Virus record (IMG/VR): IMGVR_UViG_2854558644_000001
Reading direction: 5' to 3' (one strand)
Length of the DNA stretch: 64,000 nt
DNA from: a virus
Taxonomy: Duplodnaviria; Heunggongvirae; Uroviricota; Caudoviricetes
Program-made: the position numbers and the translations under genes
Shown: positions 1-64,000 of the stretch, piece by piece
Numbering within the stretch: position 1 is the stretch's first letter
Layout: every line of letters starts with the position of its first letter
Notes under the pieces: generated by a model
Databases searched by the model: none
What the model saw: the letters and a program-made list of their open reading frames with translations, nothing else
What the model was told of the DNA's origin: nothing

Positions 1-547
1 TAAATCATATGATGTAAGAAACTTTAATCCATTTTTGCTTTTATCTTGATATGCGTATATTGGTTGATAGAATTCGGTAAAAAGTCCTGTGTTAAATAGT
101 GCATATTCATTATTAATAATTACGTTCTTTTCAGAAGATAATTTTTTATATGTGTGAACCATATAATTTGTAAGAATTTTATTATTAGGGTATGTATCAT
201 TAGACCAATTTTCTTTATCTGCTATTTTAATTAGATCTTCTATATAATCATTCCAGTTTACATTGAAATACGCCATATATTCTGCTCCTTCTGTATTTTT
301 AAATGCTTCTGTAAGTATATCATATTTTCTTGATTCATGGAACGGGAAAATATCTGTATCATCTGGCTTGTACAATTTAAATGGATATAATTCATATTCT
401 TGTGATTCAAGTGGTATATATTCTCCTTGTAATTTCGTACATGCTTTTATATAAGCTTCTTGTGGTGTATCAGCATAAACAAAATAAATGTAATCATATG
501 GTTCATAACAATATGCTGCTGTTGTTGGTATTAAATATGTATTCATT
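1..547 (-). CDS. hypothetical protein, N-terminal part (gene continues past window start)
   Basis: minus-strand open frame from ATG (compl. 545-547) with AGGAGGG SD 6 nt upstream (compl. 554-560); >180 codons open to position 1; not in ORF track because no stop in window. Confidence 0.55.
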
Positions 548-1609
548 TGAAACCCTCCTTAGAAATGTGTTTTATACAATTTTATATTCTCTTTTTTAAA
601 TTTGTTTTAAGATAAAATTCTTTACATGGGATATAAGGCAAAAAATGTATGATTTTGAGTCTATTTTGGATTTTTATATGTCAGGTGGCTAGTTGTTAGG
701 GTAGAGGGTAAAAATTGAAATTTGAGCTGTGAGAGTGGATTTTTATATAGGCGTGAGAATTGATAATATTATTTATAGTAAATGTATGTGAATGTATATA
801 GATAGTTAATGTAATTTTGGGTGATGTAAAAAATTGACCTTGTATTTTGAGCATTTAGGTGGGTAAAAATGATTTTAGGTATTATTGGTAGGGTGGAATG
901 AAAAGACTGTGTATGGGCGTGATAGAGGGTTTAGATGAGAAATGGAATTTTTGAGTATTGCTATAGTAGGATTTTTTTATGGTTTGTATTGGATTTTTTT
1001 GGCTGTTTTTGTGATGTATATAGGTAATTTTAGATTTTTTGATGTGGTTTTTATGTAGCCCCCTTATTGTTGATTAGAGATTTATGATTTATGTAATTGA
1101 TTATAATGATGATTCTGGATTAAAAATGGTTATCGGTAAAAGTGCTTATAAATAAGGATAATTTTGGATTTGTGAGTGAATTTTTGATGAAATGAAAGTT
1201 TGATTTTTGGATTGTAAGATGGGTGAAAGTGGCTTGGTTAGTAGGTTTGAGCGATATGGGGTACGATAAGGGATTTGAGATGGGAAAATTGGGATTTTGC
1301 TTGATTTTATTGGGGATTTAATGGATTGAGAATAAGATAATTTATTTTTAATAAAAAATTTTTTGACTTGGTGTGTAAATAAACCTGCTATACCTGGTTT
1401 TACATTTCATAAGGGTTTAATCCGTTTTTGCCACCCCCATTCTCGCCATACTCAAAACCACGAAAAATAAGCATTTTTGGAAGTTTTGCACCGAAACAAG
1501 CAGAATTTTTTTGTGATAAGGTGTAGCCAAGCTGAACGGCTGACGAGCAGTTCAGTGAACAAAAAATATTTTTTTAAGTCTCTAAGATGAGACAGAAAGG
1601 TTGATAATT

Positions 1610-2038
1610 ATGAAAGAATTAAAGAATGCAGTTATCGTTAATGGAGTAGCTTATCAGATTAACGCTACAGAAGCACAGAAAATCGCTAAACTCTTAGGAC
1701 TTGGAGCAGTTGAACAGCCTAAGACAGAGACACCTAAAGACACAACACCTAAGTCAGAGCCTAAGACAGCATCTAAGAAGTCTACACGGATTGTCGGCTC
1801 TCTTGAGTGCGATGGCAAGTTCGTCCGTACAATCAAGGGTGCATTTCTGTCAAGCAAGGCTAGGTTTGCCATCAAGATGTCTGCGACCGAAGACTTTGGT
1901 GCAACTAAGCTTGGCAAGGGCAACAAGACATATGACGCACTTGCAAAGGATGACAAGTATGTGCAGATTTACGAGTTCAAGTCTGCTGAAGATGCTACAA
2001 AATTCATGGATAATCAGCAGAGCCGTATGGTTAAATAA
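1610..2038 (+). CDS. hypothetical protein (GC-richer than neighbours)
   Basis: ORF with GAAAGG SD 9 nt upstream of ATG 1610 (track ORF begins at TTG 1601); composition ~45% GC vs ~30% elsewhere. Confidence 0.55.
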   Translation: MKELKNAVIVNGVAYQINATEAQKIAKLLGLGAVEQPKTETPKDTTPKSEPKTASKKSTRIVGSLECDGKFVRTIKGAFLSSKARFAIKMSATEDFGATKLGKGNKTYDALAKDDKYVQIYEFKSAEDATKFMDNQQSRMVK

Positions 2039-3223
2039 CTCGACTAGGCGAGTATAAACCGTGTCAAGCCTAGTGCGTTACCCACTCTTTGAGTGGGTAG
2101 GTCACAAAATCTACATCATCATTTTGTGATGGGTTCTCCATCATCAACCCTATTTTTGACTTACATTTTCGTCAAGATAGGGTTCTTTTTTACTCAACCC
2201 ATAAGTCAATAAAAATACATAACATTAAACGCAATACAAATAAAACCGTGATAAGCCGTAGAGGTACGACAGTTCTTCCCAAACGGTCTATTAAAGTCAC
2301 CCAAAATTTAAAGACGCAATGCATAAAGGTTACTGTATGTGTATTCTAGTGTGATTAACCTACACACGACATCAATACACTTACACAAAATACAACCTAG
2401 TTAGGAGGTGTGCGTTAATAAGTAGGTGACGATAGACTTCAGGTTTTGTGGACAAGTAGATGTTCTGCTCTAAACTATCAGCACAACACTACAAGAATAC
2501 ATATGATTGAACGGTCAAGGGTGTGGTTTGCGAGAACCATAAACGAGGAGATGTCGTATAGGGCTGACAAGGGTGTTACGGAGCACTCCCAAGTGGCTAG
2601 GTCAGCGAATATAAACTCTATATTCGGGAAAACTTGGTGAACAGCGCATGAAAAGTGGTGGCTGGTGGCAAGTACATAATACATAGTGTGTAAACACTAT
2701 CACATAGCATCTTGGTACAAATATAGTGAGTGATTGACACAATTCACTATCATAAAAATTAACAATGATTCGATAGCTCAGTATATAGTTAGCGACTGGC
2801 GTTTCGGTAAAACGATGAAAACTTATGCTTGGTTATTTGAAAAGTTGCTAGTGGAACAATACACAAGAATTAGTGGTAACACTAATGTTGAATGTATCTA
2901 TCTACATTCGTGTATGAGGTATGAGCAGTACAATCCCTGCCTATAAATCCTACTGTCTAGTGTAACTAGGTTGATAGTATATTCTGTAATCAGTTCGAGA
3001 ATAATGTCACTGATAAAACCGTATGTCTTGCAATCGGTTTGTATAAAACAGTGTAAGGTATTCGTAACAGTTGGAGCGAATTAAAATAATAAACTGTTGA
3101 CTGCATAAGGGTTAGTCACCTGATGATAAGTAATAAGTGAATATACCATTTAATGTTTGAGGTCTACCTAATAGGAAATAAGTGAATATATAACAGAGGA
3201 TGTGAGGGCTACTTATCTTATTT

Positions 3224-3297
3224 GTGCTTATATGTGGTGAATAATATAATGCTAACAACATTATACTTATCAGTAGGTTCGATTCCTACAAGCACAT
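3224..3297 (+). tRNA. tRNA-like element (degenerate D-arm), anticodon loop cuAACaa
   Basis: 74 nt: 7-bp acceptor TGTGCTT/AAGCACA, perfect T-arm GTAGG-TTCGATT-CCTAC, 5-7 bp anticodon stem TAATG/CATTA with loop CTAACAA; D-stem only 2-4 bp. Confidence 0.3.
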
Positions 3298-3348
3298 TGA
3301 CATTTAATGTCGAAAATAAAATATAAATTATATAGGAGGGTTAATACT

Positions 3349-3564
3349 ATGAACAAAGAAGAACTTAAAAGGCAGTATTCAGTAAATGCCGAAAAGGTGG
3401 CATGGAAAGAATGTGAAAACGAAGGCTATAAATGGAAAACATCAAAAGTAAACAAAGATGGATTCTATATCAATGAAGAGAAAGGGAAATATACTGTTGT
3501 AGACAGTAAAACCAATAGTCGAACAAGATTCAGACATAATCTTGCAGACTTAGAAGAATTATAA
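3349..3564 (+). CDS. hypothetical protein
   Basis: ORF; AGGAGGG SD 8 nt upstream of ATG 3349. Confidence 0.5.
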   Translation: MNKEELKRQYSVNAEKVAWKECENEGYKWKTSKVNKDGFYINEEKGKYTVVDSKTNSRTRFRHNLADLEEL

Positions 3565-3574
3565 TATTCAAGAA

Positions 3575-3610
3575 AGCACCCAAAGCAAAACGCAAAGGGT
3601 GCTATTTTTA
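3575..3610 (+). terminator. rho-independent terminator
   Basis: 7-bp stem AGCACCC/GGGTGCT, 15-nt loop, followed by ATTTTTA. Confidence 0.5.
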
Positions 3611-3648
3611 TACCCAAAAAGCATATCATAAGAAAGGAAACTAAAGTA

Positions 3649-3984
3649 ATGCGAAAAGAAATCAAATTTACACATCAGGAAAAGAGAAAACTGCTCATGG
3701 CAACCTTAACAGTAACACTCTCAATTTCTGCCTTATTTATAGGTAGAGCAGTTCAAAAGGTAACTTACAACAATCACACATACCCACTATCAACAGTGAT
3801 TGAGTGTGTAAACGGAAATGAAATAACAGCCAAGGATTTCAACGGAAACCTTTGGACATTCACAGATAACACAGAAGATTGGCTCAAGGGAGATATCTGT
3901 TCATTAATAATGCACGACAATTATACAGATATCATCTATGACGACACAATTATCAAAGCTCAATATTCAGGTTTTGTAAGATAA
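3649..3984 (+). CDS. hypothetical protein with N-terminal TM helix
   Basis: ORF+SD (AGAAAGGAAA). Confidence 0.55.
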   Translation: MRKEIKFTHQEKRKLLMATLTVTLSISALFIGRAVQKVTYNNHTYPLSTVIECVNGNEITAKDFNGNLWTFTDNTEDWLKGDICSLIMHDNYTDIIYDDTIIKAQYSGFVR

Positions 3985-4002
3985 AGAAGGGAGAATATAA
4001 CT

Positions 4003-4158
4003 ATGTCAAAAGAAACCTACAATTACAAGAGAACGGCAATCACAACAGCAAGAGATTTATGTTATTCGGATGAAGTAATAATACAGATTCATAATGCAAA
4101 AACGGAAAATGAAATATCACGGATAATGCGTGATGCAAGATTAGCACAGGAGGTATAA
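4003..4158 (+). CDS. small hypothetical protein (51 aa)
   Basis: ORF+SD AAGGGAGAA; below 60-aa track cutoff. Confidence 0.4.
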   Translation: MSKETYNYKRTAITTARDLCYSDEVIIQIHNAKTENEISRIMRDARLAQEV

Positions 4159-4163
4159 AGGAA

Positions 4164-4397
4164 ATGGAAATGTTTAATTTTAGAATCATTAAATGTGCAA
4201 ATGGAGCAGAAATTATAGACAATACGCTGTCAACTCCATACAATTCATTAACTCCAATACAGATGGTGGATTATATCAATGTCGAGGATTCATTGTTTGC
4301 AATGGAAAGGAAAGCAAAGGTAAATGCTAAAAAGGCAAATACAGATAATACTATATTACATAGAATCAAGTCAGTATTAAGAAGGGCGTTAGCATGA
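4164..4397 (+). CDS. hypothetical protein
   Basis: ORF+SD AGGAGG. Confidence 0.5.
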   Translation: MEMFNFRIIKCANGAEIIDNTLSTPYNSLTPIQMVDYINVEDSLFAMERKAKVNAKKANTDNTILHRIKSVLRRALA

Positions 4398-4522
4398 TTA
4401 ATATAAAGGGATTTTATAACGGATTCGCATACATGGGTTATATTCCATCACTATGCAAATATCAGCAGTTTGAAAGCGAAGTTGAATACAGAAATTATCT
4501 AAAAGAAAGAGGTGAAGTGTAA
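4394..4522 (+). CDS. small hypothetical protein (42 aa)
   Basis: ATGA overlap with upstream stop; small ORF fills gap. Confidence 0.3.
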   Translation: MINIKGFYNGFAYMGYIPSLCKYQQFESEVEYRNYLKERGEV

Positions 4523-4683
4523 TGTATATCACATATGAAGAACCACTTAAATGCAAAACATTTACAGAAAAGCAAATGCATGAAGTCTACAGAAATATGG
4601 TAGACAAAACAGAATATCCAGATTTTGAGTGTTGGAAAACAGATATGCTCAAGTCAGGAGTGTTTGAAAAGTCTAGTAACTAA
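4522..4683 (+). CDS. small hypothetical protein (53 aa)
   Basis: ORF+SD AGAGGTGAAG; TAATG overlap. Confidence 0.4.
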   Translation: MYITYEEPLKCKTFTEKQMHEVYRNMVDKTEYPDFECWKTDMLKSGVFEKSSN

Positions 4684-4760
4684 ACGGCAAGCGAAAGCGA
4701 GCCGTTATTTTTTACTTAAAATACATATCAAAAATATTAAAAGAAAAGAGGTAGTTAATT

Positions 4761-5693
4761 ATGTGCAAAATGTTTGAAGTAGTAACAGGAAGAAAGTCAA
4801 AGGGAAGTGTTGACAAGTTAGAAGGTCTTACAAAGGCATACACTGATATACATGAAGACATTGCAATTATTAGAATACCTGTTGAGTTAATGGAAGTTGA
4901 TTCACGGTATCAGACAGACGAAAGAACGGAAAGGGATTTAAAATATCTAACTAATAATTGGGATGAAAGAAAGCTCATGCCTTTACTTGGTGTACCACAT
5001 TGGGAAGAAGGCAAAGTGTATATAGTTGATGGTTATGGAAGATGGATTGCAAGTCAGATTGTAGATAAGGATAAATATAAGGATTTAAAGGTGCAACTAA
5101 TTTTAAATGCACCAACGGAAGATTCTGAAAGAGTTGCATTTGAAGCTGAATTATATGCATTTCAGGGTGTATCAGTTAGAAAGGTAACGCCAATTCAGAA
5201 GCATGGTGCAATGCTTGTATTACATGATCCAGCAACGGAAACACTTGAAAAAATGAAAAATATCTATGGCTTTGAGTATAGAGAAAATGCAGGTAATAGA
5301 GGAAGTGGAGTTCTTGGTTCATATACAGAAGCATTGAGTCTCTGTTCAATCGACAATGGAGCTTGTGCAGAATATGTATATGACATAATAAGAGATTCTG
5401 GATTTGATAGAAAACATAGCGGATATGTAAGTTATATAACTCGTGCATTAAGAGATATGTATAAGTTATATGCACAGGATAGAAGCGAAACAAAGAGTTT
5501 TTTATCAAATGAGTTTAGAAAAATTACACCAGAAAATTTAAAGGCAAATGCTTGTGCAAAATATCCTATTTTAGATTTTAGAACAGCGGTATCTCTTTAT
5601 GTTGAGGATATGATTGTAGAAGGACTTGGACTTGAACAGTCAAGAGTGATTGAAGGTACAAAGGTTATATTTATCAAGAAGAGAACAGCATAA
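4761..5693 (+). CDS. ParB-like nuclease (ParB N-terminal domain) protein
   Basis: ParB/Srx-type motif IVDGYGRWIASQ; ORF+SD. Confidence 0.6.
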   Translation: MCKMFEVVTGRKSKGSVDKLEGLTKAYTDIHEDIAIIRIPVELMEVDSRYQTDERTERDLKYLTNNWDERKLMPLLGVPHWEEGKVYIVDGYGRWIASQIVDKDKYKDLKVQLILNAPTEDSERVAFEAELYAFQGVSVRKVTPIQKHGAMLVLHDPATETLEKMKNIYGFEYRENAGNRGSGVLGSYTEALSLCSIDNGACAEYVYDIIRDSGFDRKHSGYVSYITRALRDMYKLYAQDRSETKSFLSNEFRKITPENLKANACAKYPILDFRTAVSLYVEDMIVEGLGLEQSRVIEGTKVIFIKKRTA

Positions 5694-5758
5694 GAGAGAA
5701 CATATACATATAAAGCTGCACTATCAGGCTATACGGGTAACAGAAAGGAGTGAGATTT

Positions 5759-5956
5759 ATGCACAATTTTAGAAAGTCAAAGCGAATGCGTGACTTTGAT
5801 ATGATATTACGGAAGAACGGTTATACGCCGACAAGGTGCAAGGGAAGTCATTTCGTATATATCAACAGAAATACGCATAGGATAATGCCTGTTAATAAAG
5901 ATTTAAACGACATGGTAAGACAGAGATTAATTAAAGAGTATAACTTGGAGGTGTGA
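5759..5956 (+). CDS. hicA: HicA-family mRNA interferase toxin-like protein
   Basis: KGSHFVY...P...DL motif typical of HicA/YcfA; AAAGGAG SD 8 nt upstream of ATG 5759 (track started at GTG 5750). Confidence 0.6.
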   Translation: MHNFRKSKRMRDFDMILRKNGYTPTRCKGSHFVYINRNTHRIMPVNKDLNDMVRQRLIKEYNLEV

Positions 5957-5957
5957 T

Positions 5958-6434
5958 ATGAAAGAAAATCATAGAGAAATATTAGTGGTATCAAACACAA
6001 AAGGCAAAAAGTTCTCTCTTATTGAAACAAGTGATAATTATATTGTTGCTTGCGGTTATGATTCATCCCAAAGATGGGGTAGACAGTGGGAATATGGTGT
6101 GTATTACATGTTTTCAAACGACAAAGAGAAATTAGTTGCACTTAATAAAGCAACTGAAAAGCTGTTTGAAAAAGTAAATAAGAATTATATTTCACGGACA
6201 AGATTGGAAGAACTTGCAACACTTTTTAAAGATGGACTTATTTCTGATGATAGAGAAAATGCGTTTGAATTTTTCGAAAATTGTTGTGAGATGACAGATA
6301 AAGAGAAAGAGTGGTTCGGTATTGAAGAAGATAGTCCAATAGCAAACACAAAGTTCGAGAATCCTATGTACAATAAGGGATATGATGATGGGTTCTCTGA
6401 TGGTGCAAACAGCATAGAAAGTGAGAAAGAATGA
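5958..6434 (+). CDS. hypothetical protein (possible HicA partner)
   Basis: ORF+SD GGAGGTG; ATGA-coupled to hicA-like gene. Confidence 0.5.
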   Translation: MKENHREILVVSNTKGKKFSLIETSDNYIVACGYDSSQRWGRQWEYGVYYMFSNDKEKLVALNKATEKLFEKVNKNYISRTRLEELATLFKDGLISDDRENAFEFFENCCEMTDKEKEWFGIEEDSPIANTKFENPMYNKGYDDGFSDGANSIESEKE

Positions 6435-6446
6435 AGGAGAATGATT

Positions 6447-6959
6447 ATGAAATATAATTTAGAATTTAGCGGAAAAGATTGCAATGATGAAAAATATACT
6501 ATGTTAGGAACAGTGGAAATAAGTGAAAGCAAGTGTTTTCAGTATGGAAATGGCAAGATAATAAAATTCAATGTTACTGAAAAAGAGAAGGGATATTCAA
6601 ACACTAATTCATATGATATTAGATACGACACAAGATATAAAAATGATAAGGAAATAGAATACATAAGGAAGTTCATAAAAGATAATTTTTCACAGGTTGT
6701 TGAAACTTCGATTGTTATTTATAAGATAAATGAAAATATGGATATGTCAACATTTATCAAAGTAGGAAACAGAAGAGAAGCCTATAAAGATTATTGTGAG
6801 TTTGAGAGTGACTTTGATGATAACTGTAGAACGGAGTTATCTTATGAAGAGTTTTGTAAGGAACTTAATAAAGGTTATGGAAATTCAGATTGTATACAAA
6901 TTGCTAGATTATATGAAGATACGAAAGGAGTTGTTTGGTATGACAATGAATATATATAA
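6447..6959 (+). CDS. hypothetical protein
   Basis: ORF; SD AAGGAGA, second ATG has proper spacing. Confidence 0.5.
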   Translation: MKYNLEFSGKDCNDEKYTMLGTVEISESKCFQYGNGKIIKFNVTEKEKGYSNTNSYDIRYDTRYKNDKEIEYIRKFIKDNFSQVVETSIVIYKINENMDMSTFIKVGNRREAYKDYCEFESDFDDNCRTELSYEEFCKELNKGYGNSDCIQIARLYEDTKGVVWYDNEYI

Positions 6960-6987
6960 AAACATAGGAAAGATTGGAGAAAATAAA

Positions 6988-7188
6988 ATGAAATATGATG
7001 ATTTCACGAGCGGAGAATATGTGAAAAAAGAAGATGTAATGACATATTTAAGAGTGTTTGATTGGACTATGCCAAGAGAAGAATTAATTGAGAAATTTAA
7101 AGGCATTTCATCTATTACTCTTAACGACCAGGACATAAACAAAGTAAAAATAAATAAAGTGTTAAATGGTGAATGGAACAATGATTAA
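6988..7188 (+). CDS. hypothetical protein
   Basis: ORF+SD GGAG; upstream part of track ORF 6796 overlaps previous gene. Confidence 0.45.
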   Translation: MKYDDFTSGEYVKKEDVMTYLRVFDWTMPREELIEKFKGISSITLNDQDINKVKINKVLNGEWNND

Positions 7189-7229
7189 TTAGAAATGGAT
7201 ATTTCATAGTGAAAGGTAGGTAAAAAAGA

Positions 7230-7580
7230 ATGGATAAATTAAGAGTATGGTGGATTCCACAAGCAGGTGCAACAGAGAATTCATTTTATGTTCCTGTAGA
7301 AACAGTTGAAGAAGGCAAAAAAGTAATGGATATGTTAGCAGCATATGATGCATATCAAAGACAGAATAGAATTAAGCCTGATTATTGTAATTGCGGTGGA
7401 ATTCAGAGATGGGATGAAGACTCTCAGGACTGGGAAGATTGGCATATGGAAACAGAAGATGGCTACTTTGATGATGTGGATGATTATTGTGAGCAGTGTG
7501 AAAAGGCAGATAAACTTGAAGAGTTTAGAAATGAATTGTTTAAACAGATTGATTGGGAAAAGATAATGGAAATGTCTTAA
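7230..7580 (+). CDS. hypothetical Cys-rich protein
   Basis: ORF+SD. Confidence 0.55.
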   Translation: MDKLRVWWIPQAGATENSFYVPVETVEEGKKVMDMLAAYDAYQRQNRIKPDYCNCGGIQRWDEDSQDWEDWHMETEDGYFDDVDDYCEQCEKADKLEEFRNELFKQIDWEKIMEMS

Positions 7581-7613
7581 TAAATGCATGTTTTTTGGAT
7601 TGGAGGTATTTAT

Positions 7614-7862
7614 ATGAAAACATATTTTGATAAAAAAACAGATGAAATAAAAAGTTATTGGTATAAGAGATGTGAAAAACTTCTTAAAAAGTGCGAGAAG
7701 TTAGAAAGTGAAGCAGACAAACTTAATGAAAAGGCAGAAGAGCATCTTTCTAATGGCAATGAGTTAGAATGGGAAGAAGCCATAAAAGAAGCCATTGAAA
7801 AAGAGAACTATGCTTTAGGTATTAAAGAAGCGTTAAAAGAACTTGGATTCTTTTTAGAGTAA
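7614..7862 (+). CDS. hypothetical protein
   Basis: ORF+SD GGAGG. Confidence 0.5.
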   Translation: MKTYFDKKTDEIKSYWYKRCEKLLKKCEKLESEADKLNEKAEEHLSNGNELEWEEAIKEAIEKENYALGIKEALKELGFFLE

Positions 7863-7900
7863 ATGCGTGTTTTCTTGGATTAGAAAGGAAGGTAAGAAGA

Positions 7901-8215
7901 ATGAAATTAGTACAAGAAATTAAAAGGAATGAGTTATTAGGAAGTAGTTGGGGAATCTACGAATTAAACACCAACGAGAAAAAGAAATACGGAAATAATT
8001 ACGCATTGTCTCAGGGTGTGTTTTCTGAATATGCAATAAAAGAATTTGGTGCAGATGAACTGTTATCTAATCTTAAAGACTTTGCTTATGAAGGCTTTTT
8101 TGAAACACAAAAAGAAGCATATATGCAGGTAAAGTTAGTGGAAATGAAGAGTAAGATTGAAAGAATGGAACTTACCATGAAGGACGTATTGAAATTACAA
8201 ACACCAGAATGGTAA
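7901..8215 (+). CDS. hypothetical protein
   Basis: ORF+SD AAAGGAAGG. Confidence 0.55.
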   Translation: MKLVQEIKRNELLGSSWGIYELNTNEKKKYGNNYALSQGVFSEYAIKEFGADELLSNLKDFAYEGFFETQKEAYMQVKLVEMKSKIERMELTMKDVLKLQTPEW

Positions 8216-8253
8216 CAAAAATGTGTATTTTATTAGAGTTGGAGAAATAGAAA

Positions 8254-8403
8254 ATGAATAGAATTGATGAAATTATTTATAAAGAGACACAGAAGGCAGC
8301 TTATGAGGAACAGTGTGAACAGGGATTTGTTCATCAGGAACAGCCAAACGAAGATTATTTTGAAGGCTTAAATGATTATTTGGATGGAACAATGAGTATT
8401 TGA
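8254..8403 (+). CDS. small hypothetical protein (49 aa)
   Basis: ORF+SD GGAGAAA. Confidence 0.4.
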   Translation: MNRIDEIIYKETQKAAYEEQCEQGFVHQEQPNEDYFEGLNDYLDGTMSI

Positions 8404-8437
8404 AATTCGCATTTCTTTAAAAGATTGGAGGAAATAT

Positions 8438-8743
8438 ATGTTTGAATATAATGGATATCATTTTGAGTCAGTAAGAAAACTAAAAGAATCAGAAAAGAAG
8501 GATATATGCACATTCTCTAAACATATCAGAAGCGATAGAGAACTTGGGATATGTGATTATGATGTTGATTGGAAAAAACATGATTATAGTTGGAAAGATT
8601 TTTATTCAGCAAGTAATGACAGTCAATTAGACATATTCTTATGCAAAGAAAATGGAAAATTATATGTTCCTTGTGAACATGAATTATTTCAGTTTGAAGA
8701 AAAAGAACATAAACTACCTACTGCAAAGAAAATAAAGCGTTGA
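8438..8743 (+). CDS. hypothetical protein
   Basis: ORF+SD GGAGG. Confidence 0.55.
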   Translation: MFEYNGYHFESVRKLKESEKKDICTFSKHIRSDRELGICDYDVDWKKHDYSWKDFYSASNDSQLDIFLCKENGKLYVPCEHELFQFEEKEHKLPTAKKIKR

Positions 8744-8775
8744 AACTAACATTTACAAAGATTGGAGTAATTAAA

Positions 8776-9027
8776 ATGATAACAGAAAATGTACGGAAAC
8801 AGTTAGCAGATTATAGAAAGCATGGTAAAAAGTTAAAATATCTCATCAATTATCTTATGGGATTAATTGATGATGAGGATGATTTTGAAAATATCATCAT
8901 AAGGGAAATGAAAGCACTTGCATTTAATGAAGATGAAATTGTTGAATGTTTGGAGTATCATTTTGGGTTTGACATGAGTTGGCATCCAATGAGTGTGAAT
9001 TATAGAAAGGATGAGAATAATGGCTAA
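8776..9027 (+). CDS. hypothetical protein
   Basis: ORF+SD TGGAG. Confidence 0.5.
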   Translation: MITENVRKQLADYRKHGKKLKYLINYLMGLIDDEDDFENIIIREMKALAFNEDEIVECLEYHFGFDMSWHPMSVNYRKDENNG

Positions 9028-9163
9028 AGGAAAACCACGGTGGAAAGACTTACCATTTTATGAACGCTTTGCAAAACAGTTAAAACAGCATGGCGTTTCG
9101 GATGAAATGTGTGAGCATATTAGAGAAAGAGGAAAGAAAAAGGAAGAACAGAATAACAAGTAA
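9020..9163 (+). CDS. small basic protein (47 aa)
   Basis: ORF overlapping upstream stop; followed by terminator. Confidence 0.4.
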   Translation: MAKGKPRWKDLPFYERFAKQLKQHGVSDEMCEHIRERGKKKEEQNNK

Positions 9164-9170
9164 CCGCAAA

Positions 9171-9209
9171 GGCAGTTAGGAGAATAAATACCTAGCTGCC
9201 TATTTTATT
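9171..9209 (+). terminator. rho-independent terminator
   Basis: GGCAGTTAGG...CCTAGCTGCC 9/10 stem then TATTTTATT. Confidence 0.55.
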
Positions 9210-9226
9210 ACAAGGAGGAATACAGA

Positions 9227-9499
9227 ATGTTGAAGGTAAATGACAAAGTAAAAGTGCACATGTATGACACATGTAACAGAGAGATTAAGACACGGAACTA
9301 TGGAACTATATTTACAGTTCATGAAGATAATGGAAAGCTTGGTATTGATTGGAATACAGAGAAGTCACCGACAACTTGCAACGGAGAAGTGTTCACACCA
9401 TTTGAAACATTTTCATATTCAGTAATCTTTGAGAATGTGGAGAATGGAAAGAAGTACCATTGGAGTAACGCAAAAAACGGAATTGTAGAGGAGGTTTAA
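9227..9499 (+). CDS. hypothetical protein
   Basis: ORF+SD AAGGAGG. Confidence 0.55.
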   Translation: MLKVNDKVKVHMYDTCNREIKTRNYGTIFTVHEDNGKLGIDWNTEKSPTTCNGEVFTPFETFSYSVIFENVENGKKYHWSNAKNGIVEEV

Positions 9500-9500
9500 T

Positions 9501-9773
9501 ATGAGTAGATGGTTATATGATCCTGAAACGGATTCACGGAATGGAAAAGAGTTTACTTATAACTCACCAATACATGAGAATGACACATTATTTAATGGCT
9601 TTTCGTATAGAGAAGTTATGGATGTTGTGATTGCAAATTATGGTCATGACATTACAGAAAAACAGTTTGATAAGGCACTTAAAGAATTTATGGATATGCG
9701 AATTGAAGATATGAAAGAAAATCTGATATTGTGTAAGGCAAATATGTTAAAGGAAATTAGAAAGGCAGGTTGA
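9501..9773 (+). CDS. hypothetical protein
   Basis: ORF+SD GGAGG. Confidence 0.55.
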   Translation: MSRWLYDPETDSRNGKEFTYNSPIHENDTLFNGFSYREVMDVVIANYGHDITEKQFDKALKEFMDMRIEDMKENLILCKANMLKEIRKAG

Positions 9774-9778
9774 TTAGT

Positions 9779-10813
9779 ATGAGAGAAATTAAAGTTCAGT
9801 TATATAGAGGCGAAGATGACAATTATGTAGAACTTTGGAAAACAGTTGAAGAAATTGAAGGAAAACATAGATATTACGGAAGATATACATATGGAAATGA
9901 GGGAACTTGGTATTCAGTATGCGATCCGCTTGGTTACTGTGAATTAAATGCACCAATGGCAGATGATGTAATGTTTATCTGTTGTGATGAAAATGGAAAT
10001 GAAGTAATCAGATATTCAAATGCGGATGGAAATAAACTTCCAAAATTTGAAACGATAATCAAAAGAGAATGGAACAAGGTAAAGGAAAAGCTTCAGTATA
10101 ATGTGGAAGACTTGACTAAGAACTTTTGGGCTGAGTGTTGGAACGGAGATACCACAATGAAAATAAATCAGTGGTTGTTATCTTATAAAGATCCAGATTT
10201 ATATCCTGAAAAGGCAAAAGATTATGACGAAAATTGGACAGGATGTTGGGCAGAAAAGGAAATTGAATATGAACCTATTCCAGATACAGAATTTGAGTAT
10301 TTAGGTCATAAATATCAGTTCACGAAGGTAAAACATAAACATGAATATTGTGGTGTTGAGTGGTACGAGTTTGTATGTACTGATTCACCTTATGTAATGC
10401 AGGATACACCTTGGGTAAAGGATAGAGCATGGATTCAGTCTTATATGTATCTTGGAAATTGGTTTGATGATAAGACTTATGGAACAATGTATGATCAAAG
10501 AACTGCAAGAGAAAAGGTGGTTGCAGCACTTATCAAAAAGTTTCCTATGAAAGAGAAATGGGATAAGTTACTTTATGTAAAGAAGAGAACAGGAAATGAA
10601 TTTTATAATTGTGATTGCTGTTATGAAAAATCATATTCTGATATGGCAGATGTGCTTATTAACAGAAATTATCACAGAAAGGATGTTGACCATCTTTGTA
10701 AGTTCATCAACAAGGAAACGGAAGATATAGTGTTTGCAAGTAACAGAGGCAATAAATATACAATTAGACAGACTTATCCAGATATTTATGATTATGATAA
10801 TTGTCTGATATAA
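9779..10813 (+). CDS. hypothetical Trp/Cys-rich protein
   Basis: ORF; SD AAAGGCAGG 9 nt upstream of ATG 9779. Confidence 0.55.
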   Translation: MREIKVQLYRGEDDNYVELWKTVEEIEGKHRYYGRYTYGNEGTWYSVCDPLGYCELNAPMADDVMFICCDENGNEVIRYSNADGNKLPKFETIIKREWNKVKEKLQYNVEDLTKNFWAECWNGDTTMKINQWLLSYKDPDLYPEKAKDYDENWTGCWAEKEIEYEPIPDTEFEYLGHKYQFTKVKHKHEYCGVEWYEFVCTDSPYVMQDTPWVKDRAWIQSYMYLGNWFDDKTYGTMYDQRTAREKVVAALIKKFPMKEKWDKLLYVKKRTGNEFYNCDCCYEKSYSDMADVLINRNYHRKDVDHLCKFINKETEDIVFASNRGNKYTIRQTYPDIYDYDNCLI

Positions 10814-10830
10814 GAATTGAGGTGATTAAT

Positions 10831-11151
10831 ATGCAAATTCTTGATAAAGCAATTACACCAGATGGAATTGAAATTGAGTTACACGATTTAAGTAGAGAAC
10901 ACAAATTACCCGATTACAACGGAATGATAATTACATTTTGTACAGTTGCTAAAAATACTTTTCCGGAAGGTAAAGGGTGGTATTCACAAAAAGGGAAAGA
11001 ATTTCGGTCATCTATTTATAGTTGGGGAGAATATACAAAAGACATGATAAAGGCAGATTATGAAGCGTTGAAGAATGGGACAAAAACTCTTGCAGATTTA
11101 AAAGCACATCTTTGGAATCATCAGAGAGATTGTTTTGTACTTGGATTATAG
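10831..11151 (+). CDS. hypothetical protein
   Basis: ORF+SD GAGGTGATTAAT. Confidence 0.55.
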   Translation: MQILDKAITPDGIEIELHDLSREHKLPDYNGMIITFCTVAKNTFPEGKGWYSQKGKEFRSSIYSWGEYTKDMIKADYEALKNGTKTLADLKAHLWNHQRDCFVLGL

Positions 11152-11163
11152 GAGAAAACGCAA

Positions 11164-11553
11164 ATGGCAGCACAGAAATTTGAATTATTTATGGGTTGTA
11201 TGGGTAATGGAACTACTGTATGTAATAAAGCAGTATATGAACATGGAGATTATAAAACTATTGCACATATTTCTAATCATGGGGTAATTAAGTTTTATGT
11301 TCCTGAAGATTATATTCCAGCCGATGCAATGGAAAAGATAAAGAAAACAGCAGAACGAAGCAAGGCAGAATTTTTAGAGAAATGGAATCAGAAAACTACA
11401 AGACAGAAGTGTGAATATATGTTAGATATTCCTAGTATTGGCTATGGTGGAGTTATGAATCCATTTTATGTAATATGGGACAACAATAGAGATTTACCAT
11501 TTGAAGAAAGAGTTAAGTTGATGGAAGAGAAATTCTTTCAGACACACATGTAA
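11164..11553 (+). CDS. hypothetical protein
   Basis: ORF+SD. Confidence 0.55.
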   Translation: MAAQKFELFMGCMGNGTTVCNKAVYEHGDYKTIAHISNHGVIKFYVPEDYIPADAMEKIKKTAERSKAEFLEKWNQKTTRQKCEYMLDIPSIGYGGVMNPFYVIWDNNRDLPFEERVKLMEEKFFQTHM

Positions 11554-11565
11554 AGGAGTGATACT

Positions 11566-11889
11566 ATGGCACAGCAAATATATTATTTACATAGCTGTAA
11601 TGAATGGAAAGAGTATTCTAGTATGCGACTTCTTTTCATTGGAACATCACAACAAAAGTTAAAAATGAAAATCTCAAAGGAAATTGAAGAAGGTAACATG
11701 GAATATAAACCAGTTACTACTTATCATGATTGGGATGGAGAACATATTATATGTAAAGAAAAAGAGAATACTCCGAAACAACAAGCGAAATTATTTAGAC
11801 AGGATTGGGAAACGGAAACAAGAGACAATATTAATTCTGAATTAAAATATGGAGATTTTGATTATACATACAATAACGAAGAAATGTAG
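11566..11889 (+). CDS. hypothetical protein
   Basis: ORF+SD AAGGAG. Confidence 0.55.
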   Translation: MAQQIYYLHSCNEWKEYSSMRLLFIGTSQQKLKMKISKEIEEGNMEYKPVTTYHDWDGEHIICKEKENTPKQQAKLFRQDWETETRDNINSELKYGDFDYTYNNEEM

Positions 11890-11939
11890 TCTTAGGAAAT
11901 TGTAATTTACTTAGAAAGAGTGTGATTGAAATGGAATTT

Positions 11940-12077
11940 AGATTGACAAGTGAAAGTATGGAGTTGCTAATTGAATCTATTGTAGATGCAGTTGAAAATA
12001 CAGAAGATAGAGATATGCAATTTGAAATGGTAAAGACAATTCTTGAAGATAATGGAATTGTAGAAATTAAAGACTAA
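11940..12077 (+). CDS. small acidic protein (45 aa)
   Basis: small ORF filling gap. Confidence 0.35.
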   Translation, partial: RLTSESMELLIESIVDAVENTEDRDMQFEMVKTILEDNGIVEIKD

Positions 12078-12142
12078 TACAGAGAATAACAAGGCAGACG
12101 CAAACAAATGTGTCTGTCTTATTTATTAGAAAGGAAAATGAA

Positions 12143-12349
12143 ATGACTGATTATGATAATGCAGAAAGATTACGGAAACACTATTTATTAGACACAACAA
12201 AACATAAAACAAAAAATATTTGTAGAGCAAAGCCAAATTGGAATGGTTGCGATTATTGTGATGTCTATGCAGGAAGTGGTGAAGAATGTTGGAATCAGAA
12301 AAGTGATTTCAAATGTTGTCACTGTGAAAGAATCGAGGTGATTAAATGA
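12143..12349 (+). CDS. hypothetical Cys-rich protein
   Basis: ORF+SD AAGGAAA. Confidence 0.5.
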   Translation: MTDYDNAERLRKHYLLDTTKHKTKNICRAKPNWNGCDYCDVYAGSGEECWNQKSDFKCCHCERIEVIK

Positions 12350-12519
12350 AAACATTACGAAAAGGTACAAAAGTAAAATTACTTAATCCTGATGAAACAT
12401 GGGGAGAATATTTTACAGTACATAAAAAGGAAAAAGATTTTGTATATCTTGTTTCTGATAACAAACCAGATTTTGGTATATGTATGACGATTTCAATCAA
12501 CAAAGTAAAGTTAATATAA
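12346..12519 (+). CDS. small hypothetical protein (57 aa)
   Basis: ATGA overlap, SD GAGGTGA. Confidence 0.45.
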   Translation: MKTLRKGTKVKLLNPDETWGEYFTVHKKEKDFVYLVSDNKPDFGICMTISINKVKLI

Positions 12520-12538
12520 GAAAGGTTGGTAGATAACT

Positions 12539-13726
12539 ATGATGAAATTTACAATGAATGCAAAGGATTTAAAGGTAATGATGGAGAAGGGAATGGCTGC
12601 AATTAATAAAAAAGCACCTCTTTCTACACTGACAAGATTGTATTTCCAGATAGATGAAAATGGAATTCTCAAAGTTTGGGGAACTGATATAGAGCATTGG
12701 GTAGAAGTCAGAACAGATAATGTTTATGATGCTCACCCAGGAGTTCTTGGAATTGATGTGGATGATATTAAAATCATTTCAAAAATGAGTGGTGAAATTA
12801 CATTAGAGGATGTAACCACAGAAGATATGGAAGTAGGTAAAATCAATATTAAGTGTGGAAAGAAAATTGTTACAATCCCACGTTATCAGAACACAGATAT
12901 TTTCCTTCCGTCAATGGATGAAAGTGAAAAGAAAATCATGTCTATAAAGGGAAATTGGTTACTTGAAACGGTTGTTAATCTTAATACATATACAGCAGAT
13001 GATGACAACCGAAAGATGATGCAGGTATTTAATTTTAATACAAAGTCAAAGAGAATTGAAGCTCTTGATGGTCATAGAATTGGAATGAGAACACTTGAAA
13101 ATCAGACCATTTATGAGACAACGGAAAGTCCATTTGATACAGTAAAAATTCATAACAAGTGTGTTCCTGTATTTAAGAAGCTGATGGATAAGAAATCTGA
13201 AAAGGAAATTGAAATCTATCAGGATAAGAAATATATCAAGGTTGAAGGAAATGATTTTACATACATTATCCGTAGAATTGACGGAGAGTATTTCAAAGTA
13301 GATTCAATGCTTGATATGTCTGATGATTATAGATTTGTACCTGATAGAAAACAGATTCTTGATGCAATGAAGTATGACACAGAATTAAGAAAAACATCTG
13401 GTGCAGATAAGAAACCAGTCGTATTACATAGTGAGAATGGAAATTTATATTCATACATTGCAGCAGGTAAATATGAGGCATTTGATGAATTTGAGACAAG
13501 CGAAAATAACATGAAGGACAACTTCTATATTGGTTTTGATCCGCAGTTTCTAACAGATGCATTTAACATTGTTGATTCTGATAACCCTTTATGTTTTGGT
13601 ACAGGTAACAAAGCACCATTACTTATCAATGGAGATGAGTACAAGATTTTAGTATTACCTGTAAACATTGGGAGTGAAGATTATAGTGCAGAATTTACAA
13701 AGAGAATTAGAGGTGAGGTGGCATAA
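12539..13726 (+). CDS. DNA polymerase sliding clamp (DnaN/beta-clamp-like)
   Basis: 395 aa; N-terminal pattern MKFTMNAKDL...L...TLTRLYFQIDENGILKVWGTD resembles DnaN domain I. Confidence 0.5.
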   Translation: MMKFTMNAKDLKVMMEKGMAAINKKAPLSTLTRLYFQIDENGILKVWGTDIEHWVEVRTDNVYDAHPGVLGIDVDDIKIISKMSGEITLEDVTTEDMEVGKINIKCGKKIVTIPRYQNTDIFLPSMDESEKKIMSIKGNWLLETVVNLNTYTADDDNRKMMQVFNFNTKSKRIEALDGHRIGMRTLENQTIYETTESPFDTVKIHNKCVPVFKKLMDKKSEKEIEIYQDKKYIKVEGNDFTYIIRRIDGEYFKVDSMLDMSDDYRFVPDRKQILDAMKYDTELRKTSGADKKPVVLHSENGNLYSYIAAGKYEAFDEFETSENNMKDNFYIGFDPQFLTDAFNIVDSDNPLCFGTGNKAPLLINGDEYKILVLPVNIGSEDYSAEFTKRIRGEVA

Positions 13727-13755
13727 GCCACCTCACTTTTGGAAGGAGTGGTTAT

Positions 13756-13962
13756 ATGTTGGAAAGTTATGTTATGGAAAGTGCAGATTATGCAAAGATT
13801 AAGAAATTAAGGACACTACACAATATGGAAACATTTTGGGATGACGTTAGAAAATTTACAAAAAATGTGAGATCGGATCATAGTTTAGGAAGATGGCAGA
13901 TATTAGCAGAAGCGAGATATGGTGAACTGATGCAGGCAAAACGTAGTTTTTATGAAGATTAA
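13756..13962 (+). CDS. hypothetical protein
   Basis: ORF+SD GGAAGGAGTGG. Confidence 0.5.
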   Translation: MLESYVMESADYAKIKKLRTLHNMETFWDDVRKFTKNVRSDHSLGRWQILAEARYGELMQAKRSFYED

Positions 13963-14006
13963 AACCAAAAGAAAGAACTGTTTACAAAGAATAGGAGACA
14001 ATAATT

Positions 14007-14201
14007 ATGAAAGAAAAAGATATTAGAATTTGTCCAGTATGTAATAAGGAAGTAGAAAGAAATGATATGAATTTCACAAGAGACTGTCATGGAATCACTT
14101 TTAGATTAGTGTGTAATGATTGTTGGGAAAAATTAATGGAAAAAGGATATGACGGTCAATATTATAGTGAAGCAGATGAATGTATTGATGAAAATTATTA
14201 G
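14007..14201 (+). CDS. zinc-ribbon protein
   Basis: CPVCNK...CNDCWEK; ORF+SD. Confidence 0.5.
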   Translation: MKEKDIRICPVCNKEVERNDMNFTRDCHGITFRLVCNDCWEKLMEKGYDGQYYSEADECIDENY

Positions 14202-14214
14202 GAGGTAGCGTAAT

Positions 14215-14628
14215 ATGACATACTACGAAACAAAAATAGGAAAGATTATTGAGGAAGAGTTCGATTCACGAATGGGAAATGCAGTTATTTCTTACATTAT
14301 GGATAAAGGTATGAGTAACGTAAAAGAGGTTACTGACGAGCAGATTGAAAAGCTCGAAGGTAACGGACTTATGACACAGGATTTTGTTCAGTCATTAGTA
14401 AGGTGTGCAAGACGGATATGTAATGAATGCGAATGGATTGAACTAATAGAGTTCATTAGATTGCATTTATGGTGTACTCCAATAGTACATGATGTGTATT
14501 TATATAAGGAAGATTTTACTGATGAATCGTTTGCAGAATTGCTTGATAATCTGGATCTTGATGAAAGCGAAGCCGGTGAAGAGATTAAGTTATTTGCAGT
14601 AGTTGATAGTGATTGTTTAAAGGAGTGA
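14215..14628 (+). CDS. hypothetical protein
   Basis: ORF+SD AGGAGG. Confidence 0.55.
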   Translation: MTYYETKIGKIIEEEFDSRMGNAVISYIMDKGMSNVKEVTDEQIEKLEGNGLMTQDFVQSLVRCARRICNECEWIELIEFIRLHLWCTPIVHDVYLYKEDFTDESFAELLDNLDLDESEAGEEIKLFAVVDSDCLKE

Positions 14629-14633
14629 TTTAT

Positions 14634-14807
14634 ATGATGACAGAAGAGAGATTTAAAGAGACAAATTATAAAATGAGTTACGAGGAATACAAAAAGTGCG
14701 ATTGTACTGAATGTGATCAGGAAGATTGTATTCACAGAAACGCTTATAGAAGAGTGCCTGAGATTGATGGTGGACTTGGTTTATGTCCTAATCTGAAAGG
14801 AGAGTGA
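14634..14807 (+). CDS. small Cys-rich protein
   Basis: ORF+SD AAGGAGTGA. Confidence 0.45.
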   Translation: MMTEERFKETNYKMSYEEYKKCDCTECDQEDCIHRNAYRRVPEIDGGLGLCPNLKGE

Positions 14808-14812
14808 TTGAA

Positions 14813-15061
14813 ATGGTACAACCTACAAGCGGATTTCATGTCTATTCAGATTTGAATACATGGATTGATTTTATGATTGTAATTGATATATACGAAAATT
14901 TTTCAAAAGCAGAAAAAATTATAAGGGAAGCAGAAGAAACTTATTGGACGGATGAGGATGCTTATAGCGAAACAATGGCAGATTGGATTGGTAGTAAATT
15001 AGAAGATAACAATATTTCGTTTGAGATTTTCTTTAAAGATGAAGATGAGGAGAGTGATTAA
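14813..15061 (+). CDS. hypothetical acidic protein
   Basis: ORF+SD AAAGGAGAGTGA. Confidence 0.5.
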   Translation: MVQPTSGFHVYSDLNTWIDFMIVIDIYENFSKAEKIIREAEETYWTDEDAYSETMADWIGSKLEDNNISFEIFFKDEDEESD

Positions 15062-15062
15062 A

Positions 15063-15251
15063 ATGTACAAACTACGAATATATAAGTTGTCTGGTGCAGA
15101 TAAAGGAAACTTAGATCACGAAGAATTGTTTAATACCAAAGAGCAGATGGACAAAAGATATGACGAGTTATTCAAAAAGGATTTGTATGGCTTAAATCCG
15201 ACTGCATGGGAACAGAAAAATGGTGGATGGAAACGATTGGAAGGATATTAA
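15063..15251 (+). CDS. hypothetical protein
   Basis: ORF+SD GAGGAGAGTGA. Confidence 0.5.
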   Translation: MYKLRIYKLSGADKGNLDHEELFNTKEQMDKRYDELFKKDLYGLNPTAWEQKNGGWKRLEGY

Positions 15252-15324
15252 TGTTTAAGTATATTATCAGCTATAATGGCGGTCAATTAAGAGATAATGG
15301 AGAATAACTTAATAGTGATAGTTA

Positions 15325-15355
15325 AAGCAGAGATTTAATTATCTCTGCTTTTTCT
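15325..15355 (+). terminator. rho-independent terminator
   Basis: perfect 10-bp stem AAGCAGAGAT/ATCTCTGCTT, loop TTAATT, T-run. Confidence 0.7.
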
Positions 15356-15607
15356 ATAAATACATATGAGGAGGTGTTAGAGTGATTAAACCTTACAAAA
15401 TGTACGGCGACTTCTATGTACCAGGTTGTCCAAATGCTTTTCCAACTGAAGAAGAAGCATGGGAATACATAGAAGAGAATTGCTAACACAAGAGGCATCG
15501 GCTGGTGACACAGCCGTGTAAGTCCTCGCTCCTATATTAGTATTATAACACAAAATGGAAAGGAATAGTAATGTTTTTGTATTTATCTAAATTGAAGAGG
15601 TGAGAAG

Positions 15608-15907
15608 ATGACAAGCACAATAGAAAGAGACTTTGTAGTAAAAAATGATGTAGCAAGTTTCCCAATGAAAGAATATCCAAACTATTGCGGAATTGAAGAT
15701 ATTGGATATATTTCACACGGAGAATGGTCAGATGCAGAACTTGAATACAAGGGAAAATTATTCAATGAAAATGTGGTGTCAGATGCAATGTGGGAAAGAT
15801 TTATTGAAGAATTTCCTGATAAAGATGGAGATTACGAAGCGTTTAATCAGTATATGTACGACAATAAGGATGAAGTGTATGAGTTATTAGAAGATTGGAG
15901 TAATTAA
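15608..15907 (+). CDS. hypothetical protein
   Basis: ORF+SD GAGGTGAGAAG. Confidence 0.55.
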   Translation: MTSTIERDFVVKNDVASFPMKEYPNYCGIEDIGYISHGEWSDAELEYKGKLFNENVVSDAMWERFIEEFPDKDGDYEAFNQYMYDNKDEVYELLEDWSN

Positions 15908-15908
15908 T

Positions 15909-16202
15909 ATGGTAGATCAGTGGACAGGTAAATGGACGGAAGAAAAAGATTATAGTACATATCCAAAAGAGAAATGGTGTGACTATGATTGTATGGCTGC
16001 ATGGATCAGAGAACAGAAATATGAGCCAAAAACATCAATGGAAAACTTGATCACGAATATTTTCTTACATTATGATTGTGAAATTGAAGAAGAGTCAAGT
16101 AGTTATAATGCAGAGAATGGAAACTTTGATGGAACATATGTGGAAGCTGTACAGGCATATGTAACTGATACAGGATTAAGCGAATTTGATTATGAAGCAT
16201 AG
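15909..16202 (+). CDS. hypothetical protein
   Basis: ORF, coupled start. Confidence 0.5.
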   Translation: MVDQWTGKWTEEKDYSTYPKEKWCDYDCMAAWIREQKYEPKTSMENLITNIFLHYDCEIEEESSSYNAENGNFDGTYVEAVQAYVTDTGLSEFDYEA

Positions 16203-16208
16203 AGTGGA

Positions 16209-16415
16209 GTGATGGAAATGAAAATTACACAGACAAGAGTAAAACAATATAACAGTACATACAAAACAGTTATTGCAATTGATGGTGTTCCTGTATGTAT
16301 TACACGGAGTAATAAGAGAGCAAGTGACATTGTTTCTTATCTATCAGGATACGAGGTTGAAATTAACGATGGAAAATTAAAGAAGCAGTTGGATAAGATT
16401 AGAGATAAGAAATAG
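16209..16415 (+). CDS. hypothetical protein
   Basis: ORF+SD GGAGTGA. Confidence 0.5.
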   Translation: MMEMKITQTRVKQYNSTYKTVIAIDGVPVCITRSNKRASDIVSYLSGYEVEINDGKLKKQLDKIRDKK

Positions 16416-16446
16416 CAATTTCATTTTAAGATTGGAGAACAAAATT

Positions 16447-16665
16447 ATGGATAATATCACAGTAATTACATTAAATGCAAACGATGAACAAATAGAAACA
16501 GTCTTGACGGTGGATGAATTAATCTATGCTTGGCAGCACGATATAGATATTCCAACCAATGACGATACTGTTGTTAGTTGCGTGTTAAGTGAAACGCAGT
16601 TGTATTTTGAAACATTTGGTGAATTAATGGAAGCTTTGACTGGAAGCGATAGAAAGGATAGTTGA
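16447..16665 (+). CDS. hypothetical acidic protein
   Basis: ORF+SD TTGGAGAAC. Confidence 0.5.
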   Translation: MDNITVITLNANDEQIETVLTVDELIYAWQHDIDIPTNDDTVVSCVLSETQLYFETFGELMEALTGSDRKDS

Positions 16666-16670
16666 TTTAT

Positions 16671-17528
16671 ATGATATTTAATATAAAATTTTGGAGCATG
16701 GAAAAGTATTTACCTACAAAAAGATGTAGAAATTTAAGGCAGCGTTATGTAAAAAATAATATAGATGTAAATATTAAAGAATTGATTGAAACAGATTTTC
16801 CAGTTGCTTTTATTATACATGATTATCAAAGTGTATATGAAAATGCAAAATCTTATGATGATTTTTATGGAAACGGTGAATATAAAATGTTTTCGGAAGA
16901 AATGAGAACATACAACGGAAAATTATTCAAGCCAGTAAGAATTTCGCATGGAACGGCAATTAGTACAAACTTTGAGTCGTTTGACTATATTAAGCAGAGA
17001 ATACAAGATTATGATCCATATTGGAAAGGTGGAGAAGATTTCACCGAAAAATCTATTGTAAAGGAAAGCAATATAGAAGAATGTAAACAAATTATTTTTT
17101 CAAGAGCAGAAAATTATGTGATTTTCGATGGTAAGGTTTGGGAAACTTGCGGAGAACCAATGTACAATGTTACAACTTTTGGACTTGGACACAATCACGG
17201 AGGAACAGGATTTTTTATACAGTATAATTACAATTCAAACATTAGTAATAAAAATTATTTTAATGCTCTTGAAAGAGAAAAGGCGATTACATATGGAAAA
17301 CAAGTTGCTTTAAATCGTGGTGATACAAATAGTATTGATAATATGGGAGAACATGATATTATTGAAGTTTTGATGCCAGAAATGGTCACAAGAAACCCAC
17401 AGAAAGAACACGGAGAAGGAGATTCTTTTATGAATTTAATAGAAGATGTAATTACCAATACAGATAGTAGTATGGAAGCTGGATTATTAACAGCTTGTCT
17501 ATGTGCAAATGAAATTAGTAAGGAGTGA
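16671..17528 (+). CDS. hypothetical protein
   Basis: ORF; SD AGAAAGGATA 10 nt upstream of ATG 16671. Confidence 0.55.
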   Translation: MIFNIKFWSMEKYLPTKRCRNLRQRYVKNNIDVNIKELIETDFPVAFIIHDYQSVYENAKSYDDFYGNGEYKMFSEEMRTYNGKLFKPVRISHGTAISTNFESFDYIKQRIQDYDPYWKGGEDFTEKSIVKESNIEECKQIIFSRAENYVIFDGKVWETCGEPMYNVTTFGLGHNHGGTGFFIQYNYNSNISNKNYFNALEREKAITYGKQVALNRGDTNSIDNMGEHDIIEVLMPEMVTRNPQKEHGEGDSFMNLIEDVITNTDSSMEAGLLTACLCANEISKE

Positions 17529-17532
17529 TGAG

Positions 17533-17910
17533 ATGACAAAAAATGAATTAAAAATGAAATTAGAAGCAGGTGCATTTCTTGTAGATTTATTTGATTTGAC
17601 GTATGGACAGGAATGTTTGATTTATAAGGGAAATTTTGAAACCTCTGATCAGATTATTTATATTCCAGATGTTGATCTGAACGAAATTGATACAGAATCT
17701 GTATTAGAGGATGAAGAAATTGAAAATGTGCTTAATCATTGTTATACAGGAAATGATTTTGTTGATGAATGTAACGGTCATAGAGAAGTAGCAAAAGAAT
17801 TATTTGATTTTGTCGATTGGCAGAATCCAAATGTTCAGGATTTATTAGATGGATATGATGATGAAGAATTTGAAGAAAGATATGGATTTTCAATGGAAGA
17901 GTTACTATGA
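17533..17910 (+). CDS. hypothetical acidic protein
   Basis: ORF+SD AAGGAGTGATGAG. Confidence 0.5.
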   Translation: MTKNELKMKLEAGAFLVDLFDLTYGQECLIYKGNFETSDQIIYIPDVDLNEIDTESVLEDEEIENVLNHCYTGNDFVDECNGHREVAKELFDFVDWQNPNVQDLLDGYDDEEFEERYGFSMEELL

Positions 17911-17945
17911 AACAAGAGTTTCTTTGGAAGAATGGAGGATATAAT

Positions 17946-18224
17946 ATGCGATTACCACAAGAATTATTTGCAGAAGCCTTATGGTTGGAATGGGATAATC
18001 ATTATGGAATTATCCATAAAGAAAAATTACCAGATCTTCTCAGACGATACAATCTAAAATTAAAAAAGGAAAAGACTTTGGATGATATACAACTAGCTTT
18101 CGGTCGAGGTCTTAAAGGTACGTTTTGTAATACGGCAAAACAAATAGAGCAAATTGCTGAAGAAATTGACAAAATCTGTATCATTGCCAATTGGGAAGAT
18201 GCGGTTGCAAAGTATAAAATTTGA
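17946..18224 (+). CDS. hypothetical protein
   Basis: ORF; SD GGAGG 7 nt upstream; leader carries TTTCTTTGGAAGA motif. Confidence 0.5.
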   Translation: MRLPQELFAEALWLEWDNHYGIIHKEKLPDLLRRYNLKLKKEKTLDDIQLAFGRGLKGTFCNTAKQIEQIAEEIDKICIIANWEDAVAKYKI

Positions 18225-18263
18225 TGAAATGAGGATTTACTGTGAAGAATGGAGGTATATATT

Positions 18264-18512
18264 ATGAGTAACTATGTTGACGAATTGAGAAGAATTCAAA
18301 ATTTAACAAACGAAGAAATAAACGAAGGAAAGAAAAATAAATTGGCAACAGAAATTGTCGAATTATTTGAAGAACTTTTAGATAAAAAAGGAATTGAAAT
18401 TCCTTGTGAGGATGCGACTGAGCAAAAAGAAAGATACGATGGAAATAATGTCGCCAAACTATACGGAATGGAATATTTTGATTTAGTATCAAATGTTCAG
18501 AGCTTATTATAA
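18264..18512 (+). CDS. hypothetical protein
   Basis: ORF+SD GGAGG; leader nearly identical to that of 17946 gene. Confidence 0.5.
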   Translation: MSNYVDELRRIQNLTNEEINEGKKNKLATEIVELFEELLDKKGIEIPCEDATEQKERYDGNNVAKLYGMEYFDLVSNVQSLL

Positions 18513-18526
18513 AGGAGAGATGCATT

Positions 18527-18718
18527 ATGGTAAGAATTAAAGATGGAAATTATATAGCAATATTCCACGATAGAATGATTGAAGTAAAAGCAGATTCAAA
18601 AAGAGATGCTTATAATAAAGCAAAAAGATATTTTGAATCCAGAGAACATAGAGAATTATTTGATGGTGAGCTAAAAGTGTGTCAAATACCATCTATGATA
18701 GGTATTCTTGATGAGTAA
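18527..18718 (+). CDS. hypothetical protein
   Basis: ORF+SD AAAGGAGAG. Confidence 0.5.
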   Translation: MVRIKDGNYIAIFHDRMIEVKADSKRDAYNKAKRYFESREHRELFDGELKVCQIPSMIGILDE

Positions 18719-18767
18719 ATGAAACGATGATTTACAAGGAAATTAGAAAGGTTAAAATGGTGATAAT

Positions 18768-19400
18768 ATGGGACAGAGAAGCCAAATTTATATAAGATAT
18801 AATGTAAACTATGTGTATGGTTCGGCAACGGATCATCCAAAAACGCAGAACTTTAAAGGTTTAATCGCAAGATATTTCCAGTGGAATTACGGTGAGAGAA
18901 TGATTAGTCGTGCAAGATACATTATAGAGGAAATTAAAGATGAATTTATGGAATATAAATACTGTTTCAATGACAATGAAAAGCTTGAAAAGCTAAAACG
19001 TTTCTGTGAAACGAATTTTGACATGAAGGATATTGTATTTAGTTCTGATATTCTTAAAGAAGTTGAAGAATTTGACGGAGACTTACAGCTTTTATTTGGA
19101 CAACCAAATAATGATGGACAGCTTTTTATTGATATAACAGATGCTGGAATTAAATATTGCTTTATGAAATATTATAATGAAGGCGAGCCTATGAATGGCG
19201 AGAATTACATGAAATGGAATTGTGAAAATAAAGATCATCCAGATTGGCATATTCCTTATGAGTATATGAATAAGAAAACAATCTCATATACCGAAAGGAA
19301 TATTAAAAAGATTGATAAAATGGCTACACTTATGACACCTGAAGAAATTAAATCGTTTGTAGAAGATGATTATTCTTATTTATTTGCACCATTATTCTAA
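18768..19400 (+). CDS. hypothetical protein
   Basis: 210-aa ORF. Confidence 0.55.
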   Translation: MGQRSQIYIRYNVNYVYGSATDHPKTQNFKGLIARYFQWNYGERMISRARYIIEEIKDEFMEYKYCFNDNEKLEKLKRFCETNFDMKDIVFSSDILKEVEEFDGDLQLLFGQPNNDGQLFIDITDAGIKYCFMKYYNEGEPMNGENYMKWNCENKDHPDWHIPYEYMNKKTISYTERNIKKIDKMATLMTPEEIKSFVEDDYSYLFAPLF

Positions 19401-19437
19401 AAGCAACGAAACGGAAATTTCAGAAGGAGTTATTAAA

Positions 19438-19592
19438 TGAAAATAAAATTTAAAGACTTATATATGGATGGAGAAGTCGTAATACTTGACGTAAGCGATA
19501 TAAGAATGATGACAGGCGATCAGGATGAAACAATATTGATTGAGAATGTCGATGGAGTATTTTATAGGGCAATTGTCATTGAATTTGTTTAA
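19438..19592 (+). CDS. small hypothetical protein (51 aa)
   Basis: ORF+SD GAAGGAG. Confidence 0.4.
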
Positions 19593-19609
19593 GGAAAGGT
19601 AGAAAAGTT

Positions 19610-19807
19610 ATGGATAGGAAAGAATATTTATTAAGACAGGTACTAAAGTTATTTAAGCAACAGAAAGAAAGCCGTTATGTTTTAAATGTTGAAGAGATGA
19701 CTGTTATGTATGATGGAGCTGAATGCGATGGAAGTTGTCTTTGTGAAGATATTATGGATGAGTTAGGAATTGACAGCTTAGAAGATATTGAGGATGAGAA
19801 ATTATAA
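19610..19807 (+). CDS. hypothetical acidic Cys-containing protein
   Basis: ORF+SD AAGGAAAGG. Confidence 0.5.
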   Translation: MDRKEYLLRQVLKLFKQQKESRYVLNVEEMTVMYDGAECDGSCLCEDIMDELGIDSLEDIEDEKL

Positions 19808-19830
19808 TAATTGAATAATTTAGAGAACAT

Positions 19831-19867
19831 ATAAGAGATTGAAAATATCCAGTCTCTTATTTTTTTA
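19831..19867 (+). terminator. rho-independent terminator
   Basis: ATAAGAGATT/AGTCTCTTAT stem 9/10 then TTTTTTT. Confidence 0.65.
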
Positions 19868-19900
19868 TGGAAAGGAATGGATAATTTACAGTGAAAGGTT

Positions 19901-20134
19901 GTGATGAATATGTTTGATTACAAAGAATTTAAGAAGGAAATGGCTAAGAGAGGACATGAAGTACATAAGAATGGAAAGTACGTTACAATTATTCCTAATA
20001 ATAATTACGAGGGATACAGTAAAGGATTTTTGTTTGCAACGGATGTAATAAAGGGATTTGAGAATGTATTAAATTTCATTACTATGGATCACTACAATAC
20101 TTGGATATATAGTGCAAAATTTAAAATCATATGA
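19901..20134 (+). CDS. hypothetical protein
   Basis: ORF+SD GAAAGG. Confidence 0.5.
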   Translation: MMNMFDYKEFKKEMAKRGHEVHKNGKYVTIIPNNNYEGYSKGFLFATDVIKGFENVLNFITMDHYNTWIYSAKFKII

Positions 20135-20189
20135 TAGAATTAGAATAGTAATAGTGATACGTGAATAGTTAAATAGGAGGATTTGGATT

Positions 20190-20330
20190 ATGGGTACAGT
20201 TATAAGTATAATAATATTAATGTTTGTAATCGCAATATTTATAGATAATAAAAAAGAAGAAAAAAATAATGCAGAAAGAAATGCAGAAGAATTTATGAAA
20301 AAACATTTTGGTGAAGATTATAAAGAATAA
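20190..20330 (+). CDS. small single-TM membrane protein (46 aa)
   Basis: ORF+SD TAGGAGGA; hydrophobic core VISIIILMFVIAIF. Confidence 0.45.
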   Translation: MGTVISIIILMFVIAIFIDNKKEEKNNAERNAEEFMKKHFGEDYKE

Positions 20331-20347
20331 GAAAGGCGGTTAATTAT

Positions 20348-21109
20348 ATGAGTTTATTCGGATTATTTTATACAATATTTGGAATTGGTTGTAAAGGTGT
20401 CAATGATGTAAAAAATATTATAGAAGATAATGATCATAAGACGAGATATAGAAATAATGAAACCAACACTTATTTAGATCATAATATGAACAAAAGAGAC
20501 TTGTCTACCAATCATATTATGGTAACTGAGAGAGATTATAATGGTGATGTTTGGCTTAAAGATGCACAAACTGGTAGATATACTCAAAATATTACAGTTC
20601 GTAGAGTTGAACAAAAATATCAGGAAGAAAAAGCGAAAGCATTACGAGGGGAAAGTGATAGAACACATATTAAATACGGAGACGATGAGCATAGAAAAGA
20701 AGAATATCCAGGAATAAAATATAAAGATTTTAAAACGGGAAAATTATACGTTGAAAGATATATGATTTTTACTGAAGAACATTATAAAATGTTACATTTA
20801 TGGTCTGGCTATGGAATTTGTCAACAATCATTTTCCGTATTATTTGATCCTGAAACAAAGAAAATTGTTCGACTATCAGATGGAACAATTGAACAAATGC
20901 TAGGTCAAGGTGCTTTAATAGAAGATATAAATAAATTTTTCCATAAATATGTAAAAGAATATTATGAACATATGGCTGAACCATATAGTACATGGTATAA
21001 ACAAAAATTATATTACGAAACAACTTTACGCCCAATGGCTGACTCTTTAAAAGATAAATTTATAGAAGAAGGGGAAGCAAGAGTAAAATATAGACGAAGT
21101 GAAAAATAA
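20348..21109 (+). CDS. hypothetical protein
   Basis: 253-aa ORF+SD AAAGGCGG; very AT-rich islet. Confidence 0.55.
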   Translation: MSLFGLFYTIFGIGCKGVNDVKNIIEDNDHKTRYRNNETNTYLDHNMNKRDLSTNHIMVTERDYNGDVWLKDAQTGRYTQNITVRRVEQKYQEEKAKALRGESDRTHIKYGDDEHRKEEYPGIKYKDFKTGKLYVERYMIFTEEHYKMLHLWSGYGICQQSFSVLFDPETKKIVRLSDGTIEQMLGQGALIEDINKFFHKYVKEYYEHMAEPYSTWYKQKLYYETTLRPMADSLKDKFIEEGEARVKYRRSEK

Positions 21110-21122
21110 AGGAGATAAAATA

Positions 21123-21476
21123 ATGAAAGAATGGTATTATATTGCAAGTGATAAACCAGAGAAAAAAAATTATTTTGACAGCTATGATGATACGCAATTT
21201 GCTATTTTATGTATATTTAGATTTAAAGCGCCTATAAATGAAGTACCTGATTACGAGATTTATCATAATGGAAAATTATTTGAAACAGTTCCAGGTGATA
21301 TGTTGTTTAATATGTATATTGAAAATGGTGGTCATGTTTTTGAAGACTGCTTAAATAAGGAAACTGATAAAAAAGAAAATGAAGATGTAGAAGATTTATC
21401 TAAAACAATTGAAGACACTACAAATAGTTTGAAAAAATTATTAGATAGCATTGAAAAATTAAATAATATGCTATAA
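21123..21476 (+). CDS. hypothetical protein
   Basis: ORF+SD AAGGAGA. Confidence 0.5.
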   Translation: MKEWYYIASDKPEKKNYFDSYDDTQFAILCIFRFKAPINEVPDYEIYHNGKLFETVPGDMLFNMYIENGGHVFEDCLNKETDKKENEDVEDLSKTIEDTTNSLKKLLDSIEKLNNML

Positions 21477-21491
21477 AGGATGGTGATAAAA

Positions 21492-22502
21492 ATGAAAGGT
21501 AGATTAGAGCATTCATTACAAATTGAAAAAAATATAAAAGAAATATTATCTACATTACCACAATATGTAACTGAATATTATTATGAGTTCAAATCAGGAA
21601 GGCAACCAACAGCATGTAGAGAATATATAAGAAAAATAGCAAAATTTTTATATTTTATTGATTCGAGTGATATTAGACATATTAAAGCTACAGAAGTAAC
21701 AAAGTTTGATATTACTCGTTTTTTGGATTCAATAGAATATATAACAGATAACAATGGAAATAAAAAACAATCTTCATTATCTTATAGGAAGTGTTATCAT
21801 AGTGTACTAAAAAGTTTTTTTGATTTCTTAATAGAGAATGATTATATAACTGAAAATCCTATGAATAAAATAAAAAGGGTTCGTGGAGAAGATTTTGTTA
21901 ATAGAAAATTCTTAGACGAAGATGATTTAAAAGAAGTACTATTGGCTGTAGAATGTGGAGCAGGAAATAGAAGGTCAGTTGCTATGCAATATAAATGGAA
22001 ATCGAGAGACAGAGCAATTATGATGCTATTTATGCAAACTGGAATACGTGAAACAGCATTAAGCGAAATAAATATTGAAGATATCGACTTTGAGAATCAT
22101 TCTATTAAAAGTGTTATAGAGAAAGGACATAAAGAAAAAACATTTTCTATGAGTTCTCAATTAGAAAATGCAGTCTCAGAATGGATAAGTGATCGAAAAA
22201 GAATTATAGATAAAAATGAAGATGCATTATTCATTTCAAAATCAAAAACTCGTATGACACAAAGATCATTGTCGGATATTGTAATAAAATACACAAAGGA
22301 AGCTCTTGGATATTCGGTAACGCCCCATAAGTTAAGAGCATCATTTGCTAATATTATGTTGGAAAAGACAGATGAAAATATATATGTGGTTCAGCAGTTA
22401 TTAGGACATGCTAGAACAGAAACAACAAAAATATATTTGAAAAATAATTTAAATCAGTATAATGATATGGCTGCTGATATAATTGCTAAATCTATTTTTT
22501 AA
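21492..22502 (+). CDS. tyrosine recombinase / phage integrase family protein
   Basis: C-terminal HKLRASFA...LLGHARTETTKIYL (R-H-R-Y catalytic signature). Confidence 0.7.
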   Translation: MKGRLEHSLQIEKNIKEILSTLPQYVTEYYYEFKSGRQPTACREYIRKIAKFLYFIDSSDIRHIKATEVTKFDITRFLDSIEYITDNNGNKKQSSLSYRKCYHSVLKSFFDFLIENDYITENPMNKIKRVRGEDFVNRKFLDEDDLKEVLLAVECGAGNRRSVAMQYKWKSRDRAIMMLFMQTGIRETALSEINIEDIDFENHSIKSVIEKGHKEKTFSMSSQLENAVSEWISDRKRIIDKNEDALFISKSKTRMTQRSLSDIVIKYTKEALGYSVTPHKLRASFANIMLEKTDENIYVVQQLLGHARTETTKIYLKNNLNQYNDMAADIIAKSIF

Positions 22503-22516
22503 AGGAGAATAACATA

Positions 22517-23035
22517 ATGGAAATTAAAAGATATATTACGTTTAGAAATAAGAAAAATAATTTTCCAATTTTAAAAGAAAAAGAAAAAATACAATGGAAT
22601 TCAGATTTTTCAACATACGATAAAATTATTGATTTTTTAAATAAAACGTTTGAGATGGAATATTTAGAAGAGGAATATGTTTATATTATATCATTTAATT
22701 GTCAAATGATTCCGCAAGGAGTGTTTGAACTATCACATGGAACAGCAGATACTTCTATAATAAAAATGAGAGAGCTTGCAATATTTCTATTATTGTCTGG
22801 TGCGAATAAATTTATTGTAGCTCATAATCATCCAAATGGTTCAAAAGATGCAAGTGTAAATGATATTAATATCACAAGAAAAATTCAAGAAATGGCGAAT
22901 TTTATTGAAGTTGATTTTCTTCAACATTTTACAATAGGAAATGATGGTTATGATACTTGTATTGATAATGGAGAAGATGACGATATTTTTAAGAAAAATG
23001 GTGAAGAGGACGAAGACTATATGCCATTCAATTAA
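22517..23035 (+). CDS. RadC-like JAB/MPN domain protein
   Basis: HNHPNGSKDASVNDINITRKI JAMM-like motif typical of RadC/DUF2466. Confidence 0.7.
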   Translation: MEIKRYITFRNKKNNFPILKEKEKIQWNSDFSTYDKIIDFLNKTFEMEYLEEEYVYIISFNCQMIPQGVFELSHGTADTSIIKMRELAIFLLLSGANKFIVAHNHPNGSKDASVNDINITRKIQEMANFIEVDFLQHFTIGNDGYDTCIDNGEDDDIFKKNGEEDEDYMPFN

Positions 23036-23121
23036 ACGTAATGAAGTAATTGAGTTGTCTAATGATATCATGTAGAATAGAAACAAGTAAATTTAACTTT
23101 CTTTAGTTTGGAGGTAATGAT

Positions 23122-23412
23122 ATGACAAAAAGTCAAATAGAAAAATTCGCAGTAGGTTATTCTTCTTATCCTACAGACTGTGTGGAAGAAGTATTAAAAG
23201 TTACTAATTTCGATGAAGATGTGGCGAGAGAAATTTTAGATGACAAAGAGAAAACATTAGCAATTTGGCAGAATGGAACAATAATGATTGATGGAGTAAC
23301 ACTTTGTTGTGGATATGATTTCGCAGAAGATGCTTTTAGCAAAAAGATAAATATTGGTTATTGCCCGATTTGTGGAAGAAAAATTGTAATTAAGAAGCCA
23401 ATGAATGAATGA
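23122..23412 (+). CDS. zinc-ribbon protein
   Basis: C-terminal CPICGRK; ORF+SD TGGAGG. Confidence 0.5.
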   Translation: MTKSQIEKFAVGYSSYPTDCVEEVLKVTNFDEDVAREILDDKEKTLAIWQNGTIMIDGVTLCCGYDFAEDAFSKKINIGYCPICGRKIVIKKPMNE

Positions 23413-23442
23413 TTTACTCGGAAGATTGGAAGAGGTGATATA

Positions 23443-23631
23443 GTGAAAGAATTTAGAAATACTGACGAGATTACAAAAGAAGACCTTGAGAAAATGTATA
23501 ACGCAATCGTTAAATTTGATAATTATATTTCATCAGCAACAAGGAAGCCAACAGATGAAAACATTGGACTATATGAACATTGGATTGATTGCAGGTATGA
23601 TATAGAAAATTTAATTGTAACTGAAAGATAA
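23443..23631 (+). CDS. hypothetical protein (GTG start)
   Basis: ORF; SD AGAGGTGA 4 nt upstream of GTG. Confidence 0.45.
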   Translation: MKEFRNTDEITKEDLEKMYNAIVKFDNYISSATRKPTDENIGLYEHWIDCRYDIENLIVTER

Positions 23632-23643
23632 GAGGTGATACAT

Positions 23644-23811
23644 ATGTCAAAAACAATGAATAACCCCAATAAGGTAAAAGCAAAACTTATTGTAGAAGTT
23701 GAAGGAGAATTCTATGATGATGAGTCATCAGAAGAAACATTGAGATATTGTGTTGAACAGGATTTAGAAGATGCTGGATTAAATGTTATTGATGTGTCAG
23801 TAATGAAGTGA
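23644..23811 (+). CDS. small acidic protein (55 aa)
   Basis: ORF+SD GAGGTGATACAT. Confidence 0.45.
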   Translation: MSKTMNNPNKVKAKLIVEVEGEFYDDESSEETLRYCVEQDLEDAGLNVIDVSVMK

Positions 23812-23821
23812 GGTGTGATTG

Positions 23822-24028
23822 ATGGAAAGATATATGGAGTGTTCTAAATGTGGTAAGTCATTACTTGAAAATTCAATTATTGTTGTAAGAACTGGGTTTA
23901 CAGATAAATATTGTTCATATGGTTGTGCAGCAATTGATAGTGGACTTTTTAAAAATATAAAATTAACTGATGAAATTGTCCAAGAACACAAATCTTGTGA
24001 TGGAAGAGATTGGTTAATAGGAAATTGA
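23822..24028 (+). CDS. zinc-ribbon protein
   Basis: CSKCGK...CSYGC; SD GAGGTGTGA. Confidence 0.5.
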   Translation: MERYMECSKCGKSLLENSIIVVRTGFTDKYCSYGCAAIDSGLFKNIKLTDEIVQEHKSCDGRDWLIGN

Positions 24029-24038
24029 GGTGATATAA

Positions 24039-24326
24039 ATGTATGAAGAAGAAATAAATGCGGCATTGATATCCATACAACAATTTAAAATCGCATATAG
24101 TAATGAAAATGGAGTTATTGCAGTTGGTGATATTGAAGATTTAATGGCTAATATTGATACCATAGAAGAATGTGTAAGAAAACAAAAGAGATTTCCAACA
24201 AATAATAAAAGAGAATTTAGCTTATTTGGAAAATCAACAATTGTACATCAGTGCGGTATTTGTGGTAGTAATGTATATTCTACAAATACATATTGTCCTC
24301 AATGTGGGCAAAAATTTTGTATGTGA
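24039..24326 (+). CDS. zinc-ribbon protein
   Basis: CGICGS...CPQCGQK; ORF+SD GAGGTGATATAA. Confidence 0.5.
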   Translation: MYEEEINAALISIQQFKIAYSNENGVIAVGDIEDLMANIDTIEECVRKQKRFPTNNKREFSLFGKSTIVHQCGICGSNVYSTNTYCPQCGQKFCM

Positions 24327-24369
24327 AGTATTGGATTTGATTAATGAGCAGAAGAAACGAGGTGATATA

Positions 24370-24567
24370 ATGATAAATATGACACTAAAAGAGTTGATAG
24401 AATATGAAAGAGAATTGTGCAGCTTACAACAAGAATATGAGGGTAAACTGACTAAGATATATGGAGAGACTGATTCCTCAAGTGAAAAGAGGAGACTAAC
24501 AATTGTTTTGAATCTTATTATTGAAGAAAGACAGAAAGTAAATCGTCAAAAATATAAACCAGTGTAG
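24370..24567 (+). CDS. hypothetical protein
   Basis: ORF+SD GAGGTGATATA. Confidence 0.5.
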   Translation: MINMTLKELIEYERELCSLQQEYEGKLTKIYGETDSSSEKRRLTIVLNLIIEERQKVNRQKYKPV

Positions 24568-24606
24568 TAAATGACGATTTCTTGGTAAATAGAAGGAGAT
24601 GATTAA

Positions 24607-25407
24607 ATGGCGAGAAAGAAAGTAAATAAAGAATTAACCATAGAAGAACAGTTACAGAAAGAAAGAGAAAATGGATTAAGTTTTATTAAAGATGAAGTGT
24701 TACATCTGAATGAACCAACTTATAGATTTGAAGTAGGAGATAAGGTAAAATATGGTGCATTAAAAGACTGTACAGTAAAAGAAGTGTTATATGATGGAAA
24801 GGTATACGGATTACATTGTATTTCTACTGAAGAAAATTATGGGAATCCTTATGATAGAGAAGTATATAGAGTTGCTGAATGGACTAGCGTTAGACCGCTT
24901 ACTAATGGGGATTCAAGGTTTAGTAAAAATCAGGATGTAAAAATCAATTTTATCAATTCAATGATTGAGTCTCTTATCCATAAATATTATGCATTTGGAG
25001 TAGATATGAATCCTGAATATCAGAGAGGATATGTATGGGAGTTAGAAGATAAACAGTTGCTTATAGACAGTATTTTTAACAATATTGATATAGGTAAATT
25101 TGCTTTTATTCATTTGGATGATAAGAAATGGACTGAGACGGGTAATGGATATGAAATACTTGATGGTAAGCAGAGATTAAGCACAATTATTGATTTTTAC
25201 GAGAATAGATTTCCATATAACGGAGTTTATTACAATGACTTATCGGCTAAAGATAAGAATGTTTTCTTAAACCATCATATTGTACAAGGGGAAGTAAGAG
25301 AAGCAGATAGAAGGGCAGTATTAAAATATTTCTTAATGCTCAATAGAACTGGAAAGTCAATGGATCAGTCACACCTTGATAAAGTTGAGAAAATGTTAGA
25401 AGAATAA
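24607..25407 (+). CDS. DUF262 (ParB-like nuclease superfamily, GmrSD N-domain-like) protein
   Basis: LDGKQRLSTI matches DGQQR signature of DUF262. Confidence 0.55.
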   Translation: MARKKVNKELTIEEQLQKERENGLSFIKDEVLHLNEPTYRFEVGDKVKYGALKDCTVKEVLYDGKVYGLHCISTEENYGNPYDREVYRVAEWTSVRPLTNGDSRFSKNQDVKINFINSMIESLIHKYYAFGVDMNPEYQRGYVWELEDKQLLIDSIFNNIDIGKFAFIHLDDKKWTETGNGYEILDGKQRLSTIIDFYENRFPYNGVYYNDLSAKDKNVFLNHHIVQGEVREADRRAVLKYFLMLNRTGKSMDQSHLDKVEKMLEE

Positions 25408-25514
25408 CCCAAAGAAAAATTGCTTTCTTATTGAAAACAAATCAAATATAGAAACAAGTATTAGAAGCAGAAATACCTGCTTCTTTTTTATTGCGGAAAT
25501 GAGGTGAATAATTT

Positions 25515-25820
25515 TTGAGTAGATATAAGAATGGAAATCCAAAACATGCAAGCAGATTCATATGTATGAAATGTATGAATGAAAATATGTTAGCCAGTGG
25601 AATTCAGAGACAGAGACAAAGAGAACGAAAACATATTAAAGATTTGTATTGTTTGAAGTGCGGAGAGGTAACGAAGTGTATCGAAGTAAGATTTTGTGAT
25701 TCATATGAAGAAATTTTTGAGGCTGCAAAGATAAAAAGAGAGAATTATTACATAGACGAATATGAAAGTGAGGTTGATGAATATGTGTTACAAAATAGAA
25801 GTACAAAACAAAAATGCTGA
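25515..25820 (+). CDS. zinc-ribbon protein (TTG start)
   Basis: CMKCMNEN...CLKCGE; SD GAGGTGA 7 nt upstream of TTG. Confidence 0.45.
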   Translation: MSRYKNGNPKHASRFICMKCMNENMLASGIQRQRQRERKHIKDLYCLKCGEVTKCIEVRFCDSYEEIFEAAKIKRENYYIDEYESEVDEYVLQNRSTKQKC

Positions 25821-26763
25821 AAAGCTTAATAGGAAGTTGGATGAGTTAAATTTTCCTATATATATGAGAAAATATTTCACTGTTAAAATTGAAAGTAAAG
25901 CAGGTGCTTTAAATTATCTTGGAGTTATTGTAGATTTGCTCAATTGGTTTATTGAAGAGAAACTTATTGATAAAACAAATATTTCAGATATTGAGCCATC
26001 AGATTTTACTGACATTATGGCAGAAGATATCACGTTATATTTAAAGACTAAAGAACAGAATGGAATGTCACCTACGACATTAGAAACTAGAAAACATATA
26101 ATAAGTAGTTTTTGGGATTATATGAGTAGAGTGAAGGGAACTGAAATTAAAGATGGATTCTTTAAAGATGTAACTTATAAAGGGATTCCATCTGGAAACA
26201 AGTTAACTAAAAAACTTCCAACAGAAAAGCAACTTAATGATATGGAAGAAAAAATAATGTGGAAAAAGGATATTTCAGTAAGAAATAGAAATATTGCTAT
26301 TTTTCGAGTATTAAGAGGAACTGGAATAAGAGAATCTGAACTTGCTGGTTTGGATTTATCTAATTTGCATTTAGATGAAGAAATGCCTTATATTACTATT
26401 CTTGGTAAAGGTGTGTACAGAGAAATGCAAAATAGAATGGTATATCTTAGCGGATCTGCTTTAAAAGCTATAAGAGAGTGGTTAGAATACAGAAGCACAT
26501 TAAGTAACATTATTGATACAGAAGCTGTGTTTGTAAATAAAAATGGAACTCGTACAACAGAAAGAAATATCAAACAGATATTTGAGAATTATGGAAATGG
26601 TATAACACCACATATGATGCGTCATTATTATGCTAGTATAATGAACAGAAATGGAAATCTTGCATTTGTACAGCAGCAGTTAGGACATAGTAATGTAAAT
26701 ACAACAGTTAATAATTATGCAAATGGTGCAGTGGGGATGAAAGATGTGTTAAACAATATGTAA
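25777..26763 (+). CDS. tyrosine recombinase / phage integrase family protein
   Basis: HMMRHYYAS...LGHSNVNTTVNNY catalytic signature; overlaps upstream gene by ~40 nt. Confidence 0.7.
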   Translation: MNMCYKIEVQNKNAEKLNRKLDELNFPIYMRKYFTVKIESKAGALNYLGVIVDLLNWFIEEKLIDKTNISDIEPSDFTDIMAEDITLYLKTKEQNGMSPTTLETRKHIISSFWDYMSRVKGTEIKDGFFKDVTYKGIPSGNKLTKKLPTEKQLNDMEEKIMWKKDISVRNRNIAIFRVLRGTGIRESELAGLDLSNLHLDEEMPYITILGKGVYREMQNRMVYLSGSALKAIREWLEYRSTLSNIIDTEAVFVNKNGTRTTERNIKQIFENYGNGITPHMMRHYYASIMNRNGNLAFVQQQLGHSNVNTTVNNYANGAVGMKDVLNNM

Positions 26764-26777
26764 AGGATGATACAAAG

Positions 26778-26999
26778 TTATTTTGTATCGTCCTTAATAA
26801 ATAATTCGCATGGTGTACATTCTAATGCTTCACACAATTTATTAATTGTATCAAGTCTAATATTGATTGTTTCTCCATTATAGATTTTGCTTACATTATT
26901 TGCGGATATCCCTGTTTGTTTAGAAAGCCAATATTGTGTTTTACCTTTTGCATCTAAAAGATTTTTTACATTAAGCTTGTACATATAGCACCTCTTCAT
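26778..26999 (-). CDS. XRE-family helix-turn-helix transcriptional regulator
   Basis: LSKQTGISANNVSKIYNGE HTH; divergent from MazF-like gene. Confidence 0.7.
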   Translation of the reverse strand: MKRCYMYKLNVKNLLDAKGKTQYWLSKQTGISANNVSKIYNGETINIRLDTINKLCEALECTPCELFIKDDTK

Positions 27000-27052
27000 A
27001 TATTATTTATTTGTATTATAGTAAAAAATAATATATTAATCAATAATATATG

Positions 27053-27081
27053 TTGACATATATTATAATATGATGTATTAT
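27053..27081 (+). promoter_or_regulatory. sigma-70-type promoter for mazF-like gene
   Basis: TTGACA-17 nt-TATTAT with A/T-rich upstream. Confidence 0.5.
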
Positions 27082-27125
27082 ATAAAATATCAAAAGGGAC
27101 AAACAGAGAAAGGAGGGCTAACATA

Positions 27126-27476
27126 ATGGAAATTAAACGTGGTGAAATATATTTCGCTGATATAACTAAATACGATTCTAAAGGCTCAGAACAGAGTGGT
27201 AAAAGACCGGTACTGATATTGCAAAACAATATTGGCAATAAGTTTAGCCCTACCACTATAATTGCCATTATAACAACCAAGTCTAAAAGAGAATTGCCAA
27301 CACATGTAGAAATACATAAAGATGAGCTTAATGGACTAAAATATGATTCTGTTGTGGCATTAGAGCAGATTACAACGATTGATAAAGATCGGATTCAATT
27401 TAAAATTGGTGAATTATCTGCTGAAGATAGTTTAAAGGTTATGGAAGCGATGAAAATAAGTTTGGCTTTGATATAA
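27126..27476 (+). CDS. MazF/PemK-family endoribonuclease toxin-like protein
   Basis: EIKRGEIYFADI...SGKRPVLILQNN...TTIIAIITTK pattern of PemK/MazF. Confidence 0.7.
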   Translation: MEIKRGEIYFADITKYDSKGSEQSGKRPVLILQNNIGNKFSPTTIIAIITTKSKRELPTHVEIHKDELNGLKYDSVVALEQITTIDKDRIQFKIGELSAEDSLKVMEAMKISLALI

Positions 27477-27494
27477 GGGAGAGGAGAGAATATC

Positions 27495-27791
27495 ATGAAG
27501 ACAGAAACATATGATTATACCTCAATTGACGAAGCAATTGAAAGATTACAAAAGCTGAAAGCTGAAGGGAAAAATCCTAAGAATGTAGTAATACTTACAA
27601 TGGATTTTGATAATAATACTTCTTCAAAGAAAATTGCAACACCTGATGATGGGTGCTTATTAGTTAGAAAATCAAAAACAATAATTGTGAATGAGGATGA
27701 GTACATTCCTCATATGCAACTATTTAATGTCGAACAGGACATAAAAAATATTATTAAGAAGGGAATTATGCATGATATTTTGCTAAGATAA
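27495..27791 (+). CDS. hypothetical protein
   Basis: ORF+SD GGGAGAGGAG. Confidence 0.5.
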   Translation: MKTETYDYTSIDEAIERLQKLKAEGKNPKNVVILTMDFDNNTSSKKIATPDDGCLLVRKSKTIIVNEDEYIPHMQLFNVEQDIKNIIKKGIMHDILLR

Positions 27792-27818
27792 TTTCTCGAA
27801 TTTTTGTTCGAATTTATA

Positions 27819-27849
27819 TTGACACAAACACATGTTCGGAGTAATATAA
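27819..27849 (+). promoter_or_regulatory. sigma-70-type promoter
   Basis: TTGACA-17 nt-TAATAT (TATAAT with 19 nt). Confidence 0.5.
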
Positions 27850-27869
27850 TGGAAAAGAAAATAAAAAAT

Positions 27870-27905
27870 GCTTGACTAGCCAGCTACCAACTTTCTAGTC
27901 AAGCA
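27870..27905. repeat. 10-bp perfect inverted repeat GCTTGACTAG/CTAGTCAAGC (16-nt loop)
   Basis: seen directly; downstream of promoter in 300-nt intergenic. Confidence 0.6.
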
Positions 27906-28092
27906 ACATACAAAATCTATTTCTTGGGGGAAAAAGACTAGTACGCATTTAAATTATACATATCAATTATATAAAAATCAATGCATTCGCAGAATTTTTC
28001 CAAATTTTAACAATTTAATAGCATTTTAATTTTTCTTTGGTATACCCAAGGCTTATTAAAGTGCGTCAAAAATCAGAGAGGAGTGATGTTTT

Positions 28093-28761
28093 TTGTTTAT
28101 TCTAACAGATGGAAAAAATTATGTTATGGAGAATCCTATGAAGTCAGGTGAGTATATGATAACGACTTCGAGTTCTATGGCAAAGGAGTTTACTTACAAA
28201 CAAGCGAGGTCATTAGTACAGAACAGCAGAAAGAAGTATTCATGGATTAAGAAATATAATCTTATTGATGTGGATACGGGGCAGAAGTCTGATAAATCTC
28301 TTTATTATAGAGGAAATGCAGATATCTATATAGGAGATAAAAATAATTTTGATTATGCCTTATTAGACAAGATTGAATCAGAAGCTAATTCCATTTTGGG
28401 ATTAGTGGGTTGGGACGACAATCAACTTATAACATATAAAAATTTATTAAATACGGAGTTGTCAAAGTGTGATAGTGCTGAGAGTGATATTAATCATGCA
28501 TTAGAAAAATATAAGAAAATACATAATGGTAAGAAACCACAAGCTCATAAGGTAGCAAAGATAGGATATTTACTTGATGATATACGAGATAAGCATAAAC
28601 GAATAAAGCAATGTATAAGGTACGTTCAGGTTATGCAAGATGCGATAGTCAAAGGATACAACATCGAGAAGATAAAATTAGAACTTAGTAAAGTCACTAG
28701 CGATGATTACAAAGGAAGAACGGAATATTGGAAAATGGCTAATGATATATTGGAGGATTAA
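28093..28761 (+). CDS. hypothetical protein (TTG start or internal ATG 28138)
   Basis: ORF; SD AGAGGAG 7 nt upstream of TTG 28093. Confidence 0.5.
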   Translation: MFILTDGKNYVMENPMKSGEYMITTSSSMAKEFTYKQARSLVQNSRKKYSWIKKYNLIDVDTGQKSDKSLYYRGNADIYIGDKNNFDYALLDKIESEANSILGLVGWDDNQLITYKNLLNTELSKCDSAESDINHALEKYKKIHNGKKPQAHKVAKIGYLLDDIRDKHKRIKQCIRYVQVMQDAIVKGYNIEKIKLELSKVTSDDYKGRTEYWKMANDILED

Positions 28762-28763
28762 TT

Positions 28764-28964
28764 ATGGTGATATGTAGAAACTGTTTAATTCCTATGGTAG
28801 AGACTATGAGTTTTCAACCAGGAGAAAGAAATCGACATAATAGATATTGTAAGTGTCCAAAATGTAAAAGAGAAACTAAGCATATTAAAATTATGAATTC
28901 TGAATTGTCTTTCGGGGAATATATGAATAAAGAAATTCAAAAGGCGGGTAGAAGAAATGATTAA
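28764..28964 (+). CDS. zinc-ribbon protein
   Basis: CRNC...CKCPKCKRE. Confidence 0.5.
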   Translation: MVICRNCLIPMVETMSFQPGERNRHNRYCKCPKCKRETKHIKIMNSELSFGEYMNKEIQKAGRRND

Positions 28965-29598
28965 TGAAGAGATGATGAGGGTTATTAACAATAATCCTGA
29001 AATGATGAAAATTATTAATGATTATTCAGACAACGAAAACAAAAAATTAAAAAGAATATGTCATAAGATTTGGCATGGAAAAGTTGAAGTTAGTGAATAC
29101 GATGATTTATATGAGGTGGCAATGGATTGTCTTATGGAAGCAGTAGTCTCATTTGATCAAAATAAATCTCGTTTTGAAACTTTTCTGACGGGTAATATTG
29201 CAAGAAAGACAAGCACATGGATGAGAGACAACAAATATAGGTTAAAGCGTCAGAATCTCTTAAGGGACGAAAATGGAAAACTAATTCTTGATGAAAAGGG
29301 TAATCCTCAAATTATTATGAATGTCTCATTGGATGTTAATACAGATGAGGTGAAAAGTATTAAAGAGAATTTACCTTCAAGAGAGAATGTAGAAAGAGAA
29401 ATATTCACAGAAGAATATACTGACAAGGTTGAGTTATATTTACAGCAATTACCACGAAAACAGGAAAGGGTAGCGAGGTTATTATCTCAACAATATACAA
29501 AAGATGAGATATTGAAAATATTACATATAACTGCAAATGAATACAATGATTGTTTATCAGGGTTAAGAAAATATGAATACATATCATTATTATTTTAA
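28957..29598 (+). CDS. sigma-70 family RNA polymerase sigma factor-like protein
   Basis: region-2-like DDLYEVAMDCLMEAVVSFDQNKSRFETFLTGNIARK and region-4-like LPRKQERVARLL...TKDEILKILHIT. Confidence 0.5.
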   Translation: MINEEMMRVINNNPEMMKIINDYSDNENKKLKRICHKIWHGKVEVSEYDDLYEVAMDCLMEAVVSFDQNKSRFETFLTGNIARKTSTWMRDNKYRLKRQNLLRDENGKLILDEKGNPQIIMNVSLDVNTDEVKSIKENLPSRENVEREIFTEEYTDKVELYLQQLPRKQERVARLLSQQYTKDEILKILHITANEYNDCLSGLRKYEYISLLF

Positions 29599-29615
29599 TT
29601 AGGAGGAAACAAGTT

Positions 29616-31052
29616 ATGACAATGGTGGGAAGAGACAAAGTTAAAAAAGATCAGATGATGTTAGGAACATTACTTAATCAGTTTAAAAGAGGTCAGATTA
29701 ATAAGAATCATCCTTTGCAGAGAAAGCCTGATCAATGGTCAGATGAGGCAAAGTCAGGACTTGCTGCCACTATAATCAAAGGAGAGGATATTGATTCCAT
29801 TAAAATATGTGAGCAGATTGTAAGCTCGACAGAGTTCATTCTTTGGCTTATTGATGGATTGCAGAGATTAACTGTTCTTGAATCATTTAAGAATAATGCT
29901 TTTGAAATTAAGAAGAGTCTTGAAATGCCAATTATGTACTATCAAGGAGTTGATGAGAATGGAAAAGTTGGAGTTATTAAATATGATCTTAGAGGTAAAA
30001 AATACAAAGATTTACCAGATGAATTAAAGGAAAAATTCGATAGTTATGCTGTTGATATAGTCAAACATCTTGATTGTACAGATGAAGAAATAGCCTATCA
30101 TATTGCAAGATATAACAGACAGACAAGTATGAATGTAAATCAGAAAAATATTTTGGTTGCTTGGAAGATAGCACCTGAGATAAAAAAACTCGTCAGCAAT
30201 CGTTTCTTTATGGATTGTGGAAATTATAATCCAAAAGAAGATACAAAGGAAGTATTTAACAGAATTGTGTGTGAATCTATTATGACTATGTTTCATCTTG
30301 ATAACTGGAAGAAATCAAAACAAATGAGTTTGTATCTTAATGAAAATGCAACGAAAGATGAATTTGAGGTATTTGAGAATGAACTCAATAGGTTGTATGA
30401 GATTACTGATCAAGACACAGTAGGTAAATTGTTTAATTCAAAAAATTCATTTATATGGTTCGCTGCTTTTCATACATTTACACAGTTTGGAATTGAAGAT
30501 ATTAAATTTATTGATTTTCTTGAAGAGTTTCAGAAAACATTACATAGCAAGACATTTGTAGAATATGAGAATAAGAGTTTCGATACTTATGATGATGGTA
30601 AGGGAACTAAAGATAAGAAAGTTGTTAAGGCAAAACTTAACATGCTCGAACAGCTTATGAAGGAATATTTACATATTACAGAAGAAACTAATTCAGAAAC
30701 AGAGAATAATATAAATGAGTCTGATACAAAGTCGTGTGAATCAGATTCAACGCTTGAATTTATTCAGAATAATGTTTCAAAAGATGTATCAAATGAAGAT
30801 ATTGAAGAATATCAGGATTTTATGGATTCATATGTAAACATTGATTCTGAATTATACAAGCAGTGTTCTATAGCATTAATGGCTTTAACTGCTTATGCTT
30901 ACAAATGCGATAGAGATGTTGAATTAGGAAAATGGATTGAAAATTGTCAGTCAAGAAAGTGGCAGAATCTCAGTCCTTCGCAGGAAGTCAATTTCAAATA
31001 TATGAAGAGAAGTTTTGATAATTTCGTCAATGCAAATGGAGGAGCTGCTTAA
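29616..31052 (+). CDS. DUF262 domain protein with long C-terminal extension
   Basis: LIDGLQRLTVL matches DGQQR motif of DUF262. Confidence 0.55.
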   Translation: MTMVGRDKVKKDQMMLGTLLNQFKRGQINKNHPLQRKPDQWSDEAKSGLAATIIKGEDIDSIKICEQIVSSTEFILWLIDGLQRLTVLESFKNNAFEIKKSLEMPIMYYQGVDENGKVGVIKYDLRGKKYKDLPDELKEKFDSYAVDIVKHLDCTDEEIAYHIARYNRQTSMNVNQKNILVAWKIAPEIKKLVSNRFFMDCGNYNPKEDTKEVFNRIVCESIMTMFHLDNWKKSKQMSLYLNENATKDEFEVFENELNRLYEITDQDTVGKLFNSKNSFIWFAAFHTFTQFGIEDIKFIDFLEEFQKTLHSKTFVEYENKSFDTYDDGKGTKDKKVVKAKLNMLEQLMKEYLHITEETNSETENNINESDTKSCESDSTLEFIQNNVSKDVSNEDIEEYQDFMDSYVNIDSELYKQCSIALMALTAYAYKCDRDVELGKWIENCQSRKWQNLSPSQEVNFKYMKRSFDNFVNANGGAA

Positions 31053-31294
31053 TGGATATAACAATGTGTACAAGCCAAAGTTGTCAGAATAGAAAACAAT
31101 GTTATAGAGCTATGGCAAAGCCAGATAAGTATCAATCATATGCTGATTTTACCAAGCTCTGTGCTGAGAAAGATTATCAGTGTATGTGGGTAATTAAGGG
31201 TGGAGATGTTCTTATAAGTGATATAGATAATATTAAGACGAGGTGTCGATATGAACAAAGAAGAATTAAGAGAACAATTACAGAATTATTCTAA
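31052..31294 (+). CDS. Cys-rich hypothetical protein
   Basis: ORF, ATGA-like coupling. Confidence 0.5.
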   Translation: MDITMCTSQSCQNRKQCYRAMAKPDKYQSYADFTKLCAEKDYQCMWVIKGGDVLISDIDNIKTRCRYEQRRIKRTITELF

Positions 31295-31423
31295 ACCGAA
31301 GCTTGTTGAGATGTGTATTAAGTTATTGGAAGAGAAAGAAAAGAGTCTGTCTGATAATGCTGCTACATATGATGAGCTATTGGAAATGGAATGGAATGAT
31401 AAGTAAAAAGGAGAATAATTAAA

Positions 31424-31582
31424 TGGAAGTATTTTTTATATTAATTGCAGTTGGATTAATGATTATATGGTTTCTACTGTCAAGATTTTTTCAAAAAATA
31501 GGGAATTCTACTATTAATAAAATAAAAGATGTTGTAACAGATGAAATAAATAACGAAGAAGAAAAGGAGACAAAACAACAAT
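31424..31582 (+). CDS. small membrane protein (52 aa) upstream of SPFH gene
   Basis: ORF+SD GGAGAATAA; TM segment; ATGA overlap with next gene. Confidence 0.45.
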
Positions 31583-32450
31583 GAAGAAAGTTGTAGGTGG
31601 CGTTGTATCTGCCATAGTGATACTATTTTTAGCAATAATTTTATTTAAGTCAACAGTTCGTGTTCCAGCGGGATATGTTGCAATCCAGTACAGTATGTCG
31701 GGTGGAATCAAAGGTGACGTATTAACACAGGGATGGCATTTCAAGTCACCCACAGTAAAGACTACATTATATTCTGTAAGCTTAGAACAGTCATATCTTA
31801 CAGCAGGTAAGGACGGAGACTCTAAAGATGATGATAGTTTTTCAGCTAGTTCATCTGAAGGTAAGGCTATGACATTAGATTTAACATTTACATATCAGTA
31901 CAACACTGAAAAGGTCGCTGATTTATTTACAAGGTTTAGAGGACAATCTGGTAAGGAAGTAAGAGATAGTTTTATTAAGCCTAATATCATTTCTTGGACA
32001 AAAGAAGTCGTGGCGCAGTATAAAGTATCTGATATTCTCGGTTCTGAAAGAGCAAATGTTAATGCAGCATTAACAGATTATCTTAATAAAAGATTTTCTA
32101 CATATGGAATTAATATTACAAATGTATCTCTTATTAATATTACTGTAGATGAAAATACGATGGAAGCTATTAATGCAAAGATTACAGCACAGCAGGCAGC
32201 CGAAACTCAGGAAATTAATAATCAGACAGCTATTAATAAGGCAAAGGCTGATGCAGAAGTAACTAAGGCAGAAGCACAAGCAAAGGCTGATGCACAGTTA
32301 ATCGAAGCCAAAGCACAGGCAGAGGCGAATAATAAGTTAAGTTCTTCTATTACAGATGAGCTTATAAGAATGAAGGAAGCCGAAGCAAGAAATAAATTTG
32401 GTTGGGTTACTATTTCTGGAACTAACAATACAGTTGTAACAGATAAGTAA
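31581..32450 (+). CDS. SPFH/band-7 (prohibitin/flotillin-like) membrane protein
   Basis: N-terminal TM, band-7 core and Ala/Gln/Lys-rich coiled coil. Confidence 0.7.
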   Translation: MKKVVGGVVSAIVILFLAIILFKSTVRVPAGYVAIQYSMSGGIKGDVLTQGWHFKSPTVKTTLYSVSLEQSYLTAGKDGDSKDDDSFSASSSEGKAMTLDLTFTYQYNTEKVADLFTRFRGQSGKEVRDSFIKPNIISWTKEVVAQYKVSDILGSERANVNAALTDYLNKRFSTYGINITNVSLINITVDENTMEAINAKITAQQAAETQEINNQTAINKAKADAEVTKAEAQAKADAQLIEAKAQAEANNKLSSSITDELIRMKEAEARNKFGWVTISGTNNTVVTDK

Positions 32451-32488
32451 TTAATAATAAGGGCGTAGTTAATTCTACGCCTTGCTAA

Positions 32489-32561
32489 TGGGATGTGGTG
32501 AAGCGGTCAACACATCAGATTTTGATTCTGACATTCGTGGGTTCGAATCCCACCATCCTAG
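32489..32561 (+). tRNA. tRNA-Gln (anticodon UUG)
   Basis: cloverleaf: acceptor TGGGATG/CATCCTA, D-loop AAGCGGTCAA, anticodon stem TCAGA/TCTGA loop TTTTGAT, T-arm GTGGG-TTCGAAT-CCCAC. Confidence 0.85.
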
Positions 32562-32565
32562 CTGT

Positions 32566-32638
32566 GTGCCATTAGCTCAATAGGTAGAGCACTTGACTTT
32601 TAATCAAGATGTTGAGGGTTCAAGTCCCTTATGGCACA
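32566..32638 (+). tRNA. tRNA-Lys (anticodon UUU)
   Basis: acceptor GTGCCAT/ATGGCAC, D-arm GCTC-AATAGGTA-GAGC, anticodon stem CTTGA/TCAAG loop CTTTTAA, T-arm GAGGG-TTCAAGT-CCCTT. Confidence 0.9.
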
Positions 32639-32693
32639 TTAAATATTAAAGAAAGGAGAAATAATGGTTTTAGATTCAAATGGAGGTACTTAA

Positions 32694-32987
32694 ATGATTT
32701 TAGCAGCAGCTATTAAATATCACATAGATAAAACTGATTCAGATGTTGTTTTATGTGGTGCAAGACATGGTGATGTATTCGTTCAATTGGAGCAGCTAGG
32801 ATTTGAACCAAGAAAAGGATATCAGGAAATTGAACAAGGTTTTATTGATCATAAGAACAATTTTCTTACAAGAGAAGAAGCATACGAACATGCAAAAATG
32901 TGTGGTCAGATATGTGAGAAGATTATTGATGAACGAGAGAATAAAAGTATGTTTGGTAAACAGATGATATCTGAAGATTTGTGGTAG
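32694..32987 (+). CDS. hypothetical protein
   Basis: ORF+SD GGAGG. Confidence 0.55.
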   Translation: MILAAAIKYHIDKTDSDVVLCGARHGDVFVQLEQLGFEPRKGYQEIEQGFIDHKNNFLTREEAYEHAKMCGQICEKIIDERENKSMFGKQMISEDLW

Positions 32988-33026
32988 GAAGAATGTTCGA
33001 TTTCTTTAGAAGAGAGGTGAATATAA

Positions 33027-33182
33027 ATGGCATGTGATTATTGTGCGTATCGTTATTCTTATGATTGTGATGATGGTTGGAATCAGCATAAAAATTGTGA
33101 AAGTTTTAAGTTGGATTGGGATAGTTTATCTGATAAAGATAAGAAAACTATTCAGAAGATTTTAGATAGAAGAGGAGGCTAA
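33027..33182 (+). CDS. small Cys-rich protein (51 aa)
   Basis: ORF+SD GAGGTGAATATAA. Confidence 0.4.
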   Translation: MACDYCAYRYSYDCDDGWNQHKNCESFKLDWDSLSDKDKKTIQKILDRRGG

Positions 33183-33185
33183 GTT

Positions 33186-33395
33186 ATGGAACAGATTCAG
33201 GAAAATGAACAGTGGAAATTGAATGGCAACTGTGAAAAATGTAGAAGGAATAATTATTGTTCAAAAACATGTACTCGTCATAATAGGCGAATAAGAGCAG
33301 AATTTAAAGGTCTTGTTGCAGATACAATGAATAAAATGACTGGTGGTGTAATGAGGGAAGCTATTGATAAGACGGTAAATGGAATTTTTTGGTAA
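33186..33395 (+). CDS. Cys-rich hypothetical protein
   Basis: ORF+SD GGAGG. Confidence 0.5.
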   Translation: MEQIQENEQWKLNGNCEKCRRNNYCSKTCTRHNRRIRAEFKGLVADTMNKMTGGVMREAIDKTVNGIFW

Positions 33396-33413
33396 ATTAG
33401 AAAGGAGATTTAC

Positions 33414-33788
33414 ATGAAAGGCTATACAGATTTTGCAATGGGATTTTTGGGAGCAAGTGTAGTAGCAACAAAACCTATTGGTGCAATGAAATTTATGGAT
33501 TGGAACAAAGTTAAAGAGGTTGTAGAAAGTCATCCTAATTCAATAATTTACGCTGGACTTATGGAAGATTGGAATAATACGAGTGGTCTTATTTATGCAA
33601 AAGGCAAGTATTATAACGGATATGTCTATGGTTGTTCAAATTGGGCTACACCAATTGTAGATGTAGATGGTGAAGAAATTGAATGTTGGACTAATAATGA
33701 AACTGAATGGGGTTCTGACAAACCTAGTTGGTGGGGTAACGGAGAAAAATTATATGATGCATGGGATTTTGATGAGGACGAAAATTAA
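33414..33788 (+). CDS. hypothetical protein
   Basis: ORF+SD AAAGGAG. Confidence 0.55.
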   Translation: MKGYTDFAMGFLGASVVATKPIGAMKFMDWNKVKEVVESHPNSIIYAGLMEDWNNTSGLIYAKGKYYNGYVYGCSNWATPIVDVDGEEIECWTNNETEWGSDKPSWWGNGEKLYDAWDFDEDEN

Positions 33789-33888
33789 ATTCCTCAGTAA
33801 AACTTCGTTTCCTTTAGATTATAAACGGAGAATATAACAATAGAAGTAATTAATAAAAAATAAATATAAGAAAGAAGAGGTACAAAAC

Positions 33889-35946
33889 ATGGATGGATTT
33901 ATGATGTTTAAGAAGGCTTTACAGAAGCACTTCGATGAAATGCAGAAAGAGGCAACACATTTATTTGAGGTAAATGTAGATAAGGACGAATTATGGAATA
34001 CATATCTTGATAGCTTCCCTGCCGGTACAAATGAGATTTTCAGGGAACGTAGAGAGCATGATTGCAGTTGTTGTAGACAGTTTATTAAGAATATTGGTTC
34101 TGCTGTCACTATCAAGGATAATCAGATCCACACAATCTGGGAACTGAATCTTGGTGATACAACATATCAGTCAGTATGTGATGCACTTGATACTTTTGTA
34201 AAAGCTCATACAGTTACAGATATTTATACAACCAAGTTCCCTAAGATTGGTACAGATTTTAACTTTGAGGAAATTAATGGAAAGTCTCATCAGTGGGATC
34301 ATTTATTCTTAGAGCTTCCAAGCAAGTTCGTAAATAGAAGTAGTCGTTCAAACGAGGAAGTTAAGGGACAGTTCAGGGACACAAGAAATGTATTTAAGCG
34401 TTCTCTTGATGAGATTACTATGGAAGCACTTGATACAATTCTTGAACTTATCAATTCAAATACACTTTACAAGGGTGAAGAGTGGAAAGGTGTACTCACA
34501 GAGTTCAAGAAGTATAAGAAGGAATATGATAAGCTGACTTCTGATACTGAAAAGGACTTATATGCTTGGGAGAAGTCGGTAACATCAGGCATGGCTATCG
34601 GTAGAATTAGAAATCATTCTATTGGAACACTTCTTATTAATGTAAGCGAGGATATGGATCTTGACACAGCAGTTAAGAAGTATGAGCAGATTACAGCACC
34701 GAGCAACTATAAAAGACCAAAGGCTATTTTTACAAAGAAAATGCTTGAGGATGCAAAGAAGACTATTACAGAACTTGGATATATGGATTCATTACAGAGA
34801 AGATTTGCTAATCTGAATGATATTACTGTAAATAATGTACTGTTCTCAAATAAGAGTGCTGCAAGAAGAATGGTTGGTGCAGATGATATTTTTGGTCAGA
34901 TGGAAAAGGATATTGCTGTAAGTCCTAAAAAATTCTCTAAGGTTGAAGAGATTTCAGCACAGGATTTTATTGATAAGGTGCTTCCAACTGCAAAGGAGAT
35001 TGAAGCATTTGTAGAGAATAAGCATGAGAAGAACTTTGTATCTATGATTGCACCAGTTAATCCAGATGCTAAGACAATGTTTAAGTGGAACAATGGATTA
35101 TCTTGGGCTTATTCAGGAAACATTACAGACTCAGATATGAAACAGAATGTCAAAGCGGCTGGCGGTAATGTTGATGGTGTACTCAGATTTTCTATTCAGT
35201 GGAATGAAGATGGTCATGATAATTACGACCTTGATGCACATTGTATTGAGCCAGATAAGAATGAAATTTTCTTTAGAAATTGTAGAAAGCCAAGTGTTTC
35301 AAGAATGGGTGGTCAGTTAGACGTTGATATTATTCATCCAAATGGAAAGGTTGCAGTAGAGAATATTACTTGGGAAGACCTGTCAAGAATGAAACCAGGT
35401 GTTTATAAATTCTTTGTACATCAGTATTCGGGAAGCGTAAGGCATGGATTTAGAGCTGAGATTGAATTTAATGGAGAAATTTACAAGTTTGATTACGATA
35501 AGTCAATGAGAACTGATGAAAAGGTTCAGGTTGCAGAAGTAACACTCGATGAGAATGGAAACTTCTCAATTAAGGAGAAATTAGCAGGAAATTCATCTAT
35601 TTCAAGCCGTGAGATTTGGAGTGTAAATACAAATCAGTTCGTTCCTGTATCAGTAATCAGTTATAGTCCAAACTATTTTGACGAGCAGGACGGAATTGGT
35701 CATAGACATTTATTCTTCTTCCTGAAGGATTGTGTGAACAATGAAGAGCCTAATGGATTCTATCTTGAGTTCCTTGACAATGATTTAATGAAGCATAAGA
35801 GAGTATTTGAAGCTTTAGGGGCTAAATGTCATGTAGCAGACACAAAAGATCAGTTATCAGGCATTGGTTTTTCGATGACAAAAAGAGCTGAATTGGTTGT
35901 TAAAGTAAAAAGTAATATTGAGAGAGTGGTGAAAATTAAATTTTAA
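33889..35946 (+). CDS. large hypothetical protein (685 aa) with HDCSCCRQF Cys cluster
   Basis: long ORF+SD AAGAGG. Confidence 0.6.
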   Translation: MDGFMMFKKALQKHFDEMQKEATHLFEVNVDKDELWNTYLDSFPAGTNEIFRERREHDCSCCRQFIKNIGSAVTIKDNQIHTIWELNLGDTTYQSVCDALDTFVKAHTVTDIYTTKFPKIGTDFNFEEINGKSHQWDHLFLELPSKFVNRSSRSNEEVKGQFRDTRNVFKRSLDEITMEALDTILELINSNTLYKGEEWKGVLTEFKKYKKEYDKLTSDTEKDLYAWEKSVTSGMAIGRIRNHSIGTLLINVSEDMDLDTAVKKYEQITAPSNYKRPKAIFTKKMLEDAKKTITELGYMDSLQRRFANLNDITVNNVLFSNKSAARRMVGADDIFGQMEKDIAVSPKKFSKVEEISAQDFIDKVLPTAKEIEAFVENKHEKNFVSMIAPVNPDAKTMFKWNNGLSWAYSGNITDSDMKQNVKAAGGNVDGVLRFSIQWNEDGHDNYDLDAHCIEPDKNEIFFRNCRKPSVSRMGGQLDVDIIHPNGKVAVENITWEDLSRMKPGVYKFFVHQYSGSVRHGFRAEIEFNGEIYKFDYDKSMRTDEKVQVAEVTLDENGNFSIKEKLAGNSSISSREIWSVNTNQFVPVSVISYSPNYFDEQDGIGHRHLFFFLKDCVNNEEPNGFYLEFLDNDLMKHKRVFEALGAKCHVADTKDQLSGIGFSMTKRAELVVKVKSNIERVVKIKF

Positions 35947-36098
35947 CTAGAGAAGAATTAATTTCCCAATATCAGCTTATAGAGAACACATCTAAAAAAT
36001 ATTATAATGGTTCGATTTGGAACTCTATAAGCTGTGGACGTTTTAAAATAATTGGGAAAACGAATAGATGTAACAAAAAGGGATCGTATATTTATTGT

Positions 36099-36710
36099 TT
36101 GTGTGAATTTGAAGATGGGGCAATCGTTGAAAGTGATTTTACCAACATAAGTAAAGGAAACCTCAAAAGTCCTAATTTTCCAAATGTGTTTAATGTAGGA
36201 TATTTGGGTCAGGGTAAGTGGAAATGTAAAATAAATGGAAGCGTCACTAAAGAATATACTACATGGCATCATATGATAGAAAGATGTTATTCTGAAAAAG
36301 CACATTTAAAAAGTAATGCGTATGTAGGTGTAACAGTTTGTGATAGGTGGCATAATTTTCAGAATTTTTGTGACGATATCGTTTATTTAGATGGATATGA
36401 TCTTTGGAAAAATGGAGAATATGAATTAGATAAAGATTTTTTGTGTGAGAAATTAGGCTTAAAAAATAAAATATATTCCCCTGTCACATGTAAATTTATT
36501 CCAAGACCTATGAATATATCAGAAGCTACAACAAGAAAAAATTTAACTGGTAATACATACGTTGGAATTTCACCAAATGGAACAATATATGAATTTAAAA
36601 ATAAAAAGAAATTTGCAAGTGAACATACTGACATAAGTTATAGTTCGATTGACAGATGTTTAAATGAAAATAGGAAAATTAAAGGTTGGATATTTAAAAT
36701 TAAAAATTAG
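36099..36710 (+). CDS. putative free-standing homing-endonuclease-like protein (HNH_3/AP2-like)
   Basis: YTTWHHMIERCY...YVGVTVCDRW motifs; frame open from 35940 without ATG, TTG 36099 as possible start. Confidence 0.4.
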   Translation: MCEFEDGAIVESDFTNISKGNLKSPNFPNVFNVGYLGQGKWKCKINGSVTKEYTTWHHMIERCYSEKAHLKSNAYVGVTVCDRWHNFQNFCDDIVYLDGYDLWKNGEYELDKDFLCEKLGLKNKIYSPVTCKFIPRPMNISEATTRKNLTGNTYVGISPNGTIYEFKNKKKFASEHTDISYSSIDRCLNENRKIKGWIFKIKN

Positions 36711-36727
36711 AAAAGGAGATTATTATT

Positions 36728-37114
36728 ATGACAAACAATGAATTATTTATCAATGCAACAAGAGCAAACTATCAGTTCCCATTCAGAGGAATGATTAACG
36801 TAATTGATTTGTGGGATTTATCTCTCACAAATCTGGACTCAGTATTTAAGACACTCAATGCAGAAGTAAAGAAGTCTGAAGAAGAGAGTCTTCTGAATAC
36901 TAAGTCAAAGGAAGATGAAGAGATTTCTAATAAGATTGAAATTGTTAAGTATATTGTTGGTGTGAAGCTGGATGAAAAGAAGAAGAGAGAAGACGCTAAA
37001 AAGAACGCTGAGATGAGACAGAGATTGCTCGAAATCAAGGCTAAGAGACAGGATGCTGCACTTGAGAATATGTCTGATGAGGATCTTGATAAGGCACTTG
37101 CAGAGTTAAAGTAA
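36728..37114 (+). CDS. hypothetical coiled-coil protein
   Basis: ORF+SD AAAAGGAG. Confidence 0.55.
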   Translation: MTNNELFINATRANYQFPFRGMINVIDLWDLSLTNLDSVFKTLNAEVKKSEEESLLNTKSKEDEEISNKIEIVKYIVGVKLDEKKKREDAKKNAEMRQRLLEIKAKRQDAALENMSDEDLDKALAELK

Positions 37115-37123
37115 TGTTTTATG

Positions 37124-37158
37124 GGCTGGCTGACGAACAGTTGGTCAGTCCTTTTTTA
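37124..37158 (+). terminator. rho-independent terminator
   Basis: GGCTGAC...GTCAGTCC stem then TTTTTT. Confidence 0.6.
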
Positions 37159-37182
37159 CAATAGAAAGAGAGAGGTACATAC

Positions 37183-37396
37183 TATGACTGAAAAGAAATT
37201 ATATACCTGCGATATTTGTAAGACTGATTATGCGGATAAGGAAAAGGCTAAACAGTGCGAGAAAAATCACAAGCTTTTAGAAAAAGCTACGATTGTTGGC
37301 GACTATAAATCTATGGGTAGTATTCCAATAGGAGAACCAATTAAAATTCGAGTTAAATTTCCAAACACAGATAAATGGATCGAATACAAGCGATAG
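37183..37396 (+). CDS. zinc-ribbon-like small protein
   Basis: ORF+SD AGAGAGAGG; CDICK...C. Confidence 0.5.
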
Positions 37397-37450
37397 TTTT
37401 GTTTAACTTGAATTTCACGATTCATGTGGAATTTAGAAAGGAAAGAATAT

Positions 37451-37696
37451 ATGGTTAGATATTTTTGCGATTTATGTGATAAGGAAGTTGATAAATATAA
37501 TGAGTATTCGTTGCCGATTGCAGTCACTTTTATAAATGGTGAACCATGTGATTTAATTCAAGTTCCTGGGTTTAATTTGTGTAAAGATTGTAGAAGTAGG
37601 TTTTACGGAGTCGTTGAAAGTATTGTTCCAAAGCAGAAGATTGAAGAATTAAATAAGAGGGCTTTGGATATAAAAATGGGAAGATGTGATGAGTAA
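37451..37696 (+). CDS. zinc-ribbon small protein
   Basis: CDLCDK...CKDC; ORF+SD AGAAAGGAAAG. Confidence 0.5.
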   Translation: MVRYFCDLCDKEVDKYNEYSLPIAVTFINGEPCDLIQVPGFNLCKDCRSRFYGVVESIVPKQKIEELNKRALDIKMGRCDE

Positions 37697-37736
37697 CAAG
37701 AATCGCACATTTCTTCAGGAATTTTGGAGGTGAAAT

Positions 37737-37916
37737 ATGAATATTTTAAACATTATTTTATTAATTATGGGAATTTTTAACCTTATTGTTGGGATAACAT
37801 GGACGAAAAAGAATGTTGTCAACTTTGTGTTCAAATTATTATTCTTGGCAGGTGGTGGGTATTTAGTCTTCTATGCTTTATATCTAAGTAACATTCTGAT
37901 TGTTTTGAATAAGTAA
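37737..37916 (+). CDS. small two-TM membrane protein (59 aa)
   Basis: ORF+SD GGAGGTGA; hydrophobic. Confidence 0.45.
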   Translation: MNILNIILLIMGIFNLIVGITWTKKNVVNFVFKLLFLAGGGYLVFYALYLSNILIVLNK

Positions 37917-37928
37917 GAGGAGAATAGC

Positions 37929-38090
37929 ATGTATAAATCTACAATAAGATTTTTAATATGGCTTATGACATTAAATTTATTAATGAATTTTATTTTTCCT
38001 GAACCAGTTGAATTATGGAAAATTTTATTAATAGAGCCATGTTTGGGATTTTTATCATTTATTATGGTTGATTGGAAAGAAGATAAGTGA
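37929..38090 (+). CDS. small membrane protein (53 aa)
   Basis: ORF+SD GAGGAGAA. Confidence 0.4.
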   Translation: MYKSTIRFLIWLMTLNLLMNFIFPEPVELWKILLIEPCLGFLSFIMVDWKEDK

Positions 38091-38099
38091 GGTGAGAGA

Positions 38100-38245
38100 A
38101 TGAAAATATTTTTAGCAATTTTGATTCTAATTTCAGCATTGAATATAAATCTGACTTTAGAAAAGTTAAATGGTACAAAAAAGAGATATGATTTGCATTG
38201 TATCGTGTCGTTATTAGCATTTGTTTTGTTTATATTTTTCTTTTA
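38100..38245 (+). CDS. small membrane protein (48 aa)
   Basis: ORF+SD GGTGAGAGA. Confidence 0.4.
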
Positions 38246-38337
38246 AATAGAGAATAATCTAATATAGAAGTAATTCTATTCATGGCTGATCAGCCAAATT
38301 TTCCAAAAAAGTAACAAGAAATATTTTTTCATTCGAT

Positions 38338-38358
38338 TAGGCAGACGTGCCTATTTTC
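38338..38358 (+). terminator. rho-independent terminator
   Basis: TAGGCA-GACG-TGCCTA then TTTTCG. Confidence 0.45.
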
Positions 38359-38452
38359 GAGTGATTTTACAACAAAATAATATTAAGAAGAAAGGATTTA
38401 ACAGTAACTCCTAGGTATAAATGATTGCGCAATCTCTGTAGATTAAAGGATT

Positions 38453-39961
38453 TTGACAGAGAATAAAGAAAAAAATAATTATTGTGAGTTAAGTGTAATT
38501 GAACTTTGCAGTGGCATTGGAGCACAGATGAAGGGTATTGATAATACTCATCTATTTAATGCAAATATGATTGCAACAGCAGATTTAGATAAAGAAGTCG
38601 TGGTTAGTTATGCTGCAATTCATTGTGGTTTGACTAATGAAATGATTGAAAACTATGAAGATTATCCAAGCAAAGAAGAAATGGTAAAACAGCTTACAGA
38701 TAAGAGACTTGGATATGATTTTAAGAAAGATGTTCTGTATGATTGGGAGAAACTTTCACGAAAGAAGGACAAAACGAAAGGTATTGAGAAATATTGGTTA
38801 GCAGACCATATTTCACATAATCTTGGCGATATGATGCAGATTGAGTCACTGCCATATAGTGATTTACTTACATACTCGACTCCATGTACAGATCTTTCCA
38901 TTGCTGGTAAGCAAGAAGGATTAAAGTGGACATGTCATGATTGTGGTTGTGAATATGATCCATCAGAATTAGATGTAGATACTCGTTATACTTGCCCTAA
39001 TTGTGGCAGCCACAATATTAAATCAACTCGTTCAGGTTTATTGTATGAAGTTGAGAGACTTCTTGTAAAAGCAAAAGAGAATAATACATTACCAAAGTAT
39101 TTGCTTATGGAGAATGTAGATGCTCTTGTATCAAAGAAGTATATTGACAGTTTTAAGGATTGGTTGATTCGACTTGATAACTTGGGATATAACTCATATT
39201 ATCAGACAATCAATGCAAAGAATACTGGTATTCCACAGAATCGTAATAGAATCTTCTGTATCTCTATTCGTAAGGATATTGATACCAAGTCATTTGAATT
39301 TCCACAGCCTTTTGATACAGGAATCAGATTAAAGGATTTATTAGAAACAGATAGCAGTGTTCTGGAGAAATATTTCTTATCTGATGAAGTACAAAAAAGA
39401 CTTCAGATAACAGATCCAAAATTTGAAAAGAATGTAGTAGGAACAACAATTGGACAAAATTGTACCAGGTTAGGTAACAGAGATTTAGTTTATCAGCAGG
39501 ATTCAGTAATGGGTGCTTTAGTGGCAACTGATTATAAACAACCAAAACAGATTTTTGCCAATTCAAACGAACCAATACATATTGCTGATTTATGCAGCGA
39601 AAAGTTTCAGAGAATGCATGAGCAGTCTCGCAGAGTATATAGCGAAGATGGAATTGCACCAGCTATGCATACTTGCGGTGGTGGTAATACAGAACCAAAG
39701 GTTGAGAGAGATAATTTAAAAGTCGTAAGAAAGCTTACACCAAAAGAGTGTCATAGGCTCATGGGATTCAATGATATTGATTATGAGAATTGTAAAGCAG
39801 TTGGAATGTCTGATACTCAGGGATATAAACAAAGCGGTAACAGTATAGTGACAACTTGCATCTCTTTGTTGATTGAGCATTTATATAAGGCTCAGTATGA
39901 TAATACATATATTTGTACAGATGAGAAGATGGTAAATTTTCATCAGCCACAAGTGGATTAA
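38453..39961 (+). CDS. DNA (cytosine-5)-methyltransferase with zinc-ribbon insertion
   Basis: motif I LCSGIGAQ, motif IV TPCTDLSIAGK, motif VI LLMENVDAL, motif VIII GIPQNRNRIF, TRD-end RRVYSEDGIAPAMHTCGGG, IX RKLTPKECHRLMGF, X GNSIVTT; starts at TTG (first ATG would delete motif I). Confidence 0.8.
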   Translation: MTENKEKNNYCELSVIELCSGIGAQMKGIDNTHLFNANMIATADLDKEVVVSYAAIHCGLTNEMIENYEDYPSKEEMVKQLTDKRLGYDFKKDVLYDWEKLSRKKDKTKGIEKYWLADHISHNLGDMMQIESLPYSDLLTYSTPCTDLSIAGKQEGLKWTCHDCGCEYDPSELDVDTRYTCPNCGSHNIKSTRSGLLYEVERLLVKAKENNTLPKYLLMENVDALVSKKYIDSFKDWLIRLDNLGYNSYYQTINAKNTGIPQNRNRIFCISIRKDIDTKSFEFPQPFDTGIRLKDLLETDSSVLEKYFLSDEVQKRLQITDPKFEKNVVGTTIGQNCTRLGNRDLVYQQDSVMGALVATDYKQPKQIFANSNEPIHIADLCSEKFQRMHEQSRRVYSEDGIAPAMHTCGGGNTEPKVERDNLKVVRKLTPKECHRLMGFNDIDYENCKAVGMSDTQGYKQSGNSIVTTCISLLIEHLYKAQYDNTYICTDEKMVNFHQPQVD

Positions 39962-40748
39962 GTTCTGCTTGTGGTGATAAACCACAATTAGTTGGTGGTG
40001 TCGGTGAAATAAATTTTGGGAAGCAATTTCGTCAGGGTAATAGAGTATATGATTCAGATCATGTAGCAATGTGTTTATTAGCACAGCCTGTAGGTAATGC
40101 TGGTGGGTTCAGTTACTTGTATACGGTGGCAAAAAATTTTAATTTGCCCTCTATTCTAAATGTAACTTATGAAAATGATGTTCAAAGAGTTGGAACTGTA
40201 AGTGAGAATAGTCTTATTGGCGGTAGAGTTATAGGAATAGAGGGTATTTGTTTCACATTAATGGCTTGTACTCATGGTTATGGTATGGAAAACATCTATG
40301 ACAGTAGAAAGTTGGTGTTAGATGAAAAATTCAGAAAATACACCAAATGAATTGATTTTTGTTGGTGGTATAGATAGTAAGTTATGGTTGGATAATGGCA
40401 AACAGTTATCTAGGAACTTTAAACAAGGATACAGAGTTTACAGTAGTGAAGGAGTTGCCTGTTCTATTACGACAAATGGTGGAGGTCTAGGTGGTTGTAC
40501 TGGACTCTATCTTATAGAAAGAGAGAATAATGAATAAGAATATACAATTTGAATCATTAACTCGAAGTAAGTGGGTTAATGATAAATATAAAGAGTTTTA
40601 TCGTAAAAATGGTTATCTTCCTAAATATTTTGATGTATATAATGGTACAGAAATTACAGATTATGCACCTACATTGTCAACAAGAAGTAATGGAGCAATG
40701 GGAAGTGGTACTGTATTGATTATGATTGATAAACATGATATTGAATAG
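39925..40748 (+). pseudogene. tandem C5-MTase TRD-end fragments in three overlapping frames (decayed multispecific MTase or silent TRD cassettes)
   Basis: four copies of TRD-end block: QGNRVYDSDHVAMCLLAQPVGNAGG, GGRVIGIEGICFTLMACTHGYG, QGYRVYSSEGVACSITTNGGGLGG, ITDYAPTLSTRSNGAMGSG; no motifs I-X. Confidence 0.5.
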
Positions 40749-40754
40749 AAAATA

Positions 40755-40797
40755 ACAATATATAGCGATTATAAATACAATACATACTATATATTGT
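40755..40797. repeat. 11-bp perfect inverted repeat ACAATATATAG/CTATATATTGT (21-nt spacer)
   Basis: seen directly upstream of gene 40860. Confidence 0.6.
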
Positions 40798-40859
40798 ATA
40801 AAAATTAAGACCAAAAGAAAGCGGAATTTCTTGCGATGAAACATGAAGGGAGAAAGAAT

Positions 40860-41588
40860 ATGTATCCAGAATACGATGATTTTTATGAGCCAAGTGAAGG
40901 CGAAATGTTTTTTGATGAAATGAAAGAAAAGTTCAGAGAGATTTTACGTGAAGATGTAAACTCTGAAATTAACAGATTAACAGAAGAAAATGCAGAATTA
41001 AGGCAAAAGGTTAAAGAGTACAATGATAAAAATTTAAATCTTTCTTGTAGAGAAAGAGATTTGCAGTACAAAATGGACAATTACAAACGAGAGGTAGAAA
41101 ACGATTTTTATAATAAAACAATGGAAGAAGTTTTTGAGAAATTATTAGAAGACTCAGAAGTGTGGTATGCAGAACATGTTCCTCATGAGAAACCAAAATG
41201 TAATTTATGTAACGAAGAAAGAAAACTCGTTGCAGTATATCCAAATGGTGAAACTGTGACCAAGGAGTGTGAATGTTCTCGACCAACATATATTTATGAG
41301 CCAGTAATTTCATTGAATAAAGAGATTAAGTTTCATAAAGCATATAAGCCAAGATACAGTGATAAAAAGAAAATCTATTTTACTAAAAATCACAGACCAA
41401 ACAAGGATTATGCAGATGCGTATGATTATTATAGTGAATTCAGAATAGAAAATATTTTTGATGATTTTAATGATGATGTAATTGCATATCACAATGGTAA
41501 AAGATATGGAGAAAAAATTGCATTCAGAAGCAAAGAGGCTTGTCAGAAATATTGTGATTGGCTTAATGTTAATGAGGAGTATAAGTAA
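40860..41588 (+). CDS. hypothetical coiled-coil protein with CxxC pair
   Basis: ORF+SD GAAGGGAG. Confidence 0.55.
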   Translation: MYPEYDDFYEPSEGEMFFDEMKEKFREILREDVNSEINRLTEENAELRQKVKEYNDKNLNLSCRERDLQYKMDNYKREVENDFYNKTMEEVFEKLLEDSEVWYAEHVPHEKPKCNLCNEERKLVAVYPNGETVTKECECSRPTYIYEPVISLNKEIKFHKAYKPRYSDKKKIYFTKNHRPNKDYADAYDYYSEFRIENIFDDFNDDVIAYHNGKRYGEKIAFRSKEACQKYCDWLNVNEEYK

Positions 41589-41933
41589 ATGGTAGTTAAA
41601 GTAAATTTAAGTGAAGTTAATAAAACAATAAAAGAATATGAAGACCTCGGATATTTACACGTTGCAACTGTTCCAAGTATTGATGGTGTAATTCTTAGGT
41701 TCAGAGATCCAATTGTTCCAGAAGAGAATTTGATTAAAATACCGAATGTTTCATCTGCTGTTATAAGTACAACTCCAAGAGTATTTCTTTTTAAAACAGA
41801 TTTACCATTTGACGATGCCGAGAAAATAGGTGAATGGATTTATAAAAGCATTAAGAAAGGTGTGCTTGTTATTCCAGAATGTGTTGAATTTATAGGCGTA
41901 GAAGATTTGTTTAAGACAGAAAGGACAGAGTGA
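41589..41933 (+). CDS. hypothetical protein
   Basis: coupled ORF (TAAATG). Confidence 0.55.
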   Translation: MVVKVNLSEVNKTIKEYEDLGYLHVATVPSIDGVILRFRDPIVPEENLIKIPNVSSAVISTTPRVFLFKTDLPFDDAEKIGEWIYKSIKKGVLVIPECVEFIGVEDLFKTERTE

Positions 41934-41937
41934 GTAA

Positions 41938-42144
41938 ATGAACAAAGAAAAACAAATTGAGGTATTAGAAGACCTAAAATCTTATGTAAATGAAGAGTGG
42001 GATGAGTATGAATACGCAGATGATATAAAGGATGCCAATGTAGCACTGGATGTAGCAATAGCTTTAATCAAATCGTCTAATGTTGCAGGTACATTATCTA
42101 TAAATGATAAAAATTATATAGTTCTTGAAGGTCAAGAATCATAG
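41938..42144 (+). CDS. hypothetical acidic protein
   Basis: ORF. Confidence 0.5.
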   Translation: MNKEKQIEVLEDLKSYVNEEWDEYEYADDIKDANVALDVAIALIKSSNVAGTLSINDKNYIVLEGQES

Positions 42145-42182
42145 ATTTCCTTTGGAGAATAAATTAGTAGGAGGTAAGCAAT

Positions 42183-42719
42183 ATGGAATATAGAAAGATT
42201 GATTTTCTTTGCGGTTGGACTATTAAACGAGCTGTAAAGGAATTGCACGAAAGAGCAAAGGATGGAAATAAATATTGCGGTGAATTCAATGAGAATAAAC
42301 TAACATCTGATATGTCTTTAGATGATGCTTATATGCTTTGTATAGGTAAAACTTTTGACGAATTTAATAAAGAGCAAGAAGAAAGTCGTCAAAGATTAAT
42401 TCGTGAAGAGGAAGAACATAAAAGAAAAATCCCTGAATTATCAAAGTATTGGATAGAAGAAGGTCATAAGGTTTTATCTAAAGATAAGTGGGATATGTGG
42501 GATAAATGTGTTTCTATTCGACTTAATGATCTATACAGGGGAATGGAACTTGGTCAGTGCTTAGATATTATCAAAACTGTTAAAGAAAAATCTATCCAAG
42601 ATGGAATTAAAATTATGAAAAATCAGGGACATTCTGGTATGTCATGGGGATTAATGAAGTCTATGATTAGAGAATTTTGTGATTATGGAAATGAATTCTT
42701 AGAACAGTTGGGAGAATAA
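42183..42719 (+). CDS. hypothetical protein
   Basis: ORF+SD TAGGAGG. Confidence 0.55.
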   Translation: MEYRKIDFLCGWTIKRAVKELHERAKDGNKYCGEFNENKLTSDMSLDDAYMLCIGKTFDEFNKEQEESRQRLIREEEEHKRKIPELSKYWIEEGHKVLSKDKWDMWDKCVSIRLNDLYRGMELGQCLDIIKTVKEKSIQDGIKIMKNQGHSGMSWGLMKSMIREFCDYGNEFLEQLGE

Positions 42720-42720
42720 T

Positions 42721-42981
42721 ATGGCAGGATTTATATCAAAACAACCGAATGGATTATATTGTAGATTTTCGAGTGTCACGGATTGTCCTACAGCATGGAA
42801 TATGACACGAGAAGATTATATCAATATGAAAATGCAAGAAGCAAAAGAAGATGCTGAAGATGTGTTGGATAATTATTTGAAGCCGTTTGATATGGTGGTG
42901 GATATGTATTATCCAAACAATATGACAAAAGAGGAATTTGATGAGTTCCTTGAAGAGACTGGCTATAGTAAAGGAGAATAA
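42721..42981 (+). CDS. hypothetical protein
   Basis: ORF+SD GGAGAATAA. Confidence 0.5.
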   Translation: MAGFISKQPNGLYCRFSSVTDCPTAWNMTREDYINMKMQEAKEDAEDVLDNYLKPFDMVVDMYYPNNMTKEEFDEFLEETGYSKGE

Positions 42982-42986
42982 ACCAT

Positions 42987-43136
42987 ATGAAGAAATGTGT
43001 AATTTTAGAAATGGAAAACAGCAATGATTTTGAGAATGCTATGAATGATTATTTGAATGATGGATACAAAGTAGAATCTAGTTCATGCAATAGTAGATAC
43101 TATAAAGCAATTCTTGTATTAAAGGAGGACGAGTAA
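42987..43136 (+). CDS. small hypothetical protein (49 aa)
   Basis: ORF+SD AAGGAGAATAA. Confidence 0.4.
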   Translation: MKKCVILEMENSNDFENAMNDYLNDGYKVESSSCNSRYYKAILVLKEDE

Positions 43137-43141
43137 ATCAT

Positions 43142-43414
43142 ATGAAGAAGAAAATTTTAGCAGTTGTATTAGGATTAACATTGTGTTTTGGAATGACTGG
43201 ATGCCAGTCTGTTACAAAAGATTTTGGTGGATCAACAACAATTGAGCTTGCACCAAACCAGAAACTTGAAGAGATTACATGGAAAGATGATTCATTATGG
43301 TATCTTACAAGACCTATGACAGATGATGACATTGCGGAAACACATACCTTTCAACAGTCATCAAATTTTGGTGTATTTGAGGGTACTGTAACTATTATTG
43401 AAAAGAAGGAATAA
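43142..43414 (+). CDS. putative lipoprotein
   Basis: signal peptide MKKKILAVVLGLTLCFGMTGC with lipobox-like Cys. Confidence 0.55.
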   Translation: MKKKILAVVLGLTLCFGMTGCQSVTKDFGGSTTIELAPNQKLEEITWKDDSLWYLTRPMTDDDIAETHTFQQSSNFGVFEGTVTIIEKKE

Positions 43415-43419
43415 GTAAA

Positions 43420-43653
43420 ATGAAAGTTAAAGAATTAATCGAAAAATTATCGACTATGCCACCTGATGCAGAATTAGTTTCATATCAAAGTGATCTTGAA
43501 AAAAGTGGAATAAAACCAATAAATTATTCACCAACTTTGAAAAATTTTAAGGTTGAAACTCATTATGTATATGATGTGTTTAATCATACACATATTCCAT
43601 TTGATATTTTGGAAGAGGATGAAGATGGCGAATTTATAGGTGTAGAAATGTAG
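43420..43653 (+). CDS. hypothetical protein
   Basis: ORF+SD GAAGGAATAAG. Confidence 0.5.
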   Translation: MKVKELIEKLSTMPPDAELVSYQSDLEKSGIKPINYSPTLKNFKVETHYVYDVFNHTHIPFDILEEDEDGEFIGVEM

Positions 43654-43695
43654 GCACAGTAAACCGAAGTTTCTTGGTGATTTAGGAGGTGGAAG

Positions 43696-44004
43696 ATGGG
43701 CAAAAATTATGAATTAGAGCTGTATAAATTACTAATCAATCCAGAAGAAGACGACATTGACATCCAATATGTAGAAGAATTTGGATGGGTTAGTAATACA
43801 GAGTTTTATGTTTGGATTAATCTTAATTGGTTTAATGAATTTGTCAAACGATTGAATGATATTTTTGGCTATTCGCTTTTTGATGAAGGTGGAATTGAAG
43901 CAAGAATTTGTAGTGATTGTGTATGTATCGACTTAGAAGAAGTTATTTCTGGATATGGAGTTGATCTTGAAGAAGTATTTCCAAGAAGTAAATATACACA
44001 TTAA
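43696..44004 (+). CDS. hypothetical protein
   Basis: ORF+SD AGGAGGTGGAAG. Confidence 0.55.
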   Translation: MGKNYELELYKLLINPEEDDIDIQYVEEFGWVSNTEFYVWINLNWFNEFVKRLNDIFGYSLFDEGGIEARICSDCVCIDLEEVISGYGVDLEEVFPRSKYTH

Positions 44005-44035
44005 GAGAATAATATATCGAAAGGAGCATGAGATT

Positions 44036-44266
44036 TTGCAGAATAAATATTCTAAAAAGCAATTAGAAGAATTGTATAATTGCGATATTTTTAAAGATTC
44101 AGGCTTTGATGATAGTCACTTATTTTGGGTAGCGCAGGGATTACCATTTACAGAAGATGGAGATGATTGCTTATTCGTACATGCAGATGGATGGGATCTG
44201 GATGAGTTACACGAAAATATCAGAGAAGCAATTAGAGAGCATTGCATCGTATTTGATGGAGAATAA
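44036..44266 (+). CDS. hypothetical acidic protein (TTG start)
   Basis: SD AAAGGAG 9 nt upstream of in-frame TTG; no in-frame ATG near. Confidence 0.45.
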   Translation: MQNKYSKKQLEELYNCDIFKDSGFDDSHLFWVAQGLPFTEDGDDCLFVHADGWDLDELHENIREAIREHCIVFDGE

Positions 44267-44327
44267 TACATTGAAAGGAGCGAGAGATTTGCTGCAGCAT
44301 TAAATCTGGATTTGCTCTGAGTAAGAA

Positions 44328-45071
44328 ATGTTAGAAATTAACAAAATATACAATGAAGATTGCCTTGAAGGTATGAAAAAGATTGATGATAAATCGGTCG
44401 ATGCGATTATTACGGATCTTCCTTATGGACAAACTTCACGAAATAAATGGGATTCAGTTATTCCATTTAAACCATTATGGGAACAGTATGAAAGAATCAT
44501 TAAAAACAATGGTGCAATTATTCTATTTGCGAATGGTATGTTTACTGCAGATTTAATGCAAAGCAATCGTAAGCTTTGGAAATATAATCTGATTTGGGAG
44601 AAAACACAGCCAACAGGATTTCTAAATGCTAAGAAAATGCCATTACGCTCACACGAAGATATCTGTATTTTCTATAAAAAACTTCCAACTTATAATCCAC
44701 AGAAAACAACTGGACATCCAAGAAAAGTTAGCAAAGCAGAACATAAGACTAACTGTAAAGAGACTACTGATTATGGAGAACATGGTCTTACTACTTATGA
44801 TAGTACAGAAAGATACCCTAAGTCGGTATGGACATTTGCAAAGGATATCCAAAAGTCGGCACTTCATCCGACACAAAAGCCTGTAGCACTGATTGAAGAG
44901 TTGATCAAGACCTACACAAATCCAGGAGATTTAGTTCTTGATTCATGTGCAGGAAGTTGTACAACTGCAGTTGCAGCTTTGAATACAGGTAGAAATTACA
45001 TATGTTTTGAGAAGGACAAGGATATTTTTGAGGTTGGAAGTAAGAGAGTGAGAGAATACATAAATGAGTAA
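44328..45071 (+). CDS. beta-class DNA methyltransferase (N6-adenine or N4-cytosine; N6_N4_Mtase family)
   Basis: motif IV AIITDLPYG N-terminal and motif I VLDSCAGSCTTAVAA C-terminal. Confidence 0.75.
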   Translation: MLEINKIYNEDCLEGMKKIDDKSVDAIITDLPYGQTSRNKWDSVIPFKPLWEQYERIIKNNGAIILFANGMFTADLMQSNRKLWKYNLIWEKTQPTGFLNAKKMPLRSHEDICIFYKKLPTYNPQKTTGHPRKVSKAEHKTNCKETTDYGEHGLTTYDSTERYPKSVWTFAKDIQKSALHPTQKPVALIEELIKTYTNPGDLVLDSCAGSCTTAVAALNTGRNYICFEKDKDIFEVGSKRVREYINE

Positions 45072-45261
45072 ATGCGGTAATAATGACTGCCAATGGCACA
45101 AATATTGCGAAGGCGGTTTGATGTGGTATGACGAAGATATTACAGAATGTCGTAGTTGGATTAAGCCAAAACCAACTAAGATGAAAAACATCAAAGTAGC
45201 TGAATCAGATTATGATAAGGCAGTTAAGGTATTAAAAAGAAATAAGATAGAGTTCAAATGA
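45064..45261 (+). CDS. Cys-rich small protein
   Basis: ORF overlapping MTase stop. Confidence 0.45.
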   Translation: MSKCGNNDCQWHKYCEGGLMWYDEDITECRSWIKPKPTKMKNIKVAESDYDKAVKVLKRNKIEFK

Positions 45262-45293
45262 TACATTGAAAGAAATCTTTCTTTGGAAGAGAG

Positions 45294-45686
45294 GTGATAA
45301 CAATCAAGAAAGAAACAAAGCAAAGTATTCAATATTTAATGATTATTATATGTATATTAGCATCTATATTTTTTGGTGCTTATAAGTTTTCATTATATGC
45401 AGATTATACAGAAGAATACTCGTATGAGTTAGAAGAAGTGAAGTCAGGAACTTATGCAATATATAATACCGTTTCTTCTACTGTTCCTGCTCATAATTAT
45501 AACATGGTTACGATTTGTTACAATGGTCAAATTCATGTATTTCAAGGAACTGTGAATATTTGTCAGACAAGCAATAAACCTCATGCAGATATTATAAGCA
45601 AACCTCATAAGAATTATAGCGATGAGATAACAATTTATGTTCCAAAAGGAACTATTGAGTTTGCTGAAGGCGTTGGAGTTAAATAA
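45294..45686 (+). CDS. hypothetical membrane-anchored protein (non-ATG start)
   Basis: frame opens at GTG inside SD GAGAGGTG; in-frame ATA/ATC at ideal spacing; TM helix. Confidence 0.45.
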   Translation: MITIKKETKQSIQYLMIIICILASIFFGAYKFSLYADYTEEYSYELEEVKSGTYAIYNTVSSTVPAHNYNMVTICYNGQIHVFQGTVNICQTSNKPHADIISKPHKNYSDEITIYVPKGTIEFAEGVGVK

Positions 45687-45711
45687 GGAATAGGAATAGA
45701 GGTGAATAAAT

Positions 45712-45903
45712 TTGAGAGTAGAATTAAGAGAATATATTCCACCAGAATCGGTTGATGAAAATATCATCAAAGCTATTAATACTGTAAAAGAATATTGTAA
45801 AACTCATGCAGAATATGAAGACTGTAGAAGATGTGTATTGGGTGATGGTATTCATAATTGTGGATGTAGTAGCCCTTATTTATGGAGTATACGAAAGGAA
45901 TAA
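45712..45903 (+). CDS. Cys-rich small protein (TTG start)
   Basis: SD GAGGTGA 7 nt upstream of TTG. Confidence 0.45.
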   Translation: MRVELREYIPPESVDENIIKAINTVKEYCKTHAEYEDCRRCVLGDGIHNCGCSSPYLWSIRKE

Positions 45904-45907
45904 TTAA

Positions 45908-46177
45908 ATGACAGAAAAATTTTCAATAGTAAGACAGCTTGATACAGAGAAATTAAGTGGAAGAATTGCTTATTTTGTATATGAGAATGGACACAATCCA
46001 TATATTTTTGCGAATAATGCAACTTTAGAAGCATTAAAGAAGCCATATGAACAGGAAATGGTGTTTACCAGTTTTGATGGTAAGAAAACTCTTTGTAAAG
46101 GTCTAATTGGTAGGTATCAAGGTTACAAGATGTTTGAAGATAACACATTAAAATATGGTGAGATTGAATTGAGATAA
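45908..46177 (+). CDS. hypothetical protein
   Basis: ORF+SD AAAGGAATAA. Confidence 0.5.
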   Translation: MTEKFSIVRQLDTEKLSGRIAYFVYENGHNPYIFANNATLEALKKPYEQEMVFTSFDGKKTLCKGLIGRYQGYKMFEDNTLKYGEIELR

Positions 46178-46203
46178 GAGAATAAAGATTGTGAGGGAAT
46201 AAA

Positions 46204-46596
46204 ATGTATGATTTGTTTGAAGATATTTGTATGGAACGTTTGATATTTGATGATGTTCCGTCTGACGACATACTATTAATGTATCCATATAAATTACGAA
46301 ATGAATCAATATTACGAGATAATATCTGTAATATGAAGAATGTTATTAGAGAATATATCAAAGAAGTGGAACAATATTCTATGTGTGTTAGCGTTATTTC
46401 AAAATTGATATGGGATTCTCAGAAAATATCTATGCAGAACGAAGCAGATGAACATCAGAGAAAAGCAGATAAACTAGCAGAGCAAATGAATGATGGGATT
46501 AGTCCTTATGCTTGGTGTATCAAGAAAAATTTTGATAAATACATAGATTATATTCATTATAAGGCTGATTATCTTGTTTATTTGGATAAGATATGA
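46204..46596 (+). CDS. hypothetical protein
   Basis: ORF+SD GTGAGGGAATAA. Confidence 0.55.
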   Translation: MYDLFEDICMERLIFDDVPSDDILLMYPYKLRNESILRDNICNMKNVIREYIKEVEQYSMCVSVISKLIWDSQKISMQNEADEHQRKADKLAEQMNDGISPYAWCIKKNFDKYIDYIHYKADYLVYLDKI

Positions 46597-46877
46597 CAAC
46601 CAATGAATCTCGCATTTCACAAGGAGGCAAAATATTGAGGATTGGTGACAAAGAAAATGTTAATGAAATCACACTCAGACATAAGGGCAGAGATATTAAA
46701 TTTGAATGTTTTATCAAACCATTTCCTTACGCAGAAAGATTGGATTTAAAAGAAAAAGATCCAGTTGAGATTCTTTTTGATGATTTGACAGAAGTAGATG
46801 CATTAATTGATATGTTAAAAAGATTCAAACAGGAGTCACAGGAATATATAGGCGTTTGGAAGAGGAGTGGAAATTAA
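46593..46877 (+). CDS. hypothetical protein
   Basis: ATGA-coupled ORF. Confidence 0.5.
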   Translation: MTTNESRISQGGKILRIGDKENVNEITLRHKGRDIKFECFIKPFPYAERLDLKEKDPVEILFDDLTEVDALIDMLKRFKQESQEYIGVWKRSGN

Positions 46878-47090
46878 ATGGATATTTATAATACAAAACG
46901 AAGAAAAATTAAATGTGTTAGAAACGATGATGACGTATGGGGTGGTGGCGGTGAAAATCATCACTTATTGGAAGTTGGTAAAGAATATACATTGGAAGAT
47001 ATTGTAGTTCATTCTTGGCACACAATTGTATATATAAAAGAGTTTCCAGATGTGGAATTCAATAGTGTTGCATTTGAAGAAATTGAATAG
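46878..47090 (+). CDS. hypothetical protein
   Basis: ORF+SD GGAGTGGAAA. Confidence 0.5.
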   Translation: MDIYNTKRRKIKCVRNDDDVWGGGGENHHLLEVGKEYTLEDIVVHSWHTIVYIKEFPDVEFNSVAFEEIE

Positions 47091-47100
47091 GAGGGAAATC

Positions 47101-47457
47101 ATGTATCAGAATTGTTGTAAAAAGTGTGGAAGTGTTGCACTTCATACAGAAGTAAAAGGTAATAATACAGGATTGTATTGTGATGATTGTGGTGCTTGGG
47201 TGAAATGGCTTGGCAAGGATGAACTGAGAGCATTTGAATATTCTCAGAAATCAAAGTTACCAAAGACAAGTTGTAACATTCCAATGCCAAAAGTGGCTGT
47301 TGTTGGTGCTCCTGGTATTATTGCAAAAATCAAATTATGTGGTGGTGCTTTTACAATTAATGTAGACGAAACAATGCAGTGGAAGAAACCAACTGATGAA
47401 CAGATTAAGAATTTGCATGATATGTTATGTATTGATGTGGAAATGTTAGGAGAATAA
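47101..47457 (+). CDS. zinc-ribbon protein
   Basis: CCKKCGS...CDDCGAW; SD GAGGAGGGAAA. Confidence 0.5.
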   Translation: MYQNCCKKCGSVALHTEVKGNNTGLYCDDCGAWVKWLGKDELRAFEYSQKSKLPKTSCNIPMPKVAVVGAPGIIAKIKLCGGAFTINVDETMQWKKPTDEQIKNLHDMLCIDVEMLGE

Positions 47458-47461
47458 CCAT

Positions 47462-47812
47462 ATGGAAGATTCAGTGAGATTTATGCTGTTTTACGCCTCA
47501 ATACTATTATCTTGTAAGGATGAAGAATTAGCTGATTTTATTGATAATACAGCAAGTGTTAATTATGTTGGTGGAATTCCAATTGATTTACATGAATGTT
47601 CTATTGAAGAATTAAGTGGTATTAGAGAAGGATTTGTGAGGCAAGTTCTGAGTCAAGCAAAAGATGAACTGGATAAATTGGCAACAGTGCAGCCATTAAG
47701 ATACAAACCTGTATATGATGGACAAATTGATATGTGGGATGAATTTTATAGGATAAATGGAATGGTAAGGATGAAAGATGCTATTGTTAGATTGGTTAAA
47801 GAAGGAGAATAA
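47462..47812 (+). CDS. hypothetical protein
   Basis: ORF+SD GGAGAATAA. Confidence 0.55.
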   Translation: MEDSVRFMLFYASILLSCKDEELADFIDNTASVNYVGGIPIDLHECSIEELSGIREGFVRQVLSQAKDELDKLATVQPLRYKPVYDGQIDMWDEFYRINGMVRMKDAIVRLVKEGE

Positions 47813-47817
47813 TTATA

Positions 47818-48269
47818 TGAGCAAGAAAGAAGAATGGATGGTTCATATTTGGGGTGGTGCATGGAATCACGATGCCAATCCATCCATCGAGAAAGATTTA
47901 GGTATAAAAGAGGGCTATTACTATTTTAATACTGAAGAAGAAAAGAACAAGTTTATTCAGTTAATCAGACAGGATAAATATGAGAAACAAGGACTGGCAA
48001 CTGATTGTAAACATGGAATTATGACTCATAAGAGGACAATTTTTGTTGCCACTCTTAAATACAGGGACAAAACATTTGTCATTCATTATGACTTAGGATA
48101 TGAATATCCAGAAGATAGCGCAATTTTTTATTTCACAGAAGGTAATTTTGGTTGTGATTGTAATAGAAGCCTTGCTATCAGATGGGAATATGGAGAAGAT
48201 GCTATTCCTGAATTACCTTGTGGAGATGAGATTGAAATGACAGATTATCATGTCGAGTATCAAGATTAG
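47818..48269 (+). CDS. hypothetical Cys/Trp-rich protein
   Basis: ORF+SD GAAGGAGAATAA. Confidence 0.55.
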
Positions 48270-48482
48270 TAAATAATAATAAAAAGCAAGGTCTTAAAAA
48301 TAAGGGCTTTTGAAAATGAATTTTGACTTGAAATTTTGGTTTCATGACTTGTCACGAAAACTATACAATATTCGAGACAAAAGAGAATAAATAATCAGAT
48401 AGTTGCAAATATCTGAAAATATTGAAATAGGAGGAAATGAGGTTTGAAGCTTCGTTAAATGTACATTTACTCCTAAATAAGA

Positions 48483-49370
48483 TTGAAACAAAAATATGAA
48501 TGTATTGTATCACCCATATTTTATATGGGTAATAAGAAAAAACTTATTCAAAGGGGATTAATAGAACTATTCCCAAAGGACATTGATTGCTTTATTGATG
48601 TTTTTGCAGGTAGTTCAGTAGTCTCTATGAATACAAAAGCTAATAAATATTTCATTAATGATAATGATAAAAACTTAAAGCAGTTATATAAGTTATTCAA
48701 AATATATAATTCTGATACAATTATTAATCATATCATTTCCAGAATTGATGAATATGGATTAGCGCAAGAAAGAACAAGTCATAAAGTATTTAATGATGAC
48801 AGAAAAGATAGATATAAAAATTCTTATTATGAATTTAGGAATTATTATAACACTCATAAAAATGCTCTTGATTTCTACACGCTTATGTTTTATTCATTTT
48901 CACAACAGTTTAGGTTCAATGATAAAGGTGAATTTAATATGCCATGTGGTAACGATTGTTTTTCTGATAAAAATCAAAAATATATTCGTAATGGTTGCAC
49001 ATTTTATCATTCTGATAATGTCCATATATTCAGTATGGACTTTCGCTCAATTCCAATAGATTCGATTACAACTAAAGATTTTGTATATTTAGATCCTCCA
49101 TATTTTAATACCACTGCTACATACAACGAGGCAGGTGGTTGGACTGAAAATGACGAAAATGATTTATATGATTTTTGTGAAAGACTTTCTGAGAATAATA
49201 TAAAATGGGGAATGTCTAATGTGTTTGAGAATAAAGGAATTATAAATCAAAAGTTGGTTGATTGGTGTGATAAGAACAATTTAAATGTATATACATTTGA
49301 TAAATTTACATATATGGCTTGTGGTAAAGGTAATTCAAATGCTAAAGAAGTATTTATAACAAACTATTAG
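48483..49370 (+). CDS. Dam-like (D12 class) N6-adenine DNA methyltransferase
   Basis: N-terminal SPIFYMGNKKKLI (FLKWAGGK-like), FAGSSVV motif I, YLDPPYF motif IV; TTG start needed to retain N-terminal motif. Confidence 0.75.
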   Translation: MKQKYECIVSPIFYMGNKKKLIQRGLIELFPKDIDCFIDVFAGSSVVSMNTKANKYFINDNDKNLKQLYKLFKIYNSDTIINHIISRIDEYGLAQERTSHKVFNDDRKDRYKNSYYEFRNYYNTHKNALDFYTLMFYSFSQQFRFNDKGEFNMPCGNDCFSDKNQKYIRNGCTFYHSDNVHIFSMDFRSIPIDSITTKDFVYLDPPYFNTTATYNEAGGWTENDENDLYDFCERLSENNIKWGMSNVFENKGIINQKLVDWCDKNNLNVYTFDKFTYMACGKGNSNAKEVFITNY

Positions 49371-49434
49371 AGAATAAATATAAGGAAAGGATAAGAGTAC
49401 CATGGGTAAGCTGCGCAGCACTTAGGTATAAGTA

Positions 49435-49977
49435 TTGGCATTAAATGTAGGATATTTAACATCAGATAAAGAAGACAATGAGTTATACACACCTTATTAT
49501 GCAGTGGATCACATTGTAAAATATCTCCCAAAAGATAAGACTATATGGCTTCCATTCGATGAGGAGTGGTCGTCTTTTAACAAAAGATTGACAGAATTAG
49601 GTTACAAAGTAGTCAGAAGTTCATTAGCTGAAGGTCAGGATTTCTTCAATTACGAACCTGAAAAATGGGATATTATAGTTAGTAATCCACCTTTCTCAAT
49701 CAAAGATAAAGTCCTAGAAAGACTCTATTCATTCAATAAACCATTTGCGGTTCTTCTACCGCTTAATTCCCTACAAGGTAAAACAAGATATAAATATTTC
49801 AAAGATGGTATTCAGATTCTTAGTTTTGATGCAAGAATTTGTTATCACGATAAAGATCATATGGATTCAGTTGTTAAAGGTAGTCCATTTGCAACGGCAT
49901 ATTTCTGTAGAGATTTATTACCAAAGGATCTAATTGTTGAAAAATTGATTACATATGAAAGACCATTAGGAGAATAA
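49435..49977 (+). CDS. small gamma-like N6-adenine methyltransferase domain protein (TTG start)
   Basis: IIVSNPPFS (NPPF motif IV); no in-frame ATG near start. Confidence 0.5.
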   Translation: MALNVGYLTSDKEDNELYTPYYAVDHIVKYLPKDKTIWLPFDEEWSSFNKRLTELGYKVVRSSLAEGQDFFNYEPEKWDIIVSNPPFSIKDKVLERLYSFNKPFAVLLPLNSLQGKTRYKYFKDGIQILSFDARICYHDKDHMDSVVKGSPFATAYFCRDLLPKDLIVEKLITYERPLGE

Positions 49978-49981
49978 AAGT

Positions 49982-50170
49982 ATGGGAGCGACAAAAATAT
50001 CAAAAGGTATCTACAAGTATAAAGGGTACAGAATTAGTAATTATGGTTATTATGAACCCGATCATTGTGTATGGTGGGAAGCTGTTGATATGCAGACAGG
50101 ATGCGCTGATTATCATGCAACTACAAAGAAGTTTCTAATGGAACAAATTGATGATGATTTAAAAAAATAA
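49982..50170 (+). CDS. hypothetical protein
   Basis: ORF+SD GGAGAATAA. Confidence 0.5.
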   Translation: MGATKISKGIYKYKGYRISNYGYYEPDHCVWWEAVDMQTGCADYHATTKKFLMEQIDDDLKK

Positions 50171-50209
50171 AACTAAGTAAAACCACGTTTCTTTCGAGGA
50201 GGTGATTGA

Positions 50210-50371
50210 TTGGATACATCATGTGAAACTTGTAAATGTAATACCTGTAAGATGAATGAAAATGGTGGTATTTATGGTGGATGTTTTGATTGTGAAGATT
50301 GCAAAGAACAAAATCTTTATTGTGAAGATTGTTCAATGTATGAATATGACAAATACAGACTGAGTAATTAG
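50210..50371 (+). CDS. small 4xCxxC zinc-binding protein (TTG start, 53 aa)
   Basis: SD GAGGAGG 7 nt upstream of TTG; CETCKCNTC...CFDCEDC...CEDC. Confidence 0.4.
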   Translation: MDTSCETCKCNTCKMNENGGIYGGCFDCEDCKEQNLYCEDCSMYEYDKYRLSN

Positions 50372-50383
50372 GAGAATAACAAT

Positions 50384-50662
50384 ATGAATAAAAGACAGAA
50401 AAAGAAGTTATTTAAACAGACACTTATTAAGGTTAGAAAACTGCATCCACAGAAGGGTGATGTGATTTGTTTTCAGCCAAATTTAAATTGGATTGATGTC
50501 GAGACTATGTGCCAGTTTATGAATTTATACGCTGACAATAAAGTTTTTGGTGAAACAATATTGGCTTTTGTACCTGCTGATATTAAGCAGCTTAGACATA
50601 AAAAGGATGCTCAGATATATGTTGATAAGTTACAAAGCATTGTAGATCAGATGGGAGAATAA
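50384..50662 (+). CDS. hypothetical protein
   Basis: ORF+SD AGGAGAATAA. Confidence 0.55.
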   Translation: MNKRQKKKLFKQTLIKVRKLHPQKGDVICFQPNLNWIDVETMCQFMNLYADNKVFGETILAFVPADIKQLRHKKDAQIYVDKLQSIVDQMGE

Positions 50663-51013
50663 ATGTTTAGTCAAGTTGAGTCAAAAAGCATAGATATTGG
50701 TGAAAAGAAATATTATCTTGTAACTCCTGAAGGTCTAATATTCCATGAAATTCCATTTGAAGAAATACACAACCTAACAAGAGAAGTATGGGTATCAAGC
50801 TGTCCTTGTTGTGGTGGAATTCAAGGATATTATTATTCAAAAAATGAAGCCAAACAAATTAGCAAATTTTGTGTTCAATGTAGTTGTATTCATTTGTTTC
50901 CAGTAAAGAGATACAAAGGGTATTATAAACAGAATGTGAATTTCAGACTTTTGACAAAAGGTTATAAGGAATATAGAGGAATTAAGTATCCTTATATGGA
51001 TATTCACGGTTAG
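50663..51013 (+). CDS. zinc-ribbon protein
   Basis: CPCCGG...CVQCSC; SD GGGAGAATAA. Confidence 0.5.
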   Translation: MFSQVESKSIDIGEKKYYLVTPEGLIFHEIPFEEIHNLTREVWVSSCPCCGGIQGYYYSKNEAKQISKFCVQCSCIHLFPVKRYKGYYKQNVNFRLLTKGYKEYRGIKYPYMDIHG

Positions 51014-51096
51014 CAGGAATGAAGCATTTCCTTCGGAGTTTTGTAAAAATAAGAGAGAATACATAGGTGACATTAAATTATAAGGAGATATGTTTT

Positions 51097-51720
51097 ATGC
51101 GAAGAAAAGATAAAAAATTTAAAATCCAATACAAAGTCGATGATAAGGTATTGTCTTTGAGGTTCGAGACAATACGGGATTTTTTAGAAACCGATTTTCC
51201 TAAGAATAATAATTCAATGTCACCTACAAACGATACGGAATTATTATCCGTAACTTGGCACAAGCAACCGCTATTTGAAAAATGTTTTAAATTAGGTGAA
51301 GTAAAAACGCTTTTAAAAGATTTTAATCCTACAAAATTACTTAGGAAAGAAATCTATTCAATAGAAGAAGCCAGAGATAAGGTTAAAGATGTTTTATTTG
51401 AGAAAGATAAAAAACTTGTAAAAGTTGATTTTGATGGAGATTTGATTAAGGGCAATAGCCAAAGATATCAAACATTTTTTACTAAAGGTTGTAAATGTGT
51501 AGTTTGTGGAATTGAAGGAAAATATTTTGCAAAAGAAAGACATTTACAGGATAAAAGTTATCATCTGAATTTGTATGCAGTTGATAATAATGGTGATGAA
51601 ATTTTAATGACAAAAGATCATATTATGCCACGCTCAAAAGGTGGTATTGATGATATTAGTAACTATCAAACGATGTGTAAGCTTTGTAATGAGGCAAAAG
51701 GCAACAAATTAGAAGATTAA
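51097..51720 (+). CDS. HNH endonuclease
   Basis: C-terminal CKCVVCG...DHIMPRSKGG...CKLCNEAKGNK HNH His-Me finger. Confidence 0.7.
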   Translation: MRRKDKKFKIQYKVDDKVLSLRFETIRDFLETDFPKNNNSMSPTNDTELLSVTWHKQPLFEKCFKLGEVKTLLKDFNPTKLLRKEIYSIEEARDKVKDVLFEKDKKLVKVDFDGDLIKGNSQRYQTFFTKGCKCVVCGIEGKYFAKERHLQDKSYHLNLYAVDNNGDEILMTKDHIMPRSKGGIDDISNYQTMCKLCNEAKGNKLED

Positions 51721-51789
51721 AGAAGAAAGGAAAAATAGAAAGTTCCTATAGGATAAAGTGCGCACTACTTACTAAGGTAAGAGGAACTT

Positions 51790-53109
51790 ATGTATTGTGC
51801 TTATATCACAACATTAAAAGGATTAAGAAAACATAGTAACGCTGATAGATTACAGTGTGTAGAAGTATTTGGACAGAATGTAATTGTAGATTTGAGTTAT
51901 CAGGAAGGACAGAAAGTAGTCTTCTTCCCATCTGATGGTCAGTTGTCACTTGAATACGCAACAGATAATAACCTTGTTAGGAAGAAAGACGAGAATGGAA
52001 ACAATATTGGTGGCTACATGGATGCTGAAAAAAGAAACGTAACTGCCATTAGACTTAGAGGCGAGAAGTCAGAAGGTCTTGTGTTGCCAATTGAGACACT
52101 TGCTAAGTATACAGATATTTCAAAATTAAAAGATGGCGATCAGATTACAGTTCTTGGTGGTCATGAAATTTGTCAGAAATATATCCCAAGAGGAAAGAGT
52201 CGTTCAAAAAACAATGGAAACAATTCAAATAAGAAGAACAAGTTTCAGAAAGAGACAATATCATATCCATTTTTTGAAGAACATAAGGATACTGCACAGC
52301 TTGCATATAATATGTCAGCATTTAAGCCAGGAGATACGATTTATATTACTCGTAAGCTCCACGGAACATCAGCTCGTACTATGAAGACTGTCAAGGTTAC
52401 AAAGAAGAATAGTAAGCTGAGAAAGTTTTTACATATAAAGCCAAAGGTTATAAGAGAAGTTTCTGTTGTATCTGGTAGCAGAAGAGTTGTGTTAAAGGAT
52501 ATGACAAAGAATGATGGATATTATGCTGATAATGGATTTAGAAAGAAGTACCACGATTTATTAAAAGATAAGCTTCCTGAAGGGGCTGAAATTTTCTATG
52601 AAATTGTTGGTTATGTAAATGAAACAACACCTATTATGGGTTCTGTGTCTAATAAAGGTGTTAAAGAAAAGAAATTTACAAAGAAGTTTGGCGACACTAC
52701 AACATTCTCATATGGTTGTGAACCAGGTGAAAATGAGATGTATGTATATCGAATGACAATGACAACAGCAGATGGAACAGTTGTTGAAGTACCTTGGGAG
52801 ACTGTAGAAGTATGGTGTGACAAGTTAGGTGTTAAGCATGTACCTGATTTAGAGAAGTTTATCTATACTACACCAGAAGATTTGAAAGAAAGAGTAAATA
52901 AATATCTTGATGGTATGCCAGCAGATGAAATCGGCAAGACACATGTTGCCGAAGGTATAGTTGTTCGTATTGATAACAGAGCAACATTCACGGCTTATAA
53001 GGATAAGGTGTTTGAATTTAAGGTAATTGAGGGAATCGCCAAAGATACATCTGATGTACCTGATATGGAAGAAGCTGAAGAATTATTTGAGGAGACATTA
53101 AATGAATAA
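51790..53109 (+). CDS. ATP-dependent RNA ligase (Rnl family, KxHG motif I)
   Basis: YITRKLHGTSAR nucleotidyltransferase motif I like T4 Rnl2 KIHGTN; adjacent to polynucleotide kinase. Confidence 0.55.
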   Translation: MYCAYITTLKGLRKHSNADRLQCVEVFGQNVIVDLSYQEGQKVVFFPSDGQLSLEYATDNNLVRKKDENGNNIGGYMDAEKRNVTAIRLRGEKSEGLVLPIETLAKYTDISKLKDGDQITVLGGHEICQKYIPRGKSRSKNNGNNSNKKNKFQKETISYPFFEEHKDTAQLAYNMSAFKPGDTIYITRKLHGTSARTMKTVKVTKKNSKLRKFLHIKPKVIREVSVVSGSRRVVLKDMTKNDGYYADNGFRKKYHDLLKDKLPEGAEIFYEIVGYVNETTPIMGSVSNKGVKEKKFTKKFGDTTTFSYGCEPGENEMYVYRMTMTTADGTVVEVPWETVEVWCDKLGVKHVPDLEKFIYTTPEDLKERVNKYLDGMPADEIGKTHVAEGIVVRIDNRATFTAYKDKVFEFKVIEGIAKDTSDVPDMEEAEELFEETLNE

Positions 53110-53992
53110 ACCTACATTATGGGTTATGTGTGGTTTGAGTGGTAGTGGCAAATCAACCATTGCCACTCAGATTGCTAATGAAAATCCAAATACAATAATC
53201 GTATCATCAGATGCAATTCGTGAAGAATTAACTGGTAATTACGAAGACCAAGAACATAATGAAGAAGTGTTTAAAATTTTTCACAATAGAATCCGTAAGA
53301 ATTTGGAGAATAAAAAGAATGTAATTGCAGATGCAACTAATCTGACTATGAAATCTCGTAGAGCAATTATGATGAAAGTAAATGGTTTAAATGTTAGAAA
53401 AGTGTGTGTGATTATTCCAAAGCCATTTGAACAGTGTAAGATTGATAATAAAAATCGTGAGCATCCTGTTCCTAATGAAGTATTGGATAAACAGATTAGA
53501 AGATTTCAGATCCCATTTTACGAAGAAAAATTTGATGAGATTCAGATAAATGTATTTCATAAAGAGAATCGTTTAACTCTTGGAGAAATGTTTTCTATGA
53601 TGGAAGGGTTTGATCAGAAAAACCCTCATCATACTATGGATTTATATAATCACTCATTTCATACATATGAGTTATTTAGTAGTAAATGCTATCCAGCAAA
53701 ATATAATATAGCTGCATTATTACACGATTTTGGAAAAATGTATTGTCAAACATTTGATGAGAATGGCATAGCTCATTACTATGAACATCATGCAATCGGT
53801 TCTTATTTAATTTTAGAGAACCTATCAGGTATATTTTACGAAAATATTGGTGACATATGTTTTCTTATCAACTATCATATGATGCCTTTTAGTTGGGATA
53901 CTGATAAAGCAAAGCAGCGTTGGAAAGAAAGATTTGGAGAATATAAATATAAGATGCTTTTAGATTTTAACGAATGTGATAGAGCGAGGTAA
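53102..53992 (+). CDS. polynucleotide kinase (P-loop) fused to HD-domain phosphohydrolase
   Basis: Walker A GLSGSGKST; HD motifs HHTMDLYNH...LLHDFGK. Confidence 0.65.
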   Translation: MNKPTLWVMCGLSGSGKSTIATQIANENPNTIIVSSDAIREELTGNYEDQEHNEEVFKIFHNRIRKNLENKKNVIADATNLTMKSRRAIMMKVNGLNVRKVCVIIPKPFEQCKIDNKNREHPVPNEVLDKQIRRFQIPFYEEKFDEIQINVFHKENRLTLGEMFSMMEGFDQKNPHHTMDLYNHSFHTYELFSSKCYPAKYNIAALLHDFGKMYCQTFDENGIAHYYEHHAIGSYLILENLSGIFYENIGDICFLINYHMMPFSWDTDKAKQRWKERFGEYKYKMLLDFNECDRAR

Positions 53993-53996
53993 GTGT

Positions 53997-54173
53997 ATGT
54001 GTAATCGTTGTGATTATGACTCACCAGACAATCAGATATATGTAGATCCATTAACAAATGAATATTATTTGAATATTGAAACATCTGAATGGGATGAGTA
54101 TGATGACGGATTTGTTCATCAGAAAGAGTATATTGCGTATTGTCCTTGGTGTGGTAGGAAGTTAGGAGGATAA
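53997..54173 (+). CDS. zinc-ribbon small protein
   Basis: CNRCDY...CPWCGRK; SD GAGGTAAGTG. Confidence 0.5.
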   Translation: MCNRCDYDSPDNQIYVDPLTNEYYLNIETSEWDEYDDGFVHQKEYIAYCPWCGRKLGG

Positions 54174-54177
54174 AGAT

Positions 54178-54642
54178 ATGAAGATAGAATTAATTAGATT
54201 AAAATTTAATAATACTCATTCGTACAAGTACAAGTTATTTACACATTGCTGCAATAAAATTCAGAATGATAAAGCTATTATATTTACAGGTGAAGATTTA
54301 ATTCATAGCGATGATTGTTTGGATGACGAAAGATATGTTCCACAGTTTTGTACTTCGCATACAGAAGTTATTACTTCATATGAAGACGAGTGGGAGCAGA
54401 CAAACAATTATCCAATCCAGTTTTGTCCTCATTGTGGAAAAAAGATTGATATTGCAGTTGTAGATGAGATTGATGTATCTGATAAGTACAAAGAATTATC
54501 TAAGCAACGTGATGAATTATGGAGGAAATGTCAGAGAACAGATAGCAAGAAGAAAGAATCTGAATTAAGAGAGCAAGTTAGAAAGCTGGATGACCAGATA
54601 AACGATTTCTATGAATTGTGTGAGTGGAAAGGAGAATATTAA
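54178..54642 (+). CDS. hypothetical protein with CPHCGKK zinc ribbon
   Basis: ORF+SD TAGGAGGATAA. Confidence 0.55.
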   Translation: MKIELIRLKFNNTHSYKYKLFTHCCNKIQNDKAIIFTGEDLIHSDDCLDDERYVPQFCTSHTEVITSYEDEWEQTNNYPIQFCPHCGKKIDIAVVDEIDVSDKYKELSKQRDELWRKCQRTDSKKKESELREQVRKLDDQINDFYELCEWKGEY

Positions 54643-54979
54643 AATAGCAAATAGATTATTATTTGAGAGTGAAGTGATTAAAACAGTAGATAAACATACA
54701 AACGATGAGAATCAGTTAGATAATGACATTAGCTGTATTCTTGAAGAAGCAAAGACAGCCACAGTAGAACTTCCACCTATTTTATTAGAGAACAAAGTAG
54801 AGAATAAACCAGTAAAAAAACAGAAACGAGTTCAGTTATTCGAAAATGAAGATGTTGTATTAGAGCAACGTGGCAACAGATATTATTTGTCTTTGTATGA
54901 TAAGGAAGGAAAATTTCAAAGAGAAGTTACTATTGATGTTAAGGATGATTACAAGGTTGGACTTGGGAATTGCAAGTAA
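54611..54979 (+). CDS. hypothetical protein (start uncertain)
   Basis: ORF; ATG 54611 overlaps upstream gene by 32 nt, no clear SD. Confidence 0.4.
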   Translation: MNCVSGKENIKIANRLLFESEVIKTVDKHTNDENQLDNDISCILEEAKTATVELPPILLENKVENKPVKKQKRVQLFENEDVVLEQRGNRYYLSLYDKEGKFQREVTIDVKDDYKVGLGNCK

Positions 54980-55035
54980 ATTCAGGTTTCATTTGACTGA
55001 AAGAGAGAATATTAAAGTGAGGAGGTATTTAAAAA

Positions 55036-55685
55036 TGTCTAGTTGGACTTATATCAATGGCACAGTAACAGTTCGCCCTATGGGGAGAACACAGCCTGAG
55101 AAGAGATATATTCTTGAAACAGTGCTAAATCATCTGCCAAGAGCAACAGGTTCTGAAGGTGATATGGATGTATATATCATCCAGAAAAATGGTCACAACG
55201 GTTCATGCTCATGCGATGAATTTGGTGAAGTGACAAACAATTTGGTAGATAGATATGGGAATAAGAGTCGCAATAGAGGATGGTTACAGACACAAGATGA
55301 ATATATCATTGTTGTAAATGCAGCTTTAAGAGACAGAGAATTTGAAGAAACCTACAGAGAATTTATGAAATGGTTTGTAAGGCTCTGCAAGAGAGTAGGT
55401 TGTGAAGATATCCTTGTAGAAATAAAAGGATATGACAAATCAACTATTATTAAAGACAGGAATATTCAGAGAAAAAAGTATTCTTGGAAGAGTGTGTTTG
55501 ATGACTTATTTGAAGATCCAAGCTGGTGTAATAACAATAAAAACGGATATAAAGAACCGAATTGGTGTGAATTTATGATGTGGGATAGAGCAAAAGATTC
55601 AAATTATCCTATGACTCTTGCTTATAAATATTTCAACGGTGAAGAAAACGACAAGGAAGTTGAGAGAAGAATGAATTATAGATAG
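55036..55685 (+). CDS. hypothetical protein
   Basis: ORF+SD GTGAGGAGG. Confidence 0.55.
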
Positions 55686-55729
55686 CTTCATTAAGAAAGT
55701 AGCATATCCTTGGAGTGTAGAGGTGATAT

Positions 55730-56020
55730 ATGAAACGAGAAAATTTAGAAAAAGCAACAAAAATTAATCAAGAAATCAAGAGACTTGAACAGGAAATTGA
55801 TTTTCTTGACGATGCAAATATGAGAAGAACACATTCAATAGTTAAGGCGTTGATGCCAAAGAAGTATACATATAAAGGTTATTTTTGTTCAGAAAGAGAC
55901 ATTGACTGTGTTGACTCATGTATATATTTAGATCATAAAGAATGTGTATCTCTTGCAGATTTTAAACGAAATGAAATTGAAGAATTGCAGAAGCAATATG
56001 AATTATTGGATTCTGAATAA
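55730..56020 (+). CDS. hypothetical protein
   Basis: ORF+SD AGAGGTGATATA. Confidence 0.5.
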   Translation: MKRENLEKATKINQEIKRLEQEIDFLDDANMRRTHSIVKALMPKKYTYKGYFCSERDIDCVDSCIYLDHKECVSLADFKRNEIEELQKQYELLDSE

Positions 56021-56052
56021 AAGAGAATAATACATTGGAGGTGAAAATATAA

Positions 56053-56313
56053 ATGAAGATTCTTTCAGTAATGAACAATCATATTGAAGAAGCGGAAAAG
56101 AAAGATTACGGATATGGATGTACTTGTGATAATTGTGGAACAACTTTTATTTTTGAGAGTTCAGAAGCCGCATATCCAAGGCACATTAATCCTAAACCGA
56201 ATGAATGTTATGTGTCTTGCCCAAATTGCAAACATATTATTACTTTAGCAAAATGTACTAAATTTAAAACATTATATGAGTTGAATGATTTTAAAAGAAT
56301 TTATGACGAATAA
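56053..56313 (+). CDS. zinc-ribbon protein
   Basis: CTCDNCG...CPNCKH; SD GGAGGTGAAAA. Confidence 0.5.
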   Translation: MKILSVMNNHIEEAEKKDYGYGCTCDNCGTTFIFESSEAAYPRHINPKPNECYVSCPNCKHIITLAKCTKFKTLYELNDFKRIYDE

Positions 56314-56448
56314 GTTAATTCGCAGTAAACCAATCTTTCTTTGGAAAATTTTTAATCGTATCTAAGCCATTCGGCTATGGGAATCCCAACAAATAAGAGA
56401 ATATTACAGTGTAACTAATAAAAATATTACATATAAAGGAGATTTTAA

Positions 56449-57000
56449 ATGAAGAACACAAATTGGAAAGTGCCAGTAATTATTGGCGTAGGAGTATTAG
56501 CGGTTATTTTGATGATTGTATTTGGTGTACAGAGTTCGCAGAATAAAGCTATTGCACTTGAGGAGCAGGTAAATACAGCATCATCAGATATTAAAGTACA
56601 GGAAAAGCGAAGAGTTGACCTTGTGTATAACCTTGCTGATTGCGTAAAACAGTATGACAAACATGAAGCTGATACATTGACAGCAGTTGCGGATGGTCGT
56701 GGATCAACAGGAGATATTGAGAATGTAACAACAGCTATTACGGCAGTTGCAGAAGCATATCCTGAGCTGAAGTCCAATGAGAATTATAAGACTCTTATGA
56801 ATGAATTATCTATGACAGAGAATATGATTGCAGAGTATCGCAGCAATTACAATAAACAGATTAAGGAATACAAACGATATGTGAGAAAGTTCCCTACAAG
56901 ACAGTTTCTTGGATTGCTTGGATACGAAGTGCAGGAATATGAGTATCTGGATTACAATGCGCCAGTTGATGCTCCACAGGATTTGTTTAAAGAGGATTAG
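56449..57000 (+). CDS. lemA: LemA-family membrane protein
   Basis: N-terminal TM then RRVDLVYNLADCVKQYDKHE...EAYPELKSNENYKTLMNELSMTENMIAEYRSNYN...FPTRQF, matches LemA family along its length. Confidence 0.75.
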   Translation: MKNTNWKVPVIIGVGVLAVILMIVFGVQSSQNKAIALEEQVNTASSDIKVQEKRRVDLVYNLADCVKQYDKHEADTLTAVADGRGSTGDIENVTTAITAVAEAYPELKSNENYKTLMNELSMTENMIAEYRSNYNKQIKEYKRYVRKFPTRQFLGLLGYEVQEYEYLDYNAPVDAPQDLFKED

Positions 57001-57003
57001 TAT

Positions 57004-57756
57004 ATGAGATATGGTTTTGATTTTGGCGATTTTGAAATAACAAAACGTGAAATCTTGGCTAGTATTTCTATCATTGCAGTTATGATTCTGTTTGGTATTC
57101 TGATTTCTTCTAAGATTTCAGAACACCAAATGGATAAAAATGAAATTTATAACAAAGCTGTTAAGATAGAAAGTCAAGAAATGTTCCAATATGGAATGGA
57201 TACAAATGTTGGTAATGCATTTGTATATGGTGATTTGAAAGCAGTAGATGCAGTTACATATCCTGAAATTAGTGGAGAATATATGTATGTAGAAAAAGTC
57301 AAAGAGCGATACACAATGCATACAAGACAAGTAGCTCATACAAGAACTGTTAATGGCAAATCACAAACTTATTATACAACAGAAACATATTGGACTTGGG
57401 ATAGAGTCGGAAGTGAAAATATTAAGTGTAAAGAAGTATCATTTTGTGGAGTAAATTTCACAAGTAATAAAATTAATTTACCTGGTACTGATTATATTGA
57501 CACAATTAAAGAGTCGAGTCATGTAAGATATAAATATTATGGTGTTGGTACTGAATATAAAGGAACAATTTTTACAGATTTGAGAGATAAAACCATTTCT
57601 GATAACACATCATTTTATAATAATTCGACTATTGACGAGACGATAGAAAGATTAGAATCTGATTTTCCAATTATTATTTTCTGGTTCTTTTGGGTTATTT
57701 TAATCGGTGGAATGGTATTTGGGTTCTACTATTTGGATAACAGGTGGTTAGATTAA
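57004..57756 (+). CDS. membrane protein (N- and C-terminal TM helices), LemA operon partner
   Basis: ORF+SD GAGGATTAG; TM at both ends. Confidence 0.55.
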   Translation: MRYGFDFGDFEITKREILASISIIAVMILFGILISSKISEHQMDKNEIYNKAVKIESQEMFQYGMDTNVGNAFVYGDLKAVDAVTYPEISGEYMYVEKVKERYTMHTRQVAHTRTVNGKSQTYYTTETYWTWDRVGSENIKCKEVSFCGVNFTSNKINLPGTDYIDTIKESSHVRYKYYGVGTEYKGTIFTDLRDKTISDNTSFYNNSTIDETIERLESDFPIIIFWFFWVILIGGMVFGFYYLDNRWLD

Positions 57757-57775
57757 GGATAAGAAAGGAGAACAA

Positions 57776-58414
57776 ATGAGTAGCAGTGGCATTTATGGAA
57801 TAAGAAAAGATTATACAGGAGAAGAGATATTTGAATATAAAAACTCATGGTGGTTTTCTCCTATAATTTGGAGTGTCTTACCAGATAAATATATTCATGA
57901 TTACATTCAAACACCATTTGGTTTTAAAAAGGGAATTATTGGAATGGATGGGAACGATGTATGGACAAGAACTAACAAATCCATTAATGAGTGCGATAAC
58001 ACACCTGATAGGGTTTGTTGGGAGATGTCGAATCAACAGATTTTTCATACATCTGACAAACAAATTATTTCAGATTCTATTATGCAATTCTTAAAACAAA
58101 ATGATACTTATGATGTATCAGAAGAAGATAATGTTCCCGTTTTAAAAAGAGAACATATCATTGAGAGATTTACAGAAATAGCAAATGATATTTTATCAAT
58201 TGATGAAAATGAATTTCCATATTTTGTATTTAAAAATACAACAGTGGATGATGGTGTTGAGAGATGGTTTGAAAAATATGACGAGGAATCTGATGAATAT
58301 GTTTCGTGTGCAATGTCAGAAAATACAGATGATTTTTATGCAGAATTTGTATTTTTCAAAGATGGAAAAATTAACAAATTTGTAAGTAACAAAGATTATC
58401 AGTTTGAATCATAG
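57776..58414 (+). CDS. hypothetical protein
   Basis: ORF+SD AAAGGAGAACAA. Confidence 0.55.
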   Translation: MSSSGIYGIRKDYTGEEIFEYKNSWWFSPIIWSVLPDKYIHDYIQTPFGFKKGIIGMDGNDVWTRTNKSINECDNTPDRVCWEMSNQQIFHTSDKQIISDSIMQFLKQNDTYDVSEEDNVPVLKREHIIERFTEIANDILSIDENEFPYFVFKNTTVDDGVERWFEKYDEESDEYVSCAMSENTDDFYAEFVFFKDGKINKFVSNKDYQFES

Positions 58415-58438
58415 AAAGAAATTTTTCTTTCTTGGGAG

Positions 58439-58630
58439 GTGATTAATATATTTCGTATAGAGAAAACTGAAGTTGTAAATGGATGTGATTGTTGGGGAAG
58501 ACCAGAATATGATGATGTATATGAAGTTTATTGTAATGATGAATTTGTATGTCGTATGTCAAGTGATCCAACAATATTAGTTGATAAGATAAATGATGTT
58601 TTAAATAGTTATAGGAGAATAATTATATAG
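58439..58630 (+). CDS. hypothetical protein (non-ATG start)
   Basis: frame opens at GTG inside SD GGGAGGTG; in-frame ATA 8 nt after SD; CDCWG motif. Confidence 0.45.
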   Translation: MINIFRIEKTEVVNGCDCWGRPEYDDVYEVYCNDEFVCRMSSDPTILVDKINDVLNSYRRIII

Positions 58631-58677
58631 GACAGCTAATTAATAAAACAGTATTATGAAAAATCGGAGGAAAAAGA

Positions 58678-58881
58678 ATGAAAAGAGGAGATATTATTGA
58701 ATTAATTGAGGATACAACATTTTATAAAAAAGGTAAGAAGGCTTATTTTATTGGTAGATCAAATTTTAATCCTAATAAAATTGAAATTGTTTGGGTTGGT
58801 GAAGAACAGGCTTATAAAGATGGCGATATAGACGAATTTCCAGCTAGATTGTTTAAGCAGGTTGAACATGGCGATAGGTGA
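58678..58881 (+). CDS. hypothetical protein
   Basis: ORF+SD CGGAGGAAAAAG. Confidence 0.55.
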   Translation: MKRGDIIELIEDTTFYKKGKKAYFIGRSNFNPNKIEIVWVGEEQAYKDGDIDEFPARLFKQVEHGDR

Positions 58882-59158
58882 TGGAAGAAGAACATATTCA
58901 GATAGTACATTAAAGTCTATGACAAAAGATGAGCTGATTGATATTATTCGCTGCTTAGAAAGTAATCTTAGAAATGCACATGAGACAAATGATATTCAGT
59001 ATGAGAATTGTAAGAGGTTGCTAAGTGAAAATGGGATAATTCAAGGTGGATATAAGAAGAAAATTGATGAACAGACAGAGGCTTGGATTAAAGCAGGATT
59101 GACATTATCAGAAGCAGACAAAGAAGAATTGATGAGAATGTCGCAGTTAAGAGAATAA
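58868..59158 (+). CDS. hypothetical protein
   Basis: ORF overlapping upstream gene by 14 nt. Confidence 0.45.
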   Translation: MAIGDGRRTYSDSTLKSMTKDELIDIIRCLESNLRNAHETNDIQYENCKRLLSENGIIQGGYKKKIDEQTEAWIKAGLTLSEADKEELMRMSQLRE

Positions 59159-59200
59159 GTAATTGTAAACAATAATTTTATATCATAGGAGGAAATAAAT

Positions 59201-59818
59201 ATGATGAACAATTTTTTAAATGGCATGTTTGGTAAGGTAGGAAGTGGAATGTGTAGACTTTCTATGAATGGTGGAATTGCAGTTAAGACAAATGGTGGTT
59301 ATAAGACATATAACATCAAGACTGGCAAGCTCACAAACTGTAGTAACTTTGTATTTGATATTGGAGAGGAATTCTTCTTTATTATTCCAACTAATAAGGT
59401 AGAGAAGGGTGACATCATTCTTGTAAATGGTAAGCCAAGATGTGTTATTGAAGCCGATAAGACAAAGATTACAGTAATCAATTATGAGGACTCAACAATT
59501 GAAACCGTGCTTCCTGAAAGACATGTATTTATGGGCAATACATATTTTTATGGAAAGATTGTTTCGATGTTTGGAAGTGATGTTATTAAAGGTAAGAAAG
59601 GTACAAATAATATCTTTAAGTACATGATGCTTTCTCAGATGATGAAAAGTGATAATGGTTCTGCTGGCATGATGAATGGCAATGGTGGAATGAGTTCTAT
59701 GTTACCACTTATGATGATGGGTGGAAATATGGGTGATATGTTTGACGGAATGTTCGACTTTGATATGAGTAGCAATGATGACGATGATACAGAAGTAGAT
59801 GAAGAGGAGGAGGCATAA
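59201..59818 (+). CDS. hypothetical protein with Gly/Met-rich and poly-acidic C-terminus
   Basis: ORF+SD TAGGAGGAAATAA. Confidence 0.55.
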   Translation: MMNNFLNGMFGKVGSGMCRLSMNGGIAVKTNGGYKTYNIKTGKLTNCSNFVFDIGEEFFFIIPTNKVEKGDIILVNGKPRCVIEADKTKITVINYEDSTIETVLPERHVFMGNTYFYGKIVSMFGSDVIKGKKGTNNIFKYMMLSQMMKSDNGSAGMMNGNGGMSSMLPLMMMGGNMGDMFDGMFDFDMSSNDDDDTEVDEEEEA

Positions 59819-59819
59819 T

Positions 59820-60698
59820 ATGGGATGCGGTTCATGGACAAGAGATAGTTATGTAAGTTATTCAACAACAAAGGGTATGAGTGTTTCAACGGATGGTATG
59901 ATTAGAGGTTCTTATTCTAATCAGGACATGTTTAAGGCAAGAAATATTGATTCTGCACTTGATCCTAAGAATGTTATTAGAGAGTGTTGCGATACAGAGG
60001 AACATCCAAACACAATTCCTGTTATTCTTGCACTTGATGTAACTGGTTCTATGGGACAGGCTGCCGTTGAAGTGGCAAAGAAGTTAAATGTAATTATGAC
60101 TAAGTTATATGAAAAGGTTACAGATGTTGAGTTCCTTATCATGGGTATTGGTGATTTAGCTTGTGATAGCTATCCAATTCAGGCTTCACAGTTTGAGTCA
60201 GATATTCGTATTGCTGAACAGCTTGACAAGATTTATTTTGAATTTGGCGGTGGTGGAAATAGTTATGAATCCTACACAGCAGCATGGTATTTCGGTTCTC
60301 GTCACACAAAGCTTGATTGCTTAAACCGTGGAAGAAAAGGAATTATTATTACAATGGGTGATGAGCAGTTAAATCCATATCTTCCATTTAAGAGTAGAGG
60401 TCATGGCTTATCAGAGGTGACAGGTGATAACCTTCAGTCTGATGTAGAGACTAAGGATTTATACGAAGAGGCTTCTCAGAAGTTTAACATTTATCATTTA
60501 GATGTAAATCACGGTCACAGATGGGATGAAGAAGAAATTGAGAAGTCCTACAAGAAGTATCTTGATGATACACACTTTAGAAGAGTAACTATGGATAGTA
60601 TTACAAATGAGATTGTAGATATTATTGTTAGTGAAGCAGAGAATAATGTTACAGATACAGTTACTACACCTTCTAACTCAGAAGGAATTACTTGGTAG
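59820..60698 (+). CDS. von Willebrand factor A (vWA) domain protein
   Basis: MIDAS-like LALDVTGSMG and downstream ITMGDEQ; SD GAGGAGGAGG. Confidence 0.65.
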   Translation: MGCGSWTRDSYVSYSTTKGMSVSTDGMIRGSYSNQDMFKARNIDSALDPKNVIRECCDTEEHPNTIPVILALDVTGSMGQAAVEVAKKLNVIMTKLYEKVTDVEFLIMGIGDLACDSYPIQASQFESDIRIAEQLDKIYFEFGGGGNSYESYTAAWYFGSRHTKLDCLNRGRKGIIITMGDEQLNPYLPFKSRGHGLSEVTGDNLQSDVETKDLYEEASQKFNIYHLDVNHGHRWDEEEIEKSYKKYLDDTHFRRVTMDSITNEIVDIIVSEAENNVTDTVTTPSNSEGITW

Positions 60699-60715
60699 GA
60701 TAGGAGATTTAAGAG

Positions 60716-61807
60716 ATGAAAGACATTAAGATTGTAATAGGTGCTAACTTTGGAGATTGTGGAAAGGGATTAATGACAGATTATTTCTCACAGAAACCTA
60801 ATAGTATTGTTGTTTGTTCAAATGGTGGTGCTCAGAGAGGACATACCGTAACAACGCCTGATGGAATCAGACATGTCTTTCATCATTTTGGATCTGGAAC
60901 ATTCAATCATGCAAGTACATATTTATCTGAGGATTTTATTGTTAATCCAATTATCTTTAAGCAGGAATATGATGAATTGATGAAATTAGGATATATTACG
61001 AATGTTTATATCAATCAAAATTGTATGTTGACTACACCTTTTGATATGATGGCAAATCAGATTATAGAAGAAAATCGTGGAAAAAATAAACATGGTAGTT
61101 GTGGCTTGGGAATTTTTGAAACTATCAAAAGATATAAAGCTGGCATAACTGATGTAGATAATCATATCAGGGAATACTACTTAGAACAATTTGAAAGAGA
61201 GAATATTATATTAACAGATGAATGGTCAAAAATATTCCTTGATAATGGTATATTTGAACACTTTTTAGATGATTGGGATTTTATGAATAATCACTCATTG
61301 GCTATATCAGATAATTATTTCTTAAATCAATTTGACAATATTGTATTTGAAGCTGCACAAGGTTTATTGCTTGATCAGAACAACACAGAATATTTTCCAC
61401 ATCTAACACCGTCTAATACAGGTATTAAAAATCCCAAGAGAATAATTGAAAATGTTGAATGGAATGATGAGATAAATATTGAAACTTGTTATGTATCTCG
61501 TACTTATTTAACAAGACATGGTGCTGGTAAATTCCCATCTGAATGTAATAAGAGATTTATCAACGAATATATGTTTGATAAAACAAATGTGCCAAATCCA
61601 TTCCAGGATACATTGAGATATGGAACACTGGATTTAGGAGAATTATATAGTAGATGCTCTAATGATATAGGAAACTTTGGAGATAAAAAATCAATCACCA
61701 TTACACATTGTAATGAATATGATTGGGATAATGATAAATTGATTGAGTTATTCAAGGATTGGAATATTTATTACTCAGATGGTGAAACACATAATGATGT
61801 GAACTGA
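60716..61807 (+). CDS. adenylosuccinate synthetase family protein (PurA/PurZ-like, short form)
   Basis: N-terminal VIGANFGDCGKGLMTDYF (GDEGKGK-like P-loop) and NGGAQRGHTV...HVFHHFGSG (QGGHNAGHT...LIPSG-like); 363 aa. Confidence 0.7.
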   Translation: MKDIKIVIGANFGDCGKGLMTDYFSQKPNSIVVCSNGGAQRGHTVTTPDGIRHVFHHFGSGTFNHASTYLSEDFIVNPIIFKQEYDELMKLGYITNVYINQNCMLTTPFDMMANQIIEENRGKNKHGSCGLGIFETIKRYKAGITDVDNHIREYYLEQFERENIILTDEWSKIFLDNGIFEHFLDDWDFMNNHSLAISDNYFLNQFDNIVFEAAQGLLLDQNNTEYFPHLTPSNTGIKNPKRIIENVEWNDEINIETCYVSRTYLTRHGAGKFPSECNKRFINEYMFDKTNVPNPFQDTLRYGTLDLGELYSRCSNDIGNFGDKKSITITHCNEYDWDNDKLIELFKDWNIYYSDGETHNDVN

Positions 61808-61849
61808 GAACAAGAAAGATTCGTTCTTTTGGAAATATGGAGGTAAAAA

Positions 61850-62410
61850 ATGGAGAAATTTTATATTGTAACAAATGAAGATTTTTTAAAAGGGTTACAT
61901 CGTGATGAAGTAATAGAAAAAAACAGAAGAGAATTTATCAAAGATTTTTTCAATCGCATAGGAATAAGTGGAAATCATTATTATATGCGTGGAGATGGTA
62001 ATGTTAATGTTGCGTTTAAGGAAAACACAAAAAGTAATATTGAATTGTATATTGATGATGTGCAGGAAAATAGTGAAAAATTTGGTAATCAATTAAACAA
62101 ACCTAAAATGTTTGAAGGTCAAAGTATGAGAAAGTTTAAAAAAGGTTGCAAAATATTAAAGCAATTTCAAGATGAATGTATTAAAAAGGAGATAGTTATT
62201 AATGCTTATCCTTTGAGGTGTGGAGACTACTTCGAAGAAACGGAAATGGGTGGCTATTCAAGAACAAGTTTTGAATACAATGGAAAACAATACTTACGTA
62301 TGAGTACTAATCGCTATAATTCATTAACTCCTTATGAAAATGGTTTTGAAGAGATAAAAGGCAGTGAGTTTTATAAAGCATTTGAAGAATTTGAATCAAA
62401 AAATAAGTAA
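61850..62410 (+). CDS. hypothetical protein
   Basis: ORF+SD TGGAGGTAAAAA. Confidence 0.55.
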   Translation: MEKFYIVTNEDFLKGLHRDEVIEKNRREFIKDFFNRIGISGNHYYMRGDGNVNVAFKENTKSNIELYIDDVQENSEKFGNQLNKPKMFEGQSMRKFKKGCKILKQFQDECIKKEIVINAYPLRCGDYFEETEMGGYSRTSFEYNGKQYLRMSTNRYNSLTPYENGFEEIKGSEFYKAFEEFESKNK

Positions 62411-62437
62411 TATCGGTTTCGTGTGGAGGTGAAACGA

Positions 62438-62674
62438 ATGATAACACCATCAGTAATGCAAGGATTAACAAATGAAAATACAATGCTGTCAAGTGTTTCT
62501 ATAGAAGATTTAGAAGAGTATAAGAAAAATGCTTGTAAAATTCTTAGAAGTCAGACGCAGTGTGCTACTGCAAAAATCGTAGAAGAATTGATTGATCAGG
62601 AAATTATGAATAGAAGAATTATTGAAGAGTGGAATAAAATCTATGAAAAATTTCCTGAATATGTTGGAATGTAG
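62438..62674 (+). CDS. hypothetical protein
   Basis: ORF+SD GTGGAGGTGAAA. Confidence 0.5.
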   Translation: MITPSVMQGLTNENTMLSSVSIEDLEEYKKNACKILRSQTQCATAKIVEELIDQEIMNRRIIEEWNKIYEKFPEYVGM

Positions 62675-62677
62675 GAG

Positions 62678-63115
62678 GTGATACCAATAGAATTAGAGAA
62701 TAATTCAAAACAGATTGAAGAAAATCTTAAAACTATACTTACATTAGAATATATGGGAATTCATATTGAAGACACAAAAGAGCAAGATTTTAAGCAGTTA
62801 TATTATTTTTCTGTACCAGAAAAATCAACAATAGAAACAAATGATTTTCTAAATGATCAAATCAAGACATCAGACGGATTAATACAGGTTGCAAAAGATT
62901 TTTTAGCTGTGATGATTATTAGTTCATGTAAATCTGAATTTGATGATAGTGAAGAGGACGAAAAATTTTACGAAGATGTGGAAAATAATATTTCAGAATA
63001 TGCTTTATTCTTTGCAAGGGTTAGACAAGGTGAAATATGGAATAAAGAAATGGGCAAGGTTGCTGTTAATAAGGTATTAGGAAAGCTCCAAAATCAGTTA
63101 TATAAACAGGTTTAA
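62678..63115 (+). CDS. hypothetical acidic protein (non-ATG start)
   Basis: frame opens at GTG inside SD AGGAGGTG; in-frame ATA 8 nt after SD. Confidence 0.45.
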   Translation: MIPIELENNSKQIEENLKTILTLEYMGIHIEDTKEQDFKQLYYFSVPEKSTIETNDFLNDQIKTSDGLIQVAKDFLAVMIISSCKSEFDDSEEDEKFYEDVENNISEYALFFARVRQGEIWNKEMGKVAVNKVLGKLQNQLYKQV

Positions 63116-63130
63116 AAGGAGGATGAATAA

Positions 63131-63505
63131 ATGACTTGTAAGTACCCAATAACTAGCAGAAGTTATAAATTTTGTATAGGCTGTAGCGATATAGATTGTT
63201 GTAAAGATGCAGTTACTCCAATCATTTCTATGCCAAAATTTCAGTCACCAAAGAATGTTATTCCGTCTGCATCAGAAGCAAATAAAATGACAAATAATGC
63301 AATTGATAATTGCACTACACAGCAATTAGCAGAGTTATCAAAATTGATTAGAGATGCGATTGCAGATGGCAAATTTTCAATCAGTGAAGATGGTTGTTTA
63401 AAACTTGAAACACGAAAGAAATTAGAGGAATTTGGTTATAAAGTTGAAACTGGGAATCAATACAATGAATCGTATTACAGTATCAGTTGGAGAGAAACGA
63501 AATAA
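63131..63505 (+). CDS. hypothetical Cys-rich protein
   Basis: ORF+SD AAAGGAGGATGAATAA. Confidence 0.55.
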   Translation: MTCKYPITSRSYKFCIGCSDIDCCKDAVTPIISMPKFQSPKNVIPSASEANKMTNNAIDNCTTQQLAELSKLIRDAIADGKFSISEDGCLKLETRKKLEEFGYKVETGNQYNESYYSISWRETK

Positions 63506-63535
63506 ATTTCGATTTTATATGAGGAGGTAAAGATA

Positions 63536-63781
63536 ATGGCATATAAAAATACAAATTATAGAGAACAAATAGACAAAGAAGCATATCAGTATGGTGATTT
63601 AGCTGATTATGAATTTGATGATAGGGAAGAATTTATTCCCAAAAGTGTTGTTATTCAAATAATTGACGAAATTGAATCTGATATAAATGATATCAATCAC
63701 AAGTTAGAACATATAAATGGTTTAACAGAAGTGGATGAAATTAAAAAACAAGTTTCTGAATTAAGTACGAAATTATATTAG
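63536..63781 (+). CDS. hypothetical protein
   Basis: ORF+SD GAGGAGG. Confidence 0.55.
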   Translation: MAYKNTNYREQIDKEAYQYGDLADYEFDDREEFIPKSVVIQIIDEIESDINDINHKLEHINGLTEVDEIKKQVSELSTKLY

Positions 63782-63820
63782 TAAGAGAGAATATAAAAGT
63801 AAAGAAAGAGAGGTACATAT

Positions 63821-64000
63821 ATGCCAGTACATGATGATTTAGGCGTTAGGATGAAGACATTTTATGAGCAGATTCCAAAGACAAAACTGATGAGAAGGTG
63901 TCCAGTTGCTATCAGAATTGATGGAAAAGCGTTCCACACATTCACAAGAGGATTTCAGAAGCCTTTTGATGAAGTTTTGATTAAATCAATGCAGGAAACA
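63821..64000 (+). CDS. Thg1-like protein (tRNA-His guanylyltransferase-like 3'-5' polymerase), N-terminal part; continues past window
   Basis: VRMKTFYEQ...RRCPVAIRIDGKAFHTFTRGFQKPFDEVLIKSMQET matches Thg1 N-terminal RLDGRNFHRF...KPND block. Confidence 0.6.
   Translation, partial: MPVHDDLGVRMKTFYEQIPKTKLMRRCPVAIRIDGKAFHTFTRGFQKPFDEVLIKSMQET

Follow-up and report, generated by a model that had tools for sequence, protein, structure and literature searches.

In this study, we asked what a cysteine-rich insert is doing inside the catalytic loop of a phage C5-cytosine DNA methyltransferase (MTase), how widely it is shared, and what the 3' end of the same gene may encode. The gene lies in a stretch of 64,000 nucleotides from a Caudoviricetes virus, hereafter called the window.

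The methyltransferase gene and its start codon

The MTase gene is the sole long open reading frame (ORF) at its locus, and all ten C5-MTase motifs that a sequence-only reading of the window had recognized are legible in its product. Motifs I (FxGxG-like), IV (PC), VI (ENV), VIII (QxRxR), IX and X keep the canonical order, and motifs II (ADLDKEVVVSY), III (LGDMMQI) and VII (FKDWLIRLDNLGY) could also be assigned. The main features are as follows.

38453..39961, plus strand: C5-cytosine DNA methyltransferase gene, 502 aa, TTG start, stop TAA at 39959-39961 (from the ORF list)
38498..38527, plus strand: motif I, IELCSGIGAQ, for AdoMet binding, ahead of the first ATG (38528)
38873..38911, plus strand: motif IV, YSTPCTDLSIAGK, with catalytic Cys145; the catalytic loop starts here
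38924..39025, plus strand: zinc-ribbon insert K158-S191, with knuckle 1 (C161-C164) at 38933-38944 and knuckle 2 (C181-C184) at 38993-39004
39026..39118, plus strand: motif V, TRSGLLYEVERLL, through motif VI, YLLMENV
39236..39256, plus strand: motif VIII, QNRNRIF, with Q262, R264 and R266 invariant
39728..39850, plus strand: motifs IX, RKLTPKECHRLMGF, and X, GNSIV, aligned to the C-terminal stretches of M.HhaI and M.MpeI

Pfam PF00145 (DNA_methylase) matched the MTase with 169.9 bits (cut-off 22), and phmmer comparison with PDB sequences gave E-values of 1.5e-29 for M.MpeI and 4e-23 for M.HhaI. In these alignments, motif IV (YSTPCTDLSIAGK) faces FPCQDLSVQG of M.MpeI and GFPCQAFSISGK of M.HhaI, and the motif V-VI stretch aligns with NTRSGLLWEIERIL...PKYLLMENV of M.MpeI. 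A two-domain MTase fold was predicted (AlphaFold2 pTM 0.79), which Foldseek superposed on M.HhaI with a target-normalised TM of 0.84-0.86 (probability 1.00) and on M.MpeI with 0.75-0.78. The model used here came from a second run; an earlier run on a shallow alignment (at least 79% identity) gave a pLDDT of 57.9. Judged from its motifs, the MTase is a complete C5-MTase for which C5 methyl transfer is predicted. Two units resembling target-recognition domains (TRDs), ..VYQQDSVMGALVATDYKQPKQI.. and ..RRVYSEDGIAPAMHTCGGGNTEPKV.., are legible between motifs VIII and IX, and the AlphaFold2 pLDDT falls below 50 at residues 315-370 of this region.

The enzyme belongs to the M.MpeI/M.SssI/phi3T-like branch. 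The CpG-specific M.MpeI and M.SssI (PDB 4dkj, 8c56-59) are its best sequence match and a top structural match, and share with it the motif V-VI pattern TRSGLL..ER.L...PKYLLMENV and a long insertion between motifs II and III, but they have a single TRD and are chromosomal mollicute enzymes. Regarding its context, the MTase is surrounded by phage genes, all on the plus strand, with no cognate endonuclease nearby, and its relatives sit on IMG/VR contigs of 100-160 kb; a nucleotide search with 20 kb against the INPHARED phages returned no match. It is an orphan, anti-restriction-type enzyme of a large (~160 kb) gut phage with Lachnospiraceae-like hosts.

The start at TTG 38453 proposed from the sequence was supported. 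Three codons upstream of it there is an in-frame TAA, no other ATG, GTG or TTG occurs before the ATG at 38528, and a start at that ATG would delete motif I, which thus requires the TTG. Within motif I, E17-G23 and Q25 were invariant among 50 orthologues. Moreover, an 81%-identical orthologue has a TTG directly after a TAA and lacks an ATG after motif I, and the phi3T record carries the annotation 'ttg start codon'. One caveat is that the Shine-Dalgarno-like hexamer AAAGGA ends only 2 nt upstream of the TTG, which is unusually close.

The cysteine-rich insert and its distribution

The sequence-only reading had described an insertion of about 34 aa with two cysteine pairs between motifs IV and VI. 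The insert (KWTCHDCGCEYDPSELDVDTRYTCPNCGSHNIKS) is present at residues 158-191, at codons 38924-39025, one base later than the coordinates first given (38923-39024), and its more exact place is within the mobile catalytic loop, after motif IV and before motif V. In the alignments with M.MpeI and with M.HhaI, a break opened at residue 157/158 of the query and closed at 191/192; across this break M.MpeI advances 4 residues (147 to 152) and M.HhaI 2 (94 to 96). Seventeen residues past the catalytic Pro-Cys, 33-34 aa interrupt the loop, whose ends are Pro144-Cys145 and Thr192-Arg193; at this site a zinc-less sister family of the same phages, like M.HhaI and M.MpeI, has 3-5 residues. M.MpeI has 4 residues against 34 here, and no cysteines among them. 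M.HhaI has the same fold and motifs, and the element interrupted here is its loop 81-100; it differs in having no insert, a 20-residue loop and the role of a monospecific type II restriction-modification enzyme.

Conservation analysis agreed with the structural model that the insert consists of two conserved cysteine pairs of zinc-ribbon type. C161, C164, C181 and C184 were invariant among 120 close homologues and again in an alignment of 33 relatives at 28-58% identity, where they equalled the catalytic G21, G23, P144, C145, E220-N221-V222, Q262, R264 and R266, a degree of conservation far above what chance would give. The loop is indeed specific to a subfamily, but its putative zinc ligands are conserved. 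C166 (in 'CGC') is not a ligand candidate, as it varies to Y, H, T, M, E or F among close homologues. The conserved positions of the insert (W159, C161, C164, Y168, P170, R178, C181-P182, C184 and K190) are for the most part hydrophobic or structural, and the second knuckle is a classic CPxCG. In the AlphaFold2 model the insert is a small unit of three short strands (159-161, 166-167 and 189-191), predicted confidently, with pLDDT values of 89/85/90 over residues 161-190 and 72-74 in the flanking loop. This pattern of conservation suggests that one Zn2+ would be held tetrahedrally by C161, C164, C181 and C184, keeping the three-stranded mini-domain together.

No curated zinc-ribbon family in Pfam matched the insert above threshold, HypA coming to 24.0 against 28.9 bits; the weak matches were all zinc ribbons, namely HypA and, at 10-13 bits, TFIIB, Cas12f TNB and HVO_2753. 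The HypA metal site and these other ribbons likewise have two CxxC knuckles about 16 residues apart, a second knuckle of the form CPxCG and short beta strands. The insert resembles generic zinc ribbons by fold class, not by family membership. The CXXC domain of DNMT1 and MLL is another cysteine-zinc module, within a cytosine methyltransferase polypeptide, but it is not in the catalytic loop: it is a separate N-terminal domain that recognizes unmethylated CpG and has eight cysteines and two zinc ions. The Pfam scan detected no similarity to it in the MTase.

We then considered how far the insert extends among relatives. It was found at exactly the same position in at least 97 of the best 150 clusters (50% identity), with the first cysteine 17 residues past the proline of PC in 96 of these 97 and a spacer of 16 aa between the knuckles in 75. 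Almost all profile hits (109 of 110) had the four cysteines, and one lineage had a CxC first knuckle. The insert also occurs in the Bacillus phages phi3T and SPbeta and in the Roseburia phage Shimadzu. By such alignments, hundreds of phage-type C5-MTase clusters have it at a fixed position, so that it is not peculiar to this gene, and as a sequence feature it is not new, being already in databases. On the other hand, it was missing from 74 of 76 cellular relatives, and in the sister enzymes of the same phage group three residues, QGQ, replace the ribbon. The two forms have near-identical flanks: GKQEGLK[W..S]TRSGLLYEVERLL with the insert versus GKQEGIKQGQTRSGLLYEVQRLL in the zinc-less enzyme. 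The ribbon is accessory rather than required.

Among known systems, a close parallel is that of M.Phi3TI and SPbeta MtbP, multispecific C5-MTases of the Bacillus subtilis phages phi3T, SPbeta and rho11s. Like the MTase analyzed here, they are orphan C5-MTases of Firmicutes phages; a TTG start is annotated in phi3T, which also has several TRD-like units. The phi3T insert (GFPCPTFSVAGGRDGMEYKCSNCSHEHLITYEDYKKGVKCPKCEAVSKAKDERGTLFFE) lies in the same place between motifs IV and V, but over the motif IV-VI segment the two enzymes share only ~32% identity. The phi3T spacer is 17 aa rather than 16, and neither the W, the Y-(N/D)-P signature nor the ~70-aa insertion between motifs II and III is present in phi3T; its record shows no C-terminal modules or frameshift site. 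The phi3T sequence dates from the 1980s, and we found no discussion of its cysteines in the literature. More generally, our literature search found no paper describing or testing the insert, and no zinc module in the catalytic loops of bacterial or phage C5-MTases.

The flip-and-lock catalytic loop is the element of C5-MTases that is understood best, and the ribbon defines a large, unstudied structural variant of it, to which long-standing tool or model enzymes such as those of phi3T and SPbeta belong. Since the sister phage enzymes provide a natural pair with and without it, the effect of the ribbon should be directly testable. The ribbon alone is nevertheless of moderate interest, because it is common and already in databases.

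Possible roles of the ribbon in the catalytic loop

[quoted passage not shown] If the loop of the MTase moves onto the DNA in this way and holds the flipped cytosine and cofactor in place, the ribbon inserted in it would ride along. We consider it probable that the ribbon is a zinc-braced extension of the locking loop that acts in cis. In such an arrangement, it would be a rigid enlargement of the 'lid' that stabilises the closed, catalytically competent state from the minor-groove or backbone side, and would not be an independent sequence reader. Where the ribbon would lie with respect to the DNA is read from sequence alignment only. Strong backbone contacts by the ribbon are not obvious from its net charge, which is -2 here and has a median of 0 across the 97 clusters. 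Any benefit would be conditional, as zinc-less phage sisters and 74 of 76 cellular relatives do without the insert.

Alternatively, the ribbon might read DNA directly, touching bases or backbone that flank the target on the minor-groove side when the loop is closed, in which case it would change flanking-sequence preference, affinity or processivity. Zinc ribbons are often nucleic-acid binders, this one sits in a loop that engulfs DNA, and R178 and K190 are conserved. However, a net charge near zero makes a classical basic DNA-binding surface unlikely, and a basic, DNA-binding insert was therefore unsupported. Furthermore, the hairpin between the knuckles is acidic here (EYDPSELDVDT), its residues vary freely among subfamilies, and in this enzyme class it is the TRDs that read the target. 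We regard a DNA-reading ribbon as unlikely.

It would be more surprising still if the insert were a tolerated passenger, that is, the zinc-folded remnant of an old surface-loop insertion with no effect on methylation. C5-MTase loops do tolerate insertions (some orthologues of the MTase have an intein at Cys145) and close relatives do without the insert, but all four ligands and several core residues are unchanged even among deeply diverged enzymes, the site of insertion is constant at single-residue resolution, and no other loop of the enzyme is functionally as sensitive as the catalytic loop. Such a passenger role seems very improbable.

A candidate frameshift and the downstream TRD-like modules

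The 3' end of the MTase gene and the region downstream contain a second set of features.

39934..39940, plus strand: slippery heptamer A_AAT_TTT, candidate -1 frameshift site, in phase with codons N495 and F496
39947..39974, plus strand: hairpin, 6 nt after the heptamer, whose loop (39958-39963) holds the MTase stop codon
39934..40350, plus strand: ORF in the -1 frame, open from 39925, comprising the linker SSATSGLSSACGDKPQ and modules o1a and o1b
39988-40122, plus strand: TRD-like module o1a
40180-40287, plus strand: TRD-like module o1b
40322..40537, plus strand: small ORF o2, 71 aa, ATG start, one stand-alone TRD-like module
40530..40748, plus strand: small ORF o3, 72 aa, starting at an ATG that overlaps the stop of o2, one stand-alone TRD-like module

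Heptamers of the form X_XXY_YYZ followed by a hairpin are an established recoding signal, and phage genes with -1 frameshifting include the tail chaperone G/GT and dnaX. A_AAT_TTT was in phase at every related site found (55 sites, 22 distinct sequences), and the preceding codon was always NNA, across seven codons (V, I, A, R, E, G and L); compared at this level, the heptamer is conserved beyond the needs of the protein. The predicted hairpin has a minimum free energy of -19.5 kcal/mol (z = -4.5). Its eight core pairs were 100% paired over 10 distinct sequences, with two compensatory changes, compared with 30-49% in slid controls, and RNAalifold gave 12 bp. One exception is the variant in L007/L036, whose predicted fold is weak (-7.2, z = -0.25). 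No Rfam family matched in a scan of 38200-40900, and no report of frameshifting in MTase genes was found in our literature search. A programmed -1 ribosomal frameshift appears to be encoded here, with a predicted 632-aa isoform beside the 502-aa enzyme.

The -1 ORF has no start of its own, as no ATG, GTG or TTG occurs before 40069, which falls inside o1a. It is under strong purifying selection (dN/dS of 0.01-0.08 with dS of 0.3-2 for o1a; pN/pS of 0-0.07 for o1b), and L043 has a naturally in-frame version of the extension. Further downstream, o2 (pN/pS 0.07-0.13) is 49-62% identical to single TRD modules of long multispecific MTases, such as aa 463-522 of P0166, and is kept as a called gene in L006, and o3 (pN/pS 0.3-0.58) has 49% identity to the TRD of P0141 that comes last, directly ahead of motif IX in that enzyme. 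That the small ORFs are random frameshift debris of a dead MTase is unlikely, since their boundaries match module boundaries; the frames kept in L006 and the low pN/pS of o2 also argue against it. One lineage, L007-L009, does have degenerate remnants of motifs IX and X together with a TnpB insertion.

The 632-aa isoform would carry two further target-recognition modules after motif X, and these modules, or those acting in trans, may work in target choice. If so, one catalytic core could methylate a wider, phage-variable set of sites. We therefore propose, tentatively and at somewhat less than even chance, that the MTase serves as the core of a modular specificity system based on recoding, in which the 632-aa isoform and the stand-alone o2 and o3 contribute to target choice. 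The modules behave as mobile cassettes that are shuffled between phages; even a sister MTase with 45% identity has them, and there the frameshift is proposed to restore the ancestral C-terminal tail. C5-MTase function is split over separately encoded pieces in M.AquI and M.EcoHK31I (PMC3404938), but there the extra polypeptide comprises motifs IX-X or motif IX, whereas here TRD-like modules follow motif X.

The presence of non-canonical C-terminal and stand-alone TRD modules at the same locus, together with the neutral or acidic surface of the insert, raised the possibility that the ribbon is a protein docking site for dimerisation, for a phage or host partner, or for the extra TRD modules, either C-terminal or on separate proteins. 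However, the zinc-less sister family shares the C-terminal TRD cassette and the frameshift site with its heptamer, so the insert and the modules are not coupled, and phi3T has the insert without such extra modules. A tie to multi-TRD enzymes was likewise rejected, because the motif VIII-IX region had a median length of 174 aa in 42 enzymes with the insert and 227 aa in 9 without it (p = 0.27). A docking role is accordingly improbable, and the cis-acting lid extension described above remains the preferred reading. As a weaker addition to the proposed modular specificity system, the zinc-braced loop might help the core to use non-canonically attached TRDs, against which the zinc-less sister family also counts.

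The frameshift and its modules are more novel than the ribbon. If true, they would represent a new phage route to diversify methylation specificity against host restriction, and would mean that target recognition by C5-MTases can accommodate an unexpected topology. Many metagenomic MTase annotations, with missed TTG starts and missed extended isoforms, would also be corrected.

The methyltransferase gene and its start codon

The window resembles a phage genome: almost every ORF lies on the + strand, and small genes are numerous. In this study, we analyzed its C5-cytosine DNA methyltransferase (MTase) gene, whose residue numbers are used throughout:

38453..39961, + strand: MTase, 502 aa

We found that the protein matched PF00145 (C-5 cytosine DNA methylase) in Pfam at 169.9 bits (cut-off 22) as well as PHROG 116 'DNA methyltransferase', and that all ten canonical motifs were present in order, in agreement with the sequence-only reading. 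An AlphaFold2 model based on a 72-sequence alignment (mean pLDDT 79.6, pTM 0.79) superposed on M.HhaI with a TM score of 0.84-0.86 and on M.MpeI with 0.75-0.78. The closest named protein was UniProt A0A8S5S2B9 from Siphoviridae sp. ctCIv11 (88% identity), and Coprococcus phoceensis has an annotated copy that is 81% identical.

The earlier proposal of a TTG start at 38453, with ATG 38528 losing motif I, was borne out. Downstream of an in-frame TAA (38444-38446), the first canonical start is TTG 38453 and the next is ATG 38528, past motif I. The orthologue P0069 (81% identity) also has a TTG right behind a TAA, and it contains QIKG in place of QMKG, so the ATG alternative is absent there; the GenBank record of phi3T likewise notes a TTG start. 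A Shine-Dalgarno-like AAAGGA ends just 2 nt ahead of the TTG, which is atypically close. Many database copies (P0015, P0017, P0021, P0030 and others, and BFVD/UniProt A0A8S5S2B9) are 476-477 aa long and annotated from the internal ATG; motif I is missing from these entries because the conserved TTG was missed.

Several other features were observed in relatives and in the neighborhood of the gene. Two orthologues (P0028 and P0093, 858-860 aa) carry an intein (Pfam PF14890) exactly at the motif IV catalytic cysteine (...YSTP/CFTENT...IVHN/CTDLS). In Roseburia phage Shimadzu (locus L002), a zinc-ribbon MTase of 333 aa (orf41, 2815-3816) stops ahead of motifs IX-X, and a separate 113-aa 'DNA methyltransferase' (orf42, 4192-4533) lies 375 nt downstream; the MTase gene of this phage may be split or interrupted. 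Upstream of the window MTase are an HNH homing-endonuclease-like ORF (36099-36710; PHROG 2081, E=4e-50) and two small CxxC-pair proteins with no family match (37121-37396 and 37424-37696), and a 478-aa ORF (29616-31052) has a weak, sub-threshold match (18.5 bits, cut-off 33.2) to GmrSD_N, the N-terminal domain of a modified-DNA restriction endonuclease.

A cysteine-rich insert in the catalytic loop

A zinc-ribbon insertion between motifs IV and VI had been placed at 38923-39024. The peptide is present there as residues K158-S191, but these coordinates are one base too early (codons 38924-39025), and the insertion is real but lies more precisely between motifs IV and V. In phmmer searches, alignments to solved structures were broken at the insert: the query ran to ...SIAGKQEGL (157) and was taken up again at (191) STRSGLLYEVERLL, and this gap is flanked by residues 147 and 152 in M.MpeI (4dkj/8c56, E=1.5e-29) and by residues 94 and 96 in M.HhaI. 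Thus, the insert is located between motif IV and motif V, which places it within the mobile catalytic loop, residues 81-100 in HhaI. In HhaI, this loop undergoes a large closing movement, engulfing DNA and locking the flipped cytosine, and tryptophan reporters at K91 and E94 report its movement (PMC3089467). The spot equivalent to our insertion point is K91/E94 of M.HhaI. A natural comparison is provided by a sister family of zinc-less MTases from similar gut phages (42-47% identical), which reads PCTDISVAGKQEGIKQGQTRSGLLYEVQRLL, versus PCTDLSIAGKQEGLK-(WTCHDCG...SHNIKS)-TRSGLLYEVERLL in the window.

The two Cys pairs had also been read as a likely zinc-binding module. Among database homologues, the 120 closest (72-98% identity) all retained C161, C164, C181 and C184, and the fifth cysteine, C166, was replaced by Y, H, T, M, E or F in other members of this set. 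When 33 relatives of 28-58% identity were aligned, phi3T and Roseburia phage Shimadzu among them, the same four formed invariant columns, as did G21, G23, P144, C145, E220-N221-V222, Q262, R264 and R266. The second knuckle is a classic CPxCG, separated from the first by a spacer of 16 residues in 75 of 97 clusters, and the Pfam matches of the insert, all sub-threshold, were all zinc ribbons: HypA (24.0 vs 28.9), TFIIB ribbon, Cas12f TNB and HVO_2753. In the AlphaFold2 model, residues 161-190 formed three short strands with pLDDT 85-90 (72-74 in the flanking loop). The zinc-ribbon character of the module was supported; its metal binding is something we infer. One lineage (P0134 and P0337-P0382, 792-833 aa) has a CxC first knuckle (NKCSCGYSW...ICPNCG), still with four Cys.

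To define the distribution of the insert, we ran the 91-aa motif IV-VI segment through HMMER against all 1.84 billion cluster representatives. The matches numbered 868 at E<=1e-3 and 108 at E<=1e-10, and among the top 150 at least 97 contained the CxxC...CxxC insert, in several subfamilies (..KSTRSGLL..LLENV, ..KTRSSLLVE..YENV and ..AASRSGMFFE..AENV). A profile search yielded 6001 matches at E<=1e-20, with the four Cys in 109 of the best 110. Named phages with the insert were Bacillus phi3T, SPbeta (mtbP), their hybrids, Bacillus phage Eldridge and Roseburia phage Shimadzu; the phi3T region reads GFPCPTFSVAGGRDGMEYKCSNCSHEHLITYEDYKKGVKCPKCEAVSKAKDERGTLFFE. Among relatives from species-representative bacterial genomes, it was found in 2 of 76 (Eubacterium plexicaudatum ASF492, 82% identity, and one MAG), a rough figure because the search patterns did not span the insert. 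The insert is very common among phage-type enzymes. It is real and conserved, but as a sequence trait it is not new; our literature search found no study of it. The earlier interpretation was borne out in part: the zinc ribbon and the TTG start were supported, but the insert lies in the catalytic loop and is a widespread subfamily trait that phi3T/SPbeta share with the window MTase.

With regard to its role, we favor a structural one in cis, in which a zinc-braced ribbon would enlarge the loop closing over DNA, with a geometry relative to DNA that we infer from sequence. This reading is suggested by where the insert lies, by its fixed point of entry (in 96 of 97 clusters the first Cys lay 17 residues past the 'PC' proline), and by conservation concentrated on the ligands and core residues (W159, Y168, P170, R178 and K190). 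The ribbon might instead be a classical DNA-binding module; however, its net charge is -2 in the window MTase (median 0, range -5 to +6 in the 97 clusters) and its inter-knuckle residues are variable, which counts against such a module.

A candidate frameshift at the 3' end of the gene

Immediately past the MTase stop, we found three small ORFs, each 49-62% identical to one of the target-recognition domain (TRD) modules that long multispecific MTases carry in the canonical place, between motifs VIII and IX. The first small frame is actually open from 39925 and overlaps the 3' end of the MTase gene; its first ATG, GTG or TTG comes at 40069, already within the first of its two modules (o1a, 39988-40122; o1b, 40180-40287). 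The features of this region are:

39934-39940, + strand: canonical slippery heptamer A_AAT_TTT (MTase codons GTA AAT TTT)
39947-39974, + strand: hairpin six nt past the heptamer (39947-39957 pairs with 39964-39974), with the MTase stop in its loop
39934-40350, + strand: candidate frameshift region, a start-less -1 ORF with a linker and two TRD-like modules
40322-40537, + strand: o2, 71 aa, own ATG, overlapping the upstream stop; pN/pS 0.07-0.13
40530-40748, + strand: o3, 72 aa, own ATG, overlapping the upstream stop; pN/pS 0.3-0.58

Related loci were surveyed, 74 from IMG/VR and others on several Logan/ENA contigs. Each of the 55 sites examined, which represent 22 distinct sequences, had the heptamer in phase, and the codon before its AAT always ended in A though encoding V, I, A, R, E, G or L. 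The hairpin (-19.5 kcal/mol, z = -4.5) was extended to 12 bp by RNAalifold; its 8 core pairs were 100% paired in 10 distinct sequences, with two compensatory changes, compared with 30-49% for slid controls. Variants in other lineages had -15 to -19.6 kcal/mol. Purifying selection on the -1 ORF is strong: module o1a had a dN/dS of 0.01-0.08 at dS 0.3-2, with 15 synonymous and no non-synonymous differences between loci L006 and L026, and o1b had a pN/pS of 0-0.07. At another locus (L043, 82% identity), the spacer has one extra nucleotide, so that linker and module are read in the MTase frame. We consider a programmed -1 frameshift rather probable, with a predicted long isoform of 632 aa in the window. 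A loose precedent is offered by M.AquI and M.EcoHK31I, which are two-polypeptide C5-MTases (PMC3404938). We found no published case of an MTase gene that undergoes frameshifting, and an Rfam scan of 38200-40900 gave no match. This candidate recoding signal merits its own follow-up.

One lineage, the 87%-identical L007-L009 (4467-6057), has a weak hairpin (-7.2, z = -0.25) and a shortened linker. A single TRD module comes after the MTase there; beyond it lie degenerate remnants of motifs IX and X (RKLNTTVADRLQTLPDNYTF and GNGWTVSVI), which contain a stop and a frameshift, and finally the TnpB insertion, a TnpB/IS605 OrfB gene.

TRD-like modules and cassettes

Both o2 and o3 are likewise constrained. 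Each corresponds to one TRD module as found in multispecific C5-MTases and has no catalytic motifs; they may be stand-alone recognition modules, and they are kept as ORFs in L006 (4969-5226 and 5219-5449). In addition, an in-frame TRD-like module past motif X, exactly ahead of the heptamer's N-F codons, was observed in the orthologues P0014, P0022, P0084, P0108, P0126 and L006 (3001-4650), reading ...EKMVN/GIIDSD...TGVVR/NFHQPQAD. This position is non-canonical for a TRD, and a function of the post-motif-X modules in target recognition is a tentative reading. As a rival to it, these modules might represent a cassette reservoir kept up through recombination with expressed copies.

Module type and order vary among phages. 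Sister-family members without the module (L053-L077) end in ...EVDTETRKETKC and a stop, whereas those that have acquired the same cassette as in the window (L061, L062, L064 and L075; heptamer at L061 2157) end in ...EVDTENFI and a stop in zero frame. In the -1 frame, the latter continue through linker and module to a terminal ETRKETKC, so the frameshift would restore the ancestral tail. The sister-family module shares about 85% identity with that of the window, against about 45% for the carrier genes, a difference suggesting that TRD cassettes are mobile. Finally, a link between the zinc-ribbon insert and multi-TRD architecture was tested and rejected, and a link with C-terminal cassettes was rejected because the zinc-less sister family carries them too.

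What the first reader, a model, noticed from the sequence alone, without database searches (positions are those of the whole stretch)
39925..40748. Array of at least four extra C5-MTase TRD-end blocks in three reading frames immediately downstream of the C5-MTase
M.HhaI-type enzymes have a conserved block at the end of the target-recognition domain, (Q)GxR[VI]Y...G[IV][AS].T[LI].A..GGG. The main gene carries it twice (GNRDLVYQQDSVMGALVATDYKQ and RRVYSEDGIAPAMHTCGGGN) before motifs IX and X. After the stop, four more copies occur: QGNRVYDSDHVAMCLLAQPVGNAGG and GGRVIGIEGICFTLMACTHGYG (frame 1, open from 39925), QGYRVYSSEGVACSITTNGGGLGG (frame 2, 40322..40537) and ITDYAPTLSTRSNGAMGSG (frame 0, 40530..40748). 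None has motifs I-X and their starts are weak. This is either the frameshifted remains of a multispecific (SPbeta/phi3T-like multi-TRD) methyltransferase, or a bank of silent TRD cassettes that could be recombined into the expressed gene to switch methylation specificity. The second alternative is analogous to hsdS shufflons but for a C5-MTase, which would be new. Two tyrosine recombinases are encoded in the same genome.
Basis: partly seen in the sequence, partly recalled or inferred. Interest (0 to 1): 0.75.

Follow-up and report, generated by a model that had tools for sequence, protein, structure and literature searches.

The report
Frameshift-appended specificity modules on phage methyltransferase
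A gut-phage cytosine DNA methyltransferase gene ends in a conserved ribosomal-frameshift signal leading into a swappable array of extra DNA-recognition modules, which are live, selected coding sequence rather than gene debris or silent spare parts.

Summary
Four TRD-like blocks follow the C5-MTase (38453-39961) in three frames. Blocks A, B and C match TRDs that sit before motif IX in full-length enzymes. D is only TRD-like by profile.

The interpretation needs revising. The blocks are not decay products: dN/dS is 0.05-0.14 for A and C and 0.1-0.3 for most B comparisons. They are not a shufflon-like silent bank either. There are no inverted repeats, no DNA homology to the expressed TRDs, and the recombinases lie more than 12 kb away.

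The start-less -1 ORF holding A+B overlaps the MTase 3' end at an in-phase heptamer A_AAT_TTT (39934-39940). Five nt downstream is a 12-bp hairpin (39946-39975) with the MTase stop in its loop. All 46 relatives carrying a downstream extension keep the heptamer. The 19 cassette-less relatives lack it. The hairpin shows compensatory changes. A few relatives carry post-motif-X TRDs in frame.

Best reading: -1 programmed frameshifting yields a 632-aa MTase with two extra C-terminal TRDs. C and D (ATG plus SD-like sequences) are probably translated as about 70-aa stand-alone TRD proteins. Arrays are gained, lost and shuffled between near-identical phages.

Expression and methylation specificity are inferred, not shown.

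The parts
38453..39961 (+). C5-cytosine DNA methyltransferase ORF, 502 aa, TTG start. Motif I 38501-38521, motif IV 38879-38899, Zn-ribbon insert 38933-39007, motif VI 39107-39118, motif VIII 39236-39250. Two internal TRD blocks at 39473-39541 and 39629-39688. Motif IX 39728-39769, motif X 39836-39850.
   Evidence: PF00145 E 1.2e-49. Motif coordinates.
39934..39940 (+). Slippery heptamer A_AAT_TTT in the X_XXY_YYZ phase of the MTase frame (codons AAT 39935-37, TTT 39938-40). Proposed -1 frameshift site.
   Evidence: Sequence. Present in phase in 46 related loci that carry a downstream extension. Absent from the 19 cassette-less loci.
39946..39975 (+). 12-bp stem-loop (GCCACAAGUGGA / UCUGCUUGUGGU, loop UUAAGU) starting 5 nt after the heptamer. 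The MTase stop codon TAA (39959-39961) sits in the loop. Proposed frameshift stimulator.
   Evidence: RNAfold, z = -4.55 against shuffles. On 8 distinct junctions 94.8% of cells pair, against 37-55% when the partner is slid. Four pairs show compensatory changes. A further C-G to U-A change is seen in L087.
39925..40350 (+). -1 frame ORF with no start codon. It encodes a Ser/Gly-rich linker (FSSATSGLSSACGDKPQ), TRD cassette A (39988-40128) and TRD cassette B (40141-40317), with stop TGA at 40348-40350. Predicted trans-frame product is 632 aa.
   Evidence: dN/dS is 0.05-0.09 for A and 0.11-0.3 for most B comparisons. TRD homology.
40134..40140 (+). Second AAATTTT at the A-to-B junction, in phase with the A/B frame. 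B continues in the same frame, and a slip here would meet TAA immediately. No hairpin follows, so this is probably a relic of a cassette junction.
   Evidence: (repeat D18).
40322..40537 (+). Cassette C ORF, 71 aa, ATG start overlapping the end of the A/B ORF. It is an M.HhaI-like TRD (core 40349-40519).
   Evidence: M.HhaI 237-269 match. rho11s/H2 at 8e-8. 298 representative clusters. dN/dS 0.05-0.14 in four of five same-array comparisons; 0.82 for L012, on only 8 differences. The ATG is conserved in all six B-to-C arrays, with the B stop 1 nt upstream or 26 nt downstream of it. SD-like pairing is -7.6 kcal/mol, against a gene median of -6.55.
40530..40748 (+). Cassette D ORF, 72 aa, ATG overlapping the C stop (ATGAATAA). 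TRD-like module (core 40548-40730).
   Evidence: Family of 60 clusters, mostly 62-72 aa stand-alone ORFs, with 21 invariant columns. hhalign to the MTase TRD region gives 66% probability. SD-like pairing is -5.2 kcal/mol. Relatives have D-type ORFs behind GGAGG or GAGGTGA Shine-Dalgarno sequences.

Best explanation
The locus encodes one C5-cytosine DNA methyltransferase core plus a modular set of add-on target-recognition domains (TRDs) placed after motif X.

Step 1 (inferred from sequence signals). Most ribosomes stop at TAA 39959-39961 and make the 502-aa enzyme with its two internal TRD blocks. A fraction slip -1 on A_AAU_UUU (39934-39940), stimulated by the 12-bp hairpin that starts 5 nt downstream. 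These ribosomes continue through a flexible linker into cassettes A and B and give a 632-aa isoform.

Step 2 (inferred, less certain). Cassettes C and D are translated from their own ATGs, which overlap the preceding stops. This would be translational coupling, giving about 70-aa stand-alone TRD proteins.

Step 3 (inferred from family knowledge). In multispecific phage C5-MTases each TRD confers one target sequence on a shared catalytic core. By analogy, the extra TRDs would widen the set of sites the phage self-methylates and so protect it from more host restriction systems. Cassette C most resembles the GCGC-reading TRD of M.HhaI.

Step 4 (shown by comparison). The array is gained, lost and reshuffled between otherwise near-identical phages. 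Breakpoints cluster just after the hairpin. The frameshift junction therefore also acts as a conserved docking point, where new cassettes can be tried without damaging the zero-frame enzyme.
For: 1. The -1 ORF has no start codon and opens only 3 codons before the heptamer. In L052 it opens 1 codon before.
2. The heptamer is in X_XXY_YYZ phase in 46 loci with a -1 ORF of 33-183 codons. It is absent from the 19 cassette-less loci of the 45%-identity lineage. In that lineage, cassette A (L052/L066) arrives together with the heptamer.
3. The hairpin lies 5 nt downstream and folds with z = -4.55. On 8 junctions 94.8% of cells are paired, against 37-55% in slid controls, and 4 pairs carry compensatory changes. 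It is kept even where a different cassette supplies the 3' arm (L027, L031, L035 second junction, L077, L087).
4. Purifying selection acts in the cassette frames. For A, dN/dS is 0.05-0.09 with dS above 2. For C it is 0.04-0.14 in most comparisons, and WIN against L029/L038/L008 gives 8-13 synonymous versus 3 non-synonymous differences. Most shifted-frame controls for the divergent A and C comparisons give ratios of about 1 or above.
5. Natural in-frame post-motif-X TRDs exist. P0127/P0139/P0196 carry cassette G in the zero frame before the NF junction (P0139 has 199 member sequences). P0208 has linker plus cassette E fused in frame. L034 has A+F in one 600-aa ORF.
6. L035 has two serial -1 junctions, MTase to A to C, each with heptamer and hairpin.
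7. All four cassettes are TRD homologues.
8. C and D have conserved ATGs, SD-like sequences and stop-start overlaps. D-type ORFs in other phages sit behind perfect SD sequences. Stand-alone C-type ORFs are widespread.
9. Turnover is fast. L077, L078 and L080 share an identical MTase protein but have different downstream contents.
Against: No protein, ribosome-profiling or methylome data exist. Frameshifting and its efficiency are inferred only from sequence signatures.

TRDs after motif X, or supplied in trans without motifs IX and X, have no experimental precedent that I know of. AlphaFold2 gave unusable models (pLDDT 46 and 60), so nothing shows that the appended TRDs can dock on the catalytic core.

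Some relatives carry lesions in the extension: a nonsense codon in A (L010), a frameshift in B (L001/L004), a shortened -1 ORF (L039) and a broken H cassette (L078). In L080 and L070 the junction leads into non-TRD sequence. Selection is therefore not absolute.

Part of the low dN/dS between distant lineages could have accumulated while the cassettes resided in canonical MTases before transfer.

One in-frame example, L034, comes from a genome whose alternative assembly (L084) has obvious indel errors.

The B-to-C and C-to-D transitions are +1, not -1, so the expression of C and D rests on weaker evidence. One of the five same-array C comparisons gives dN/dS 0.82, on 8 differences.
Confidence: 0.68

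Rival explanations
1. Frameshift decay. The downstream blocks are the dead remains of a once longer multispecific MTase or of neighbouring MTase genes, and they are not translated.
For: Lesions occur in some relatives (L010 nonsense, L001/L004 and L038 frameshifts, L078 truncation). L027 keeps a degenerate motif IX remnant after cassette C. L087 keeps a motif I remnant in its MTase tail. Both show that recombination scars exist here. Pfam sees nothing in the short ORFs.
Against: dN/dS of 0.05-0.14 for A and C in their own frames, including most comparisons within one array context. A conserved heptamer plus a covarying hairpin in 46 loci. Conserved ATG and SD-like sequences for C and D. In-frame fusions in relatives.
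Confidence: 0.07
2. Silent cassette bank. The cassettes are unexpressed donors that are copied or recombined into the expressed TRD region to switch specificity within a phage population, like pilS/pilE or hsdS shufflons.
For: The array is highly variable between near-identical phages. Short shared motifs such as GTTGGTGGT (LVGG/FVGG) recur at cassette heads. Two tyrosine recombinases are in the window.
Against: There is no DNA homology between the cassettes and the internal TRD region. There are no inverted repeats, and all cassettes share one orientation. No A-D type cassette was found inside the VIII-IX region of any of the 74 related loci. The recombinases are 12-17 kb away. The cassettes carry translation signals and are under purifying selection, which silent donors would need frequent use to maintain.
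Confidence: 0.07
3. The heptamer and hairpin are primarily a recombination or docking sequence, or some other RNA/DNA signal, rather than a frameshift site. The first cassettes are passengers that function only after rare in-frame fusion by indel, which would be a DNA-level on/off switch.
For: Breakpoints cluster right after the hairpin. In-frame variants differ by single-nucleotide indels near the junction. The hairpin persists in the in-frame L034.
Against: AAATTTT is too short for efficient slipped-strand phase variation. 46 of 48 junction-bearing viral loci are out of frame, yet the cassettes stay under selection. The exact phase of the heptamer and the 5-nt spacing to the hairpin are what -1 frameshifting requires, not what recombination requires.
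Confidence: 0.12
4. All cassettes, including A and B, are made as separate small proteins from non-canonical or internal starts, with no recoding.
For: C- and D-type TRDs clearly occur as stand-alone ORFs elsewhere. Split C5-MTases are known (M.AquI, M.EcoHK31I; PMC3404938).
Against: The -1 ORF has no ATG/GTG/TTG before 40069. That ATG cuts cassette A in half and has no SD (+0.4 kcal/mol). In L052 the frame opens one codon before the heptamer.
Confidence: 0.04

Closest known systems
Multispecific C5-MTases of Bacillus phages (M.SPRI, M.Phi3TI, M.Rho11sI, M.H2I, M.SPbeta; Trautner laboratory)
   Same: One catalytic core serves several tandem, modular TRDs of about 40-70 aa. They are phage-borne and presumed to act against restriction. 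Cassettes A and C share sequence similarity with a rho11s/H2 TRD. Inactive 'pseudodomains' are also known in that family (from my own knowledge).
   Different: In those enzymes all TRDs lie between motifs VIII and IX in one uninterrupted ORF. Here the additional TRDs lie after motif X. They are reached through a frame change or encoded as separate mini-ORFs, and they are exchanged as cassettes at a conserved junction.
-1 programmed ribosomal frameshifting that adds a C-terminal domain (phage tail assembly chaperones G/GT, dnaX tau/gamma, IS3 orfA-orfB)
   Same: An X_XXY_YYZ heptamer near the 3' end of the upstream ORF, a downstream stem-loop at 5 nt, an overlapping start-less -1 ORF, and two isoforms from one mRNA. 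The heptamer class A_AAU_UUN is used by Rous sarcoma virus gag-pol (from my own knowledge).
   Different: The gene family is a DNA methyltransferase, and no report turned up in the full-text searches. The appended part is a swappable specificity module. Serial junctions (L035) could give a ladder of isoforms.
Two-subunit C5-MTases M.AquI and M.EcoHK31I, and fragment complementation of M.SssI, M.BspRI and M.HhaI
   Same: They show that parts of a C5-MTase, including part of the variable region or motif IX, can be supplied as a separate polypeptide (PMC3404938). L081 in this study is a natural split of 493 aa plus a 68-aa motif IX-X ORF.
   Different: The small ORFs here (C, D) contain a TRD only, with no conserved catalytic motif. 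They accompany an already complete enzyme.
hsdS shufflons and phase-variable Type I/III specificity genes
   Same: Diversification of methylation specificity through modular target-recognition cassettes.
   Different: Those systems use inverted repeats plus an adjacent recombinase, or simple-sequence repeats, and switch within a clone. None of these features is present here. The variation seen is between genomes.

Membership tests
C5-cytosine DNA methyltransferase (PF00145) | Conserved motifs I (FxGxG), IV (PC), VI (ENV), VIII (QxRxR), IX and X (GNS) in canonical order | tested here: met
   PF00145 E 1.2e-49. Motifs located at ELCSGIG, TPCTDLS, MENV, QNRNR, RKLTPKECHRLMGF and GNSIV. This applies to the main ORF only, not to the cassettes.
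Multispecific phage C5-MTase (SPR/phi3T/rho11s/H2 type) | Several TRDs in tandem between motif VIII and motif IX of a single polypeptide | tested here: not met
   The main ORF has two TRD-like blocks between VIII and IX. The four blocks in question lie after motif X, in other frames.
Multispecific phage C5-MTase (SPR/phi3T/rho11s/H2 type) | TRD sequence homology to characterised multispecific enzymes | tested here: met
   A against rho11s/H2 at 8e-4. C against rho11s/H2 at 8e-8 over aa about 250-290. A, B and C types sit internally in the 604-aa P0322.
Multispecific phage C5-MTase (SPR/phi3T/rho11s/H2 type) | Each TRD independently confers methylation of a distinct target sequence | not testable with these tools
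   This needs methylome or restriction-protection assays.
-1 programmed ribosomal frameshift site | X_XXY_YYZ slippery heptamer in the zero-frame phase | tested here: met
   A_AAT_TTT at 39934-39940, in phase here and in 46 related loci.
-1 programmed ribosomal frameshift site | Stable downstream RNA structure 5-9 nt after the heptamer, conserved by covariation | tested here: met
   12-bp hairpin after a 5-nt spacer, z = -4.55. 94.8% of cells paired and 4 compensatory pairs on 8 junctions. That sample is small.
-1 programmed ribosomal frameshift site | Overlapping -1 ORF without its own start, conserved and under purifying selection | tested here: met
-1 programmed ribosomal frameshift site | Trans-frame protein product detected, with heptamer-dependent efficiency | not testable with these tools
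   This needs a reporter assay, mass spectrometry or ribosome profiling.
Shufflon / invertible or gene-conversion specificity cassettes | Inverted or direct repeats bounding the cassettes and shared with the expression site | tested here: not met
   Only chance-level short repeats were found in 38400-40900.
Shufflon / invertible or gene-conversion specificity cassettes | Dedicated site-specific recombinase adjacent to the cassettes | tested here: not met
   The nearest Phage_integrase ORFs are at 21480-22502 and 25762-26763. Neighbouring ORFs have no recombinase domain.
Shufflon / invertible or gene-conversion specificity cassettes | Arrangement heterogeneity within one clonal population | not testable with these tools
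   Only consensus assemblies are available. Between-genome variation is large.
Split (two-subunit) C5-MTase, M.AquI / M.EcoHK31I type | The small subunit carries conserved motif(s) IX and/or X that the large subunit lacks | tested here: not met
   The main ORF has all motifs. C and D contain a TRD only. A true split of this kind is seen in the unrelated locus L081.

The most novel reading that the evidence does not exclude
A 'plug-in' specificity system for a C5-cytosine methyltransferase. One catalytic core would receive recognition domains in three ways at once: internal TRDs in cis, C-terminal TRDs added to a sub-population of molecules by one or more serial -1 ribosomal frameshifts, and about 70-aa free-standing TRD proteins acting in trans. 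The frameshift junction (heptamer plus hairpin) would double as a universal recombination socket, through which gut phages trade specificity cassettes on very short time scales.
Probability: 0.35. Interest if true: 0.85.

Novelty: new variant of a known kind. Interest (0 to 1): 0.72.

Why it matters
Multispecific C5-MTases have been a classic model for modular DNA recognition since the 1980s. In every described case the TRDs are fixed between motifs VIII and IX of one polypeptide.

If TRDs work when hung on the C-terminus after motif X, or when supplied as separate 70-aa proteins, the structural rules for how a TRD engages the catalytic domain need revising. It would also suggest a simple engineering route to programmable methyltransferases.

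Recoding would add a new functional class to bacterial and phage -1 frameshifting. It would tune the ratio of enzyme isoforms with different target sets.

Practically, gene callers miss or mis-call these ORFs. Some were called with genetic code 4, and others were left as about 750-nt 'empty' gaps. Phage anti-restriction repertoires in gut metagenomes are therefore under-annotated.

The locus also gives a tractable example of very rapid cassette exchange in the arms race between Lachnospiraceae phages and host restriction systems.

Tried and rejected
1. DNA search of 38300-41000 against GenBank phages found no match. Relatives had to be found through the protein.
2. Pfam on the short ORFs found nothing. 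PDB phmmer on A+B gave only chance hits. The PDB profile search with the D family also gave only chance hits.
3. AlphaFold2 of the 632-aa trans-frame product with a 40-sequence alignment gave mean pLDDT 46, and the TRD and extension region about 25-30. This is unusable.
4. AlphaFold2 of cassette C alone gave pLDDT 60, and Foldseek against the PDB found no match. No structural conclusion was drawn.
5. Rfam found no known RNA family in 38300-41000. The promoter/terminator scan found nothing above background between the MTase and the cassettes.
6. I considered a +1 frameshift at B-to-C (AAA_UGA) and at C-to-D. No consistent shifty site exists. In L008/L038 the B stop moves to 1 nt before the C ATG, which fits coupling rather than a fixed recoding site.
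7. I considered TGA recoding (code 4), because database ORFs begin 'MYRWEDGKF'. I rejected it as a gene-caller artefact, because it would extend the frames by only a few codons.
8. I considered transcriptional slippage or phase variation at AAATTTT. The runs of 3 A and 4 T are too short.
9. Literature searches for frameshifting in C5-MTase genes found no report.
Full report
**What is there**

The window carries a 502-aa C5-cytosine DNA methyltransferase at 38453-39961 (PF00145, E 1.2e-49). It has all canonical motifs in order, a CxxC...CxxC zinc-ribbon insert between motifs IV and V, and two TRD-like blocks between motifs VIII and IX.

I call the blocks A (39988-40128), B (40141-40317), C (core 40349-40519, ORF 40322-40537) and D (core 40548-40730, ORF 40530-40748).

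A and B share one frame. That frame is open from 39925, overlaps the MTase 3' end and contains no ATG/GTG/TTG before 40069.

**Are they really TRDs?**

Yes for A, B and C. D is only TRD-like.

- A hits a phage C5-MTase at 1e-12 and the Bacillus phage rho11s/H2 multispecific enzymes at 8e-4. In Dulem virus 39 the match lies inside the MTase ORF, upstream of its last 70 or so residues.
- C matches the recognition-loop segment of M.HhaI, residues 237-269, and rho11s/H2 at 8e-8. An exhaustive search found 298 representative clusters. Many are full-length multi-TRD MTases with the match immediately before motif IX.
- One such enzyme, P0322 (604 aa), holds a B-like TRD at 336-386 (pairwise E 5e-10), a C-like TRD at about 430-490 and an A-like TRD at 497-545 (78% identity, 2e-27). 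Motif IX follows.
- D has no hit in GenBank phages. It belongs to a strongly conserved family of 60 clusters with 21 invariant columns. The family profile aligns to the MTase TRD region with hhalign probability 66%. In P0062 a D-like module precedes an A-type TRD and motifs IX-X.

**Relatives**

No GenBank phage matches at the DNA level. A protein-guided scan of IMG/VR returned 74 loci, mostly from gut-metagenome contigs of about 100-160 kb. Hosts are Lachnospiraceae: an 81%-identical MTase is annotated in Coprococcus phoceensis, and another lies in Eubacterium plexicaudatum ASF492.

BLASTN of the downstream 874 nt shows discrete modules that are present, absent or reordered. The census gives these arrays: A only; A+B; A+B+C+D; C only; B only; D+B+C+D2; E+B+C; A then C; or nothing. 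The first cassette can be A, B, C, D or E.

Three contigs encode the identical MTase protein but carry an intact cassette H, a broken H, or no cassette. Turnover is therefore fast. Breakpoints cluster just after the sequence ...TCTG(C/T)TTGTGGTGA.

**The frame change is a conserved signal, not an accident**

In every extension-bearing locus the first cassette is in the -1 frame relative to the MTase. The overlap contains AAATTTT in the phase A_AAT_TTT (window 39934-39940).

This in-phase heptamer is present in 46 loci, each followed by a -1 ORF of 33-183 codons. It is absent from the 19 cassette-less loci of a 45%-identity lineage. In that lineage, the members that carry cassette A (L052, L066) end '...FEVDTENFI*' instead of '...FEVDTETRKETKC*'. 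Their -1 frame opens one codon before the heptamer and runs through cassette A into the old C-terminus. The cassette therefore arrives with its own slip site.

Five nucleotides after the heptamer begins a 12-bp hairpin (39946-39957 with 39964-39975). The MTase stop codon lies in its loop. The region folds with z = -4.55 against dinucleotide shuffles.

On eight distinct junctions 94.8% of cells pair, against 37-55% when the partner is slid. Four pairs show changes on both sides. L087 adds a C-G to U-A change. The stem is kept even where a different cassette (C, H or J) provides the 3' arm and encodes different amino acids. L035 has two successive junctions of this kind, MTase to A to C.

A heptamer in phase, a 5-nt spacer, a covarying stem and a start-less overlapping -1 ORF together form the textbook signature of -1 programmed ribosomal frameshifting.

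**The cassettes are under selection**

Nei-Gojobori estimates give dN/dS of 0.05-0.09 for A, with dS exceeding 2 between lineages, and 0.04-0.14 for C in most comparisons. For the more divergent A and C comparisons, most shifted-frame controls give ratios of about 1 or above.

The signal holds among phages sharing the same A-B-C-D array. WIN against L029, L038 and L008 gives 8-13 synonymous versus 3 non-synonymous differences in C. L012, with only 8 differences, gives 0.82.

B is less constrained (mostly 0.11-0.3). D has too few comparisons.

Lesions do occur: a nonsense codon in L010, frameshifts in L001/L004 and L038, and a truncated H in L078. Selection is therefore not absolute.

**In-frame counterparts**

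- P0127, P0139 and P0196 carry another TRD-like cassette (G) in the zero frame after motif X, followed by the NF junction. P0139 has 199 member sequences.
- P0208 has the linker and cassette E fused in frame and ends with a second junction.
- L034 has MTase, A and F in one ORF. L034 deserves caution, because the alternative assembly of the same strain has indels in this gene.

These cases show that the position after motif X is a legitimate place for TRDs in this family.

**Cassettes C and D**

From B to C and from C to D the frame moves +1, and no consistent shifty site exists. Both ORFs start with ATG.

The C ATG is conserved in all six B-to-C arrays. The B stop lies either 26 nt downstream or 1 nt upstream of it. 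The D ATG overlaps the C stop (ATGAATAA).

Predicted pairing with the anti-SD sequence is -7.6 kcal/mol for C and -5.2 kcal/mol for D. The median for the window's long ORFs is -6.55, and the mean for random ATGs is -2.4. The ORF-caller's ATG at 40069 scores +0.4.

Elsewhere, D-type ORFs sit behind GGAGG (L087) or GAGGTGA (L081) Shine-Dalgarno sequences. Stand-alone C-type ORFs of 57-105 aa are numerous and diverse.

I therefore think C and D are made as separate TRD mini-proteins by translational coupling. This is less secure than the frameshift.

**Mechanism proposed**

One mRNA would give:
- the 502-aa enzyme;
- a 632-aa isoform with linker, A and B added after ...EKMVNF;
- the small proteins C and D.

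By analogy with the Bacillus phage enzymes, each TRD would add one target sequence. C resembles the GCGC-reading TRD of M.HhaI. Frameshifting would set the ratio of isoforms, and it would let new cassettes be acquired without risk to the zero-frame enzyme.

Shown here: the sequence signals, their conservation, the covariation, the selection, the modular exchange and the in-frame homologues. Inferred: actual frameshifting, expression of C and D, activity of TRDs placed after motif X or acting in trans, and the target sequences.

Decay is contradicted by the selection and by the conserved signal.

A shufflon-like silent bank is contradicted on several counts. There are no bounding repeats and no homology to the expressed TRD region. 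All cassettes share one orientation. No A-D types occur in the VIII-IX region of any relative. The two tyrosine recombinases lie 12-17 kb away. The cassettes carry translation signals.

What survives of that idea is that specificity modules are indeed exchanged, but between genomes.

**Comparison with known systems and novelty**

The closest relatives in kind are the multispecific C5-MTases of phages SPR, phi3T, rho11s, H2 and SPbeta. Their TRDs all lie between motifs VIII and IX of one ORF.

C-terminal extension by -1 frameshifting is known from the phage G/GT chaperones, dnaX and IS3 elements. Two-subunit C5-MTases (M.AquI, M.EcoHK31I) and fragment complementation show that the fold tolerates splitting (PMC3404938).

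Full-text searches found no report of recoding in a C5-MTase gene or of free-standing TRD proteins. I therefore class this as a new variant of a known kind.

**Dead ends**

AlphaFold2 models were too poor to use. Rfam and the terminator and promoter scans were uninformative.

Noticed in passing
window 60716-61807: A 363-aa adenylosuccinate-synthetase homologue (PF00709, E 1e-34) in a phage genome. Short phage PurA homologues of this kind include PurZ, the enzyme that starts 2-aminoadenine (Z-base) DNA synthesis. I did not check whether this one is PurZ.
   Followed up: no
window 44328-45071 and 48483-49370: Two further DNA methyltransferases lie downstream: an N6_N4_Mtase family ORF and a D12-class Dam-type ORF. 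Relatives show still other MTases here (a second C5-MTase in L077; N6_N4 and D12 genes in L080). The region is a variable methyltransferase island.
   Followed up: partly
window 21480-22502, 24607-25407, 25762-26763: Two Phage_integrase-family tyrosine recombinases flank an ORF with a GmrSD_N (Type IV restriction, N-terminal) domain. They are more than 12 kb from the MTase locus.
   Followed up: partly
window 38933-39007: The MTase carries a CxxC...CxxC zinc-ribbon insert between motifs IV and V (weak HypA-like Pfam hit, E 4e-5). The same insert occurs in many related multi-TRD MTases (for example P0319, P0344, P0418).
   Followed up: no
proteins P0142, P0214, P0304, P0332, P0384 (database relatives): Some relatives carry a large insertion at motif IV, between FPC and the rest of the motif, giving proteins of about 780-860 aa. 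P0142 and P0214 have a precomputed Pfam intein-splicing domain (PF14890). P0304 (567 aa) looks like a fragment that begins inside such an insertion.
   Followed up: no
L078 and L080, 2625-3659 (also split in L079): A reverse-transcriptase gene (RVT_1, 344 aa) sits about 2.3 kb upstream of the MTase in some phages with the identical MTase protein. It is absent in L077. It could be a group II intron, a retron or a DGR; I did not examine it.
   Followed up: no
L081 1296-3198 (NCBI GCA_016852305.1 contig): An unrelated multi-TRD C5-MTase is naturally split into a 493-aa ORF (motifs I-VIII plus TRDs) and a 68-aa ORF holding only motifs IX and X. A 65-aa D-type TRD ORF with its own SD follows.
   Followed up: partly
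L027 5665-5784; L087 about 2250-2330: Recombination scars. L027 has a degenerate motif IX remnant (NEVRKLNTTVADRLQTLPDNYTF) directly after cassette C. L087 has a motif-I-like remnant (LSSFFSGIGAFEVAL) inside the C-terminal tail of its MTase.
   Followed up: partly
proteins P0001, P0009, P0027, P0041, P0047: Database ORFs for the -1 frame begin 'MYRW...' or 'MYRR...'. Gene callers translated the upstream in-frame TGA as Trp (code 4) or chose spurious starts. In other contigs the cassette region is left as an unannotated gap of up to about 750 nt (L077 7509-8256).
   Followed up: partly
window 51790-53992: An RNA ligase ORF is followed by an AAA_33/KTI12/HD (polynucleotide kinase-phosphatase-like) ORF. 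This looks like a phage tRNA-repair module. An HNH endonuclease ORF lies just upstream (51067-51720).
   Followed up: no

What the first reader, a model, noticed from the sequence alone, without database searches (positions are those of the whole stretch)
59201..61807. vWA protein plus short adenylosuccinate-synthetase homolog: possible PurZ-like (2-aminoadenine) or novel nucleotide-modifying cluster
60716..61807 is clearly PurA-family: GDCGKG P-loop and NGGAQRGHTV...HHFGSG. At 363 aa it is shorter than cellular PurA (~430 aa) and closer in size to phage PurZ, which makes N6-succino-2-amino-dAMP for Z-genomes. It is directly preceded by a vWA/MIDAS protein (59820..60698) and a protein with an OB-like core and a Gly/Met-rich, poly-Asp/Glu tail (59201..59818). 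No DatZ/MazZ homologs are visible in this window. The HD domain in 53102..53992 is fused to a kinase and more likely RNA-related. The cluster may instead be a distinct purine-modification or nucleotide-signalling system.
Basis: partly seen in the sequence, partly recalled or inferred. Interest (0 to 1): 0.6.

Follow-up and report, generated by a model that had tools for sequence, protein, structure and literature searches.

The report
vWA-partnered PurA-like ligase, not PurZ
The three genes are real, but the enzyme is neither the adenine-replacing PurZ nor an ordinary AMP-synthesis enzyme; it belongs to a third, unstudied branch of that enzyme family that is almost always encoded directly after one particular metal-binding partner protein, in thousands of phages and bacteria.

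Summary
**Observation: confirmed.**
- 59201-59818, 59820-60698 and 60716-61807 are three tightly packed + strand genes.
- The last is a PurA-superfamily protein (PF00709, 1.2e-34).

**PurZ reading: not supported.**
- Asp13 is kept; all known PurZ/PurZ0 have Ser.
- The NCBIfam PurZ model scores 43.6 against a cut-off of 300.
- The protein falls in a separate clade (100% bootstrap).
- No DatZ, MazZ or DpoZ is found in the window or in a 176-kb relative.

**Ordinary PurA: also unlikely.**
- Equivalog score is 99 against a cut-off of 402.
- The L-aspartate determinants are replaced by other invariant residues.

**What is there.**
- A conserved cassette whose core is vWA followed by the PurA-like gene. 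The pair is adjacent in 77/80 genome loci and 77/78 viral loci.
- It also occurs in Mycobacterium cluster C, Vibrio and Rhizobium phages. The vWA family has about 2,285 clusters at 50% identity.
- The slot upstream holds either the window's 205-aa protein or a J-domain pseudokinase. An NrtR-like Nudix regulator is often adjacent.

**Best reading (inferred).** An NTP-dependent purine 6-oxo ligase that uses an amine other than free aspartate, works with its vWA partner, and acts in phage-host conflict. Its function is untested.

The parts
59201..59818 (+). 205-aa accessory protein ('C5'). It has a conserved N-terminal small beta-barrel-like domain (residues ~8-125), a Met-rich helix, a Gly/Met-rich linker, an (L/M)F(D/E)G(M/L)FDF motif and an acidic tail. 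It fills the slot directly upstream of the vWA gene that a J-domain pseudokinase fills in other lineages.
   Evidence: ORF. No Pfam, PHROG or PADLOC family. Homologues lie directly upstream of the vWA gene in 25 of 84 genome loci and 43 of 78 viral loci, never together with the J-domain protein. Conservation pattern. Weak KOW/eIF5A-N similarity only. Absent from the Va1, RHph_Y65 and Tonenili loci.
59820..60698 (+). vWA/MIDAS protein (292 aa), the obligate partner of the PurA-like gene. It has an invariant N-terminus MGxxxW, invariant RE, LDVTGSM (MIDAS), QxxQFExDxR, GGGGN and GDE motifs, and a disordered tail ending in an aromatic residue (...GITW).
60716..61807 (+). PurA-superfamily NTP-dependent ligase of a third clade (363 aa). 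Catalytic Asp13, Lys16, His41 and Gln224 equivalents are kept. The L-Asp pocket and part of the IMP 5'-phosphate pocket are rebuilt (N38Q, T129C, V273H, T301Q, no R303). The guanine-specifying Asp333 is Asn.
   Evidence: PF00709 1.2e-34. phrog_1211 1.3e-65. NCBIfam PurA 99 vs 402 and PurZ 43.6 vs 300. Alignments and residue counts. Tree. AF2 pLDDT 80.3, with the known mobile active-site loops at low confidence. Foldseek best hits are PurA at 5e-15, PurZ from rank 27.

Best explanation
SHOWN. The locus is one copy of a widespread, self-contained gene cassette. Its invariant core is a MIDAS-bearing vWA protein followed by a divergent PurA-superfamily enzyme. That enzyme forms a third clade, distinct from cellular PurA and from phage PurZ/PurZ0. 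The slot upstream of the vWA gene is filled by interchangeable accessory proteins: here the 205-aa protein, elsewhere a J-domain plus pseudokinase protein. An NrtR-like Nudix/wHTH regulator often lies beside the cassette.

INFERRED mechanism, step 1. The enzyme keeps every residue PurA uses to transfer the gamma-phosphate of an NTP onto the 6-oxo group of a purine nucleotide and then displace it with an amine. It therefore most likely still does this chemistry. In the window's lineage the guanine-specifying Asp is Asn, so the NTP may not be GTP.

INFERRED, step 2. The residues that recognise free L-aspartate, and two of the four that hold the IMP 5'-phosphate, are replaced by other invariant residues. 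The amine, and perhaps the exact nucleotide, therefore differ from the PurA reaction. Trp11 is Phe/Tyr as in PurZ, so a 2-substituted purine is possible.

INFERRED, step 3. The vWA protein acts as an obligate Mg2+-dependent binding subunit. It either presents or positions the second substrate, or gates the enzyme. The upstream accessory protein couples the pair to a client or to host Hsp70.

INFERRED role. A nucleotide-centred function in phage-host conflict rather than bulk AMP synthesis or genome-wide base replacement.
For: Pairing.
- A PurA-like gene lies immediately downstream of the vWA gene, on the same strand, in 77 of 80 genome loci found with the vWA profile. The 3 exceptions are contig ends.
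- In the reverse direction, 77 of 78 viral loci found with the PurA-like profile have the vWA gene upstream, on contigs up to 494 kb.
- The same pair occurs in Vibrio phage Va1, Rhizobium phage RHph_Y65 and Mycobacterium phage Tonenili.
- Pairwise distances of the two proteins correlate at r=0.82, Mantel 0/999.
- RBS-linked, near-abutting genes with no terminator-like site inside the module.

Third clade.
- NJ bootstrap is 100% for the vWA-linked clade, 100% for PurZ+PurZ0 and 99% for PurA.
- The window protein is 41% identical to its own clade and 18-21% to the others.
- The phage records found by the window protein and by phiVC8 PurZ come from different host genera: Mycobacterium and Rhizobium against Arthrobacter, Microbacterium and Gordonia. 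Only Vibrio, Acinetobacter and Listeria names appear in both summaries.

Chemistry kept. G12-D13-x-G15-K16-G17, H41, Q224, T239, E221 and T-R(271-272) are present in 78-80 of 80 sequences.

Pockets rebuilt. N38Q 78/80, T129C 75/80, P135E 79/80, V273H 80/80, T301Q 80/80, R303 absent 80/80, D333 as D 48 / N 32. Asn is found in 22/25 members of the 205-aa-protein lineage.

vWA fold and MIDAS.

Conflict-type features.
- Accessory displacement: the J-domain (HPD conserved) pseudokinase against the 205-aa protein.
- NrtR-like regulator in 46/84 loci, often divergent.
- Ordinary, unrelated chromosomal neighbours in Clostridium drakei and Competibacter.
- This matches the hallmarks listed for Nudix-TF/vWA-containing conflict systems in PMC9503650.

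Residue roles (D13, H41, K16, Q224 catalytic; N38, T129, T239, R143 for the IMP 5'-phosphate; V273, T300, T301, R303 for L-Asp; K331, D333, S414 for guanine) are from my own knowledge of the E. coli PurA literature. They were not checked in the paper library.
Against: - No biochemical datum exists for any member. All mechanism steps are inference from residue conservation and gene context.
- The 298-306 loop aligns ambiguously by 1-5 residues between runs. One Arg is retained in it (78/80), so a carboxylate-bearing amine, even aspartate in a shifted register, is not excluded.
- One close relative of the window phage (L206) has the PurA-like gene without the vWA and 205-aa genes, so the enzyme may work alone.
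- PADLOC has no model for any part, and no defence or anti-defence phenotype is known.
- The NrtR-like regulator, the J-domain protein and the nicotinamidase-like gene are absent from the window and from MT835469.1.
- Many 'genome' loci are MAG contigs that could be phage DNA.
- The 80-locus samples are the best matches, not random samples.
- The tree is distance-based, with only three cellular PurA sequences and no archaeal PurA.
Confidence: 0.55

Rival explanations
1. PurZ-like enzyme. It makes N6-succino-2-amino-dAMP from dGMP, so that the phage genome carries 2-aminoadenine (Z) instead of adenine.
For: - The PHROG family that contains PurZ hits at 1.3e-65.
- The length is PurZ-like.
- Phe at the Trp11 position is shared with PurZ. 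Thr may be shared at the VpPurZ T262 column, but that loop alignment is uncertain.
- The preprint 10.1101/2025.10.22.683976 reports that a PurZ S14D mutant loses substrate selectivity, so Asp13 alone does not forbid dGMP use.
Against: - Asp13 is kept in 78/78 sequences, whereas 100% of 147 phage PurZ/PurZ0 have Ser.
- NCBIfam PurZ scores 43.6 against a cut-off of 300.
- Separate clade at 100% bootstrap.
- The ATP-stacking F295/Y298 are H/E here.
- The Asp pocket that PurZ needs is rebuilt.
- No DatZ, MazZ, DpoZ or PolA in the window or in the 176-kb relative.
- The cassette occurs in ordinary bacterial chromosomal contexts.
- The window encodes a D12-class N6-adenine DNA methyltransferase.
- The known PurZ loci examined here carry no vWA partner.
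Confidence: 0.03
2. Ordinary auxiliary PurA. It boosts IMP-to-AMP conversion during infection, for example to rebuild the adenine nucleotide pool after host deaminase-type defence. The vWA gene is just a conserved neighbour.
For: - All catalytic residues are intact.
- The best sequence and structure matches in the PDB are bacterial PurA.
- One relative keeps the enzyme without the vWA gene.
- One Arg is kept in the 300s loop.
Against: - PurA equivalog models score 99 against a cut-off of 402.
- V273H, T301Q, loss of R303, T129C and N38Q are invariant across the clade.
- Asp333 is Asn in the window.
- The Pfam match stops at profile position 281 of 416.
- Near-obligate adjacency and co-divergence with the vWA gene across phyla is not expected for a stand-alone metabolic gene.
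- The bacterial genomes that carry the cassette would be expected to have a normal purA as well. That was not checked here.
Confidence: 0.14
3. Polynucleotide-level base modification. The enzyme activates a 6-oxopurine (inosine or guanine) inside RNA or DNA, for example a tRNA, and aminates it. The vWA protein (as in Ro60 or Ku) and the small-barrel protein with an acidic tail act as nucleic-acid handling partners.
For: - The determinants for a free 5'-phosphate are partly lost: T129C, N38Q, and no conserved R143.
- An RNA ligase and a kinase-HD RNA-repair-type pair lie about 6 kb upstream in the window and in relatives. Tonenili has a polynucleotide kinase three genes upstream.
- The 205-aa protein has a barrel + flexible linker + acidic tip layout reminiscent of SSB.
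Against: - No nucleic-acid-binding domain is detected in any of the three proteins.
- The association with RNA-repair genes is loose and is not seen in the bacterial loci.
- T239, another 5'-phosphate ligand, is invariant.
- No known PurA-fold enzyme acts on polymers (my own knowledge).
Confidence: 0.1
4. Non-catalytic NTPase switch or chaperone pair. The PurA-like protein only binds and hydrolyses NTP to drive or gate the vWA protein, by analogy with MoxR-vWA pairs.
For: - vWA proteins commonly pair with an NTPase. MoxR-vWA pairs are described in phages in PMC7824862.
- Chaperone-flavoured accessories are present: a J-domain with a conserved HPD, and a Gly/Met-rich tail.
Against: - Residues needed only for the purine and amine steps (D13, H41, Q224, T239) are invariant, as are the new H273 and Q301. 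That argues for a full two-substrate active site.
- The fold is PurA, not AAA+.
Confidence: 0.08

Closest known systems
Adenylosuccinate synthetase PurA (E. coli 1ADE/1CG0; B. anthracis 4M9D)
   Same: - Same fold: Foldseek 5e-15, TM about 0.65.
- Same P-loop GDxGKG, with catalytic Asp13, Lys16, His41 and Gln224.
- The same mobile active-site loops are the low-confidence segments of the AF2 model.
   Different: - Fails the equivalog cut-offs: 99 against 402.
- L-Asp determinants V273, T300, T301 and R303 are replaced by H, an aromatic residue, Q and nothing.
- N38Q and T129C. R143 is not conserved.
- D333 is Asn in the window.
- About 70 residues shorter.
- Always paired with a vWA gene.
PurZ / PurZ0 (phiVC8 6FM1, S-2L 7ODX, Archimedes 7VF6)
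   Same: - Phage-borne PurA-superfamily enzymes of similar length.
- Phe/Tyr at the Trp11 position.
- Loss of the canonical guanine-binding (T)KLD motif in the window lineage.
   Different: - Asp rather than Ser at position 13.
- Separate clade.
- 18-19% identity.
- No DatZ, MazZ or DpoZ partners.
- PurZ keeps an aspartate-using reaction, whereas this clade has a rebuilt amine pocket.
- The PurZ loci examined have no vWA gene.
NTPase-vWA two-component pairs (MoxR-vWA such as CbbQ/CbbO and NorQ/NorD; BchI/BchD)
   Different: The partner has a PurA fold with a complete ligase active site, not an AAA+ ATPase. No MoxR gene lies in the neighbourhoods.
TerY-P triad (vWA TerY + Ser/Thr kinase + PP2C phosphatase)
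   Same: A vWA protein encoded directly after a kinase-fold protein in many loci, including Mycobacterium phage Tonenili.
   Different: The kinase-fold protein lacks the catalytic Asp and the DFG motif and carries an N-terminal J-domain. There is no PP2C. The third gene is PurA-like. The window itself has no kinase-fold gene.
Nudix-TF/vWA-containing ARG-centred conflict systems predicted in PMC9503650
   Same: An NrtR-like Nudix-wHTH regulator next to the operon, a vWA 'peptide-binding chaperone' component, interchangeable accessory modules and patchy distribution.
   Different: The effector here is a PurA-like ligase, not an ADP-ribosylglycohydrolase or phosphatase. The regulator is absent from the window phage.

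Membership tests
PurZ / PurZ0 (2-amino-adenylosuccinate synthetase) | Ser (rarely Gly) replaces the catalytic Asp13 of PurA | tested here: not met
   The window has GDCGKG. Asp is present in 78/78 aligned clade members, and Ser in all six PurZ/PurZ0 references. The criterion comes from PMC12884076.
PurZ / PurZ0 (2-amino-adenylosuccinate synthetase) | Branches within the PurZ+PurZ0 clade | tested here: not met
   NJ tree over 378 columns with 200 bootstraps: the vWA-linked clade gets 100% and PurZ+PurZ0 gets 100% as separate groups. This is a distance method with limited outgroups.
PurZ / PurZ0 (2-amino-adenylosuccinate synthetase) | Scores above the curated NCBIfam PurZ model cut-off (NF038379, 300 bits) | tested here: not met
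   43.6 bits.
PurZ / PurZ0 (2-amino-adenylosuccinate synthetase) | Genome also encodes dATP/dGTP-clearing enzymes (DatZ, MazZ/DUF550, DutZ) and usually DpoZ | tested here: not met
   phmmer at E<=1 with phiVC8 and S-2L DatZ, S-2L MazZ, phiVC8 DpoZ and partial NTP-PPases finds nothing in the window or in the 176-kb MT835469.1. These were single-sequence queries only. DutZ, DmtZ and DUF5664 were not searched.
PurZ / PurZ0 (2-amino-adenylosuccinate synthetase) | Virion DNA contains 2-aminoadenine; the enzyme converts dGMP + Asp | not testable with these tools
   Needs LC-MS of virion DNA and an enzyme assay.
Canonical adenylosuccinate synthetase PurA | Scores above the curated equivalog cut-offs (TIGR00184 395 bits; NF002223 402 bits) | tested here: not met
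   82.9 and 99 bits. The matches end near residue 280. The Pfam family-level domain PF00709 is met, at 120 bits against a cut-off of 27.
Canonical adenylosuccinate synthetase PurA | Catalytic Asp13, Lys16, His41 and Gln224 and the GDxGKG P-loop | tested here: met
   Present in the window and in 78-80 of 80 clade members.
Canonical adenylosuccinate synthetase PurA | L-aspartate determinants Val273, Thr300, Thr301 and Arg303 | tested here: not met
   His 80/80; Tyr/Phe/Trp/His; Gln 80/80; no residue aligned to R303. The loop register is uncertain by a few residues, but no register restores TTGR. Residue roles are from my own knowledge.
Canonical adenylosuccinate synthetase PurA | IMP 5'-phosphate determinants Asn38, Thr129, Thr239 and Arg143 (in trans) | tested here: inconclusive
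   Thr239 is kept 80/80. Asn38 is Gln 78/80. Thr129 is Cys 75/80. The Arg143 column is not conserved and is poorly aligned.
Canonical adenylosuccinate synthetase PurA | Guanine-specifying Lys331 and Asp333 | tested here: not met
   The window has His and Asn. Across the clade, K331 is H/C and D333 is D 48 / N 32.
vWA / MIDAS domain proteins | von Willebrand A (Rossmann-like alpha/beta) fold | tested here: met
vWA / MIDAS domain proteins | MIDAS motif DxSxS plus downstream Thr and Asp | tested here: met
   D73-V-T75-G-S77 is invariant. T163 and D181 (GDE) are also invariant. Assigning T163 and D181 to the metal site is by position in the fold, not by a modelled metal.
TerY-P triad | vWA gene with an active Ser/Thr kinase and a PP2C phosphatase | tested here: not met
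   No PP2C in any neighbourhood cluster. The kinase-fold partner lacks the HRD Asp and the DFG motif. The window has neither gene.
MoxR-vWA chaperone pairs | Adjacent MoxR-class AAA+ ATPase | tested here: not met
   No such gene among the recurrent neighbours in 84 + 78 loci.
Known anti-phage defence systems (PADLOC-DB v2) | Match to a component model | tested here: not met
   No hit for the vWA, PurA-like or 205-aa protein. Only generic kinase hits for the Tonenili kinase-fold protein.

The most novel reading that the evidence does not exclude
The PurA-like enzyme does not use a free amino acid at all. After activating the 6-oxo group of a purine nucleotide, it couples C6 to a protein amine held by its partner. 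The most attractive candidate is the alpha-amine of the invariant N-terminal Gly2 of the vWA protein itself, exposed after Met removal. The result would be an N6-(protein)-adenylate-type adduct ('protein purinylation') that switches the vWA protein on or off in a phage-host conflict.

This reading would explain four things:
- the loss of the aspartate carboxylate ligands;
- the fixed MGxxxW N-terminus (83/85 sequences; profile position 1 equals residue 1 in nearly all of the top 150 family representatives);
- the near-obligate adjacency of the two genes;
- the co-divergence of the two proteins.

Nothing here tests it directly.
Probability: 0.07. Interest if true: 0.9.

Novelty: new variant of a known kind. 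Interest (0 to 1): 0.62.

Why it matters
**Annotation.**
- PurA-superfamily genes in phages are currently read as either PurZ (Z-genomes) or 'PurA-like'. RefSeq/PHROG-based pipelines already label the cluster C mycobacteriophage, Rhizobium and Vibrio Va1-like genes '2-aminooxy adenylosuccinate synthetase'.
- These genes form a separate clade that keeps Asp13, has a rebuilt amine pocket and has an obligate vWA partner. That prevents false Z-genome calls.

**A testable two-protein system.**
- The system is abundant: about 2,285 clusters at 50% identity.
- It is present in more than 200 cultured, genetically tractable mycobacteriophages.
- It is very common in human-gut phages.

**If the enzyme couples a purine to a new amine.**
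- It would be new nucleotide chemistry on a classic fold.
- The J-domain pseudokinase and NrtR-like regulator would tie it to Hsp70 and to ADP-ribose sensing in phage-host conflict.

Tried and rejected
**Searches that gave nothing.**
- Pfam at E<=10 on four vWA homologues: no vWA hit.
- PADLOC: nothing for the three proteins.
- NCBIfam: only sub-threshold PurA and PurZ hits.
- Profile of the 205-aa protein against PDB: only E about 1 matches to the eIF5A N-domain. The OB or SSB reading is left unproven.
- tblastn and phmmer for homologues of the 205-aa protein and of the downstream 186-aa ORF in the Va1, RHph_Y65 and Tonenili loci: none. Neither belongs to the universal core.
- Promoter and terminator scan of 58300-62600: promoter-like sites below shuffled expectation, no terminators.
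- Nine literature searches: nothing on this clade or on a vWA-PurA pairing, and no open-access text to verify the E. coli residue roles.
- Representative search for fusion proteins (Rosetta stone): none among the top 150.

**Readings rejected.**
- TerY-P and MoxR-vWA membership. See the membership tests.
- A direct NAD-salvage role. The hints are an NrtR-like regulator, a nicotinamidase-like gene in 5 loci, and NAD genes near RHph_Y65 and L008. The association is too loose, it is absent from the window, and PurA chemistry has no obvious NAD substrate.

**Not done.**
- Complex prediction, because no multimer tool was available.
- A maximum-likelihood tree.
- The last fold search.


Full report
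**What is in the sequence**

The window is a low-GC (about 31%) phage region with nearly all genes on the + strand. It is 82% identical over the finding to an unannotated 176-kb human-faecal phage record, MT835469.1. Close relatives are very common in human-gut metagenomes, on viral contigs of about 90-216 kb.

The three ORFs of the finding exist as described.
- The middle gene starts at 59820. A GAGGAGG ribosome-binding site lies inside the end of the upstream gene, whose TAA stop ends at 59818.
- Homologues of the middle gene start MGxxxW in 83 of 85 cases.
- The PurA-like ATG at 60716 follows the vWA stop by 17 nt and has an AGGAG.
- No terminator-like site lies inside the module.

**The PurA homologue is neither PurZ nor ordinary PurA**

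Family-model scores:
- Pfam PF00709 hits at 1.2e-34 but covers only profile positions 1-281 of 416.
- The PHROG hit is phrog_1211, the family that carries the PurZ label.
- NCBIfam's curated PurZ model gives only 43.6 bits against a cut-off of 300. The PurA equivalogs give 83-99 bits against 395-402.
- Sequence search of the PDB finds bacterial PurA (8.7e-17) and no PurZ structure at E<1e-3.
- The AF2 model (pLDDT 80.3) is closest to PurA structures. PurZ and PurZ0 appear from rank 27.

I aligned the window protein with E. coli PurA, four PurZ, two PurZ0, two Gram-positive PurA sequences and 38 representatives of its own clade.
- The NJ tree gives three groups: vWA-linked 100%, PurZ+PurZ0 100%, PurA 99% (200 bootstraps).
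- The window protein is 41% identical to its own clade and 18-21% to the others.
- Poubanne et al. 2026 (PMC12884076) found 481 phage PF00709 homologues. The 147 phage PurZ/PurZ0 all have Ser in place of Asp13, and the rest were left as 'other PurA homologs'.
- The window has GDCGKG, and all 78 aligned clade members keep Asp.
- The PurZ ATP-stacking residues F295/Y298 are H/E here.

Z-genome accessory genes are missing.
- No DatZ, MazZ, DpoZ or PolA relative is found in the window or in the whole of MT835469.1. The searches were phmmer at E<=1 with single-sequence queries.
- The window also encodes a D12-class N6-adenine DNA methyltransferase and a C5 methyltransferase. This is mild evidence for ordinary bases.

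**Active-site anatomy**

Residue roles are from my own knowledge of E. coli PurA work.
- **Kept in 78-80 of 80 sequences:** G12, D13, G15, K16, G17, H41, T42, E221, Q224, G225, T239 and the T-R at 271-272. This is the machinery for phosphorylating the 6-oxo group and displacing it with an amine.
- **Changed to new, equally invariant residues:** N38Q (78), Q34N (77), T128S-T129C giving 'GSCG' (79, 75), P135E (79), V273H giving 'TRHG' (80), G298N (78) and T301Q (80). T300 becomes aromatic. No residue aligns to R303. One Arg is kept at 305/306 (78). K331 becomes H or C.
- **The guanine-specifying D333:** Asp in 48 and Asn in 32. Asn is found in 22 of 25 members of the window's sub-lineage.
- **Trp11:** Phe or Tyr, as in PurZ.
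- **Caveat:** the 298-306 loop aligns differently between runs, so single-residue equivalences there are uncertain. No register restores the TTGR aspartate loop.
- **Consistency check:** the AF2 low-confidence segments are exactly the PurA loops that order on ligand binding.

**The partner is a true vWA/MIDAS protein**
- Sequence models miss it.
- An AF2 model built on 87 diverse homologues is confident (pLDDT 85.9, pTM 0.87).
- D73-x-T75-x-S77, T163 and D181 are invariant, as are R54-E55, Q121, Q124-F125-E126, D128, R130 and a GGGGN loop.
- The last 14 residues are disordered and end in an aromatic residue. This holds across the family (ISW, VRF, IEF).

**The pair is a conserved unit**
- Homologues of the vWA gene sit directly upstream of the PurA-like gene in Vibrio phage Va1, Rhizobium phage RHph_Y65 and Mycobacterium phage Tonenili. 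Identity is 33-40% and E runs from 1e-40 to 2e-54.
- A vWA-profile scan of one genome per species kept 80 loci. In 77 the PurA-like gene follows on the same strand. The other three contigs end first.
- The reverse scan, with a PurA-like profile in IMG/VR, gave 78 new loci on contigs up to 494 kb. 77 have the vWA gene upstream.
- The exception, L206, is a close relative of the window phage that lacks both the vWA gene and the 205-aa gene.
- Distances of the two proteins correlate at r=0.82 (Mantel 0/999).
- The vWA family has 2,285 clusters at 50% identity (880 at E<=1e-30). Nearly all are about 300 aa and start at residue 1. No fusions appear in the top 150.
- phiVC8 PurZ retrieves 211 phage records dominated by Arthrobacter, Vibrio, Microbacterium, Acinetobacter and Gordonia phages. 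The window protein retrieves 239 dominated by Mycobacterium cluster C, Rhizobium and Vibrio Va1-like phages. Vibrio, Acinetobacter and Listeria names occur in both summaries, and I did not compare accession lists.

**Accessory genes**

Neighbours were clustered.
- A J-domain plus kinase-fold protein lies directly upstream of the vWA gene in 39 of 84 genome loci and 22 of 78 viral loci, including Tonenili gp283. Its HPD motif is conserved. The catalytic Asp and the DFG motif are absent, with GGWW in place of DFG.
- The window's 205-aa protein occupies the same slot in 25 and 43 loci, never together with the J-domain protein.
- Some loci have neither accessory, for example Va1 and RHph_Y65.
- An NrtR-like protein (NUDIX + NrtR wHTH, E 1e-18 to 8e-20) is adjacent in 46 of 84 loci, and is often divergently transcribed in Proteobacteria.
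- A nicotinamidase-like gene recurs in 5 loci.
- In Clostridium drakei and Competibacter the neighbours are ordinary, unrelated chromosomal genes. In an alphaproteobacterial chromosome they include a hybrid sensor kinase-like protein, an AMP-dependent synthetase-like protein and an ABC transporter-like protein. That last identification is my own reading of the sequences; no family search was run.
- None of these accessories is in the window or in MT835469.1.
- A conserved core, displaced accessory modules, a Nudix-TF regulator and a vWA 'peptide-binding chaperone' are the hallmarks Iyer et al. 2022 (PMC9503650) list for conflict systems. PADLOC knows none of the parts.

**Interpretation**
- **Shown:** a third PurA-superfamily clade with an obligate vWA partner.
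- **Inferred:** the enzyme still activates a purine 6-oxo group with an NTP. It couples it to an amine other than free L-aspartate. It needs the vWA protein as a binding, presenting or gating subunit. The cassette serves phage-host conflict.

I give the whole statement 0.55. The descriptive part is much firmer than the mechanistic part.

| Reading | Probability |
|---|---|
| PurZ-like | 0.03 |
| Ordinary PurA | 0.14 |
| Polynucleotide base modification | 0.10 |
| Non-catalytic NTPase switch | 0.08 |

The most novel reading not excluded is ligation of the purine to the invariant N-terminal Gly of the vWA partner, at about 0.07.

**Limits**
- There is no biochemistry for any member.
- The tree is distance-based, with few outgroups and no archaeal PurA.
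- The locus samples are the best matches, not random samples.
- Many 'genome' loci are MAG contigs.
- ORFs in fetched loci were called by my own script.
- The loop alignment around residues 298-306 is uncertain.
- E. coli residue roles come from memory.
- Nine literature searches of the held library found nothing on this clade. That does not prove it is undescribed elsewhere.

Noticed in passing
window 51790-53109 and 53102-53992: An RNA ligase (PF09414, phrog_968) overlaps the start of an AAA_33/KTI12-type kinase fused to an HD domain. This is an RNA-repair-type pair about 6 kb upstream of the module. The same pair recurs in relatives (L010-L012). Mycobacterium phage Tonenili has a polynucleotide kinase three genes upstream of its J-domain/vWA/PurA-like genes.
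   Followed up: partly
window 56449-57000 and 57004-57756: A LemA-family protein (phrog_1383, labelled 'virion structural protein') is followed by a phrog_3886 protein with apparent hydrophobic segments near both ends. The pair recurs upstream of the module in several relatives.
   Followed up: no
window 38453-39961, 48483-49370, 21480-22502, 25762-26763, 12539-13726, 31581-32450: A C5 cytosine DNA methyltransferase, a D12-class N6-adenine methyltransferase, two tyrosine recombinase/integrase-family genes, a beta-clamp-like protein and an SPFH/Band 7 protein. Relatives carry SPbeta-type domains (YorH, YorF, YopX). This suggests a large, possibly temperate, Bacillota (Lachnospiraceae-type) phage.
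   Followed up: partly
L204 6915-7988 (also L210, L211, L220, L235, L253); L192 7053-7991: In several relatives an ORF of about 310-357 aa, rich in Cys-x-x-Cys zinc-ribbon-like motifs, is inserted exactly between the vWA and PurA-like genes. It looks like a homing-endonuclease-type mobile insertion splitting the pair.
   Followed up: no
L206 7600-9092: A near-identical PurA-like gene in a close relative of the window phage that lacks both the 205-aa gene and the vWA gene. This is the only orphan among 78 viral loci.
   Followed up: partly
L057 8001-9993, L072 8001-9992, L184 6557-7471 and 9475-10560: Loci with two vWA paralogues, either tandem upstream of the PurA-like gene or flanking it.
   Followed up: no
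phage records (e.g. NC_031080.1, NC_070967.1, OR413349.1): RefSeq/pharokka-style annotation names the cluster C mycobacteriophage, Rhizobium and Vibrio Va1-like genes '2-aminooxy adenylosuccinate synthetase' (PurZ). This probably happens because phrog_1211 lumps this Asp13-bearing clade with true PurZ. It is likely a systematic mis-annotation.
   Followed up: partly
window 59820-59840 and 60657-60698; family alignments A2, A3: The vWA partner has an invariant N-terminus Met-Gly-x-x-x-Trp. After a disordered tail, its C-terminus ends G-[LIV]-[IV]-x-[WF]. Both look like docking or reactive termini.
   Followed up: partly
L029, L030, L032 (about 800-7150), L048, L052: An isochorismatase/nicotinamidase-like gene lies between the NrtR-like gene and the module in two different lineages. 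NAD-related genes (NMNAT/Nudix, a PRTase-like gene, NAD synthase) also lie within a few kb in RHph_Y65 and L008. This is a loose, unexplained link to NAD/ADP-ribose metabolism.
   Followed up: partly
window 58439-59158: Three small ORFs (63, 67 and 98 aa) lie directly upstream of the 205-aa gene. Close relatives have a fixed block of three ORFs of about 100 aa in the same place (L007-L012 7514-8443), while the flanks further out vary.
   Followed up: no
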